Made by a program: the position numbers and the translations under genes. A DNA stretch of 64,000 nt from Convolutriloba macropyga. Its lineage: Eukaryota. Of the stretch, positions 1-64,000 are shown in pieces. The notes below the pieces were generated by a model that saw only the letters and a list, made by a program, of their open reading frames with translations, had not been told where the DNA came from and did not search any database. Location: the NCBI RefSeq assembly GCF_964194025.1, contig NC_134468.1, positions 20,460,001 to 20,524,000 on the forward strand, given 5' to 3'. Positions within the stretch are counted from its first letter, which is position 1; the number at the start of each line of letters is the position of its first letter.

Positions 1-1433
1 CCGTTGAAAAAACTGCTCCATCATCATCAGAAAAAAAGTTAGTTTTTTCTGTCAATCAAGTCGTAAATTGTCAAAACATGACAATTACATGACAGTTACA
101 CATGTTTTTTCTTTAAAAGCATTTTTCGATGACAGGTCTCAGAATAGAACTTCACATGATGCCGCCGGTTATTGCAAAACTGCAAAAAACGGGGTTCTAA
201 CTCTTTTTTATCAGGTAGTTGGTGTTCGAATTAATGCCAGATGTTAATGGGACATGAATGGCCAGATGTTTTGGAAATCGGTGAAGGAGCAGTTTTTCGA
301 CCTCGATGCTTATGAGCAAATTTGTCAAGCATAACGAGGGCATTACAAATCTGCAAAAGAAATTTTCAATTTTTTTTTAGTTAATTAGTAATTTGGCTAA
401 TTAAGCGCTAATTAGCTCTTAATTAAGGGCTAATTAACTCATTAATTATTTGTCTAAATTTGACGAGTGTGATGAGAGTTTTTGTAGCTCATTGTCTGCG
501 GATGCCAATGAAACACTCCTTTTCATCCCAACTATTTTTGGAGCCCACTTTTTTGGGGTCAAAGGTCACTGTTAATGTGTTAAAAAACAGCAAAAAATTG
601 CGTTTTTTAATGTTTTTCTCAAAAATTTTTTCTCAAACATCTTCTTTTTTAGCATCGGAACAGCCCGTTGGCAATTAGTTGATGATACCACATCCTTCTT
701 TTACCGTGTTTTCGATAGTTTTACTTGTCATTTGATATATAAATAGTACAATTTCAAAGTTTTCACCTAAATTTTACACTTTTTCGGCACTTTTAAGTTT
801 CTTTTACTGCCTTTCTGTCAGTTTTTTCTTCCAAAACGAGCGAGTAGTATTGTTACGTTTTACAACATGACACCTAACCATCCATCTACACACATTTTGA
901 AAAATCTTATGACAATTTGTTGGTTTTTCATTCCAAGAAATTTTGATTTTTTTTGTGATTTTTTAAAATTTATTTTTACAATAGTGCTTATTAGGGACAA
1001 GTTGATGGTATTAGTTGCTATTCAACACAGCAGCCGAAGAACTCTTTGCAATGAATTGAGTAACCAGAAAAAAACTAGTAAAGATTTTGTTTTTCGTGGT
1101 TTATGTAATATGCTGAAGCAACTAATTCTTACTGTTTTAAGTTGAATAACTTTGTAAAATCCATTTCAAAGCACTCTATGAAGGAGTATAATTAAACAAA
1201 AGTTGATACTTGATTTTTAAACGTGATTTCCATAGGCTAAAATTCTAGGTTCCTGCTTATGGGATAATTCAAAAGACAGAACAAGTTCAAACATGTTCAA
1301 TTAGAGAAAAACTGAAATCTTTGCAAATTTTTCATGTATAAACACCAAATAAACGCTTACATATAATTACACAAAAGAAATAAATTATGGGAAGCTCTAA
1401 AATTAAGCAGAGAAAGTGATGCTGATAAAAAGT

Positions 1434-2177
1434 TTAGTCTTCAAAAAGCACCGAGAGATTAAAATCCGACTTTCTTTTTTTAGGTGCTCTGCATACTTTT
1501 GGCGTCTCCAAATTGTTTGGAGTGATAGTCTTATCTTCTCCATCGCTCTCTGGAACTGGTGTTTTTGGTGATTCAAAGTTTGCCTCTGAAAGCATTGTAG
1601 TATCGGGTGTTTCTTGGCTTGTCGTTCCAATTCCAAATATCCAAGGAACTTGATCTCTACTGAGTGCTGCGAAAAATGACGGGCTTGAGCTCTGAGGCGT
1701 TGTTGTAGCGCTAGGGTCACTCAGCGGAGTTGTCGGTAAGCTTTGCCCTGAAGAACTTGATGGTGATGTAGGCGATAATTGAATGCCCCAAAGACTGGCT
1801 AAATTGTCACGAGCATCTTGAGCTCCAAGTTGGTTTTCGAATAGTGGCACACAATCGCAATCATACTTGAAGAGAAGTTGCTTTGTCTCATCGGGTAATG
1901 TTGCAATGTCTTGCGGCTCACACGATTGCAGTTGTTGTGGAGGCACTAGACCACCAGAAGTTATAATACTTCCATTGGCAGGTAAGTTTTTTCCCGGCAA
2001 AGTGGCAACAAAATCGATAATTGGTTTTGGTATAATGAAGCGGTCTGATGTAATCCAATTTTTCTCAGAAAAGTCTTTATACTGTTGAATAAAAACAACA
2101 TAATTTTCGTACATAGTCTGATATACTAAAGTCCTTTGCCAGGACTCTTCAGAATCAGAGAGCAAATAAAAAGACAT
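1434..2177 (-). CDS. Polinton accessory protein; possible N-terminal PC4-like fold, S/T/P-rich tail and PKKRK NLS
   Basis: Open 247-aa ORF; TTTCAG acceptor-like site 1 nt before the ATG; C-terminus ETPKVCRAPKKRKSDFNLSVLFED. Confidence 0.6.
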   Translation of the reverse strand: MSFYLLSDSEESWQRTLVYQTMYENYVVFIQQYKDFSEKNWITSDRFIIPKPIIDFVATLPGKNLPANGSIITSGGLVPPQQLQSCEPQDIATLPDETKQLLFKYDCDCVPLFENQLGAQDARDNLASLWGIQLSPTSPSSSSGQSLPTTPLSDPSATTTPQSSSPSFFAALSRDQVPWIFGIGTTSQETPDTTMLSEANFESPKTPVPESDGEDKTITPNNLETPKVCRAPKKRKSDFNLSVLFED

Positions 2178-2494
2178 TCTGAAATTTTAAAATTTCAAAA
2201 ATTGTTCAAGCAAGCAATCGAGATCAGATAAAGAAAGAGATTGAAAGATAGAGAGCAACTAATGCCTCAGCGGAAAAGAGTCGTAGTTGTTTAAACTAAT
2301 TTGATTTTATGGTTCAGGCACTCCCTTAGGTCACAATTGTTTTCAATCCACTAACTACGATTTTGATCCCCTGCATATTACCCACAAGAAGACAAATTTA
2401 TTGAAGCTAGCTGTTATCAGTGCACCCGACCAATGTTTAACGACATATATTTATATGTCCCATGATTAGGTTTAAGCTGTTTTATGCACACAAC

Positions 2495-2805
2495 TTTTCT
2501 ACATTAAGTTTTCCTTTTATTGCCCACTTTTCCTAGTGTGTATATATATTCCTATCAATTTGATCTCTGAGCTTAATTGTAATAAAAATTCATGGACCCA
2601 ACATGTTTTACTGCACGTGTTAATATATAAACAAACACGTGCGTTATAGAATAGTAGTTTTCTACATGTTCAGTGTTCCTTTTGCCCACATTTTCTGACA
2701 CGTGTTTTATGTCTTCTTATCAATTTGATCTTTGAACTCTCTTTGCAATAAAATTCCATGGACCACGCACGTGTTAATAATTGAACAAACATGTGTTTTA
2801 CAGAA
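2495..2805. repeat. Imperfect ~160-bp direct duplication in the divergent intergenic region
   Basis: TTTTCTACAT..TGCCCAC..TATCAATTTGATCT..CATGGACC..GCACGTGTTAATA..AACAAACA occurs twice in the same order. Confidence 0.8.
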
Positions 2806-2830
2806 AGGTTTCCAAGTTAAAATGAATTAA

Positions 2831-2865
2831 CAGACTCAAGTACGCCGCTGGCGTACTTGAGTCTG
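2831..2865. other. Perfect 16-bp inverted repeat with 3-nt loop (candidate origin or cruciform)
   Basis: CAGACTCAAGTACGCC-GCT-GGCGTACTTGAGTCTG; the arms are exact reverse complements. Confidence 0.95.
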
Positions 2866-3034
2866 CATTTTCACACATGTAAACCTGTTTGCAATTAAAG
2901 ACAGAGACGACACTTGTTTAATCCAAGCTTGCCGCGCCACTTTGGTGTGAGTGTTTCTTCTAGGTGGTCTGTTAAATTTTATATCGCATTTCAAAAGAAC
3001 CTGTTATCAGTATAACCAAAGACTAAGTTGAAAT

Positions 3035-3355
3035 ATGCCGTTTTCTGCCACAAAAGATTCTGAGTTTGGGGATAGTTATTAAGATATTTCAAAGACGGAA
3101 AAACGTCTAATCAGGGCCACGCTCAAAACTTATGAGAAGACTGGAACGTATGTGTTTCTGAAACTATTCAAGAAAGTTGACGACGATTACGAATTTCAAC
3201 AACGGCTGTCACTAACTACCGAAGAATTTGATAAACTTATTAAAAAAGCGCCAAAAATTATGGAAACTTTTCCACTCAGTTCACAAGAAGCTGAATCAAA
3301 ATCGAAGACTGACGGACCTTCTCCTGCTAAGAAAACGAAATTTAGCGCAACATAA
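3035..3355 (+). pseudogene. PC4-like ssDNA-binding protein, one premature stop
   Basis: ATG at 3035 is in frame with ORF 3152-3355; TAA at 3080-3082. Reads KRLIRATLKTYEKTGTYVFLKLFKK..QQRLSLTTEEFDKL, matching the PC4 beta-hairpin/'SLTxEE' pattern; C-terminal PAKKTK NLS-like. Confidence 0.6.
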
Positions 3356-3360
3356 AAGTC

Positions 3361-4086
3361 ATGATTGAGGCAATGTTTGAGCGTTCACCTAGTTACTTCA
3401 AACAGTTTCAGAAACAGTTTAAATTTTTAGTCACTAATGAAAAAATTAACTGGTCAAGCGTGAAAAATTTTGCAGTGTGTTCCCATTTCGATTCAGAATT
3501 TTGTCAGTTGACAACAACGACATCTACTAACCATTTTCATGTTCTGATAGATACATCAGAAGCAGCAACAACTTACAATAACATTTTCAAACGAAACAAG
3601 GCTTTCCCCGTATCTTGTCTTTTCACAACTTTTCGATACTTGTTTTCATCAGCAGTGGATTTGGAGACAAAAGGCGATGTCTTTTTTAAATTGAAGTTAG
3701 CGGTTGATTTCAACATTAAGAATGAAGAAAAACCTGAGCCTGCAGCAACAGTGCGGAAGCGTTTACCAGCAATTGTTACTTTATCACAACAGCTACAAAC
3801 GAAAACTGCTGGAAACTCAAACAAAAATAATGGAAATACTGTGAAGTCAGTGAAAACAACGGTGGCGCAGAAGTCAGTACACAACATGATTTTGCCGGGA
3901 AAGCAAACTCAAACAGACAATTTCAGTAGTGAAACTTTGCGTAGATTTGAATCAATTTTAACTGGTCCTCATTCTGGTGCATTTTGTCGGATTATGGATA
4001 TTTTTGTGAGTGGTTATGGAAATTTGAATATTGATACTGATTTGTTGTTCATTCGTTTTGTGTATGAAGAAAAAATTAAATTTTGA
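3361..4086 (+). CDS. Putative HUH-superfamily (rolling-circle-type) endonuclease domain protein, no helicase domain
   Basis: Motif order FKFLVT ... FAVCSH ... NHFHVLID (HUH) ... FRYLF (candidate catalytic Tyr), then a low-complexity linker and a small C-terminal domain. Confidence 0.5.
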   Translation: MIEAMFERSPSYFKQFQKQFKFLVTNEKINWSSVKNFAVCSHFDSEFCQLTTTTSTNHFHVLIDTSEAATTYNNIFKRNKAFPVSCLFTTFRYLFSSAVDLETKGDVFFKLKLAVDFNIKNEEKPEPAATVRKRLPAIVTLSQQLQTKTAGNSNKNNGNTVKSVKTTVAQKSVHNMILPGKQTQTDNFSSETLRRFESILTGPHSGAFCRIMDIFVSGYGNLNIDTDLLFIRFVYEEKIKF

Positions 4087-4118
4087 AAAAATTGAATTTC
4101 ATTCAAACATTAGTAGTG

Positions 4119-4553
4119 TTAGGTCATCATCATATGGAGAGCAAACCGTATCAAATCATTATCACTACATTTAACAATGGGCTGAAAACTGAAAATAAGA
4201 TGAGCAATATAAATACAAAAAAGTCCACATAGTTTTGAGTCTCGACTTTGTATGGGCTGGTTTTCTAGAACTTGACATAGCTGAACATCTCCTTGGGTAG
4301 AAACCAGTCTTCGATATACATTCTTATAGAACAAAATTGGTTGCCCCAGAGGATCGGCAAAAATCAAATTCTTGTTTTTGACGCATAATAGGAGCCAATG
4401 TGTTCCAGCATTGTCAGACGTTGATGCATTGACTATTATAAATGAATTTGGTTGCAAAATTTTAGGGAAATTATTTGCTGCAAAGACACCCAGAAATTTG
4501 TGCTTCAGTAGCTTGCAGCGCTGTATTAAATCATTTACTTCGTCTTCGTTCAT
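4119..4553 (-). CDS. Adenain-like cysteine (maturation) protease
   Basis: FLGVF, IIVN..GTHW, FADPLG and IQ..CGLFC motifs (His/Asp/Gln/Cys) of the adenovirus/Polinton protease. Confidence 0.93.
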   Translation of the reverse strand: MNEDEVNDLIQRCKLLKHKFLGVFAANNFPKILQPNSFIIVNASTSDNAGTHWLLLCVKNKNLIFADPLGQPILFYKNVYRRLVSTQGDVQLCQVLENQPIQSRDSKLCGLFCIYIAHLIFSFQPIVKCSDNDLIRFALHMMMT

Positions 4554-5861
4554 TAATTTGTCAATATATGGTTTTTCGACACACGTCGTGCACTGTCAAC
4601 GTAAATTGTACTTGTTTTTTCGCCAATTATAAAAATTTCAATATTGTTTGGAAGAGCCGCTGAGAACTTCAGTTCCACGGTTATTGAACTGTTTGTCAGC
4701 TCCGGGTGAATAAAATCATGGGAAGTCTGTTGCGTGCTGGTAAGGTCAAAAACCATAAGGAAATGGCTGGGATACTCGCTCAGTTTAATTCCATGACCGT
4801 TGTCAATATAAGCCAAGTCGGATATTGTGTTAAAATAGAGACTTTTATTGTCATCTGTTGATATTGGACTATCCGCAACAGGCAGTCCGTTGCAATAAAT
4901 ATATATTTGTTCGAGGCCAAATTTCCGATAATGAAACGGGTTGAGCCTGTTATTGCCTAAGAAAGCTTCGTTAGTGTTTAAACAAATTGCAAGTCTGCGA
5001 ATTGGTTCCCGCGAGAAAATATCCTCTTGCTTCCAACTATGGAGACCAGCTGAAGCCAAAAACGTTTTTGTTATGGTTTCGAAGGTGGGATAAGATGCAG
5101 GACTACTTAACAAGGTTTTTTCAATGGCTGACATAACGTCATCATTTAGCGTCATCTTGCGGACATACAAATTGGCTTCTAAAATTTCTACTTTGTAGTG
5201 TTTTGCAGGGTCATCGGACATGATGACAAAGTCATCAATAGAGCGTCTGAAAGCAATGCGAAGCGTAACACCGCTAAGCAGATGTCGATCACAGGTGAAG
5301 AAGTCAACGGCAACTTTTCCATAAAAAGCGCACTCGGCTGATTTTTTAACTAATTCTTTTCTCCTGTCAATTTCTGGGTTCGCTAACGTAGCCGGGTTCT
5401 CTTCGAATGAGTAGCCTTGACATGCTAGCCATGTGTTTTTTGCGTCTTTGTTGTGTGAAAATTTGGTCTCGATAAAACTTTTATGCGCATAGTTCCCGTT
5501 GGCATTTGATAATTTTAGTCCATTAGCAGATACCGTACAATCAGAAAATAATGAATGTAACACATTGTTGCAAAAGTATGGAGCATCCGTTTTCGCTTTG
5601 TCAGTAGGAGCTCCTGCATCATATTTCAAATCAGCTCCAGACGACTGAACAATTTTACATTTGATTTCGAGAAAAATTTTTTGTAAATCTATAAAATTGT
5701 TTCGATCACCAGAGACTTCAAACTCTAACATAGGTCCATTTGGACTGTAGACAGGCCCCAATTTTGGCAGAAACTTCCATCAAACGTTACTAAGAGAGCT
5801 GGCTTTTAAAATAAATCCAGAAACTGTGAGTTGCTTCTGTTGGCAACAAATTAGAGATCAT
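4553..5861 (-). pseudogene. Major capsid protein (double jelly-roll, hexon-like); 5' end disrupted
   Basis: ORF 4553-5761 (LEFEVSGDRNNFIDLQ, NPFHY, FLMVFDLT). Upstream MISNLLPTEATHS/LDLF*KPALLVTFDGSFCQ is recoverable from ATG 5861 with two frameshifts and one stop. Confidence 0.88.
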
Positions 5862-6288
5862 CGTTAACTTTGGCGAAAAAACCTGACCGACTTCTTTTCA
5901 GGGGCCTCCGAGTGAAAATGATGTTTTTCCGTTTGGTTACTGCTGCTGACTTTTTGGATGAGCTCTTTGACCGACTTCTTAGTCTACGTTGTCGTAGTGT
6001 TCTTTTCCGTGATCCGCCGGTCTGTTTTTTTACTGTATTAGAAATGGTGTTCTTGAACGCTTGCTTTGGAGATTTTTTACTGCTTACTACGTCTAGTAGC
6101 TCCGGAACGCTCTGTTTCAACAGTTCCTTTCCAATTCGTTTGGCAGTCGGTAGAATGAATCGACGCGCTAAGGGTAGAGCAACACGGCCAATACCCGCAG
6201 CCAAAGCTCCGAAGCCACTACCTCTTTGTCGATAGTATCCAGAAAAATGCGGCAAAGAAGTTGCTTGATTTGCGTAGTATGAATCCAT
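5851..6288 (-). CDS. Basic virion core/membrane-active protein (YY..Q..QRGxGxG family)
   Basis: YYANQ..QRGSGFG, amphipathic helix, QTGG putative protease site, Arg/Lys-rich tail; lies between penton and MCP. Confidence 0.75.
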   Translation of the reverse strand: MDSYYANQATSLPHFSGYYRQRGSGFGALAAGIGRVALPLARRFILPTAKRIGKELLKQSVPELLDVVSSKKSPKQAFKNTISNTVKKQTGGSRKRTLRQRRLRSRSKSSSKKSAAVTKRKNIIFTRRPLKRSRSGFFAKVNDDL

Positions 6289-6289
6289 T

Positions 6290-7173
6290 TTAACTTGAAA
6301 ACTTTTTGAATTGTAAAGTCAAGAGAACTTTTCCTGTTCCCGAGAAGGGAACCAAGTCACCTGTTTCTGTTCGCAGCTCAATAGAAATGGATTGAATTGT
6401 GTTTGTCAGTAGCTTTTTGTAATCCAAGTTCGAAAAAACTATTCGATGTGTTGGTTCAACTTCGCACACACTACCGTTTTTTAGACGCTGTTTTGAATCA
6501 ATGACTCGTAAAAGAGGCGCTTTGGCATCACCCACGTACTGATATTCAATAATGTTTGCATATACAAATATCAAGTGTTTACCCGCCAACAGATCCGCTG
6601 GTAGCTCTCCATAATAAGCTTTTGTGTCGTCACTTTTCATTAGTTTATCTGCAGTCGTGTTCATTTTATAGCCAATATGGATACCATTGCCATCAGGAAC
6701 TCCCTCAAAACCAAGGATATTGGAATTTCCTTGCTTAGAAACGTAATCCCTTCACGTTTTCCAAACAAAATTTCGTATTTTCCAGAATTTTTTATTTCTC
6801 TGAAGGAAAAGTGAGGCAGTCCGGCTGTACGCTTTATTAATGCTAGAAGCTGATTTACTGTTTCAAATGTCCCTGGAATAAAGCCCAATTTTGATCCATT
6901 GTATGGTCGTGAGATAACATTGGCATCTGCGGCCCTTTTCGTAGCTTCTTCATATTCTTTCAAGCTGAAAGCAATAAAATCCCCCTCCACAACGTTTTCA
7001 ATTTTCGTTGGAAAGATAATTTCACTTAACGCTACCCTCCAGTCGCCAGAAAGTTGAATTTCATCATTAAAAAAATTTCGAAATGACGCCAGTGTATTTG
7101 ATTTGAATATTTGCATCGATGCAGATGATATAACATGTACTGTGAACTCATCTTCAAATTGATTTCGAGCCAT
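6290..7173 (-). pseudogene. Minor capsid protein (penton), split by a 1-nt frameshift near 6720
   Basis: N-terminal SSASMQIFKSNTLASFRN..LSGDWRVALSEI and C-terminal IFVYANII..VGDAKAPLLRVI..ISIELR..TLQF. Frame correction gives continuous IP-ILGFEGVPDGNGIHIGYKMNT. Confidence 0.9.
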
Positions 7174-7174
7174 T

Positions 7175-8284
7175 TTATTCGCTGCGTTCACGAACCAGTT
7201 GTAATTCTGGTTGATAGAATTTACCCTCTATTTTTTCTTTGTTTGCGTCAATAATAGAGTAGGTTGGCGGTGACAACGTCGGAATATCTGTAATCTCAAA
7301 TACCTCGTCAGTAAAGGATTGTTTGTATCCCTTTCTGAACGCTTTGTCCTTTTTGACAATTCTAACAAAGTCTCCGATATAAAACTTGGGTTTTTGACGG
7401 ATACTTGTTTGAGCACTCAGTGAGACCAGCCTCGGTACATCTTTCTTTGTAACCTTATTTGGGGCAGGTTTAGTGACCCGGTTAACACGTGAATTAATTG
7501 TGTTCACAAACTGATCCAATTTATCAATATAAGAGTATGTTCACTTTTCTTCAAGGTATTTGTAGATGATATTTTTCAGCGAGCGAATGCTTCTTTCTGC
7601 AAAAGCAGACTTTTTTTCACTGAAGGTGCTATATAAATGAATCCCTCTTTTCTCACACATGCTTTTGAAAGCTCCAAGAAACTCTGTACCATCGTCAACC
7701 CATACTTTTAATGGTTGTTTGTACTTAATCATTTTTTTGAATGCTTGGGCTGCTTCTGTTGCATATTTAGTTTTCATTGGTTCTACTCTTAGATATCGTG
7801 ACAGACAGTCAACTGCTACCAAAAGGTATTTGACATCTCGATTGTACTTTGCAAGTTTATCAACATGAGCTAAATCCAGAGACCAAATTTCATTAATGTC
7901 CTTTACAATGACTTTCAGTCTTGGAAACCTTGAACGAATTGAGCGGTATTTTGTGAAGGATGGTTTTGCTTCTAAATATGACCTCACTTTAGCCATTGAC
8001 ATTTTGCTTTGTGTATGAAGTCGCTTTGGGCTACCAAAAGAAGCAGGGCCTTTTGAATAAAGCTGCTCCAAGGTTTTTCTCTCAGAAGAAGAAAGGATCC
8101 CATTTTTTCGGTTGACTCTCTTTTTTGTTTGTCTTTTTGATTTTGACCTTTTTTCCTGTTGTGGCTCGTTTTGGGTTACCGCTTCCTGATTGTGGACTTT
8201 GTTGGGTTGGGAAGAATTCTTGTTCACTTTCATAGGCTTGTATAATTTGCTTGGCGTAAGTGTTTGCAACAAGTTCAGGCTCAA
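7175..8284 (-). pseudogene. Retroviral-type (rve) DDE integrase of Polinton, one in-frame stop at 7541-7543; start uncertain
   Basis: WSLDL, VDCLSRY, VDDGTEF, KSAFAERSIRSLK, then K*TYSYIDKLDQFV read-through into KPKFYIGDFVRI..FRKGY..GKFYQPEL. Confidence 0.95.
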
Positions 8285-8822
8285 CCGGGAGAAGAGCTAA
8301 AATTTTAGAGTATTCTGATTGATCAATTTTTTTAGTAGGCTGCTGTAAATCATACAAAAACTTGGAGACTTGTACACTTGTTGGTTCTTGATTGATGTAT
8401 AGTAACTTGCTTTCCTCTCCAATTGTAACTGCTTCCGATTGGAAGATAAGATCAAGCAAGATTTCTGCACGTTGGATTTTGTATCTTTCTTTCAGTTTCA
8501 CTAGCCCCATTATTGATTCAAAATTTGCGGGGGCACTTTCTGGTTTTTTTGTGACAACTGGATCAATTTCGCTGTCATCACTAATCGAGTCCATTTTTTC
8601 GGGCTCGTCTACTTGTTTTTCCCGCTCTGTTAACACTGGCTCGGTTTGAACTACTCCATCTGTTCTTTCCACGCTGTCCTCGGAACTTGGCATATTTCTC
8701 TGCATGAGTGTTAACTGAGCTGCTTTGTTTCTATAGGCTGGGTTGTGGAGAATTTCGCTTTTTAATGGTTGTTTCGACATGAACATTCGCTTCGGAATCA
8801 GAACAAATTCTTCTGCATGCAT
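8082..8822 (-). CDS. Conserved Polinton protein of unknown function upstream of integrase
   Basis: 246-aa ORF with MHAEEFVLIP N-terminus, in the usual position between the ATPase region and the integrase. Confidence 0.6.
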   Translation of the reverse strand: MHAEEFVLIPKRMFMSKQPLKSEILHNPAYRNKAAQLTLMQRNMPSSEDSVERTDGVVQTEPVLTEREKQVDEPEKMDSISDDSEIDPVVTKKPESAPANFESIMGLVKLKERYKIQRAEILLDLIFQSEAVTIGEESKLLYINQEPTSVQVSKFLYDLQQPTKKIDQSEYSKILALLPVEPELVANTYAKQIIQAYESEQEFFPTQQSPQSGSGNPKRATTGKKVKIKKTNKKESQPKKWDPFFF

Positions 8823-9120
8823 TATGATTTTTCAGGTACAGAAAACAAGCAAAGCTAACCGTTTTTACTAGTTCTATTTCTCTCGCAAAAATTTCCTTTT
8901 TTGTCTTCCAACTTGTCTGTTTAGATAAAATTTTTCTGAATGAGCTTTCTGCGGTCTCTATCAAGTTTTTGTTGATGGGCACGTTACCATTAACTACGTT
9001 CAGGAAGCATTCGCAAAGAAAATAAATAAACTTTTTAGTTGCTGACTTGATTAACTTTTTTAACTTGATATCCGATACTTGTAGCATTTGCTGAAGCATA
9101 CATATTTCTTTCTCTTTCAT
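8731..9120 (-). CDS. Small conserved Polinton protein (CECxxNxxxGNVP motif)
   Basis: LIKSA..FLCECFLNVVNGNVPI motif seen in small proteins next to Polinton ATPases. Confidence 0.65.
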   Translation of the reverse strand: MKEKEICMLQQMLQVSDIKLKKLIKSATKKFIYFLCECFLNVVNGNVPINKNLIETAESSFRKILSKQTSWKTKKEIFAREIELVKTVSFACFLYLKNHNACRRICSDSEANVHVETTIKKRNSPQPSL

Positions 9121-9760
9121 CGGTTAAAATTGTAATAACAGCTTTTGCTGGAGGTAAGTAAAAAATTGAGGGGCCTGGAGGCACAATATTAGAGGAATAA
9201 CGTAACGCGTCTGACGTTTTTGGGTCCAGATCAATTAATAAATGACCAAAAGGTTGCTTTGTTGCTAACTCATAACTTTCTCTTAAAAATTGTGTGTTGT
9301 TGAGTTGTCGACCAATTAAACCAATTTGTTGAACATCACGAGGCGATTTAAATAAAATAATGTGTGTTGTATTAAGATCAATAGTTCTGGACCATTTGCT
9401 CTGTTGAAATAAGTTGTGTTTCACGTATATCACACTGATTTTCTTATGACGTCCAGCTGTCGCTAATTTAGAAAATTTTTTATCATTAAAAATTTCTTCA
9501 CATGAATCGTCAAATACCAAAAGGCAATCATCTAGTTCTGATATTTGCTCAAAACTGGAAAACTTCATAAACTGAATGTTTATTTTTCTCTCAATGAACT
9601 GAAATTTAGGTTGTTCATGCTGGTAGAAATAAAATATTGATTCAAACTTGGGTGAGGTGTTTTGAAGTAACATTTTGAAAATCAATTCAGTTTTTCCACA
9701 ACATGATGGGCAACAAACAGCCATAAAAAGTCTATCGGTAGTTGAAATTATTTTATTCAT
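9035..9760 (-). CDS. A32/FtsK-like DNA packaging ATPase
   Basis: Walker A (C)PSCCGKT with the first Gly replaced, Walker B LLVFDD, GRH..ISVIY..HNLF, FKSPRD. Confidence 0.93.
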   Translation of the reverse strand: MNKIISTTDRLFMAVCCPSCCGKTELIFKMLLQNTSPKFESIFYFYQHEQPKFQFIERKINIQFMKFSSFEQISELDDCLLVFDDSCEEIFNDKKFSKLATAGRHKKISVIYVKHNLFQQSKWSRTIDLNTTHIILFKSPRDVQQIGLIGRQLNNTQFLRESYELATKQPFGHLLIDLDPKTSDALRYSSNIVPPGPSIFYLPPAKAVITILTDERERNMYASANATSIGYQVKKVNQVSN

Positions 9761-10031
9761 AGTTTCGGGTTAGGTAGAGCGTATCCGACTGTGCAAAAAG
9801 GAGTGAAAACCAGAATGTTGATTCTTCACAATCGAGTTTAAAAAACACCAATTTGACCAAAGAAACACCTATAAGAAAAATTATTATGAAAATTTGGGTA
9901 AAATAAACCACCTCAGATCTTGGAACTCTAGAGTTACAAAACCGCCAAGATCGCCTTTCTTGGTGATTTTCGTCAAAAACTAAGTCAGTTATAGCTCCTC
10001 CAGCGTCAATGGTGTCCTCGGGTTGGGTCAT
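9753..10031 (-). CDS. Small membrane protein (1-2 TM helices)
   Basis: Hydrophobic VVYFTQIFIIIFLIGVSLVKLVFF and FWFSLLF segments. Confidence 0.6.
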   Translation of the reverse strand: MTQPEDTIDAGGAITDLVFDENHQERRSWRFCNSRVPRSEVVYFTQIFIIIFLIGVSLVKLVFFKLDCEESTFWFSLLFAQSDTLYLTRNYE

Positions 10032-10084
10032 TTGAAACAGTTTATTAAATTAAACAATGAAATGAAACTCACGCTCATGCATAA

Positions 10085-10339
10085 TTATTTGAGAATAAAA
10101 AACTCATAACAAACAAATTGTGAGTTTTCATCAGTTTTTTTGTAAGCAATAGTATAGTTTGCATTCACATTGTCAGTTTTATCTCTGAACACAACTGACT
10201 CAACGTTGCTGTCTCTGATGCTCTCCTTAATTTCAGCCGGAAGACGTTCATCTGTTGGAGATATCTGAACTGGTACTGCATGCTTGGGCATAGGTAAAGG
10301 GATTAGTTTCAGACTTCGCGCTTTCTCTTGAATAGACAT
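10085..10339 (-). CDS. Hypothetical Polinton protein
   Basis: 84-aa ATG-started ORF tiled within the co-oriented gene block. Confidence 0.45.
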   Translation of the reverse strand: MSIQEKARSLKLIPLPMPKHAVPVQISPTDERLPAEIKESIRDSNVESVVFRDKTDNVNANYTIAYKKTDENSQFVCYEFFILK

Positions 10340-10577
10340 GGTATAATTTGAAATATTCTAAGAGGGAAAGGTATTTTTTCAGTGTCTCTATTTCTGTTTC
10401 AGTACAGGTAACTTGTTGCTTCCTTAGCACAGTTTGACCACGGGTATCAACTTTCTCTTCTTTAACAAATGAAACGGTTAGCTGTTCTTCAGCCGTTATG
10501 TAACTGTAAACTGTCAAATTTGGAGACAAATTCACTTGAAGGAGAGATGGAGTTGATTTTTCCAAACGACGACTCAT
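10248..10577 (-). CDS. Hypothetical Polinton protein, possibly divergent PC4-like fold
   Basis: LSPNLTVYSY..LTVSFVKE..QQVTCTETEIETL pattern. Confidence 0.45.
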   Translation of the reverse strand: MSRRLEKSTPSLLQVNLSPNLTVYSYITAEEQLTVSFVKEEKVDTRGQTVLRKQQVTCTETEIETLKKYLSLLEYFKLYHVYSRESAKSETNPFTYAQACSTSSDISNR

Positions 10578-11073
10578 TCGTTAGCCACTGGTAAAACAAT
10601 TTGGCCTTCTTACTAGCACAATGTCTACTTCATTGTCGTTTGGGACAACTTACCGCATGTAATTCACAAATTGGTATGTCGCGATATAATTTTAGGTTTT
10701 CAACCTTTGGACATAACAACGTCTCCAAATTGATAACGTCTCTTTGGAATAACTTCTTCAAAGTGTCCGCCTTTTCAGTTCCTTTTGCATAAAATTCGGC
10801 AAACGGAAAACGAAGTTTGATGCTTTGAATAATTTGTTGCAAATAGCAATAGGGGTAATCTCCGCTCTCCCAAGCCAAACCATGAAGAAATTTTGAAACC
10901 CACTGGTAAGACTTTTGTTCACTTGAGGAAAGTATATTGAATGAACTTGGGGGTAGGAAAGAAACTGTATCGCTTTAATTATGAGAACACACAGAAAGCT
11001 CTTTGATTATAAAACCCGATTTCTTTTGTCGAAAGCCTTCAATATCAAGAACAACTGGTCGCAGTTTCAACAT
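10489..11073 (-). pseudogene. DEDD/DnaQ-like nuclease-fold protein, two premature stops
   Basis: From ATG 11073: MLKLRPVVLDIEGF..FIIKELS..N*..HGLAWESG..YAKGTEK..INLETLLCP..CELH..Q*SRHCA, in one frame to TGA at 10489. Confidence 0.7.
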
Positions 11074-11480
11074 TCCAATAAACTGAACAAATTTTTCTTA
11101 AATGTCTTCACATAGAGACAGAAAGCTATTCCTGTGACGTGACCGAGAAACTCATTTGTGACTGGACAGGGCAATACGTAAGAATAACCTGGCCCTTTTT
11201 CGCTGTGTTCAAAGACAAAACCGGAAGCGTCATGGAGAATAGCATGCAACCTTAAAATTTTGTAAGCTTTGAAGTATTTGTCAAGTGTAGAATTGTCAAT
11301 ACCAATGAGCCCACCATAGGGTCTTAACTTCAATGCAATATCCAAATCAAGATCAGGATCCAAGTAAAAACAAGTTGCTAAGAAATACAGATACCTTTCA
11401 CTATACCCTGAATATTCTTTCTTCACTTGCTGGTATAACTCGTGAATACTTTTCAAATCTACCGTTGCAATTGTTGCCAT
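11067..11480 (-). CDS. Putative phospholipase A2-like protein
   Basis: PYGGLIGIDN glycine loop followed by HAILHD (His-Asp dyad) and GPGY. Confidence 0.5.
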   Translation of the reverse strand: MATIATVDLKSIHELYQQVKKEYSGYSERYLYFLATCFYLDPDLDLDIALKLRPYGGLIGIDNSTLDKYFKAYKILRLHAILHDASGFVFEHSEKGPGYSYVLPCPVTNEFLGHVTGIAFCLYVKTFKKNLFSLLEC

Positions 11481-11690
11481 TGGGCGCTCCCCTGAGAAAT
11501 GACACTTGAAACCTATTCACCCAGTTTTTGTTGTATAGGGAAGAGATAGAAACATAGAAAACAAAAATATTGAGAAATTGCATTTTAATTCAACCAATCC
11601 TATTCCCACTGTTAAGGTTTTCAACGGTGACCCATTTAACTCCCCCCTCCATCTTTCCACCCCTATACTGTTATGACCGCTTAGGATAAT

Positions 11691-12130
11691 CCCCTTTATT
11701 CCCATGTTTATTCATCGTTAAAATACCCACTTGAAATAATCCCCTATATTCCCATGTTTAAGTATCGTAAAAAATACCCATTTAAAAACCCCCTATATTT
11801 CCATGTTTAAGTATCGTATTATTACCCACTCAGCATAAGGCCCTATATGCACACGTTTATGATCCCAGGAATGCCAACTTGGGATCACTCTCTATATTCA
11901 CATGTTTAAGTATCGTAAAAAAAATACCCTCCTAAAAAACCCCCTATATTCCCATGTTTAAGTATCATAAAAGACCCAATTAATGTCATCCCCTATATTC
12001 CCATGTTTAATTACCACAAGGATTACCCTCTCACCATAACCCCCTGAAATCACATATTTTTGATCCTAGGAATTCCCACTCATTATCACTCCCTATATTC
12101 CCATGTTTAGTATCGCATGAATACCCCCCC
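11691..12130. repeat. Subterminal tandem array, nine ~50-bp units with 4-unit higher-order structure
   Basis: Core CCCCTATATTCCCATGTTTAAGTATCGT at ~11691, 11741, 11790, 11841, 11891, 11941, 11990, 12041, 12091. Confidence 0.92.
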
Positions 12131-12610
12131 CCGCTCTTAACGCTCTTATTATTTACTACTGTCCCGTTTTAAAGTGGGGGAGGGGGGTAAATAGGTGGGT
12201 TGGGGGACAGGTTGGCATGGGTGCAGGAGTGTGCTGGTGGTGGTGAGGGGGGACAGGTAGGCGTGGCGAGGCAGGTAGGTGGGAGTGTGCGGTAGTTGTG
12301 AGGAGCGACTGTTACGTAAAGAAAACACCTTGAATAATACCAGCAGTTCCTTATTACTATATATTAGAAACTAAGATACTGTTAAAATCCAATATTCGAA
12401 AAAAGAAGTCAACGTTCCAAAACAGAAGTAATGTTCAGAAACGAAGAAGTTCACGTCATATATTTGCTTCAGGTAAAAAACCTGTAGAATACCGATACAA
12501 CTCGTCCGAAAAAGATCGAAGGACTAATATAATTGCTACAAACCTCATTTGAGAGCAACTACACATTCAGGATACTTCCATAAATCTTAGTGATAAACAA
12601 TTATGCCTAC

Positions 12611-12777
12611 TTGTAAACAATGGGTCCCGCCTGCTTTACAATGGGCTTGGCCCCACTGGACATGATTTTATCAGCATTTGTGACATTGAACAGGTAGAAA
12701 CTCATGTAGAGCGGAGTGTCACTGGAGGGAGCCACCCACAAGTCAAACACTGCCGAGTCATTTACCAGATAGGCTTC
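12611..12777 (-). CDS. CD36/scavenger receptor class B family, coding exon 2
   Basis: AG|EAYLVNDSAVFDLWVAPSSDTPLYMSFYLFNVTNADKIMSSGAKPIVKQAGPIVY|GT; FYxFNVTN..KP.V.Q.GP is the CD36-family signature; phase 0 in, phase 2 out. Confidence 0.92.
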
Positions 12778-12952
12778 CTAAACAACACATTCATCGCGTC
12801 ATTATCATGTCAGCATTAAATAATAAATCAATTAACTGTCATAGGATTCGCAAAACTAATTAAATCACGCAATCCCACAACAGTTAATTTCTGATTGAAT
12901 TTCTCACAATCAAGGCATCAAGCTATCTGTAAATGAACTCACACAATCGGAA

Positions 12953-15686
12953 TTTTGTTCCAACCCCACTTGTGGGGGGAGGGGGGAAGGAACTATATAC
13001 TCAAATGGGTTTTTTGTTTGTTCAGACAATTTTTGGCCTATCGATATATTCATCGTAGAGAAATGTGAGTGGTATCATTAAAAAGCTCGCCCAGCGTAGA
13101 ATTCGAAATTAATTTTTTTTTTTGAATTTCGCTTTTTTCGACGAGTTGTTGAGGTTGTGTTTCATGTTTGGTCCACTTTTGTTCACTTTTACTGAAATTT
13201 TTGTTCGAATTAACAATTTTTCTATAAAAAATTTAATACAAATTTACATTTCACGCTACAAAATGCATCAATTTGTTCCTAATAGACAATGCGATTAATA
13301 AGACTAGTTCAAGTCTCATAGGGAAATTTACTAAAAAAAAAATTCGAGTTCTATTTGAGAGCTGTTTTTTTAGAAAACTTTTTACATTTTTTTTGTTTTT
13401 TTTTTAAGTCACTAGGAGAATAGTCACCTTTCATATCGAGCTTCCGTTAATGACAAACCTCACTTACAGTCCAATGATGCCCAATGAACAAAAAAATAGC
13501 TTTCAAGGAATTGCTCATTTTTTTGATTTCGACTCGTAATTTTTAAAGAAATTTGATTTTTTTTGAGATTTTACTGAACTTTTCAAGTCCTATGGCATAG
13601 ACATGTTGACTAAAGGTGCAATAGTCTTCCTAAAGAGCGTTAATATCTAGTGCCTTGAGTGGGCAGCTAATGGCTTAAGACTTTGAAAATAATTTTTCGA
13701 AAAAATAATTATTGAACGTCAACCGATCTTAAACTTAGTTTTGTGAACTGTAAGTCAATCTCAGTAACCACAAGAACCCAGCATTTTCTACTGCAACCAC
13801 AATTAACCTGGTTAGCGGTTTTATCTTCAATTATTGGTTTAATGACTTCGATGCGACAAGTTTTCAGAGAATGTTCATGGATTATATGGCTTCGTCTTTC
13901 GTCTCGAACTTTACTGAATTTTTGGTTTTTGCCTGTATTTGTTATTGTTTTGGCAGTCATAAGACATATTCTGATGTCTTATTGACGACTGGTGTACAAC
14001 AGCATTCTATTCCCATTGAGGCATAACATAGCGTATTTATTGACTTCCATTGAAAGATATTGAATTTAATGGCATTGATACTACGGATTTTCTCAATGAT
14101 TTCGTGGTTTTAAAAAATTGTTCATATTTGTTGATTTTTTCAAGTCTTATAGTTCAACAAAAGAAGAATCCTGTTGTTAAAAAATTATTTGAAAAAAAAA
14201 TTTCAACAGAAAGTTTATTTTTAAATGACTTCGACATTTTTCTCTCATTTTTTTATAAGTAGTCGTAAAATGCTGACAGGTTTCATAAGCGGATTGAAGT
14301 TTCTAATTGCGGATTGAATTATTCATATTACTCTAAGCAATCAGTTCATAACGAATAGTCTTAAAGTTAAGGATATTATTTGTTTTCAATTTTTTTATTT
14401 CAGTTTTTGTTGTTCTTTTCGTCAACTTGTAACTTGTTGTCATCATTGAGAGTCCCCATCCAATTCCTTGTAATTCAAAAATTAAACATCCTATTGATAT
14501 TATGTCATAACTGATGTCATAACAGAGCTCAATTATTTCCGAACGAGGCCCAAGTGAACTTATTTAATGGTTCAGTATAATTTTAGCTCAATTAGTATAG
14601 ATAACAATTGAAAAAAACCTACAAATGTCGGAAGAATTGCTCTTCAACGACAGGCGAGGCTGTAGCTGTTAATTCAGGGGCTGTAGCCTAATCAATTTTT
14701 CTTTATGGGTGCAAAAAAAACTTTCCCCGCCCGGGATTCGAATCATTGACCTCCCGAACAGTGACCCCAAGCACTTCCAACTGGGCCATCAGAACCTTAT
14801 TCTTGCTGTGCTCAACCAATTTATATTAGCAACAAGCTTTACTTCGGTGTGAGAGCAATAGAGATCACTCAAAAATGAAGAACGAAAGCGTGAAAAAGTC
14901 ACTTGAGAAGTCAACGAATGTTCTAGAAGAAAAGTGCAAACTTGTCGAGCAAAAAATTTGCACAAAAAAGACACACGTTTACAATAATTGCTATGAACTT
15001 CGTTCAAGGGCAATTAAAAACAATATTCAGATCAAAGCTAATGATTTTAATGGCTTCAATAATTTGTGTTTTCGCAGATTGTTTGTAATTTCTTGATTCT
15101 TTCTGCATCTTTACCCCGTTTCTAAGGCTTAGTCTAACCGAAGACAGGTCCTACCAGTTTCGTAAAGACGTTTTAGTAAATTTAACTAGATTTATTTTGT
15201 TAAAAGCTAATGAGTTTTAAGACGTTTGAAATAACTTGGTTTAAAAAATGTTGATAGATTTTTGAATTTCGCCTTATTAATTTTCATTTTTACTTTTTAC
15301 CTAGTCTCAATAAGGAAAACTCCCATCTGCTGTATAGGTAAGATAAAAAGAAAATCTGTGCAGTTAAGCTTTTACCTGATTGCATTTTGACGTTGTTTAC
15401 TAGGTTCTTTTACATTTAGATATTGAGTTTTTTTGCAGTTACTTTTTTTAAATTTGCTTACTTTGTGTTTTTTCTCGTAGTCTTTTTATTGGCAGATGTC
15501 GTGAGCGCTGTAATGAGGCATGGCATTATGTAATTCAATTAGTAGTTTGGGTGTGCAACGATTTTTATAAACTCAAACATCTATTTTTGGTTATCTCTTT
15601 TGGTTGACAATTAAATCAAAAATGTAGATCAGCTCGGGTCGGAACATCATGCGCAAAAGCACATTAACGAGCCTCCTTGTTAATTT
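12953..15686 (+). mobile_element. Helentron-type non-autonomous element (HINE/DINE-1-like), family A, copy 1
   Basis: 5' TGTTCC..CCCACTTGTGGG..GGAAC hairpin; 3' subterminal IR GGGTCGGAACA followed by stem-loop ATTAACGAG-cctc-CTTGTTAAT; colinear with 16912-20031. Confidence 0.7.
14611..15016 (-). mobile_element. HINE family B carrying a tRNA-derived segment, nested in family A copy 1
   Basis: Subterminal IRs AATTGCTCTTCAACGA / TCGTTCAAGGGCAATT; absent from family A copy 2 at ~19365; minus-strand A box TGGCCCAGTTGG and B box GATTCGAATCC at ~14724-14796. Confidence 0.75.
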
Positions 15687-16087
15687 GCGTTCCAATGGAC
15701 CCACACAAACGAGTCATCAAATAATTCCAAAACATCTCCACAATCAGGTACTAATTTATTCCTGAACAATCAGGATTTAAAAAAAATTAGACAAAATTTT
15801 ACACAATGTTTCTCGCAGGCTCGACTAATAATTATCTTTCCCGGTATACCTGCTATGAATCCTGAACCGGTCAGATGCATTTTGCATTATTGCTTCTCAT
15901 CATAATCAGTAAAAACCTGTCTTTGCCTTTATGATTTTTCCTGAGATTGAAATTGCAGTTACTTAGTATTTTTATACAGCTTTCGATATCACCTTTAAAC
16001 TATTGATTGCAAGTGTTCGTCTGTATCAAAAAACGTTTAAGCATTCTGAAACATTCTGATATAAGCCTTATTCAATCTACTGCAGAC

Positions 16088-16219
16088 CTTATTGTAAACG
16101 CGTTTGACCACGAATGGAAACGAGAAGAGAGCGAGGCATCCTGCCACCAGGAGGACACTAGCAATGCAAGCAAGGCACACTGCCGAAGATCTTCTCGATC
16201 CAACTGCAGCTGGTGCCAT
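16088..16219 (-). CDS. CD36/scavenger receptor class B family, coding exon 1 (N-terminal TM anchor)
   Basis: MAPAAVGSRRSSAVCLACIASVLLVAGCLALFSFPFVVKRVYNK|GT, 44 codons, phase 0, joins in frame to exon 12611-12777. Confidence 0.85.
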
Positions 16220-16911
16220 ATCAATACCTGAAACAAATTGTATATTATCAGCTGATGAAGATCTCGGTTAAAATAATAATCGAAGTAATGAACAGCACTA
16301 GCACGTGATCAAAAGAGCGCCAAAATTAATCTATGATCAATGACCATTGATTGTGCGATAGCTCTATAATTAACATTACCACACGATTGTTACCGCCATC
16401 GCGGTGAAGCTGATTTGCTGAATATCTTCGAGAGGGCACTAGCAACCGTGTGACAATATTTCAAAATTATCGTGGCGATTACAGCAGAGCTTTCACTACC
16501 CAATGCTTTTGACATTAATTTTGTAACACAAATCTGGACAGAAAGAAACAACATTTTATTGTTTCTCTAAAATAAACATCAATTATCTTAGCAATTTTAA
16601 AAAGTACGTTGTGGCAAAAAAGGACGATAAAATGGTCATTTAAAAATGTATACAGTATATACAAATATATGTATCTTTATTAGCTAACTGCTCCCGAGCG
16701 AAATTTGAAACAAATTTTGTAAGTCGCTTTTTCATGCAGACATGTTGCGTGACCCTATGACTTGTTTTAAATTTATATTCCTGACAACTGTTTTCTGTGA
16801 ACTCAAATGTTCTCATTTAAAGCTTTTGAGCAACAGAATTCAACTGGCAGCAGTTTGGTAGAAGGCTAAAATCACCAAAATGGCTTTTCCACCAATCTAT
16901 TTAGTGGTCTA

Positions 16912-19900
16912 TAATTGTTCCGACCCACTTGTGGGGGGAGGAACTATATACTCAAATGGGTTTTTTTTGTTCCGTCAATTTTGGCCGATCGATATATTCA
17001 TCGTAGAGAAATGTGAGCGGTATCATTTAAAAGCTGTTCCAGTGTAGAATTCATAATTAAAAGATTTTTTTGAATTTCTTTGTTTTCGAGGAGTTATCGA
17101 GGATTGAAGTTTTGTGTGAACACGGGATATTTGACATGATTTTAATCACTTTTAGTGTAATTTTTCTTCAAATTAAGATATTTTCTTTATAAATAGTTTT
17201 TCAAATTTACATTTCATGCCACAAAATGAACCAATTGTGTGTTCCTAATAGACTGAAGGCGATACAAAAGACTAGTTCTGGTCTCATAGGGAAGTTCACT
17301 ATAAAAAAAAATCGAATTGTTTGAGAGCTCTTTTTTCAGAAAACTTTTCAGTTCTTTTTTTGTTTTATTAAGTCACCAAGAGACTAGTCATTTTTCATAT
17401 CGAGGTTCCATTAACGACAAAAACCTCATTTAAAGTCAAATGAAAACCAATGAAACAAAAATTCGTTTTCAAGGAATTGCTCATGTTTTCTTTTGGCTTC
17501 GACACTGAATTTTCGTAATTTTAAATGAAAATTTGATTTTCTTTTTGAGGATTTACTATTTTTTGGAGTCCCACGGAAGAAACTCACTAACTTATTAAAT
17601 GTGCAATATTCTCCGTAATGAACATATCTAGTGCTTTGAGTGGACAGCTATTGGCTGTTAAGACTAAGAATAATTTTTCAAAAACTTTTTTTGAACATTA
17701 ACCAAACTTATTTTTGTGAACTGTAAGACAGTCTCAGTAAAGACAGGACCCTCTTCCTTCCTATTGCAACCAGTTTTTATCTTGTCAGCGGTTTTATCTA
17801 CTAACTATTGGATATATGACTTCAAGGACACAAGATCTCATTTTTTTTAATTTTTAAGGTTATTTTCGTATTATTGGTTACTTTTGAACTCATATTACAT
17901 TATCCAAATATTGATAGCTCCCATTTGCTTAAAAATACGTTCAGTGGATCACTGATAAAGTTTTCAGAGAAAAGCTTATGGTTTAACCGGCTTCGACACT
18001 TCTCGCACTTTTCTACCGAATTTTTGTATTCTGCCTGTTTTTGTTGTTGTTTTCATAGTCATAAGACTTATTGTGATGTCTTATCAATTACCTATGAATG
18101 ACAAACGTCATTGTTCTCACATCGGTTTATAATTGAGCGTATTTAATGACTTCCGATGAACGCTAGTTATTTCAATGGCTGTTAAGACTTTGAAAGTAAT
18201 TTTTCTGAACATTAACCAATCTTTAACTTTTTTTGTGAACTGTTAGTCAGTCTCAGTATTAAAAGGACCCCCTTATGTTCTACTGCAAACAAAATAAATC
18301 TGGTTTCCGATTTTATCTTCTACCTAATAGTTTTCAGACTTCAAAACCACGGGTTTTCATAATTTTTCTAATTTCCCGGAACTTTTTCTTATTTTTGGTT
18401 CCTTTTGAAATCTTATTACATTAACCTTATACTGATAGTTCCCATTGGTTTGGGGAAGAAGTTCAATGGATCACAGACAAAGTTTTCAGAGTAGAGCTTA
18501 TGATTAAAATTGCTTCGACACTTTCTTCAGGCACTTTAATACTGAATTTTTCGTTTTTGCCTGTATTTGTTGTTGTTTTCATAGTCAATGACGTGTTGTA
18601 ATGGTTTATTGATGAAATATGAATGGCAAACAACCTTGTCGTCCTATCAATTTAGCGCACTTACTGGCTTCCCCTTGAAAGCTATTGAATTTTATGGCGT
18701 TGACACTGAGTTTTCTCAAAAATTTCGTGGTTCTAAAGTATTTGTTCACATTTGGTGATTTTTTGAAGTTAGCTTGTTAAAAAAGAAGAATCCCATTGCT
18801 GAAAAACAAAGTTGATTAAAACTCGACGAGTTTTTATTGAAAAGTTCACTTTTTAATACCTTCGACACTTTTCTCGCACACATTTTTTTCTTGAATTTGC
18901 TGTTTTTTCCTGTTTTTTTGTTCTTTAGGTAGCCGTAAATTGCTGACCGGTCGCAAAAGCTTGTATTTAAGATTGAATGAATGATGTTACCCGAAGCACT
19001 CAGTTTATAACGAATAGTCCTAAAGTTTATGATATACATTCTAAATTTTTTAAAACTTTTCAGTTTATGTTTATTCTTTTCGTCATCTTGTAACTTATTT
19101 TCACCCTTGAGAGATCCCGTCCAATTTCTTGTATTGCAAAAAATAACAAATCTACTTATTTGATTTGTCACTGGCGTTTTGTTTGTTGTACAATATGCAA
19201 ATTTATAAAAGTTTTTTGAGTGGTGAGTTTTAATTCTTTTTCTCTTCTCTCAACACAATCGCGTAATAACAGATCCCAAAGGTTTTCAAATGTTACTCAG
19301 GCAAATTTAGTTAATATCTCAGTTAAATCGTTTAGCTGAAATAGTAGAAATAACAATTGAATTAAAAGTACATAATATTCAGATAATAGCTAATGACTTA
19401 AATGGTATCAATAATTTGTGTTTTCGCAAATCGTTTGTAATTCTTTGAGTTTTTCTGCATCTTTAGTCCGTTTCTAAGGCTTAGTCTAAACAAAGACAGT
19501 TTTTTTGGTTTTGTTATAATTTTTTTGTAATTTGCCAAGGTTTATTTAGTTAAGAGCTAATGCTTTGTAAAACTTTTGAAATTTCTTGGTATAAAAAAAC
19601 ATTGATTAATTTGAATTTCGCCTCATTATTCGTTCTCTTTGTCGACTTGTTACCTAGTCTCAATAAGAAAAATTTCCATCTGCTGTATAGTTAGGAAAAA
19701 GTAAGTTTGTGTAGTTAAGGTTCTGTGTGACTGCATTTTGACGTTGTTACTAGGTGCTTTTAAATTCTGATATTCAGTTTTTGCCTTGAAATTTTTGTTG
19801 ATGCAAATTTTGTTGTTTGTTTTTTTTCTCGTAGTCTCTTTAACGGCAGGTCTCGTTGGCGCATTTATGTAATTATGTAATTCAAGTAGTGATTAGATTG

Positions 19901-20031
19901 TGTAACAATTGTTTTAACCTCAATTATCTATTTTTGTTATATCGTCATTTGGTTGACAATTTAGTAAATGTTGATAAGCTCGGGTCGGAACATCATGTGC
20001 GAACGCACAATAACGAGCCTCCTTGTTAATA
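16912..20031 (+). mobile_element. HINE family A, copy 2, with internal ~500-bp tandem repeats
   Basis: Starts TTGTTCCGACCC and ends GGGTCGGAACA plus TAACGAG..CTTGTTA stem-loop; internal unit repeated at ~17650 and ~18175. Confidence 0.7.
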
Positions 20032-20483
20032 ATATCATCAAAATTGGTTATCCAATTCGGGCAAAAGGTGTCAGTTTTTTAGATATAGCATATTATTCAA
20101 TTCCAGTTAAGTTTTATACTTTAAACAACCGAATCGCAATATTCCCATCTCCTCTTTTAAATGAATTTTGTGAATAGAATCTTGATTTCGCATAGGATGC
20201 TATTTCATGCTGACTACTCACAGAATTTATAAGAGTACCCAGGTAAATTTTCACCGTCGAGATGACCACCGACTAGACTTTCAGAGATGTCTTTGTTTCA
20301 ATTGAAATTAAAAGCATTCAAAACTGAATCGTCATAAAGGGAAAATAATCTCTAATTATTTGTTGAATCAAGAGCAAAATTGTCCGAAATAATACATGCA
20401 CACCAAAAACTGTAGATCGAATTTTTACAAATAAAAATTGATTTTTCAAAAATTACAAATTAGCCTTTTAAAGAATTAAACAT

Positions 20484-20827
20484 AAACCGACTAACGTCGA
20501 GCCAATTGCTGTCGAACGACTGGCAAGGCAAACTATTTAGAAGGAGGCGTAAGCTGAAGAATCTTTTCATGGTGCAAAAATTTTTTGAGGCGAGTTGCGT
20601 ACATTAACCAATACGCTATGAGGGCTATGTACGGTCATCACTCACAATCGGTTTTATTTTAGCACACTTGATTTCGGAATGCTCGCAATTCACCACTCAG
20701 GAGATCAAAAGTAAGGGGTGAAAAAGTCGTTAGAGAATTAAAATCGAAAAAATGTAAATCAAAAAGTATGCACAAAAAAGATACGTGTTTACAATAATTG
20801 CTTCAAACTTTTCGTTCGAGGGCAATT
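20484..20827 (-). mobile_element. HINE family B, diverged copy
   Basis: CCGAC..GTCG hairpin, AATTGCTGTCGAACGA / TCGTTCGAGGGCAATT inverted pair, shared ACGTGTTTACAATAATTGCT end. Confidence 0.6.
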
Positions 20828-23729
20828 AACATTGCCAAACAATTAGCTTATTCTGTTTAAAAAGAGGACAGGCTGCCTGTTGGAAAATCACAGGAAAATT
20901 TCAACAATCAATGAATTATACAATAAACAGTTTAGCAGTTTATGGTTTTAAGAGTACTTTTTAGCTGCAAAAATGTTAGGAAAAATTGAAACTTAACATA
21001 AGATATTAAAATATTAAAGGCATTAAAATAAGATATCAAGATAGGAGCTTCAGTTTCTCAATTAAGTTACCAAATACATTTTGGTGCTACCACCTCACAG
21101 GTTCTGGGATCAGTGGTTTTACGTTCGTGTGTACGATAGATATTTCTGATGACTTGCATCGTAACTCCGTCTGATTATGTTACAGCTTCAAAATCTTATC
21201 AACAAAATTTACAATAGTTACACTAGAAATTTTATATTTCTCAATAAGAAACTTTCAAACTTTATCCAGTACAAAAGTAATTGTTTTAATTTTGCTTGTA
21301 CTTACATTTACTCATTGAAAAGCCAGAAACCTGGCGAAGTAGACGCAAAATAATTGCATAGTCAAATAAACCGAACAACGAGGCTTCATTTGAATAACTT
21401 AATGACTTCCATCTATGAAGCTTTCTCAGTTCTATAAAAAGCTAAAATCAGTCACCAGCTCGTTTTGTGGTCAACTTTTGGTCAATTTTTCACAGAGCTA
21501 TTTCTATTTGTAGTGCCTGCATAATATTTTACGACACAATACACATGTATCTCGAAATTTTAATCGGATAGCAATCGAAAACTGCAAAAATATTTAAACC
21601 GAATGGAATAATTATAGAGAAATTTTGGCTGAAAAATGTTAAGGTCGAAGCTATCAACAATATTCTTATCAAGAAAACCTCACCAAAAGGAACTCCTGAA
21701 TCAACTGACATTAGAACACAGAACCCAAAGTCCTAAAACTCAAGATTGCCAAATACTCGCCTTTTGTATCTGCATCTCCTGGTACTGAATACCTGGTAGT
21801 TTTTAAGATAGGGACCATTTTGGAATTTAAGCTGGTCTTCTCGTTGATAATTTCACGAGCCATTTAACATTTTTTGCAAATGCTTTGAGGCTGCAATGGG
21901 TACAAAGAATTAAAATTAAGAGGCCGCACATTAAAGACAAATAACAGGACACGAGTGCTCTTAGCTAATGAAATCTTTAATGCTGACAAAGAAAAGTGCC
22001 GCTTAGAAATGCGCAAAATTGTCGTTTAACTGCATTAGCTGCAAATAGCATTAAAAATGGACTGTTGCATGGAGAAAAATTATATCTAAAATATCAAAAT
22101 CGTCGTTTTGAAACAAAGCCAAGGAAAACAACAAATCTGGTCATAAGTTCTTATACGCTAATTCATCGCTAAAGACAAAAATCATTGAGTATCTGACAAT
22201 TTATTTCTGAATTCTTGAACAAAAAAAAAGATATTTAGATCCTTTCCATTTGCGGCCGCCGGCAAACGTGCTATTTTTACATAGTATCGTGCTATATAAC
22301 ATATAAATTGATATTGGGGGCACAGAAAACAATGAAGGGAACTGGATAAAAAATTTAAACGAAAACAATAATCCTCAATTGTTCGCGTTTACCAAACCCT
22401 GTCCCAGAGCGGTTTTAGCATCCGAAATTCCGATTAAAAAATTACAAAAACGCGTTGTCGCTCTTGCAAAAAAAGTGCTTTTGCAACTGAAAGCAACGCT
22501 TTCAGCATGCAGGTACCAGTTGGAGTACCAGAAGTGCTAGTAGCTACATTTACACATTTTTGGTTATTCTATTCACAATCTAACACGATACTAACCGGTA
22601 CTACTGCGAGATAGGACGAACTGTGGAATATCTACACAGAAGAAAAAGCGTAACTCGGTAAACGGTACCAATAATATCAATCTGAATAATAAACCGCCGA
22701 GAACAAATATCAGATCAATAGGCATTTGCTGTTTACCTTCTGATTATCAAGATAACAATGTTCATAACCTCGCCTATTTGTGGATGACGGCACTATTACG
22801 ACATTCTTTTGTTCTGCATTTAAGAGATACAATTACTGATATACTCAACCGGTTACGGATCTAAAATTGCTTAAGGACCATAAAACACTTTCTACAAACT
22901 GACTCATTCTTTGTACAGATAACTGCAAGATACCATCGTTTGTTGATAGACAGATTTCATTTTTGACATTCAAAAAATTCAACTTTAGAAACTGAATTTT
23001 TATCTGAAGTGCAAAGCAGAGGTACATAGATATAGTAGTACCAAAGAAAACTATCTTAGGAAAATTGCTAAGAAAATTATTTATTGATTTTCAATTGATG
23101 CTAAAAGTTGATGTATTAATGCTTAAGGTAATTAAGTTTTCATTTTTTACCGAAATTAAACGAGGACAGACTGAAAATGTGTTGTAAAAAGCGTCGTAGA
23201 CTGACCCCTTCTTAGCAATATTTATTTTGCTCATAATTCTACTTCCTATTATGTTGGAGAAATTAATTCTTTCTTTCAATATTCGGACCAATTCCGATAT
23301 TCTATATAAGATATTTAATTTCCGGGTGAACATGCTCAGGACGGCATTAAGGCATCTGAACAGTCAAACGAGCACGTATTCTTTATAAGGAAAAAATTCT
23401 TGTCATGTGATAGCAGCCACATTCACTACTCAAATTTTCTTAATCTTTGCAACAAATTCAACCCTTTGACTGAATGGCCATTGAAACAAGGGACAAGGTT
23501 CACGAGTCTCATCAAGATCAAGATGGCAATATTTTAGCGCACATTATGTTCCAACCCCCATCATTATTGCTAAATGCCAAAAGTTTAATCGGGTCGTTCG
23601 GTATTAAGCGTCGGCCATTGTAAGAGTTTGTGTATCAATGCTTGGAATAATAACTGGTTCGTGTCATGGGCCACGTTTCTCAGTTGCGTTTCAAAGACTG
23701 ATTAATTTGTTTTCTGAAGGTTACACATT

Positions 23730-24170
23730 TTCACGCTATTTTTTGGATGTTTTCGGGTAACGGACGTTGGTAATGCTTACTCCAACAGGCGGTGGTTACC
23801 AAATAGCAACAGGCTTCATAAGGAAGCAGCGTCGTGGCATAAACTCGTTCAATCACAGCGCATGTGCGAGGTAATTTCATAGTCTCGTGTTTTCGTGTTT
23901 CGTTTTTATTCAACATCGCATAAAGCTATTGACTTCGTCCAATTTGAATTCGCAAAAAACGTTGCATGCATCGTTTCTCAAATAGATCTAGCCTGGTGTA
24001 GTCACTCGACCTCATTGGGCATCCAATTGTTCTCTTCATGAGTCACGTCAATATATTAAACAAAGCTGCCCAGGTAATTGAACGCTCTGACAAAAATCTT
24101 TTCAATTCACACGCAAATTCTTGCTGCCTTAACGTTTGTGCCATGGCTTCGCATATGTCGTAGTTTAACA
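23730..24170 (-). pseudogene. Non-LTR retrotransposon (RTE-like) ORF2 C-terminal relic
   Basis: Minus strand reads RLDLFEKRCMQRFLRI, resembling the post-RT 'LxxFExRCLRRILRI' motif; heavily degraded. Confidence 0.35.
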
Positions 24171-24379
24171 ATAGATCGCACTTCAGGGCCTCAGTATGTT
24201 TTCTAGATGTTTCCAACATTTCTAAATGTTTCCAGCATTCTTCAGAATCCTATGAGCTACAAGTACACTCTAGCTGAGATTCTTTATTGACCGGCAGTTT
24301 CAATGAACGTCATTCAATTGTTATGTATTTTTTTCGCTTTGGTGATTCAATTAATTTCTTTTTAGCGAATCTTAAAATG

Positions 24380-24717
24380 CAGCGGGCTTCTGAAGTTTTG
24401 TGTGGTTCACACGCCAATGATTGAGTGTTCAATCCCCTGCCTCCGTGAAGCTGTCTGTGAGGATGAGCTCTTACTTAACCATAGCTCCAGGTTGACCATA
24501 GCCTGACCAATGTTGGCTGCAAGGATGGTACCACGTAAAAGTTTCAGACGCAAAAAAAGCGGCTATAGTCACCAAAAAAGAGCAATGCTGCTCATGAAAA
24601 GATCAGTCTGAAATGTGGGGAATAATAAGAAAAAGGGCAGCTGCAAACAGGCTACTGTAGGCCTAATGCTGTTCCACTGCGATTACGCAGAAACCACAAT
24701 TATTATTATTATTATTA
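24380..24717 (+). repeat. Possible SINE relic
   Basis: B-box-like GTTCAATCCCC near 24427 and a (TAT)n tail at ~24700-24717. Confidence 0.3.
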
Positions 24718-25582
24718 AGTTTTATCCTAAATACGAGAAAAAATGTGATTTAAGCATAATTAGGCCGTAAATTGAATTTGAACTTAAAATTACTTACTTA
24801 TTAGTTGCTCTCAAAAAAATTGGGGTCATGCCTACCTTTTAACGCATTTTTTTCTGACCCCTTCAAACCGGGAATCAAGATATCTCAAATAGCAAAAAGT
24901 CAGTGTAGTTTCTAAGCTCTACTTGTCCTTGACGTCCACAGTGCACTAAAACTAATAAATGGAAACTACAATGCCATGTCTTCAATAAGGGTAGGCGTGC
25001 GTGTATCTATGCTGGGTTTAGGTGTGGAGGAGGAGTTGGGGGGTTGGAAGTGATAATGGGGGAGAGGATAGGCAAGGGAACTGGGCAGGGGAAGTGAAAA
25101 AAGCAAAATTAAGTCAACACCTCAGCTTAGTCTTTATCATAAAAATAACTGAACTTTGGGCCCTAACTGAACTGAAGTTAATAAGTCTAGAATTTATCTT
25201 TCTGAGTGAGTAAGTCAAGGTGACCTCGTTCTCGGTTAGGTCAAACGCATGAACAACCCGTAATCAAAAATTGTTCATGACCCGAGGACCCAGGACATCA
25301 GAGACATTATGACGACGTATATTGCGGACAAGTGACCACCCATGCGAAAGACATCACAAATAGTAACAATAAAAACCAGTATCATAAAATACAGCCAAAC
25401 TAGGTAAAAAAAACGCCAAAACATTGGACTGAGTTACGTTAAAGTTGGCCGATCAAGTGTTTGACTGTCTCCGCTTTGTAACAAATCCCATAGAATACAA
25501 GAATACCTCTAGATCTACCATGGTAGCAAAACAACTGATATGAATCCCCACGGATTGAGATTGGAAAAACAGAAAATGAAAC

Positions 25583-25968
25583 AAAAACCGACGTATGTCG
25601 GAAGAAATGCTCTTGAACGACAGGCGAGGCAATTTAATTCGGGGGCTGTAGCCTTAAGGGTGCAAAAATAGTTTACCACGCCGTGATTCGAACCATTGGC
25701 CTCCCGCTCCCTGACCAGAAGCACTGCCCACTTGGCTATCAGGCCCTTCTGATTGCTATACTGCAATCGATTTTGTTAGCAACAAGCTTTACTTCGGATT
25801 GAGAGCAATATAGATCACTCAAAAATGAGGAACGAAAGCGTAAAAAGTCACTTGAGAAGTCAAATAATGTTCTAGAAGAAAACCGCAAAATGGTCAAGCA
25901 AAAAATTTGCATACAAAACGACCAACACGTTTACAATAATTGCTATGATTTTTGTTCAAGAGCAATTA
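25583..25968 (-). mobile_element. HINE family B with tRNA-derived segment
   Basis: CCGAC-gtat-GTCGG hairpin; TGCTCTTGAAC / GTTCAAGAGCA IRs; minus-strand A box TAGCCAAGTGG and B box GGTTCGAATC at ~25676-25745. Confidence 0.78.
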
Positions 25969-26799
25969 AAAATTGATTTTCGTACAAACGTAGTTTTAAT
26001 GAGCAAAATATTTTTATGCCATTCCGTGGTCAGACAAACTCTTGTTTCCTAACTAGTGCATACTGGCGCTAGTATCAATACCAATAAGCATTACGGATAA
26101 TAACTAAGACTTAGTAGAAAACAAAGTTTGAATAGCGGGCATCTAAAATTGGGTTTATTCCGTTTCTATTCTTGAATCAGGTTTTTGAGACTCAGTTCAA
26201 ATTAGATTGCTTTGCTGAGCAACTGCTGTTTAAAAGCGCTTTGAGAAGAAAGAGCGACGAATAAAACTACCCTACTGAATTCACACACAAAATTGAACAA
26301 ACTGTGACTTATGGTAGAGCGAAACTAATTTTTATTCGAAGTAAAAAGAAACATGGCACAACAGTCATGACCCACAATTCAAAAAATTTATTTTTATCAA
26401 CTAAACAAGAAATTAGACCCAGGGTGTACTATGAATCGCTTGGGAAAACCATTTAGAAAAATTCCGATACATTCGATAAAACAATAAAAGTCGAAGTCAA
26501 ATTGCAACATGTGAACAAAAATCACAAGCAAGAAAACTAAATTTTGATCAAACGGCTCTTCTCACTCACTTAGAGTGAAAAAATTTCACGACGCCAAACC
26601 ACTCGCTTTTTTGTCCAGTTACTGTTGAGGCGTGAACAAAATAATCGCTTCAAATTGACGTCAGAACTCGGCAAACAGATAATATTCATGAAAATGTGCA
26701 AACAGATCTCAAAAAAAGGACAGCGCCTCAATACAATTCCAATAAAAAAAAACAGGTTCGCCATAATAGCCGGCTGAAAATCAGAGCGGCTATTAAAAA

Positions 26800-27546
26800 T
26801 AGCCGACTATCGTCGGGCGAATTGCTATCAAACGACCGGTTGCCTTCGTTCGTCAGTAGCTAGCCACCTTTTGGTGAAGCTCGATTTAGCTTAATTGAAG
26901 GTGGCGTGAGGTGAGTGCAGCGGTGGGGGGATTTCAACAGTGGAGGGGGCAACGACGGAGGGGGTCTATCGCTTCACGGGGTCCGTAAAGCCTTTGTGAT
27001 GTGAAGGGGTTTGGATTGGGGTGAAGTTACGGGGCTGATGGGGGGGGGCTTTGTGGGGGTGTCTTCACATTGATTACCATTATTAAAGCCTGGCGGTTAA
27101 GCCTCCAAGATCTCAAAACAAAAGTCGGTCGAATTGCTCCCAAACGACCGGTTGGCTTCGTCAGTAGCTAGCAACGGTTTTGTGAGGCTAGCTTCCACTT
27201 AAATGAAGGGGCGTAAGGTGAGCGCAGCGGGGCTGCAACGCGAGGGGGGTGCAAGGGTGGATTGGGGGCTGATGTGGGGGCCGTGGATGGGGGCGTGGGA
27301 TCATATTCTAAGTACTGCTCTTCACACCATAAGTATATTCTCCAAAACAGTTTCTGTGAATCGCATACTTGGAGGCTAGTGAGCTGAAAGGCTCTAAGAG
27401 CACTTAATCCCCGCTGGGCGCTACCTGTTTATCCCGTTTTTGAGGACGAAAAGTCAAATGGGTCAGACTAAAATTCGGTCAAGCAAAAAATCGCATTAAA
27501 AAATACCAACAGGACGGATATAATTGCTACAAACTTGAGAGAAATT
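26800..27546 (-). mobile_element. HINE family B-related element with G-rich cargo and partial internal duplication
   Basis: CCGAC-tatc-GTCGG hairpin plus AATTGCTATCAAACGA, repeated at ~27125; ends ATAATTGCTACAAACTT..; 27074-27546 is nearly identical to 29631-30053. Confidence 0.65.
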
Positions 27547-28665
27547 AATATACAATAGGAAGCAGGCCAGAAAGTTTTGGAAACAAACAAAACTCAGAAA
27601 ATCTATTAAATTCAATCAATTTCCTCATACTGAACCACTATAATTGAAATCAACCAAATCAAAAACTCATCGAACCGACAAGAAATACTGACTTTCACCA
27701 AAAACACCTCTAAAAATATAAAACAGCAATAAAACTTCCTAAAAGCGTCTTAAAGCCCAAAATAAAAAAAACTGCTCCGATTTGCATCTCTAAGTTAGTC
27801 GCTGCAAAAAATTGTTTTAAAAAAGCTCCAAAATGTGCAATTACTTGTTAACATATTTGAGAAAACTAGTTGGGCCGAAAATGTAGGAGATAAAACGAAA
27901 GGAGTGTTTTGAAAATGCTGCAGGTGTACAAAAAATTCCAATCATTCTGCAAATTTTTTTCTACACCTGCTGTTATCGCTCTCTCAGAATAATGTAAAAT
28001 CTAATTCCCCTCTCTTTCTCTCCGCGTTTCACATTTCTTCAGTATATTAATCAAAACACTTGTTTTCACGTGCGAGATTTACAACATGTTGCTTTACATC
28101 CGTGAATTTAACAAAAAACCGAAGATTAACAGAATCCGTCTTCGACTCGTAAAAACCAACAGAAAACCATAACTGAACTTCGGCCAGGCTTATAACTATC
28201 CTATGGAAGGCTATCCTTGAAATTTTATGTACTATATTGGAATATCGAATGACCAATACAAACTGTTTGAAATAATTCCTTCGCACATTAAGGGCGGGTC
28301 AGCATTATCCGTTGGCTGGTTTGTGGCGATGATTAAAATCGTGCCACCAGTAAACATGTAAACGTTTAACATTCATGAAAATAACTTGGTAGCCATCTTT
28401 CCCGTTACTCAATAATATTACAGCACAACAATATTTTGATCAGCTTTATTTGTCACCAGATTACCGAAGAACGAGCGAAGCATTAGAAGAATTTGAGGAA
28501 AATTGATGGAAGACAAGGTTAATTTAATGCATCAAAACCTTTGAAATTTCATAAATTTAAAATTATGTTAGCAAGCAGTTTCAAATTTGGCCGACAAAAA
28601 ATTTAAGTTATAGACATTTACAATTTAACATCCGTTTCAATATCACAACCAATATACAGACGCAC

Positions 28666-29289
28666 TCAATGCTTTTCAATTCTGCACAATGGATTATCAT
28701 AAACCATCTGCAAATTAACTTTGTGACCACACAAATCTCGAATATTGTCAAGTTTATACTTGATCATGGTTGGCCTTTCAAGAGACAAGCCCCATGCGAT
28801 AACCGACACATCTTCAGGTAAACCCATCGGAATCAACATTTCGGGTCTGAATACGCCCGAATTTCCGATCTCAATCCACTTTTTCAGCCCCGGATGGAAA
28901 CTGAAAACTTCCATGCTTGGCTCGGTGTAAGGATTGTATGCCGGCTTGAAGCGGAGATCTTTAATTCCCAATTTATTGAAGAACTCATACAGCATACCAA
29001 TCAAGTTTCCCAATGTTAAGTTGTAGTCGGCCACGAGACCTTCGATTTGATGAAACTCGGCCAAATGTGTTGCATCCAGGGTCTCGTTTCGGAATACCCG
29101 ATCAATAGAGAACAGTTTTACTGGTTTGAACTCTCCGGTTGCTTTTGTAGTTTCAGCAAGCTTATACAACATGCGAGATGAGACAGCTGTTGTGTGAGTT
29201 CGTAGAAGATTTTTCAAAGCTTCCTCTTCGCTCCAGTCATATTGGTATCCAATTGAACCCGATCCACCTTCAGAATGCATCTTTTTTAC
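28666..29289 (-). CDS. FARSA: Phenylalanyl-tRNA synthetase alpha subunit, exon 2
   Basis: AG|[65 protein letters not shown] (class II motifs 2 and 3). Confidence 0.97.
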
Positions 29290-29630
29290 CTGAACAAATC
29301 AGACCATTTTATAGTTAAGCTTCAAACCGGCTTTTCATTGTCTCATTAATGTTGCAGATAGATCCACAACTATCAAGGGAAGTCGGAGAAAAACAATTTT
29401 TTATGCCCCTGATTAACGTGTTGTTATGTATCACTTTACTATGTAAAAAGGCACGTGCTCCTGGGGTCGTAAAAGCTATATGCCCAGCAAGCTGGGACAG
29501 TTTGTTGATTATGAAAAACAGTTCGTTGCTTACGAGAAACAGTTCGTTACAAGTAATTTCTTGAAACAAAAATTGGTTAATTTAATGTTATTCTTGTCTT
29601 TTCCTTAACTAGAACGATCTTCCCATTGAA

Positions 29631-30053
29631 TACCATTATTAAAGCCTGGCGGTTAAGCCTCCAAGATCTCAAAACGGTTTAGTGAGGCTAGCTTCCGCTT
29701 AATTGAAGGGGTGTACGGTGAGCGCAGCGGGGCTGCACCGCGAGGGGGGTGCAAGGGTGGATTGGGGGACTGATGTGGGGGCCGTGGATGGGGGCGTGGG
29801 ATCATATTCTAAGTACTGCTCTTCACACCATAAGTATATTCTCCAAAACAGTTTCTGTGAATCGCATACTTGGAGGCTAGTGAGCTGAAAGGCTCTAAGA
29901 GCACTTAATCCCCACTGGGCGCTACCTGTTTATCCCGTTTTTGAGGACGAAAAGTCAAATGAGTCAGACGAAAAATCGGTCAAGCGAAAAATCGCATTAA
30001 AAAAAGACCGACAGGACTAATATAATTGCTACAAACTTCGTTTGAGATCAATT
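29631..30053 (-). mobile_element. Second copy of the G-rich HINE-related element, in the FARSA intron
   Basis: Near-identical to 27074-27546; ends TAATTGCTACAAACTTCGTTTGAGATCAATT hairpin. Confidence 0.7.
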
Positions 30054-30755
30054 ACAAAAAAAAATGTTTTCATTGAATAATATCAGTTTACTTTTGTTTC
30101 AAAACCTTCAGACCTAATAAATACCCATTAAAGACTATTCTTTCGGCTGCATTATTGCTCCGAACTCACTTAGTGGGGGGGGGGGGGCTATAAACTCAGC
30201 TGATTTTTTGTTCAGTCAATTTTGCTCGATCAGGATATATCGTCATGAGTAGAATAAAATAATTTGAGGGTTTTTTGGATGTCATTTTAATCAAAGAGTT
30301 ATCGAGTTTTTTAATGGTTAAAGACATTTCACCTTTTACGCTAATTTCGTACACTTCTAGGCCAATAATATCTTCGCAGTTATTAGAAATTAAATTAATT
30401 CTTTTTTTACTCAGGGGCTATCCAGTATAGAAACAATAAAATAGGTTCTTTTGGTTCGAAAGCAACTTCGGTTTTCTTCAAGCAAAAATGTGATGACCTG
30501 TGGTGTGAACATTGTCTCATAGAGAAAGATACAAGCATCAGAATTAAAATCAAAACAGACATGATAAATAGAAATCAAAATGAAATGTGTAGTGATTTTG
30601 AATCAGAAAAAAAACTAGAAACATTTAGGACAACAGCCTCCCTTCCTCTACAATGGTTCCTATTGATGCTTCTACTACAGGGCTCTGGCGGATGGAGTGT
30701 TTTAATAGTTTTACAAGCAAAAATGAAGCGAAGAAGTTAAAAACGGCATGCTAAC

Positions 30756-31619
30756 CCTTTCCATGTAGTCGCCAGGTATTAACTCTTTATTGCATTGAGC
30801 TGGATGACTCACAAAGAAGGTATCGTGTGCATCTCTTGCAGGGTGCTGTTGAGGTTGGAACAGAGCATCAAAGTTCCAGAACGAGCTTTCAACAAAGTTA
30901 TTAGTGGGCATCTCTGAGAATCCCATTTCTAAGAAAATTTGCCTGAATTCACTGCGTACTTTCATTAGTGGGTGCAAATGACCTGAATCGGGGAGTCGCC
31001 CTTTGGCAGAGAAATTGTACCCCTTAAAACCTTGCTGCTTCCAAGAACCGTTTGCAATCATCTCACTGGTAAGGTCAGTTGCCAATTTTTCTGTCTCTAG
31101 AGAAAAACCCGGTCCCTTGCAGATTTCGTAGAATTTTTCAACACGCTTTTCAATTAGTTTTCTCTTCTTATAGTCATCAAGAGTTTTCGGAGGAAGTTTT
31201 TCACCCAATTTGAGATTCTCCAGATCCTTCTGAACATCATCAACAATAGATTCTGTTGCTCTTTTCACAATACCACTGGCTTTATCCAGTGATACCCATT
31301 TCTTCGACGATGCCTTGCCAAATGCAATACTGAAACCTTCGAATGATTTTTTCAACTCTTCCAAAGATGATCCTTCAGAAGCAATTTGCTGGAAAAGTCT
31401 GGCCTCTAAACTCCCCGCCTGCAACGTTTTTTGACCTTCGTCTGTCAACAACCACTTCTCTTCTGACATTTCCTTCGTCGCGATGACATCACCGAGGGAT
31501 TGCACACTTTTCATTGCCCCAACAACTTCCTGATGGTCTTTACCGTGTTGCAGTGCAAAAGCTCTCGTATCCGAAACGACATCGTTTGCACTTATGTGCT
31601 CTAGCAATAGAGTATCCAT
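30756..31619 (-). CDS. FARSA: Phenylalanyl-tRNA synthetase alpha subunit, exon 1
   Basis: GHLHPLMKVR..FWNFDALFQPQQHPARDAHDTFF; donor YMER|GTTAG at 30755; phase 0 join gives a 495-aa protein. Confidence 0.97.
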
Positions 31620-31773
31620 TATAAATCTGAAACAAAAGGGGATAAATTTTTGAAGGATAACCGAGTAACACCCGACTATTTGATCTGAATCGACAAGGCG
31701 AGGGGACAGTAGCCTGCTTCAACTTTTTGGAAGGTTACTAGCATTTCTTGAGGTAAAAACTGCCTTAATTTTC

Positions 31774-32258
31774 GGGTCTTTCCCATTATAGCCCCCCAGC
31801 TTAGTGGGCATGTAACTTATAGCCCCCCCCCCCCCCCAGATAAAAATTCATAACCACCTCTTTAACACAAAATCGGAAATCGATGTAGGCGAGCCACTGA
31901 AATTAATAACCACTTCTTTAACACAAAATCAGAAATCATTGTAGGCGAGCCGCCGGATGATGACATGGGCTTGCCCATTATAATTGATTTTAGTTGACTT
32001 CGTATCTTGTTGATTCGTATCTTGCGGAGTTCCTGTTCAGAAATCATGTTTCTCGAAAAAACCTGGACCCGTTCCATGAAATAATGACGGCGATTGGAAA
32101 ATTCCAGCATTCGATACTGGAACAAAACAAAAACTTGTAACCAACAATTATAAGCATAAATGATGAATTTAATTGTATGCTATAACTTGATTTTTTTTTG
32201 GGGGGGGGGGGCTACAATTTTCTGGGGGGGGGGGGGGGGGCTATAATGGGAAAGACCC
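31774..32258. mobile_element. MITE with GG..CC termini and 8-bp TSD (Merlin/MULE-like)
   Basis: TIR GGGTCTTTCCCATTATAGCCCCCC; TSD TAATTTTC at 31766-31773 and 32259-32266. Confidence 0.9.
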
Positions 32259-34957
32259 TAATTTTCTCCATGACCCTGCATTTAGTTGTTTTTATCACCA
32301 AAAAAATATTTGCTATATAATGGCATGTTTTGTAACAGCGGAGCGGGGGCGTTCCAACGGGACGACGTAACAACTGGACGACAAATTTATAATTAAACAG
32401 TAAATTGCAATACCCCCAAAAATATTTACCTAGTTGACAGGCCCGGGTGGGGGTGGGGGGACAACATTTTCATTGAATGAATTCAACTACCTTCTGCCCT
32501 ATAACAAAGCCAGGTGATACCTCGAACCTTCTTCTGCCGCTTTATCATCGGGAAGTTATTTGTAGCATCTAGCCGTGGTGTCTTCGAAGTCAATTGAAAT
32601 AGCTTTTTCCTGCAGTCAAACAACCCTCTAAATTCTCCTGGATCACATTTACAGGAGATGATCTAGCGAGAGTCAATGACTACCAGATCAACATGTCATA
32701 CAGCAGCAAACTCAGCCCACAAAAAATCTTTTACTATACGTCGGGTAGCGGTTTCACGTTTCAGATACTCCAAAAAGGTGTAGAGCTTTTCAAAAATAAC
32801 CGATATCAGTATTTGAATACAATATGAGTTTTTTAAAGATAGCGTTAATACAATAATTACCTTGTTACTGCGCCTGTTAAGTTTTATGTCCAAATTGATT
32901 TTCAATATCTAAATTTCTTTGATTCAGTTGATTTTGAGTTCGTGCCTCTCAAATTAAACAATTTGAGTTGCTAGCACTTGGGTATATAATGACAGCTGGT
33001 TCTGAGCTGTCCCACATCTTAGAGAAATTGATACTTATTTTCTTCAGCTCTTAGTTCCATGAATCTGGTTTCCATTTTTTGTTCCATATTGTAATCCTAT
33101 CACGCAAGTTTTACATCCTGTCAATCTTTTTCTCTTTAAGGGTTCATTATTCATTTCTGAGAAACTTGTCAAATTATTCCGAAGCTGAAGTGATCAATCA
33201 TTTGCCAATACCCAAAATCTTAATCTTTCGCTTTAACAGGAAGCTTCACCGCGTTTATTTTACAACAAGAGCCGCAAACTGGTTCCCAATGAAAAGAGCT
33301 CCAGGGCATATATCGTCTGCTGACTCAAGACAAACCATGTGCATAGTGAAAAACTGCTTAACCCAAAACAGGAATCAATTTCGGGTTAAGATGGAAGAGC
33401 AATTCGTCTGGTTGACCCAGCAATTGCTATGTAATCCCCTTCAATTTCATATTCAGAGGCACATCCGTCTGTATCTTTTCTCGTTATAGGTATCATGGTG
33501 GAACGATAAATATTATGGGCAGTTAACCCAAATGCAAAGGCTGTGGCGAGACAAAAAACGTTTCATAATCTTCTACCACATTGTTTTGTCAGCAACTTCG
33601 TTTAATAATAAGTTAGAATTTTGGAAAAAGCTTTCGCTAGAGTTAAGCGATCATCTTCTTTTATCTGTTGAGTAGCTAAAGATTGAGGGACTTTGTTAAG
33701 TTTTTGTTTTGGAAAGAAAGCCATCGGTATGAATTCAGTAAATTTGGTCATAATTCAGTTGTGTACTGTAAATTTTCTAAGACTGAGTAGCGATGCGATA
33801 ACTTTTGATTTCAATAGAAAGTGCCAATAGAGAACTTGCAAATTCGTGCTGCAAATTTGTTCTAGGTTTGTTCTGCAAAATCAATTTCGGGTCTCGTACG
33901 TAGAAATATCGCAATCAGGCCATCAGTTTTCTAGATTTTGAATTTATGCCTTTTATAGCTTTATTCAGTGTATTTACATGTTTGTTCTGCTTTTGAATTA
34001 TTTGTTTTTGAGTTTGCTAAACATCTATCAATAGAGATGCTACAATGTTGAATTTATCATTAAATATGTCTCGAAAATCGATCCCTAGTTTTTTATTTTG
34101 CAAAATCAGTATCATCCCAATTTTTCGTTGATCCACTAATCCAATAAAAGGTCCAAATAAAGTTCCGATCAAGCACACGAAACCTGTCTCTTCTCTAACA
34201 GCAGCAAGAGCTCCAAAATCAATCAAGGGGATTCCACGCCGGTTTCTATTAAGTGTATCATATCTCATCAACGTTTCCGAAAAATCTGTTCTCAAGTTTC
34301 GTACATCTGGAAATGCAAGTTAAAATTGTTTCTCAGCAAGGCCAGATAAATAAAAAAATTTAATGAGTTCTCGTTGGTATTCATTTAAGTCAAGTTGCAC
34401 CCGAATTTATAATTGTTTTAACATTGATGAAACTTTTACCGAGTTGAAGATCAAGAATATCTTGTAACAACGGAAGTGGAATTATGATATCTACATTGAT
34501 AAACTCTTCTGTGAGTAATATTTTTTTTGATAAAGAAATTTATTGGCATTTTTGATAATTTTATTGTTGAAATACGCAATTTGGGTAACAAGAAGGAAAG
34601 AAAAAATTTTAAAGTCCATTAAATTTCATTAATCATGAATTTTTTTCTTGTTAGTTGCATGAGCTTTCTAATTCGAAAACTAAAAGAGCAGGACTTAAAT
34701 TTTGGCTTCAGTTGGCCAGAAAAAGCTATCTTAACTGCCTACTTAAAATAAATAAATTTGAAGATGAAATTTGTATTGTTGCCAGACTATAAAATAACAG
34801 AACTCAGTCATTCCGAAATAGCAGTTTCTCTTATAGGGCTAAAATTGCTCACAGGAAGTTAAAACAAAAGAAGATAAATGTAAGGTTTCAAGGCGCAGTG
34901 AGAAAATCGCTGTTAAAAATTTGTACTAAGTAATTGTGTTTTTTTGGTTTTTACTTG

Positions 34958-35392
34958 TGTGGTACGGTGGTATCCTAATTTGAAAAGTAAACTAAATTCT
35001 TAGTTTTCCTGGTGTGAATTAAAGTAAAAATTATTCATAATTGTGTTCACCTAGGTAAAAATATACCTCCAACTATAAAGTCAAGTTTTCAATTGTTTTC
35101 ACGCTCTCCCATTTTATTACTTAAATTAACTTTCATTCTCTTGAGAATATTTCTGAAAATCAGTTGTTATCAATCTCTTCTGTTTTGATACAAGAATAGT
35201 TCACTAAGGATTCGAGACAAAATTCCACGCCAATACAATAGTGTCACACTCATAACACTATTGCTTGATAGAACTGAGAACTGTAATCCTATACTTCACC
35301 GAATATAGTGGATTCGCACCTCGAATCCAAATTCTCTGATTCAACATGCATTTGTGGCTCAAATACATACCTCTGTAGTAGAAGATATTACA
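34958..35392 (+). repeat. 5' LTR
   Basis: TGTGGTAC...GATATTACA, followed by PBS-like TGGCACAGTTAGCA. Confidence 0.93.
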
Positions 35393-36040
35393 TGGCACAG
35401 TTAGCATCTAAAGAACGATTCCTTTTGGGAACAGAACATGTTTTTGGGAACGGCCCACAATGGAATCCCCGTTGAGATAGGAACGTTGGAGAATAATTCT
35501 GAAGTTGGCCATACCCGCTAAAGAAGATATTTCGATCGATATCATACGAGAAGCACCACCAGATAAGGTTAATTTTCCCCCAAACCAATCTATGAAGAAG
35601 ATGTGGACAATAGCACTGCTCAAAACGAAAGGGACCGCAGAATTCGGAACGAACATCTCAAGAATGGTTGGCTCAACAAATGTCAGAAAGATGAAGCGGC
35701 GGGAATATTGTGTGGTGACAGACCATGGAAACTTTGCGAAAACAAAGCTGTGTTGCTCAACTGCCTTAGCCTTGGCATGGAAGGCCGTCGGATATTTGGT
35801 TCTCAAGAAACAACCATTAAAATTGATCAGATCTCGACAAAGGATCTTTGGGAGAGTTTGGATAACGTCTTCACAAAGCAAAGAAATATAACTTTCGATC
35901 GTTATACTTTCCTAACACGAAAACAACTCAAATGAGAACAGGTCAAAAAAATTACGGATGTCTCCGAGAGCTTTTTCTGAATTGTGATCTCTGTAGCCAC
36001 AAGGAATCTATCAGTCTAGACGTTTTTATTGCAAATATGC

Positions 36041-38952
36041 AGGATGGCGAAAAACAGAAATAGTTACTAAACGAAATGAGATCGGCTAAAAAATTATTAG
36101 AAGTGGCAATAAATATCAAGATGGGCATTTAAAATCAATTCAAAATGTCAGAAAAAGTTGCTGATTGAGTTTTGAATCAGGCAGCGAATATGTCAGTCAA
36201 TAGTATTGAAAGCTTTTGGAGCAGACCCAGAAAATCGTCAAATACCTCAAGCCTACAGTTTGCCCTAATTGTGGTTACGGGTGGTCAACTAGTCGTCGTC
36301 AGAACTGTCCTGCTTGAGAAAAAAACGTCACCACTTGTGGAATTGCTAATCATATCCAAAAGATTGCAGAAAGACAAACGTACAATTGAAAACAAAACCA
36401 AGAGTCAACATCTTAGATGATACTATTTATGAAGCCGCAACTATCGGTACTTCTACCTTGACAGAAGAACAAGTAAATCAAATTGAGACGATGTTTCAAC
36501 GACACAGTATTTACGATGCTAAATACAACTCTGATTATGATGAATTTGATGACAATTATGTAGCTGTAATTTCCGATAGTGACAATATCAAAGAAGTGGA
36601 TCCAGTAAATATGCACAATAGCATCGGAAATACAGAGACGAAAGCATTAGTGGTTTCAGGGAGCGCTTGCATCATAATTAACAGAAGTTTAGCAAAAGCA
36701 GTGGTAGTGAATAGTTTAAACACATATGCATCACATGAAACAGCTTATTTCTCAACACTGGATTTGAAATACGCCAACAGTCAATTAAAGTTAGACCCGG
36801 AAAACTCCCGTCATTGTAATTTTAACATTGATAGTGGTAAATTCACAGGTACATATCGCTTTCTGGCCGGATTTTACGGGATATCTGACATGCCAGCAGC
36901 AATCCAAAAAGTAATGGATTATAAATTGTTCGGACTAGATAATACTAATTGTTTTCTAGATGACGTTATAGTAGTTAGTTGTGGACCATAAGAAGATCAA
37001 TTAAGGTAAGTCTATAAAAGTATTAAAAAAATAGACGAAGACTTTTTCAGAAAAAAAACCTACCTAAATGCCACTTCGCTAAAACTGAAATAGATTGGTT
37101 GGGCTATAAAATTATTCAATCTGCTATCGCACCACTTGTGACTAAAACATCTGCAATTCTAAAATTAACAGCACCTAAAAATTTAAAACATTTACAATCA
37201 GTTTTAGGATCTGTACATTATTTTGGTATTTTCATTCTTACTCTTTCTCAATAATGTCATCCAATTCGACCTTAAATTAAAAAGAACACTGAATTTATTT
37301 GGGATAATGAACTTGAAACTCACTTCCAACGTATTAAAGATAACTAGCAAACGCTACAGAGAACACACACTATAATCCACACCTGGAAACCCGTATCGAA
37401 TGCGATGCATCTAGAGCTTGATTAGGGGCTGCATTAGAACAAAGATCACCAACCGGTTGGCATACAGTAGCATTCGCGTCTCGTTTCCTTAGCTAAAGGA
37501 TGGTGAAAAACAGAGAGAGTTACTAAACGAATTGATATCGGCTAAAAAATTATTAGAAGTGGCAATAAATATCGAGAGGGGCATTTGAAATCAATTCAAA
37601 ATGTCAGAAAAAGTTGCTCATTCAGTTTTGAATCAGGCAGCGAATATGTCAGTCAATAATATTCAAAACTTTTGGAACAGACCCAGACAATCGTCAAATA
37701 CCTCAAGCCTACAGTTTGCCCTAATTGTGGTTACGGGTGGTCAACTAGTCATCGTCAGAACTGTCCTGCTCAAGGAAAAAAACTGCACAGCTTGTAGAAT
37801 TGCGAATCTTATCCGAAAGATTGCAGAAATTTAAAAGTACAAATGAAAACAAAACCAAGAGTCAACATCGTAGATGATACTATTTCTGAAGCCGCAACTA
37901 TCGGTACTTCTGCCTTGACAGAAGAACAAGTAAATCAAATTGAGACGATGTTTCAATGACATAGTTTTTACGATGCTAACTACAACTCTGATTATGATGA
38001 ATTTGATGACAATTATGTAGCTGTAATTTCTGATAGTGACAATATCAAAGAAGTGGAACCAGTAAATATGCACATTAGCATCGGAAATACAGAGACGAAA
38101 GCATTAGTGGTTTCAGGGAGCGCTTGCATCATAATTAACAGAAGTTTAGCAAAAGCAGTGGTAGTGAATAGTTTAAACACAAATGCATCACATGAAACAG
38201 CTTATTTCTCAACACTGGATTTGAAATACGCCAACAGTCAATTAAAGTTAGACCCGGAAAACTCCCGTCATTGTAATTTTAACATTGATTGTGGTAAATT
38301 CACAGGTATATATTGCTTTCTTGCCGGATTTTACGGGATAACTGACATGCCAACAGCAATCCAAAAAGTAATGGATTTCAAATTATTCGGAGTAAATAAT
38401 ACTAATTGTTTTCTAGATGACGTTATAGTAGTTAGTCGTGGATCAAAAGAAGATCAATTAAGGTAAGTCTATAAAAGTCTTAAAAAATAGACGAAGACTT
38501 TTTCAGAAAAAAAACCTACCCGAATGCCACTTCGCTAAAACTGAAATAGATTGGTTGGGCTGTAAAATTATTCAATCTGCTATCGCACCACTTGTGACTA
38601 AAACATCTGCAATTCTAAAACTAACAGCACCTAAAAATTTAAAACAATTACAATCAGTTTTAGGATCTGTACATTATTTTGGTATTTTCATTCTTAATCT
38701 TTCTCAATAATGTCATCCAATTCGACCTTAAATTAAAAAGAACACTGAATTTATTTGGGATAATGAACTTGAAACTCACTTCCAACGTATTAAAGATAAC
38801 TAGCAAACGCTACAGAGAACACACACTATAATCCACACCTGGAAACCCGTATCGAATGCGATGCATCTAGAGCTTGATTAGGGGCTGCATTAGAACAAAG
38901 ATCACCAACCGTTTTGCATACAGTAGCTTTTGCGTCTCGTTTCCTTAGTTAA
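36041..38952 (+). repeat. Tandem duplication (~1456-bp unit) of gag-end/PR/RT/RNase H inside the Gypsy element
   Basis: AGGATGG(C/T)GAAAAACAGA at 36041 and 37497; paralogous ORFs 36386/38053 and 36172/37601. Confidence 0.95.
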
Positions 38953-41943
38953 AATGAAGAAAGCTATTGCGTCAATGAATTAGAATTATTAGCAATGGTT
39001 TGGTCTATAGATTATTTTAAATAGTAGTTGTTTGTTAAATCATTCACAATTACTGCAGATCATCGGGCATAATTTTCAGTCGTGAAAAAACCCAGATCAA
39101 ACAAATCATACAACAGTCGTTTAACTCGTTGGGTGGATCGCTTATTACCTTTTGATTTTAGTTTTGAGAATATACCAGGCGCGAAAATGGGGCGGGTAGA
39201 TTATTTTTTTGAGCAAAAGTTACAGACAAGTATGATGAGGAATTTGCGGTTGCAACAATTATCCGCATATAGGACACAATTGCAGCAAATACCGCACCCC
39301 AAAATTGTCAATCACAGCACTTTAACCACTTGAATCAAACACATTCCCGACGTTCCTCAATATTCCACCAAACAAACCATACCAAATTGCTTTCTGCCTT
39401 TAATCTGCGCACAAATCTGTAGCTTTTTTCTCACTCTGTAAACGCAGCAAAAATCCAGTCTTTCAATAATTCAGTCATGATTACCTCAAATTCATCTCTA
39501 CAAACCCCACCAACATCTGCAACCAGCAGAGTAACATTTCAATCTACTCCAAATTCGGTGGTAAATTCCACGCGTTCATCAAACGAGCGCCTAATGTCAA
39601 ACAAAATGGAATTTTCAGGAGAGGTATTTAAAATCAATTTGACCCAGGTGTTCACAAAAGGATTTCTTGCGGTGCTAACGAGTAGGTATGCAGTTATGAA
39701 AGAAGTCAGGGATTGCATTCTCCAAGGAGACAAACAAAGATGTACGGAGGTCAGCCCCTATCTACATTTGCATTGAAGAGAACTGCACGCTTGTTCGGGA
39801 TGAGTCGCACTGCACGCTTGTGTGCACGAATGTGTGGCCATACCACACTCCATACAAGATGCGGTTCTTGAATCACTGCATCTCACACACCCAGGCATTT
39901 GGGGTAAGATTACCCTGGGTCAATACGCATTCTGGCTCTATATAAATAGGGAACTTCTCATTAAGGCTGCACAGTGCAAACCATGCGCTGAGATTGGTAA
40001 AAATCTTAAACCAGTCATTCCAGCGGCGAAATGGCAACCTTTGATAAATTGTTCAGAACCTGACGAATAAATTCAGCTAGAGTTTGGCGGACCAATTACA
40101 AGTGAAAAAGATCAAGATATACATTTCCTTGCATGTATTGACAGATTCTCTTAGCATCCCACATTACAGGTCTTTGATAAAGCTAACGGACTTAATGTAA
40201 TCAAATTTCTTGACAAATATATACAAACACATGGGGTTCCTCGAAAAGTAAGATTAGATCAATCACGTTGTTTAATAGGATATAAAGCTAAAAACTTTTG
40301 TAAACAAAATAATATTAACATAATTACCGCTCAAGCTAACGATCGCAGGGCTAATGGATTAGTAGAGCGTTTGATACAAACAGTTAAAAGGCAACTAAGT
40401 TGCATGAAATTAGCTAATAAAAATAGCACATTCAGAATTAAAGTGTCAATAAAGTCAATAGTGTAACAATTACGTACATGCAGCAAAAGACTATAAATGT
40501 AACACCTTTCCAAACATCTTTTGGAGGAAAATCAAACACACTACTTTGTACTTAGAAATATAAGTACAATAGCAAAGTCATCTAATCAGTTATATGAAAA
40601 TATTCTCAATCACTATATAGACACAGACACAGTCCCAGTCGCGCTATATCCTACACCCGAATTTGACAAGTGCGATACCCCGTACGGAAAAGCTACAACA
40701 GTTAAAATGGCCAGAAATGTCTCCAAACGATCGAAGCGAGATTTGCGAGGCCGTTGGGGGACTTAAGCGCTCGGAAGTACAGTCGTACGCCCATAACCTA
40801 GAACGTTAGCTCTCAAAGAGCCAGGAGTAGCAGAAGTGATGGCGTGCATTAGTGATGTCGCGAAATTTTGAACACGGGCAGAGCGAAATACGTCACTGTG
40901 GCAATACGCCAAAAGACTCCCACTTCCGTACGACAAGACGACAGAACAAAAGATTGCACAGTATTCCAAGGAACTTAAGAAAAAATACAGAGAGGATATA
41001 AAGATAAGCCACCGACAAGCTGATAATGCATCCGGAATTTCTTCAGCAAAAAACAATATTTCGAAGGCCATGTCGTCTCGAAAACCGAAAAAACCTCAAG
41101 CAGGAACAAGTCGTTCAGACAAGTCATCTGTTACACCAATTACCTCAGCAGCTTCTTGAATAGCAGCCTCTTCAGCAGTCTCTTCGATTGCAAGTCCGAC
41201 GACCACAAAGGAAAAGAGGAACCGTAAAGCTTCGGAGTACTTTGGATTTGAGAGCTCAGTATGCCCTGTTAGTGATGCTGAGACATACCAGCACCAAAAC
41301 GCCAAAAATTTAACAAACCCGTAGTTGAATCAGTTATACAAGAGGAGGCTTTAAATCAACAGCAGTCGAAACTTTTCGTGTTATCAGTTGTGAGCTCAGC
41401 AGACCCTCGTATTTGCCCGCTCGGAACTTCGCCTCCTTAAGAATATGATAATGCAGACTATGAACATGAAGTCAGAATGACCGTTTTTGATACCGAAACC
41501 CAAAATTAAAAAAAAATTCATTTGCTCTGTAGCAATAATCAGTAATATCAAAACTTCCCAGTTTGGAATTTCTATCTCGTCTTTAGTTTTAAACTTTAAT
41601 TTATTTTTTGTTGAATTCATTTTTATTGTTAAAATTATGTTGTGAATGAAAATATTTCATGTTCATTCAATAGAATTGTCTGTTAGTTTGAATGGTATTA
41701 TATCTGTGCTGCATTTGCCTCTTAATTTACGCCATTGGTTTAATTTTGTTTGTAAACGTTAATTGTTTACATGTTCGTTAACCTAACTTGGAAAGCCATT
41801 GCAATTCTAATTGTCCTGTTACTGTTGAAATTCTAGTCGCCATTGTAAGTGATAAAGTAATAGTTATACTACTTTTTATATATGTTGTTTATATTTTAAA
41901 ATTTTATAACTTGCAGTTTAAAATTTTGTCAAAGCCGGGGATA

Positions 41944-42383
41944 TGTGGTACGTTTGTACCCTAATTTGAAAATACTAAAATACTAAAATTTTGGTTGCCC
42001 TTGTGTTAGTTAAGTTAAATTTTTTAAATATTTCTGTTTAGCTAGGTAAAACTTTACCTCTGACTATAAAGTCTAGTTTTCAGTTGTGTTCACGCTCTCC
42101 CATTTTATTACTTAAAATAACTTTCATTCTCTTAACATTTTTTCTGAACACCAGTTGTTCTCAATCTCTTCTGTTTTGATACAAGAATAGTTCACTAAGG
42201 ATTCGAGACAGAATTCCACAACAACAGATTAGTGTCACACTCGTACCACTATTGCTTGTTAGAACTGAGAACTGTAATCCTATACTTCACCGAATATAGT
42301 GGATTTACACCTCGAATCCAACTTCTCTGAATCAACACGAATTTCTGGCTCAAATATATACCTCTGTAGTAGAAGATATCACA
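41944..42383 (+). repeat. 3' LTR
   Basis: TGTGGTAC...GATATCACA, preceded by PPT-like AAAGCCGGGGA. Confidence 0.93.
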
Positions 42384-43361
42384 ACTTGTATTGTACGACT
42401 TTTATTGAAACACAACTTAAATAAATAATGGGTTTTTGCATGTCATCTTTCAAATCGACATATATTTTTGTTCTAATTTATTTAGAACTAAAATTAAGTA
42501 TGATGCAGAGCCAGAGGTTCCGTTTTGTCAAGGCAATAAGTCCCTCATTAAAAATGGTTTTGTGATGTTTTTAACTGACAAGTTGGTGTGGCCTTGTGGT
42601 GACTTTGTTGCTGTTGTTGACGGTTACTCTTCGGTGCTGGGCTGGGTGATCGGGTTAATACTTTTCTTTATTTCTGGGCTCTTTTCCAGCAATAATTGCT
42701 CTAGTGACTGTTAATGAGTGTCGTTATTATATTAAGTTTTCATTAAAGCAAAATAGGGAGCTCAAAAATTGATAACAGTGACTTTTTTTGAGATCAAATG
42801 GCAATTATCCGCTGTAACTTTAATTTGAGGCATGTTCACGAATTCAAATTTTTAGTGACGATTATAGAATTGCAAATAAGATAAAAATCACTTGGTTGGC
42901 AACCAGTAGCCGTAGTCAATATAAAACAGTCAACCGACTGGCTTCAATTTACCAGTAAATTAATATCAGCAGGATATTTGAAATACGTAAGAAAAGATTG
43001 GGCGAAATTTATCATCGTAATCACAAATTGTTGGTTACTCGAGCTAAATCTGGATTTTGTTTCTTTGTTAAATGATGAGAATAGCAAGTCAGATTTTCGT
43101 ACGAACTTTAATAAGCGTTTCAATTTGCCATCAAAATAATTTACGGTGGACAAGAATCTTGCTTGCATTCAAAATTGGAAAGATCAGGAAAAAAATTGCA
43201 CAGTCGTTCACGGTGTCATAGTATGACTCATCAAGTATCTCAACGTACAAAGCTCCATCTTGTTTAAAACAAACAAAATGGGACGCTGTTTTTCAATACG
43301 GTTGTTGGTGGACTATTCGGCATATTGAAACAGAAGGGTATTGTAATGGTCACATTGAAAT

Positions 43362-43940
43362 AGGGGTAAATTGTATCAAAAATTGATTAAACGTTCAATC
43401 TTGAGCTTTTTGAAGCTTTTGTTCCCTTTTATATGGCGGAATCTGTTACAGTGTTAACAACAACTTTAAACACCTCATTCAGTTTGGTACGCCAAAACAC
43501 AGAGTACAGACACGGGAAAAATAACTATCTGCATAAAAAACATAATTGACTCAAATTAAATAATAATCTAGTCAGTTTGTAATAATTGGGTGATTTCGGA
43601 TTTGCACCAGTTGCACCAGTAAATAGCACCAGTTTTAGATTGCTAAAACTTTTTAAAAAACCTGTCAATTGATTACTAATATTTTTTTATTAACGCATTG
43701 TTTCAATGTCAAAACTGTAAGATTGCGCAATAAACCGAAAATTTAAACGAAGTAATCTCAAATAATTTCAATCAGATTTCCTTGATTTTAATTCTTACAC
43801 GTTCAATTGACGATTTTTCAAAATTTACATCTGATGGTCCCGAAAGTAATAATTCAGATAAATGTTTTCTATTACTTCCCAAAACCTGATTTTATTTTGT
43901 GCTAGTCCAGTTTACGTGAACATGCAGCATTAACCTCAAG
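43362..43940 (-). repeat. DNA-transposon end (possibly Kolobok-like), inverted copy of 46597-47160
   Basis: ~575-bp reverse-complement match ending GCATTAACC. Confidence 0.7.
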
Positions 43941-45099
43941 CGCTGGGATATCATTTGCGTGGTGTTGGGTAGGGTGTAACTTGAAATGTTTCAGCAAGGC
44001 TGAGCGTACAATTAGAAATAATGGAACGGGAATTAGACATGAAGGGTTTAAGACAATTTTAATCTTTGCTGGAACTGATGACAGGCTTCAAATATGCCAA
44101 CAACCGGATAATATGCCAAAAAAATTGTAGGAAGTGGATTAACAGAACTTTTGTATGCGTTTACACCGTCTGGTCAGTCATCAAAAACAAGTGGTAATAA
44201 TTCCGAATAAAACGTGGGCGGAAACCGGGTGTTGACGGTGCGAGTAAACGAATGAATAGATTTTTCAAATTTCCAGCGAAAAAAGAAAAATATGAGGCAG
44301 AATGAGCTGAAGAAGAAGGTTGAAACAAAATAAGAAATGTTAAAACTGTAATACTATATTTTATATGTGTATGTTATTTAGGACAGTGGATAAATTAAAT
44401 AAAGAAATTCTCCGAGCGCAAATACGTAGCAATTTGTGCTGAAATCTTAATTTGCGAGCACTGCTCATTGCTACTCGAATACAAGCACTGCCTGGGAGTT
44501 ACGGCCATTACGGATATAGTTGTTTCAAAATGGTTTTCAAATACATTGAGTCATGCAGAAGGACATGACTCGTTCTTAATAAGGTACAACCAGAGGTTCA
44601 AATTGTTCACCTTTTAGGTACTGAGTAAAGGCTATGTAGGATATTAGATACTAAACGATAGGTAAGGACAACAACTCTTATCTAGATTTTTCAATTTTTG
44701 TCTCTCAAAGGAGTTTTTAAATTCTTCTGTAACAATATGTATAAGCACACTAATTGATTGTGAGAATTGGAAGTTTCAAGCTATGAAACTAAAGAATAAC
44801 CCAAAATACTTCTAATGTGCTGCGGTAAATTGGAATGGATTACACATATTAATGCGTTCCACTTTCTTGAGTACACATTAATGTAATACGTTCAGTAATG
44901 CGCTATATCAAGTTGTTTCAATCTAATGTTTTCAGAGTTAATATTGTGTTCAATATGAGTCATTGCTTTTTGATGGTTTTCTCCATGAGGACAAAATCTA
45001 GTAAGCAAACGAAAAGAAAATATGGATGATAATAAGACTATACAAAAGTAACACATGAGAGGTAATTACGTAATTGAAAGTAACATAATTCAATCTCAC

Positions 45100-46560
45100 C
45101 TTGTCGTAAATGTGATAAAATCAAGATTCATTTATCAGAAGAAAAAAAGTGTGTTTGTTTTCTTTCACGACCATACCGTGTGTAATGTTAGCAACTTTTG
45201 TCCAGTTTTTGAAAATTTTTTCAACTGGCTGTACGACTGAATGTATTTGTGTAGGTTGAGAGAATTTCGGAGAGGTTGATGGCTGTTGCTCTGTTTTTTT
45301 TTTGTTTTCATTGCTCACGTTTTTTTGCTATAAATGCTAGTTTAGACGTTGGTGGTTGCATGGACGTTGCGTTGGGGTTAAACTGATGTTGACTCTGAGG
45401 TTGGTGTAATGTAGTGCTAACGTGTTAGAGATTGTGTCGATGTTTGAGGGCTATTGGTAGATTAGGGGTTGTTTCTCTGGAATTTGTAAGTGCTTCTGGT
45501 TGTAGTTATGCTGTTGTTGACGAAGTAGGGTCTGTCTGATGGTGGCAGTTTTTGCTGTCGGACGAAATAATAACAGGAAGATATTTTCTAAGCGTATATC
45601 GAAGAGTTGTGTTTCTCTTAGTGTTTCTGGGATTAAAGGGTCTGCAAGGATTTTTTGATCATCAATGTAAATATTATCTGCAATTTTAAAATCTGGTTTT
45701 ATTGGTTTCAACCTGATTTTATGAACAGTTTGGAAATAATTTGTTTTTGTTTTCCGTATGAGGTAGTTGCTTCTTGTCAGAACTTTTTCAACACTGTAGA
45801 TGTCTGTCTATTTGCCTTGTAATTTTCCTTAATTTCTCGTGTTCTGTTGTTATTAGCGTACGGAGTAACATACAATTTTCATGTACTTTCAACGAACGGT
45901 GTGTAGCGTTTGCTTTTCTATCATATTAATCTTTTCTCTGCTTTTCTATCTAATATGGGAAGCAACCAAATTTTCCAATGTTATAGCAAAGGTGTTTGTG
46001 CACAACTTCAATCGGGCAAAACTTGGAGACAACTTCAGTTGTGTCAAAAGTTGGAGATGGCTAAGATTTGATTGAATCAAAAGTTGGTTGATTGAAAGAA
46101 TTGAAGGAATAGATGTGAATTGAAGTTGTGCATAAATAGTTTACAGAGGCTACAGCCACATTGAATTCACTATTCAATCTTCTCCTGTCGCCATCGTATT
46201 TTGTACATTCTATTGAGAATCTGGCTACTTTGTAATTAAGGTCTTCGGACGAATAGTGAATTCGATGTCTCTATACTCTTTGTAAAATATTTGTGCCCAA
46301 CTTCAATTCAGTTCTATTCCTTCTCTTCTTTTCATCAAACAACTCTTCACCAACTCCAATTTTTTGCTGCAATATTTTCCCTATTTTACAATTTCTATCC
46401 AATAGCACTAAAAAGTTTGAATTGAATAATAAAAATCATCTTGTTCAATCAAGTTGAACTATCAAACCACACCTTCAATGATATCAAAAATCAATTCAGG
46501 TTTTCTGGATTTTTCATGATCGACCTCAAATTTTGTTTGTTTTTTTTTGGTCATGACACC
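45100..46560 (-). pseudogene. Degenerate Gypsy-like gag and integrase C-terminal fragment
   Basis: Minus strand IYSVEKVLTRSNYLIRKTKTNYFQTVHKIRLKP resembles the GPY/F-type integrase tail. Confidence 0.5.
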
Positions 46561-46596
46561 CATTGTTCTGAATTGTCCCATGTCTTATGATATCCC

Positions 46597-47420
46597 TTAA
46601 GGTTAATGCTGCATGTTCACGTAAACTAGACTGGCAAAAAGTAAAATCAGGTTTTGGGAAGTAATAGATAACATTTTTCTGAATTATTGAATTTTCGGGA
46701 CCATCATAAGTAAATTTTGAAAAATCGTCAAATGAACGTGTAGGAATAAAAATCAATGAAATGTGATTTAAAATACTTGAGTTTATTGCGTTTAAATTTT
46801 CAGCTGTTTCGCACAATCTTATAGATTGACAATGATACAATGCATGAGTAAAAAACTATAAAAAGCAATTGAAAGGTTTTTAAAAATTTTTAGCGATATA
46901 AAACTGGTGCAATTTCAAACTCCGAAATTACCCAATCTTTACAAATAGACCATATTTTTATTTATTTTCAGTCAATTATGTCTTTTGAGCCGATAGTTAT
47001 TTTCCCGTGCCCGAACTCAATGTTTTGGCGTACCCAACTGAATGAGGTGCTTTAAGTTTTTGTTAACACTGGAACAGATTCCGCAATAGAAAAGGCAACA
47101 AAAGCTTCAAAAAGTTCAAAATTAAACGTTTAATCAATTTTCGATAAAATTTACCCCTAATCAAAAATGGAGCGACGACAATTTTCTAAAAATTCTAGAT
47201 TTCGATGAATATATTTTATGATATCACCTGTTAGACCAACTGCAAAACGATGCAGTTAATAAAGACTACGAACCCTAATTCGAATTGGAGTACCAAAAAT
47301 TAGTGCCTGACTGCTTAGGTTTAGTTAACCTGAATTACTCGATAAAAGACAAAAGATACAATCCATCAGAAACAATAAATAAAAATTGTTAATGCCAAAA
47401 GGCAGTCCCATAGTGGATCA
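46597..47420 (+). repeat. DNA-transposon end beginning TTAA|GGTTAATGC (possibly Kolobok-like); further partial copy at ~48058-49150
   Basis: TTAA followed by a GG terminus; three copies in the window. Confidence 0.6.
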
Positions 47421-48227
47421 AATCCAAAACTTGTTTTGACGCTTGACAAATTGACCGTGCAGTTTTTGGTGAACGATCCGCTCAGTCAGGATACCAGGCA
47501 CCCCGCAGACAAATTTAATTTTAGGGAGGTGAACCAGTGAAATCAATTGACCTGTGTTTTGGAACCTCTGAACAACGAACCAAAAGTACTTCCGATAATT
47601 GTATGGCCTCTCATGATTTGACGTAGAAATTTTATCATAGTATGGGAAAAAATATAGATAGCTCTGGTTAGCAAAGCCTAAACTTTTTGATTAACATGGT
47701 CCGGAATTGATTATTTTTCATTGACACAACTTATGAAAAACTATCCGTTATCCGTATATGAAAAACTAGTTTTCTTCATTTGAACGTGTTTTTGTACGTG
47801 TCTATAGCCATCAGAAACAGGAAACAGCTGCTAATGGCCTGGCGACATTGGGCAATTGAATTTACAAAAGAGCAAATCCGACGAAATATCGATTGAAAAC
47901 GTAGCTCTTTGACTTCATTTTTGAAAGGAAAAGTTTTCCTCGTGAGTAAATTGAATTTCTTCTCGCTTATAAAATCAGTTTAAGTCTGGAACATTTGTTG
48001 TACAAGTAGTGAAAACCCAGTATTTAAATCCAAAATCGATTCAAAGAAATATTAAAAGGCAATTGAAAGGTTTTCTTTTAATTTTAGCGATCTGAAACTG
48101 GCGCAATTTTAAACTCCGAAATTACCCGATTTTTACAAATAGACAAGATTATTTTTTAATTGAAGTCAATTCTGACTTTAAAGCATATAATCATTCTTCT
48201 CGTGTTTGAACCCTGTGTATTGGCGTA

Positions 48228-48789
48228 CTCTAATCGAGACCTGGAATTTATGAAAAGACCTATTAACTTCAGATGGGGGGGGATATTGAATTAAATTACA
48301 CGGTCGAGGGATCCTAGTTAAATTCGAAGCTAATTCTTTCCATGAGTGCAGCCAATTTCTTTTCATGTGCAAAAATGAGGCAAATTAAAAAGTTCCGATA
48401 ACATCTGGGTTCGGTCTCGTGACCTCCAATCTTACCCAATGCTTACTCAATTGCGCTACATGTCCTTAACTTTACAGGAAATTGAAAACAAGTAATTATA
48501 ACGGTCGCGAGCGTAATTCTAAGACATGTTTTATTGTCCAGGCAAATTCCAGAACACTTTTATTGTCCAGCCAAACTCCAGAACACCTTTATTGTCCAGC
48601 CAAATTCCAGGACATATGTTTTAGTTCCAGTCAAATTCTAGGTCGGTTGTTTTAGTTCCAGCCAAAGTCCAGGGCATCACATTGGGTCCAGACAAATTTT
48701 TTTCATACTCAAAATCTGTCGAGGACAGTCTTTTCATACCTTAAATCTGTCGAGGACGGTCATTTAATAATTCCAGGTCTCGACTAGGG
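48228..48789. mobile_element. MITE with TA TSD (Tc1/mariner-type) carrying a tRNA-like relic and ~30-bp tandem arrays
   Basis: TIR C(T/C)CTA(A/G)TCGAGACCTGGAATT; TA at 48226-48227 and 48790-48791; empty site GGCGTACCCAAC visible at ~47027. Confidence 0.9.
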
Positions 48790-49984
48790 TACCCAACCGA
48801 ATGACGTGTGTTAAGCTGTTTTTAACACTGGAACAGATTCCGCCCTAGAAAAGGCAACAAAAATCTCAAAATTGAAGGTTCGATCAGTTTTTGGTAAAGT
48901 TTGCCCCTAATCAAAAATGGAGCGATGACTATTTTCTTGATATTCTACCAATGAAAATTCTGCCCAGAGATTTTGATAAAATGATTTCATTTCATTACTT
49001 GTTAAAGCAACTTCAAAACGATGCAAATAATAGTGACTGCTAACTTAAATTCGATTTCGAGTAGTAATAGTGGTGGCTGACTGTTAAGATTTGGTTGACC
49101 TGAATTAATCGACAATGCCAAAACAAATAAATGATCAGAAACAAAAATTTAAAAAATTAATTTTATATAGTTTTTTTTTATTTTATAAGGTTATTAGACA
49201 AACCCCTATCAGATCAAAACCATGCTTTGGTTTGAACGCTTGACAAAAAGACCTTGATAATATTTCTTGAAAGATCTGCTCTAATAGGCAACCGTTGAGG
49301 AAAAACTTAAGGAAATTCATTTTTGAAAGAACAAAAATTTTGTAGTCTGCAATCTGAGTTATAATGGATCAGCTCGCGTAACATTGCCGAAACAGATTGC
49401 TATGTTATAATAAAATAATGAATTTATCGACTACCTACTGCATTTTAACTGAATGCTTACTGAATTAATTTCCTTAACCAAGATAGCTCATGTGGACTTA
49501 ATTGCTACTCAAACCTAAATCAATAGCGTGAATAAATTACTTTCATATCTCTTTGTTAAGCTAGTTCTTCCATTTGCTTAGCTGTGCTCAGGTTTGGAAT
49601 TTTGGTTTTTATTCAAGGTTTGATTTTTAAGTGTGTAGTGGTTAAGAGTTCAAGAAGTGTTCAAACACTCGTTTTGTTTACAAGAAGGTTTCAAGAAATG
49701 TGCCAAAAATGGCCAAGACGCTCATTTTTAAAAATTGCTTGCATTCACTGAGTCTCCATCCCCCGTTCTAACGTTTATTAGCCATCACTTAATCCACTCT
49801 TCACTTAATTCCCGATTTCCTTATCATTTAATTCGATTCTTTAATAAAGACCGTTTTGTAGAAATGCATTGCAACCCGGACTTACGAGTCATTACACTTC
49901 AGAACGGAATCATGGATCTTTTACAGAATTCACGGAACACTGATCAAGGCCTATTTTTGACTGTTTTTTATGAGTTTTCATCAA

Positions 49985-50100
49985 CACTTCTGGTGATTAT
50001 CTGAACAGGATGAAAAAATACTCTGCTGATACTCTGAACAAGATGAAAAATATTGTGCTATTCGTCTGAAGAGGATGAAATGTATTCTACTGCTTATCTA
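49985..50100. repeat. Short ~33-bp tandem repeat, about 3 units
   Basis: TCTGAACAGGATGAAAAAATA-like unit repeated. Confidence 0.6.
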
Positions 50101-52202
50101 GCATGTTTTCTACATGTATTTTACTGTTCTACATAGTGGCTCAAGCTCAGAAAACTCAAAAGCTTCTATTTTAAGTAAAGCACGGCAATTCACTCGCATT
50201 TACCTCACATTTAATTTGTTCAAGAGGCTTTCAAGTGGCTTTGTAAATAAAGTGGCTGTGTGTCTGGTTCATAGTGAAAACACAAAATTGACAAAAATTA
50301 ATTGCCGATATAACGAAGAATAAAGAGTTAACAAAGCATGTAGAATTAACAAGTGGGTTTTACATTATTTGAATTTTATGAAATAATTAATGAAGAATTT
50401 AATAAATTCAGTCAGTTTAATACTGAGTTTAATTAGTAGAGTTTGATACAGTTTAGAATCTCCAACATCATCCACCGACCTCGACCAACCTCCACTTTGT
50501 TCTGGAAGCCGCGGATCGTGTTGCAGGTAAATAATCAGCCTCCAGGAGGTCAAACAAGGTGTCTACGTGTATCAAGGAAACTCCCTCCGTCTGCTTTTCA
50601 CATCCAGAAAGCACTCAAATGCACAAAATTTGGGTAAAAATGAGCGAAAAAATTAGAAGTTTTTTGCACGAATGTTAATTTATTGAGATCAATATAAATT
50701 CTGAGAATTTTAAGAATCATTGCAGAAAAACTCTAAACTCAACTGAATTTTTCTCAGAATTTACTGAAAATTGAGTGCATCTCTTACAGTGGTGTTCAAA
50801 CAAGTCGATAGACAAGCAAGCCGATAGGCAACAAGGTCAATTTTTGACATGTGAAATCAGTCAGGCCAATAATTTCACAAATAGCCGTTTTTATATTTTT
50901 CCCTGTCAAGTCGCTGGACTCGCTTGGCGCGCGTCTTCGATCTAAATCCCTCACGAGACGAGAGGCATGGTCATGTAGAGTGTATTCGGCCCATTTCAGT
51001 TCATTGAGCTCGGATTTTAGCACAATTCCAGCACATTCAGCATTCAGCGCATTTCTTACAAAATAATGATCTGAAACGGCGCTGCCATCACAACCCCAGG
51101 GTACGTCCAAATTTGAAGTAGGGTTTAATAACAGTCAATCAGAGAATAATGTACTCTAATCTGTTGTCTCTGCTGTCCCAGTTTCAATTTCGTTATATCT
51201 TCCGGTGACCATCTAACCTGTAGGCCAAGTAATACTGCGGCAATGTACCGAACAGAAAAGGGCCAACTATCTATTAGGTAACCAAGGGGTACACAATAAA
51301 TAAAGTTAAGATCATTTTACCTTAAAGGAGTTAAGGTAAACTCTTGTTAAGGTAAAGTTAACGTAACGTTTATCTTAACTTCACCTTAACTTGAGTGAAG
51401 GTAAAAATTTACCTTAACCTTGCTAAAGTTAAATTACATTATATAACCCTATTACTTTGTTCCTGATGCCGTTCTTGTTAGTCTTAAATCAACCAAACTA
51501 CACTTCAAAGCTATGGTAAACAGCTTTTGTTTCACTTCAACTCATTTTTAGTATTAGTTGGGGCGCCAAAATTGAAAAGATTGTAATTTGTGAAAGAATA
51601 TCGACAAGTGAGGCTAAAATGAATCAAAGGCGCTTTTCTGTATAAAACTAACTCCTTAATGTTTTGCAGAAGGGGGCTATTCTTGAATAGAATTTAAGCG
51701 AGCCATTCATTAACCAATCAGAGACGACTAATAACTCTCCACGCATGCACCTACTATGTTAAATTGAATAGAATAAAATACGCCATGGTATGGCAACTAG
51801 CCAAACCGGAATACAAAGCGAAAAGAATTTCCGACTGGCGGGTCGGTGGGCGCGCTTCGCGCGCGTCGCGGCTCTGCCGCGATAACCGACTCGCGATTTC
51901 CGGATTACATCCCACGGCGCATGAGAGGCATGGCCATGAACAGCGATCCACAATTGCGCTTAAACTATTATTCGTCTATCTAAATTTTATGCCAAGTATG
52001 TGTGGAATGATACCCAATTTTATATGAGGTTTTAGGCATGCGCCCGTTTTCCCCATCTTTTTTAGGGACGTATTACTCTAACAGTCGCCTAGTTATAGCC
52101 AATCTTTTCACCAATTGCCTCCATTTTTGGAAAGCGAGCAATTTATTAACCAATCAGAGACGACTAAATTAACTTTCCACGTATGCGCATGCTATGTTAA
52201 GC

Positions 52203-53013
52203 CCGGTGGCCGACAGGGCGTTTAGCCGACAACCAAAATATGAGAAATTTAACCGACAATTTAAGTAAAATAAGCAATAAAGCTTATTGAAACTGATTGG
52301 ACAGTTTAAAACACGATTTCGTAAGCGGACAAATACTGGTTCTTTCAGCAACTAGTGTAACGAAGGTCTCTCCGTGGTTGGACCGTATTTTACCGCATCT
52401 GGCCATGCCTCGCGGGCCATGGCCATGCCTCAGCGGCACGTGGGACTTGATATGAATCTATCACAACCGAACTACTGATTTATGGACCAATTATGGACTT
52501 TTATGGATCTTTTCTGTTTTTGCCCCCCCAGTCCTATATAACCAGGCTGTTTGCACCCCCCAAATATGTACTTTTTTGTCCTTAGAGATCCTTCAATTTA
52601 GGCACAATAACGTGCCGGCACCAGCACAAGATTGGATAGATTTTTGCTTCTGGTTATCAAAAAAAATTAGTGTCATAAAGCCAATCCTATGGAATATAAG
52701 CGCAAAAATAGTAAAATGACGCATTATTCTTTGTCTGCTTACATTATAAGCAAAGTTCAATTACCGTATACGTCTTAATTTCAAAACTTCGCTGCATAAT
52801 TAAATTGTAAATGCCGTTTGTGCGTAATTGTATATGTAATTGTATAAAATCCAAACAATATGCTATAACATGCGTAAGTGGGGGGTGCAAATGGACGTGG
52901 GGGGGCAAAAACAGAAAAGATCCACTTTTATTACCAATTATAAAACTGTCGGCTAAATTTCTCATTTTTTCCTTGTCGGCTAAACGCCCCGTCGGCCAAT
53001 TTTCCTAGCACCG
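52203..53013. mobile_element. Unclassified non-autonomous DNA transposon with GCCGAC subterminal repeats; related copies at 55078-55466, 55690-56544 and 57340-57702
   Basis: GGCCGACAGGGCGTTTAGCCGACAA..GAGAAATTTA(A/G)CCGACA and its reverse complement at the opposite end. Confidence 0.7.
52505..52923. mobile_element. MITE with GG..CC termini and 8-bp TSD, nested
   Basis: TIR GGATCTTTTCTGTTTTTGCCCCCC; TSD ACTTTTAT at 52497-52504 and 52924-52931. Confidence 0.92.
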
Positions 53014-53485
53014 TTACACCCACTAAAATAAAATACGCCTTGCTATATTAATTAGCCGAATTGGAAAACGAAGCGAAAAATTTCCGACTCGTGCGTCGGT
53101 GGGAGCGCTTCGCCGCGATAACCGACCCGCGCTTGCCGGATTACGTCCGTTATAGCCTGTTTTATTCAGGTAGATGTTGATGTTGATGAACTGTCGGAGG
53201 ATTTTTTTTTGCGAACAAGTTGGTGACTATTTAATACGCCAAATAATAGTTTCCCAAATTTCATTATCATTAACTTTATTGAACAGTTAGCCCTGAGCGA
53301 TTTCACGAAAAGCTGTTTACATGCCAGACTGGAAAACGCACTTTCCATTCGTGGCTTTGTTCAAAATTCTGTACATTTTATTGCATTTTTCTCCAATATA
53401 AGCACCTGAATGGCGGTAGAAATTAGAGCAGAACGCGCACATAGCCGAATGAGAAATGAGAATCAGGGCCGAATGCCTAAATTTG

Positions 53486-53646
53486 GGATCTATTCTGTCC
53501 CCCCCCCCCCCCCCCAGCTTAGTGAGCAAACTTTTTGCGACCCCCAGGCGCACGTGCTATTTTCTCACATAGTAACGTGCTATATAACATATAATTTGTA
53601 ACTGGGGGTCATCAAAAAAACTAGGGGGCCGAAACAGAATAGATCC
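53486..53646. mobile_element. MITE with GG..CC termini and 8-bp TSD
   Basis: TIR GGATCTATTCTGT; TSD TAAATTTG at 53478-53485 and 53647-53654. Confidence 0.88.
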
Positions 53647-54377
53647 TAAATTTGATTGGGGGAGGTTGCTACCTCGGATAGACCGTCATTACGCTATTTT
53701 GTATTTTCTCGCCTAAAACTACCTGTAAAGTAATGAGTTTTAAGGTCAACCAAATATGCGGCTTTAAATCTCATTTTATGACATTCTGCTCTGCGCGCGT
53801 TCGGCTCTATCGGCGTCCTCGCACCTAAATACTTTACGCCGATCATGGACATTCATTATTCATTTGGCTGAGCTAACACGCCACTACTTAATTAAATTTT
53901 TATGGTAAGCCGACAATTGAAAATACATTTTTAGATCTTTGTTATGGAGATTATGCACTTAGAAACGTGCGTGATAAAGGTGTTACAAGTTACTATAACT
54001 CATTTTATGTTATAAAGTAACCTGATACGCGTTGCTACTGCAATGTAATATAGAATTTGTTACGCGTTACTGATCAGCCAATCAGAATCAAGATTTGTTA
54101 CTGAGCGCGAGGAAATCAATGCAATTTGTTACAAGCTACTGGTTGGTACGTCATTTATACCACTTTTACTCCATGCTTTTATTTCTGTTACGAGCTACTA
54201 CATTTTGTAGGCCTACGTGTGTGTTACAAGCTACTGTAATTCAAGCATAGTTTATCACTTTTTCGGCCGCTTTGTTGTTTGTTGTTCACTCCAGTCTAAA
54301 CAAAACTGATCAGTCAGTTTACAATTTTGTCGATTAAATTTGTAAATTAGCGAATTACAAAAAGAGTCCTTAGCAAA

Positions 54378-54647
54378 ATGAGCGAGAGGAAGGCCGTGAT
54401 CAAGAATGCCGACATGGCAGAGGACATGCAGCAGGACGCCATTGAATGTGCGACTCAAGCCATGGAGAAATTCAACATCGAAAAGGACATCGCCGCTTTT
54501 ATCAAGAAGGAATTCGACAAAAAATACAACCCAACTTGGCACTGCATTGTTGGCCGAAACTTTGGTAGCTACGTCACCCACGAGACGAAGCACTTCATCT
54601 ACTTCTACCTCGGACAGGTGGCCATTCTGCTCTTCAAATCGGGCTAA
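54378..54647 (+). CDS. DYNLL: Dynein light chain LC8-type, intronless CDS
   Basis: [64 protein letters not shown]; AATAAA at ~54873. Confidence 0.99.
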
Positions 54648-55910
54648 ATTAACCCGAAAATACCCCCTGACAAACGACTGCAATTACGATATACCCATTC
54701 CTTCTTTCCGAGATGCAAGTTGACTTTGCATCGCTTCCCTACAATTTGCGGAACGCAATACTTAAACTTGATTTTAAAACTCTGCTATTTGTTTGAAATG
54801 ATTATTTTTTTGTTTATCTGCTGCTAGTATACAAAAGATAGTTTTAAAGATGTCATTTTGAGGAGAATAGCAATAAAGACACTTCTTAAAAAGCTTATTA
54901 ATACTGATAGATAATCCAACGATAGAGGTGGAAGTATGGTTACCGTGACGCCAAATTGGTATTACTTGAGGTTCAAATTCAACTCGGATAAGAATTTTAT
55001 GCGAAGTTAAGATCTTGGTCTTTTACGCTTATCAGCCTTTCAAGAACATAATGGCAGAATAAATAAGCTATGCACAACGGGGCTAGGGGTATTAGCCGAC
55101 ACACAAATAAATTAAGAAGACACGCCAATTGGCCGACAGATTTGATCAAGACTACGTGAAAAAGACCGAAATCGAAACTGTAATTTAAATAGTGTTATTA
55201 GAAGCGTCGACTTAAATTATATTCGGCCCTAATAATTTGTTCGGTTGTGATAGATTCATATCAAGTCCCACGCTCCGCTGAGGCATGGCCAAATTAGCTA
55301 GCAGTAATAGCCAATTAATGTTTGTTTTACAACTAAGGGACGCTACTTTTACCGCTTAATGCGCGGGTAATTATCGTCAACTGTTGTTTTAGAGTATTTA
55401 TATTTGCTCAAGTGTCGGCTAAAAGGTGTGTCGGCTAATTTGTATGTCGGCCAATTGACCGGTCACGATGCAAAACTACGTTGACCAAGATTAAAAACCA
55501 AAATTTGCGTTTGATCTTTGAAGGTCCGTGCTATCATCAGGTAGACATTACTTGGCGCAGCATTGAGCTATTACCACAGCCAGCCCTATTACAAAAGGAG
55601 GCAATTCTTGAATAGGAACTAAGTGACTGTAACTGACCAATCAGTTAACAAAAAACGTTACGCAAAGTTAAGAAGCAGGCCTGTTCCGGGTGGGGTGGCC
55701 GACGGGGCATTTCGCCGACAACCAAAAAATGAGAAATTCAACCGACAATTTAAGTAAAATGAGCAATAAAACTTGTTCTGAAGCTGTGATTGGCCAATTT
55801 AAAACGCTATTTCGTAAGCGGACAAATATTTTTTTTCATCAACTGGTTTAACGAAGGTCTATCCGTGACCGGACAGTATTTTACCGCATCTGGCCATGGC
55901 GATGCCTCAG

Positions 55911-56352
55911 GATTACTTACGTACAACTATGCCGACGTAATACTATGCCGACGTTTAAGAGTGCCGAAACTGAAATTGATTAAAGTGCCGAAACTGCTAT
56001 TACCAATTAATTATCAATTAAATGCTAACCGAATAATGTTTTCAAAGCAACCAGGGCACGCTGGTAAGTATTCGGTTGTGATAGATTCATATCAAGTCCC
56101 ACGGGCCGCTGAGGCATGGCCGTGGTCCGCAATTATCATTGTTTGTTTTAAATATTTCTCCCTCAAATTATCTTGTCCTAATCAATAATAAAATCCACAA
56201 AATCTCAACTTCATTGTGATTGGTTCAGAAATTTTGCGCACATATCAGTTAGTGATTTGATTGGTTTAGAAATTTATCGGGTGAAAAATTGAATAAATTT
56301 TCGGCACTCTTATAATCGGCATAGTATTATGTCGGCATAGTTGAACGTCACC
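55911..56352. mobile_element. Nested element with 8-bp TSD and subterminal inverted repeats
   Basis: TSD TGCCTCAG at 55903-55910 and 56353-56360; IRs ACGTACAACTATGCCGAC / GTCGGCATAGTTGAACGT. Confidence 0.8.
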
Positions 56353-59300
56353 TGCCTCAGCGGTGCGTGGGACTTGATATGAATCCGAATCTATCACAAC
56401 CGAACTACTGATTTATGGGCCAATGAGACCTTTACGACCAATTATGATAAAACTGTCGACTAAATTTCTCATTTTTGTTGTTGGCTAAACGCCCTGTCGG
56501 CCAGTTGGCTAAACTCCCTGTTGGCTAAACTCCTGGTGGCTCTAGTTCCGGAAAGTTTTGCACTAGTTGGTAAAATAGCGAGACACTGATTCGATTAAGC
56601 ATCTGGTACGTTGTCGACAAGACATGTGTGTGTATAGAATCCAAATGATCTGTTCAGGTTGTGCCCCCCCCCCCCCACTTAGAGCACGTACTAGTGCATA
56701 AATCATAATTTTAAATTATGGCGCGAGCCTCAGGGGTGCAAATAATATGCACCCACTATGATTTGGGGCACAAGCGGAAAAGATACTTAAAAAAAGGACG
56801 CCAGTTCTTGCGATAAGCACAACCACGAGATTTTGATATTTGTACTGCGTGACAAAAGTACTGCACAAGGGGTGAACTACACTCAGTTACGGGGCTGTGG
56901 ACAAAACTTTTGGACGATTCATTAGTCAATGACTTAGTAAAGGGATAGTCATTCTTCAGAAGACAAGACGGAATAGCTCGTGTTGTGCTGAAATTTGTCG
57001 ATTAGTCTTTATCTATGGTAACTTTAATTAAATAACAGTATGACAACAGGGTGCTAGGAATATTGTTGACACACACACTAAATACAAGTTAGAGTGTCAC
57101 AGGTAGATTTGCCTTTCCTTAGCTCACCTTACGTGAACTTTACCTGAAAAGTTAAAGTCTCGCCATCTTTAAAAGACCTTAAATTTAACTTCAACTTGCC
57201 TTAAATTACCTTAATTATAAAAATTCCCTCAACTTTGTCATAACCAAGCGAGAAATTTACCTTAAAATTAGGGTGAAACAATTAAGATAAGTGAAGGCAA
57301 AGTCAGGGGAACTTTACCGCCACCGTAAGGGTATTTATTTACGGTAATTTTGAATTAGCCGACAAGGAAAAAGTGAGAAATTTAGCCGACAGTTTTATCA
57401 TAATTGGTCAAAAAAGTCTCATTGGTCCGTGAATCAGTAGTTCGGTGGACCATTATCTTTGGTGTATGATCGGGTGGTGTGCTGTCCTTGGCCGCAACCC
57501 CAGAAGGGGGGTTGCGACTACGGATAGACCTTCGATACGCTAGTTGATAAAAACCAGTATATTTGTCCGCTTACAAAAGTGTTTTAAATTGGCCAATCAC
57601 AGCTTCGGAATGTTTTATTGCTCATTTTACTTAAATTGTCGGTTAAATTTCTCATTTTTTGGTTGTCGGCTAAACGCCCTGTCGACCAATACGGCGGCCA
57701 CCTGACAACAGCTCTAAACTCGCAAGATAACACGCAATTTGGATTTTCATCCATGTACTTCTTCCTATAATGTAACATTTAAAATTCTGCATCAGTGGAT
57801 CCTTATAAAATTAAACAATGGAAGATGCATTGGTGCTGAAAATGCTTCTCAAAGCGGAGAGTTTACCATGTCAAACTGGTGAGTTTTGCGTTCACTTTGA
57901 TAGCACTCCCATAGCCGCATGGGAGCTAGGAATTACCCGAACGGGCGCTGAGCCGATTGAAAAAAAGTCCGCCGAAGGCTTGAATTTGATTGCCCTAACA
58001 AACTAATTGCTAAATTGAATACAAATTTATCAAATGGCAAATTAAATCAGTAGTCGTGGGTGCTACGGTCGACGGATAGACCTTCGTTCCGCTGTGTATT
58101 TTTTTTCACAAAAAGCTACCTTTAAAGTAAATTAGAACACGGGAATTCTGCGCCTGTTCAACTCTACAAACGTCCTCCAAACGTACGAACCAAACAGTAC
58201 TAATTTACTTATCCGTTTTGATTAATAGTTTTAAATCAAAAAAAGTTAATTGATTGGCATGTTTTCAATAAAATGTCATCATTAAAAAGTCTTGCATCAA
58301 CTCTTGCGCTAAGTTGACATAAAAGACAACCTTGTAAAGCATAAAAGAGGGACATCAGAATGAAACTGAACTGATATTGTTTTGGAAATATCGTCACTAT
58401 GAGTTACATTGGTTCGTTCAAAACTGAAGATGCGGTTTTCAGTCCTTCAAATCAGCATATGAGCAGACTTTGCTACACTTGACCTATTTGGAGGTTAGGA
58501 ACTTTATGCTACCCCGCAATTTTCAATATATTTTGAGGAACAATTATAATTGAAAAGATATCGAAAAAACAAATAGGTTTTTGTAGAAAAATTTTAGATT
58601 TCTTGATTATATTTTATTTTCACGCAGTAAGTTTGCATTCAGTTAAATTTTTCCAGTTACAATTCAAGTCTTCTCTGTAAATTAATCGGATACTCGTTTG
58701 GTTTTTTTCAACTAAAAATTGAAGAACAAAAGAAACGAACGTCATAATCCGGTCTTTTTATCATATAAACCACTAAAAAAACAGCCCAAAGATTTTCATC
58801 TCATTTTCCCAAAGATTTTATGGGAAAATGAGATGAACTTTTTGTTCTGTCGTTTTGGCAGAGCATATGATTAGGACTTGCTTCAATAACACTTTTCTTA
58901 GTCAAATAGTGAAATTCAAAAAGCATCCATTTTAGCTCTCTATTTAGGAGGAGCATGTACTAATAGTACTAATTGTAACATGTTCAGAGCATTTTTAAAA
59001 TTTTTGTTTCGTTTCCTCTGAAAGGGATAAAACATTAGAATTGACATCAAAACTCATGTTAATAGTTGAGTCCGATTCAAAATTGAATCCTGGAAATTGA
59101 TTCTTGTTCAAATTCATGCCAAGAAAATCAATTATTAAAATTATGAATTTAGAAAAATCAAATATTCGGCAGTTTTTTATCAGAGTTGTTTTTATTCATG
59201 GTGTCATTGAATATCTAGGTCTTATTTTACAAATGCAACTAGTGGTTGCAAAGTCTTTTTTATCTTTACTCCATAATCTGTTACCACAATTAAATTATCA

Positions 59301-61913
59301 AAAATTACAAAAACTTCCGTTGTATTGATATTAAATTTTAGAGGAGAAGTGTTACCTTGTCAACATTGAAATCTTCCAATCAAATTATGAAATCACCGTT
59401 TTTTGTACATATTGCAGTAGACTGCATTCAATTGTGTCATTCCCTTTTAATGCTCTTTTGCTCATAAACAGATACCTTGTTTTTGATTATAATGTATCAC
59501 TTCAACTTCAGCATTTATTGGTCTTTTATTGTTACAGCATTTTAACTCATTAAAAAAATCTACGTTTGTTAGAAAAAAGTATTATACTTTTCAACACAAA
59601 AATTTTAGCATAACCTTTCTCTTGGTAATGATAGATTCAATCGATTTTTATAGAGCTTTAATTTGTCCATTAAACTATTCGAATAAACAACCGGGTTCGT
59701 TTACCGTACGAAAAAATTCAGATTTAAAATTTAAAAAGCCATCCCTTATCAAGCTGTTCTTTTCCCGATTTTACTAAATATTTGTTAAATTTGAGGCCAG
59801 TAAACATTTTGAGTACGTATTTATGGATGTTTGATTTGTATCAGAAATCATGTGGTTGACGTCTAATTGCAATATATATGTTGTAGGTACTCTTCTTTGT
59901 TTGGCATAATTCACAAGGTCCGTATTTATCTCCTGTTTAGTATGGAACTTCAGAATTTTGGTGTTGCAAATCAGAAAGAACTGAATGCGTGAAGTGTATT
60001 CGTCGGTCTTTATTGCTGAAGATCCTGGGGCTAAGATTTCATATAGTCCGTAGAAACTCTCCGTTACCTCGTATTGTTGATTTTCATTTTGACTGGCTTG
60101 AGGTCAGCTGATTTTTCAGTTTACAGTACTACCGAGTCAATTCTGAGTAAGAGGTTACCCAAAAATCGCCCTGCAGTTCATTATCCCATCTCCTAATAGC
60201 TTCCCGAGCGGCCGAGCTCCTGTGACCTTTCCACTATGTGTGGCTTTGTTAAGTTTTATTGCATGTGTCATTTGGGATAAGGTTATCTCATCTACCTGTT
60301 TCAAGAACAAAATAAATATGAAAATTTCTAGGCTTAGGATCCCTTCTATGGTTGCCCAGAACAGTATTGAATTTAAGACCAATATGGGCAGAAAAATGTG
60401 AAAATGAAATATTAATCGTTTTGTGTCTAGAGATTTCCTGAGTCCACAGTTTATCGAATTTTTTGAATCTTTTAGATTAACCTTCTTTTGACCTGGTTCT
60501 TTTGTGCCTGCTAACCAGCGCTTTGTTGTTTAAACAAAAAACCGTTCGACTGTTCTAATCTCTATCTGGTTGAGAAATGGCGCCACTAATAACTCTATGC
60601 TTTTTTGCTTGCAGGAACTATTTATTTGCTGCATGATTTGTCATCGTGCCTTGTAAAGGAACCGAGTTCCTTTTATATTTTATCTCCCCCACACCCTCAT
60701 TTTCCTGTCCCCACCTACACTTTCGTCCTCCAAAACTTCGTCCTCCTTCATTTCCTGATTTCCAATTCCCCAACCCATTTCCATTGAAGCTATTTATTTA
60801 AGTTGATTTTATTGAAAAAGTCAGAAATGTTTGAGATTCACTTTCAATATTGTTTATAGTAAGGGATTTCACGTTTTTAACCACAACTTGGGTGCCAATG
60901 GTGCGAAATATGATGTATTTATAAAGCTTGATTTGCTACCATGGTTGCGACTTTCAGAAATACAAATATTAATGAAAAGTTGTCTTGGTATGCAAGACTT
61001 AGGCCGAAGAGCATAAACATTTCTGGCGTATCCTAGGGTCAAAAAGGACCATTGGTAAACTTGCTCGACTCAGACTGGGGAATTTTTGATTTTATAGGGG
61101 GGAACTTAGGCATTTGACACTTAGCACAATTAAACTCTGATTTGATAACTTCACAAGTTTTTATCAAAAACATCACAATCACAGAAGATCCAAACGATTT
61201 TTAATCTGGCTCTAGAAGTGAAGACTGATTTGAGAGTTCTCCTGAGAAGGAGGCTTGCGTGGTATGCCTAGTCACGACAGATGGGCTAGCTATACTTGCA
61301 GAATTGAAAGTCTTCATTTCGAAAGCTGGATTTTAATAGGCGTCTAGTTATCGTTGGATCAATATAGTATCTTTCCGCATTAGTTCTGAAAGGAGTAGGT
61401 CCTCCTCTAGTTGAAATTTAAAAGCACCACTGACACACACATTGACTTAGGATTAGTTGCAAGGCCTGGTATGCCCTTGCTACATTAAGGTTTATAGGAA
61501 CGTGAAATTATCCCCCCACCAGTGTCAGTAGACACAAACATTAGTCGAAAGTTAGCCACCACGGGTTAGGGTTCTTTCTATCGCGCTCGAAAAACAAATA
61601 GGCAACCGGACAAAAAATTATAATTGGCTACGTTTGTAAGAATTTCACTGATTAGTGAAAAGGTTTTTAACTCTATGCAACTTATTAACGATGCTTCATC
61701 AAACTTCACTGATTATTGATTGCGACAAGAAGAAACATAGCAAGCAAACATTAGGCGAAAAACGTTAGCTAAGCACAGTAAGCAACAGCCTCATTTAAAT
61801 TATAGGTTTTAACATAACAAAAAGATAGAATAGGGCTGTTACAAGGAAACATAGTGCAGTAACAGTGCGGTATAAACTTTGTAAAATAAGAAAAAACTTC
61901 TAAAACAGTCAAT

Positions 61914-64000
61914 ATGTCAAACAAGTCCAAAGCATCATCAGCAGCAAAGAACAGCCTAAAGCAACAACTTCAGTTGAAAGTGATAGAGTGGAACGCAGTA
62001 AAAGACCTCTTCGAAGAACAAAGCAATAGTAACGAAGGTCAAAGCATACTACGTGAAACTTTGGAACTCTTGAGGTCTCAAAAAGAGCAGTTAGACAGAA
62101 GTTGCAATGAACTGATGAAGCTACAGCTGACAAGTGAAGAGTTGACAACACTTGCTAATGAATCTGCCGAAAGAAACATAACCATGCTGAAATGCAAACA
62201 GAGAGCAAAAGCACACAAAACAGATGCAAGTGACACTGAATCTGCTTTTACACATCAGCAGCGCTTTCCCCTAATCTATTGAGAAAACTACCCTTTTTGC
62301 AATAGAGCAATGGAATATCATTTCGCAAGCCACAACAATCAGGAAAGTAACAACGCTGACTCGTCCGACTCAGAAGACCCTGATAATTCTCAACCCGTTC
62401 TGAACATTGAAGAGAGAGGAGGAAACCGGTAATTTCTCACAGGGGCACTGAGAACAGATGAACGATCGAGAGAAGAGAACAATGTTCAAGGGCAGAGCCG
62501 ACATGAGAGTGAGGACAGCAGAGCAGGGCATTTGCAACAACCATGTTCTTTTCCCAACAATAACCAGGCTGCTCCGACCATGAGCCATAGGTACACACCG
62601 CAAACCAATCAACTACCAATGAACAATTTCAGCGGAATTGATGGGCACAATAACAACGGCTATAACAACAACCTATACAATGGCTTTCCGAGTTTCCCAC
62701 CAGACTGGATACAACACCAAGCACTGATGATACAGAACACATTGAGTTTGCCTAAGATTTAAATAAACAATTTCACTGGCGATCCTCTGAAATGGCACCA
62801 GTGGTTCAGTTTTTTCAAAGCAACCATTCACAACAACAGTGGCCTCTCAGACGCCCAAAAAATTACATACCTCCAAAAATCAGTAACTGATAAAGCAAGA
62901 GATTCTATAAGTGTTTACTCCTACAATGGGGATTACTACCATGAAGCCATCGCTGAATTGACCAGAAAGTTTGGCAAGCCACAGCATATTGTCGCTGCAT
63001 ACCTGGATCAATTAGAGAAGTGGTCAAAACCCAGATTAGACGATTCAAACTCTTTTGTGAGCTTCTAGTCTTTCTTGAGGAGACTTGTACAAACCTTCCG
63101 ACTGCACAACTTTGAAGCTGATCTGAAGTCTTCAGCTGTCTTGAGAATGGCCAGAGACAAATTGAACCCTAACATGATAATCAGATGGAATCAACACACA
63201 AGAAACCAAGGCTTGCTGCAACCTATTCTTACCCACTTTGCTGATTGGATTGACTCATACGCAGAGGCATGCGAAGACAACTCCCCACAACTGAACCAGA
63301 GAACCAGAGCGAACACTTTTTCTAGAAGGGGGCCTTCAGATGTTTCATGTCAACTCTGCTCACAAAACCACAACTTTGGTCGTTGTCCCGAATACTTGGA
63401 AAAGTCAGTGTATGACCGACAGGGTTGTGTGATGAGGTACAATCTCTGCCCCAGCTGTCTAAGAGCTCACGAAAAGGGTCTCTGCCAATCGAAAACAAGG
63501 TGCCTTTTGGACAGATGCAATGGCTTTTATCACTCAACGCTCCATAGGACAGATGCAAGGCAACAGCAACAAAATGCACAACCAATCGTGAACTGGAATC
63601 AAATCTCACAAAACAATGTCTTCAGAAACCAAACAAAGCAAAGCAGTCAGGCTATGGACGTAACTTTAATAATGAAAACCAAAGGCAGCAGACGAGTTCA
63701 AACTTCAACCAACAGAGTGGAAACCAGAAAAAGCAAAGTGGATCTAACAGCAGCACTTCACACAGGCGCATCTGGAACAAAAGCGGTTTTCAACCTCAGG
63801 CGATAAACGCGCAGAACAACGTTAGCAGACAGCAGAGTAACAATCAACGCACTGTAGCCCAACAGCAGGCAACTGCTCCGCAACAAAACTACACTTGCAG
63901 CAACCAACAGGAACCTTCATGGATCAGACCGCATATACAATTGCAGGCAATACCCGTAACACCTTTCAACAGAGATCTTTGCATTGAAACCTAAGCTTTG
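61914..64000 (+). mobile_element. Bel/Pao LTR retrotransposon, decayed gag to protease start; continues beyond the window
   Basis: LPKI*INNFTGDPLKWHQWFSFFKATIH..LSDAQKITYL (DUF1759-type gag), triple Cys/His knuckle CQLCSQNH..C..CPSCLRAH..C..C..C..HSTLH, then IQLQAIPV..ET*AL protease start. Confidence 0.9.

Follow-up and report, generated by a model that had tools for sequence, protein, structure and literature searches.

The window analysed here is a 64,000-nt stretch of Convolutriloba macropyga contig NC_134468.1 (20,460,001-20,524,000), and all positions are counted within it. The segment from ~1.4 to 12.3 kb is probably what remains of a high-copy animal Polinton of the Maverick/adintovirus type, in a copy that has decayed and lost its left end (Table 1). 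It encodes the Polinton hallmarks of an RVE integrase, a packaging ATPase and a cysteine protease, all three identified by Pfam. A plus-strand unit of two genes, one PC4-like and one encoding a 241-aa protein, runs opposite to the protease/capsid/integrase/ATPase block. The stop codon of the first gene (3353-3355) lies 5 nt before the ATG of the second at 3361, so that orientation and spacing are as the initial annotation described them.

Table 1. Features of the Polinton copy, with positions counted within the window
Feature	Position	Strand	Remarks
Ser/Thr/Pro-rich 247-aa ORF	1434..2177	-	Divergent from the plus-strand unit; leftmost recognisable gene; candidate element member
Two imperfect direct repeats	2495-2651, 2658-2805		~150-160 bp, 72% alike, with CACGTG sites
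Perfect inverted repeat	2831..2865		16-bp stem; loop of 3 nt, reading GCT on the plus strand and AGC on the minus strand
PC4-like gene	3035..3355	+	106 codons
241-aa ORF	3361..4086	+	Predicted N-terminal HUH/Rep fold (~1-120), variable linker, conserved C-terminal ~58 aa
Predicted HUH-fold domain	3361..3735	+	Conserved His42, Cys48, His58, His60, Cys86; position 93 variable
Adenain-type cysteine protease	4119..4553	-	Pfam Peptidase_C5, E 5.9e-8; convergent with the HUH-fold gene
Probable major capsid protein (presumed)	4553..5820	-	Frameshift near 5' end
Small basic gene	5851..6288	-	Arg/Lys-rich
Probable penton (presumed)	6290..7173	-	Two frames, break near 6721
Retroviral-type integrase	7175..8233	-	Pfam rve, E 4.7e-9; interrupted by in-frame stop 7541-7543
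A32-like packaging ATPase	9035..9760	-	Pfam Pox_A32, E 5.3e-5
Two small genes	10085-10577, 10630-11006	-	Each in two overlapping frames
PLA2-like gene (presumed)	11067..11480	-
Probable right terminal region	11669..12360		49-bp tandem array 11686-12010, 6.5 copies, then G-rich tract; end approximate

We take the minus-strand gene at 4553..5820 as probably encoding the major capsid protein, from its position and its likeness to Polinton/adintovirus hexons. It is 57% identical to an ORF that stands in the same gene order at locus L001, and matches no Pfam or PHROG family. A GTDB scan for the capsid confirmed 1 of 174 pattern matches, at a locus that stops within the capsid gene. The small basic gene is presumably core-protein-like, and we likewise assume the penton and PLA2-like labels, the PLA2-like gene having no Pfam, PHROG or PDB match. 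With these presumptive labels, the capsid-, penton- and PLA2-like genes are also held in common with Polintons. The virion module is probably of the Alpha or group 2 type. PLA2-like genes mark Alpha modules according to PMC8502044, and bioRxiv 10.64898/2026.06.19.733378 describes them as common in group 2, where the replicase varies. The 247-aa ORF has no family match in Pfam and PHROG searches. The frame at 10248-10577 was considered as a second PC4-like gene and rejected (hhalign probability 0.1).

The right terminal region has no inverted partner in 1-3100, and its best local score against 1-3000 (24) is that of shuffled sequence (mean 25). Neither a second terminal inverted repeat nor a target-site duplication was found for the window copy, and the absent repeat probably reflects truncation. 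The initial annotation saw no pPolB in the window, which holds, and no helicase was found either. A six-frame scan of the window with pPolB motifs found no polymerase motif set, and Pfam scans recovered neither pPolB nor helicase among 19 element proteins or 126 further window ORFs (44 of the 60 of at least 35 aa near the element ends and all 82 of at least 75 aa beyond 13 kb). Among the 219 distinct sizes of contigs bearing sister copies, 18 fall at 14.1-17.4 kb where 2.3 are expected, an interval picked post hoc around a peak that could be an assembly or read-length effect. The window copy, at ~11 kb and with one terminal region, lies ~3-6 kb below this peak; for these reasons a replicase-sized piece has probably been deleted from it. 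Truncation is thus probably the sole reason why the copy has no polymerase, and the lost 3-6 kb may have encoded one. The proposal that the gene pair replaces the polymerase therefore finds no footing in this copy, which differs from other Polintons/Mavericks in having no polymerase, one terminal region and the additional PC4-like/HUH-fold pair.

The PC4-like gene and its linkage

The assignment of a PC4-like gene starting at ATG 3035 stands as to its likeness and fails as to its integrity: in the window copy, codon 16 (3080-3082) is an in-frame stop that breaks the gene, and intact relatives of 105-135 aa exist. An ESM Atlas lead points from the protein to a PC4 cluster (0.85). For an intact sister protein, a homodimer is predicted with a score of 0.76 and a pLDDT of at least 83, against 0.01 for the best control. 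The threshold that it cleared is also cleared by 21 of 30 solved homodimers but by none of 23 monomers (17 of 29 and 0 of 30 for eukaryotes), though the pass may reflect the predictor's memory of PC4. The predicted dimer is symmetric and joined through the last strand and C-terminal helix, with runs agreeing on at least 98% of contacts, and it resembles the small beta-sheet and C-terminal helix of the PC4/Sub1 fold. Together, dimer prediction and Atlas lead support a PC4-like nature. In contrast to PC4/Sub1 itself, Pfam PC4 (PF02229) matches none of 7 intact homologues nor the window piece, and a PDB profile search was empty.

In 13 predicted sister proteins, PC4-like sequence runs into HUH-fold sequence through a frameshift, and 19 contig sizes are common to the match lists of the two genes. 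Because of the frameshift-fused proteins, we conclude that the genes are neighbours across subfamilies; the linkage claimed for sister copies is thereby upheld. No report of this pair in animal Polintons was found in a search whose scope ended short of Starrett's unnamed 'Adintoc' genes and the supplements.

Predicted fold of the 241-aa protein

The strings FLVT, FAVCSH, HFHVLI and FRYL occur in the 241-aa ORF in the order that had been read as HUH motifs I-III, and the tyrosine of FRYL is residue 93. A first model of the full-length protein, built on 36 close sequences, is poor (pLDDT 45.9), with Reps near the top of its matches and not significant; we consequently rely on a second model of residues 1-125 (pLDDT 85.4, pTM 0.80). 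In a search of 48,161 solved chains with this model, ranks 1-14 are all HUH-fold (Z 4.2-6.0) and the first unrelated chain has Z 4.0. The best match has Z 6.0 (rmsd 3.2, 82 aligned), which is within the range that the tool says may mean a common arrangement alone. A Foldseek check against viral structures gave five matches at E<=0.001, four of them parvoviral NS1 (best NS1 E 2.8e-4). These model-based searches support a HUH (Rep) fold. A hydrophobic strand spans residues 20-25, about where the matches to Reps start, and is a candidate for motif I, but its T25 is not conserved.

Sequence comparison gave no such signal. The protein has no informative Pfam family, whether searched singly or with its alignment members, no PHROG family, chance matches only when it and two profiles were compared with PDB sequences, and no informative match in a tblastn search of plasmids. 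A GTDB scan for the HUH-fold gene gave 111 pattern matches, none of which was confirmed. Pfam detects no helicase in the ORF. The longest representative among the matches listed (150, with 214 more) has 318 aa, and a helicase-fused form was found in none of 7,999 candidates of 558-2000 aa, a weak search that left 423-557 aa outside its range.

Conserved histidines, cysteines and tyrosines

Conservation was counted in 147 domain-complete homologues, being those of 265 proteins that cover profile positions 20-105. Many of them are decayed copies, so the 17 high-copy clusters with 10 or more members (716 sequences) were counted apart. The initial annotation had named non-conserved His/Tyr across copies as refuting, and by this test the nickase reading fails on its tyrosine. 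The histidines are kept: H42 in 141 of the 147, and the His-hydrophobic-His of motif II, with an aromatic residue at 59, through H58 and H60 in 133 each. C48 (138) and C86 (143) are conserved to a similar degree. Tyr93, by contrast, occurs in 19, its position being occupied mostly by His (38), Phe (35) or Leu (17), and in 1 of the 17 high-copy clusters. Other tyrosines of the helix are Y88 (55) and Y91 (12). There is no tyrosine anywhere in 86-99 in 70 of the 147 homologues, nor any helix tyrosine in 6 of the 17 clusters (287 sequences). The register of residue 93 was set from secondary structure and the usual spacing, and because the counts cover 86-99 the tyrosine argument is independent of it. 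The Lys/His of motif III is nearly absent (K96 in 1, K97 in 4, H96 in 8) and accompanies Y93 in just two sequences. The window copy has Tyr93, but Ser/Ser at 96/97. Thirteen of the 19 Tyr93 homologues form its own clade, which is nested among His93 lineages (SH-aLRT 99) in a quick tree with 92 of 144 inner branches open.

HUH Reps (CRESS, NS1 and pMV158-family RepB) share the fold and the HxH motif with the 241-aa protein. RepB resembles it further, with a third histidine upstream, no helicase and a short C-terminal domain; its metal ligands are His39, Asp42, His55 and His57 and its nucleophile position is Tyr99 (PMC5030251). Unlike these Reps, the 241-aa family has two conserved cysteines, is missed by sequence profiles, and has neither a nonamer origin nor a conserved catalytic tyrosine or motif III Lys/His, a motif defined as YxxK/YxxxK or YLxH (PMC6668415). 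It also differs from CRESS and parvovirus Reps in having no fused SF3 helicase.

With moderate confidence, we favor a Rep-derived, metal-binding, non-nicking DNA-binding protein that, together with the PC4-like dimer, is an accessory of a now decayed Polinton; the pair is probably not a new mode of replication. The gene may have been captured from a rolling-circle or rolling-hairpin Rep, and the predicted shape of its product comes nearest to that of CRESS Reps and parvoviral NS1. We infer a His3Cys site that would have kept its metal, with His42, His58 and His60 probably closed by Cys48 where pMV158 RepB has Asp42. With the catalytic Tyr/Lys lost, the protein would bind DNA and form no phosphotyrosine nick, as do the origin-binding domains of polyomaviruses and papillomaviruses. 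Within the element it would most likely recognise either the terminal repeats or the hairpin and direct repeats that lie in the neighbouring divergent control region, and the C-terminal domain may oligomerise it. The PC4-like dimer could hold the single strands that transcription or strand-displacement replication melts or displaces; the polymerase for such replication would be carried by full-length copies and lost from the window copy. Several findings count against this reading: the best Z is modest, no sequence-level search reached any HUH family, the Atlas led to AEP_C962R clusters, Tyr12 is widely present, and the three histidines are strongly constrained here, unlike in the polyoma/papilloma domains, which could mean another catalytic route.

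Such a route is unlikely, in our estimation, though it has specific candidates. The histidine metal site would activate Tyr12, Cys86 or water to nick or resolve hairpins; Tyr12 lies on the N-terminal helix, an arrangement that would be relaxase-like, and near-invariant Cys86 starts the motif III helix. In keeping with a nuclease, the histidine triad persists across lineages down to 26-30% identity, no residue is better conserved than Cys86, and among the tyrosines Tyr12 is the most frequent (112 of 147). However, 17 of the 147 have Phe in place of Tyr12, among them clusters with 46 and 13 members, and most HUH matches start at about residue 18, past the Tyr12 helix. A zinc site is the simpler reading of conserved sets of Cys and His, and the helicase-fused forms sought in the weak search above did not appear.

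The intergenic region and replication

The perfect hairpin at 2831-2865 is real, and its end lies 170 bp before ATG 3035, as first reported. The fold of 2780-2920 has z = -5.3, equalled by 0 of 200 shuffles, and the chance expectation for stems of this kind is 4.5e-4 per 64 kb. It is not unique: a 17-bp perfect stem stands at 58795-58837 in unrelated host DNA. The unbroken stem had been taken as a sign of selection, which does not hold. The HUH-fold ORF shares all but 6 of its 241 residues with the nearest cluster representative (~1.1% divergence per site), and because such divergence leaves the 32 stem bases untouched by chance in 49-70% of cases, intactness is uninformative. The 3-nt loop has no nick motif typical of a rolling-circle double-strand origin. 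The CRESS-type nonamer pattern is absent from both strands of 2178-3035, the hairpin included, and Rfam has no match at E<=0.1 in 1000-4200. The direct repeats sit in an 858-bp divergent intergenic region, and 4 of the window's 10 CACGTG sites lie within 2178-3035 (post hoc Poisson ~1e-5, the repeats not being independent). The repeat region 2495..2805 is a probable bidirectional control region.

These features bear on a further reading, in which the protein descends from a Rep but now serves only as a zinc-binding regulator or in interaction with the host, and the hairpin is an unrelated promoter palindrome or foldback remnant. The occurrence of similar perfect hairpins elsewhere in the genome, the chance survival of the stem, and CACGTG-rich repeats typical of a transcriptional control region all agree with it. 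We nevertheless give it little weight: the gene adjoins the PC4-like gene across subfamilies, and known inactive HUH domains still bind DNA (PMC6668415).

An active Y1 HUH enzyme that nicks the upstream hairpin, with PC4 as SSB and a rolling-circle or rolling-hairpin step in place of pPolB, was the proposal of the initial annotation and now appears very unlikely. It draws on the fold and HxH motif, on Tyr93 at the expected place in the window lineage, and on the hairpin itself. It also has precedents, since polymerase-less, HUH-encoding double-jelly-roll viruses exist, namely Mriyaviruses (PMC11253617), some such viruses having an RVE integrase (Zora/VC102 and VC218; bioRxiv 10.64898/2026.06.19.733378). 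The Tyr93 and motif III Lys counts, the nested position of the Tyr93 clade, the short loop without a nonamer and the truncation of the window copy all argue against the proposal. Mriyaviruses and the Polinton-like Zora (VC102) and VC218 are dsDNA viruses of the double-jelly-roll kind whose HUH gene stands alone. Unlike the window element, which is an animal Polinton and whose motif III has degenerated, they are Nucleocytoviricota-related and usually have a helicase, and Mriyavirus HUH proteins retain motifs I-III and are predicted to be active (PMC11253617).

There is similarly little chance that 14-17 kb full-length members have no polymerase of their own, with the HUH protein nicking the hairpin through Cys86 or Tyr12 and the PC4-like dimer serving as SSB. 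If true, tyrosine-independent HUH chemistry would drive replication of an integrating animal double-jelly-roll virus; a protein that cuts although it has no motif III tyrosine, or full-length copies that have no replicase, would be a major finding.

Least probable of all is a degenerate archaeo-eukaryotic primase (AEP, C962R-like) in place of a HUH derivative: 24 of 30 ESM Atlas matches are clusters with PF23162 AEP_C962R on 17-54% of members (score 0.95), close homologues have D/E-x-D/E at 44-46 (88 of 92 and 74 of 92) and AEP-helicase fusions are frequent in group 2 Polintons (bioRxiv 10.64898/2026.06.19.733378), but the score from the Atlas has no calibration for parts of proteins, the acidic pair is found in just 19 of 55 and 22 of 55 distant homologues, in a loop with indels and uncertain alignment, and three independent fold searches put HUH-fold chains first. 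AEP structures are not among the best 50 matches of the second model, which does not exclude the family, and ASFV PrimPol ranks 43 (E 2.5) for the poor first model.

The non-nicking DNA-binding protein that we favor would have its parallels in the origin-binding domains of SV40/JC large T and papillomavirus E1, HUH folds without nicking that take ranks 9, 10 and 12 in the fold search. The polyomavirus and papillomavirus domains are inactive and have lost all three motifs (PMC6668415). Whereas large T and E1 are fused to an SF3 helicase, the 241-aa protein stands alone and keeps its histidine triad. It would thus be a natural halfway state between active Reps and these motif-less domains, with the metal site kept and the nucleophile lost. 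Such a protein would add a lineage of animal Polintons to the carriers of HUH-fold genes, and two Polinton genes missed by sequence profiles gain a structural label. Since the protein is small and occurs in hundreds of natural variants, it lends itself to tests of the switch from enzyme to DNA-binding module.

Polinton-borne gene pair

Comparative sequence data indicate that the PC4-like gene and the 241-aa ORF that starts 5 nt past its stop belong together as a genuine, conserved pair. There are 187 homologues among 188 candidates for the PC4-like gene and 146 among 401 for the 241-aa protein; relatives of the latter comprise 364 representatives (50% clustering), with identity down to 26-30%. 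The initial annotation read the two genes as one unit, and this is borne out by 13 predicted proteins from damaged sister copies in which PC4-like sequence continues into HUH-fold sequence, and by 19 homologue-contig sizes common to both lists (120 matches listed each). In several subfamilies (predicted proteins P0357, P0223, P0073 and P0325) the last part of the PC4-like gene and the first part of the HUH-fold gene overlap in different frames, as opposed to the gap in the window, suggesting coupled translation. In P0209, P0211 and P0231, the C-terminal part of the HUH-fold protein is joined to pieces of opposite-strand genes (protease; 10248-10577), so the interior of some sister copies is inverted or rearranged.

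The first gene's product is likely PC4. An ESM Atlas search gave a lead toward PC4 (score 0.85), and an intact sister protein is predicted to form a symmetric dimer (score 0.76 versus 0.01 for the best control; runs agree in at least 98% of contacts; pLDDT at least 83), the score mark being one that 21 of 30 solved homodimers and none of 23 monomers attained, although the pass may reflect the predictor's memory of PC4 structures. That part of the earlier assignment probably holds; Pfam and PDB profiles give no match, and the window copy has an in-frame stop at codon 16 that had been missed.

The pair is apparently undescribed. A search of the literature on Polintons, Mavericks and adintoviruses, whose scope excluded most subscription journals, Repbase, figures and supplements, turned up no animal Polinton described as carrying a PC4-like gene or one with an HUH fold. 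This family could be among the conserved 'Adintoc' genes that Starrett left unnamed, or within the per-group HUH counts of a 2026 preprint. The combination of HUH, double jelly roll and integrase is not new, because Mriyaviruses are described as carrying an HUH gene with motifs I-III intact and no polymerase (PMC11253617), and HUH genes are reported for about half of the Zora Polinton-like viruses and 28% of VC218, many with an rve integrase (bioRxiv 10.64898/2026.06.19.733378). Fowl adenovirus ORF12 is presented as a parvoviral NS1 captured by a dsDNA virus (PMC11071296).

Features of the element and its surroundings (window coordinates)
Feature	Position	Strand	Remark
247-aa ORF	1434-2177	-	divergent from gene pair
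Divergent intergenic region	2178-3035		858 bp; two repeats of ~160 bp
Perfect hairpin	2831-2865		16-bp stem, 3-nt loop
PC4-like gene	3035-3355	+
241-aa ORF	3361-4086	+
Gene block	4119-11480	-
CD36-family host exon	12607-12777	-	directed toward element
Phenylalanyl-tRNA synthetase alpha, host	28666-31718	-	two large pieces
Gypsy-like and BEL/Pao-like retrotransposon remains	35-42 kb and 62-64 kb
Dynein light chain, host	54351-54644

Probable HUH fold and variable motif III tyrosine

The N-terminal domain of the 241-aa protein very probably adopts an HUH fold, as the initial annotation had proposed. A model of residues 1-125 (102 sequences; pLDDT 85.4, pTM 0.80) was searched against 48,161 solved chains, and ranks 1-14 were all Rep-fold: nanovirus M-Rep came top (Z 6.0, rmsd 3.2, 82 aligned), and circovirus, vientovirus, pMV158 RepB, papillomavirus E1, smacovirus, SV40 large T, AAV5 Rep and SIRV1 ORF119 were included. 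The first unrelated chain scored Z 4.0. Another fold search was concordant, and Foldseek against viral models returned five matches at E <= 0.001, parvoviral NS1 accounting for four. We stop short of certainty, given modest Z values and the failure of every sequence search (Pfam, PHROGs, PDB, plasmids) to reach an HUH family. The Atlas ranking of AEP_C962R clusters first (score 0.95) counts against HUH; the two acidic residues that a primase would need are present in just 19 and 22 of 55 distant homologues, within a loop of uncertain alignment, which would speak against AEP. The C-terminal 58 residues (3910-4083), conserved as strongly as the N-terminal domain in all subfamilies, have neither a family match nor a confident structural model. 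A weak search for helicase-fused forms found none among the matches listed.

The Rep nucleophile is described as coming from motif III, YxxK (PMC6668415). Its earlier placement at Tyr93 is plausible from the modelled secondary structure (strand 81-83, helix 87-94) and motif spacing. Among 147 domain-complete homologues out of 265, His42 (141), His58 and His60 (133 each) are kept, as are Cys48 (138) and Cys86 (143), but position 93 varies, with 38 sequences having His, 35 Phe, 19 Tyr and 17 Leu. Tyrosine is seen at position 88 in 55 sequences and at 91 in 12; 70 sequences have none throughout residues 86-99, and the motif III Lys is found at position 96 in one and at 97 in four. In the 17 clusters with at least 10 members (716 sequences), Tyr93 is confined to the window copy's cluster and six (287 sequences) lack any helix tyrosine, so decay does not explain the loss. 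In a quick tree with many unresolved branches, 13 of the 19 Tyr93 rows belong to the window copy's clade, nested among His93 rows; the tyrosine therefore appears to be a local change at a position that varies. These counts speak against the active Y1 nickase first envisaged.

The metal ligands of pMV158 RepB are given as His39, Asp42, His55 and His57, beside Tyr99 (PMC5030251). The 241-aa family shares the three-His layout, but has a conserved Cys in the Asp-bearing loop and no nucleophile. Its metal site would be retained, probably closed by zinc. The HUH-fold domain would most likely bind DNA without nicking, by analogy with polyoma- and papillomavirus origin-binding domains, which are described as HUH-type and non-nicking (PMC6668415), and the PC4-like dimer would hold strands that are melted or displaced during transcription or replication. 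It is very improbable that the family lacks a polymerase and that its HUH-fold protein nicks DNA independently of the tyrosine.

Hairpin, probable control region and missing polymerase

The hairpin 170 bp upstream of the PC4-like ATG was confirmed (folding z = -5.3; 0 of 200 shuffles fold equally well), and the chance expectation of such a perfect stem in 64 kb is 4.5e-4. Perfect stems are not unique to the element, since unrelated host DNA holds another at 58795-58837 (17-bp stem, 9-nt loop, 30% GC). The loop contains no nonamer, and an Rfam search gave no match for the palindrome. That the stem is unbroken amid nearby lesions had been thought telling; intactness is expected by chance at ~1% divergence. 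The divergent region, which contains four of the 10 CACGTG sites in the window, resembles a control region at the gene-pair start, within which the palindrome could be a dimer site or cruciform. A 9-bp perfect palindrome (2180-2197) lies directly upstream of the 247-aa ORF start.

Neither a polymerase motif scan nor Pfam, run on 19 proteins of the element plus 126 other ORFs, found a polymerase or helicase in the window, in line with the initial remark that no pPolB motifs occur there. This absence is probably not meaningful. Homologue-bearing contigs include 18 of 219 distinct sizes at 14.1-17.4 kb, an interval picked post hoc, versus 2.3 expected from neighbouring density, and the ranges 12-14 kb and 18-21 kb are empty. 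The contigs in the peak may represent elements of unit length that assembled by themselves, as collapsed repeats or as extrachromosomal genomes; alternatively, the peak is an assembly effect. The largest cluster (174 members) includes a 15,517-nt contig within the peak. The window copy spans ~11 kb with a single end, and some 3-6 kb would therefore be missing, enough to hold a replicase plus the second terminal repeat. Replacement of a polymerase by an HUH module is not supported, and the origin-initiator-SSB replicon is not upheld, given variable Tyr93, a loop without a nonamer and a one-ended copy. In group 2 Polintons, phospholipase genes are reported as common, and helicase-polymerase or helicase-primase genes as often taking the place of pPolB (bioRxiv 10.64898/2026.06.19.733378).

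Element decay and host surroundings

The window copy has decayed: its PC4-like, integrase, capsid and penton genes are broken, as are two small genes. Pfam identified an adenain protease, rve integrase and A32-like ATPase in the minus-strand block, whose other genes we take to be capsid-, penton-, core- and PLA2-like. A related Polinton fragment (JAAXJP010000107.1, L001:1-3819, 37.6% GC), from a bacterial MAG in GTDB, has the window's order of integrase, penton, basic gene and capsid (capsid identity 57%) and terminates within the capsid gene; it is probably eukaryotic carry-over into the bin. On the right, a 49-bp tandem array and G-rich tract look like a terminal region, and no inverted match to it was found on the element's left side.

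The surroundings are animal host DNA. The Polinton may lie inside an intron of the CD36-family gene, no further exon of which was found left of the element within the window. A 1,456-bp tandem duplication (~36.0-38.8 kb) lies among the retrotransposon remains. At 43361-47159, long inverted arms (several pairs of 89-160 nt, 82-92% complementary) enclose a core with strong skew, and the whole is probably a transposon of foldback or MULE-like type.
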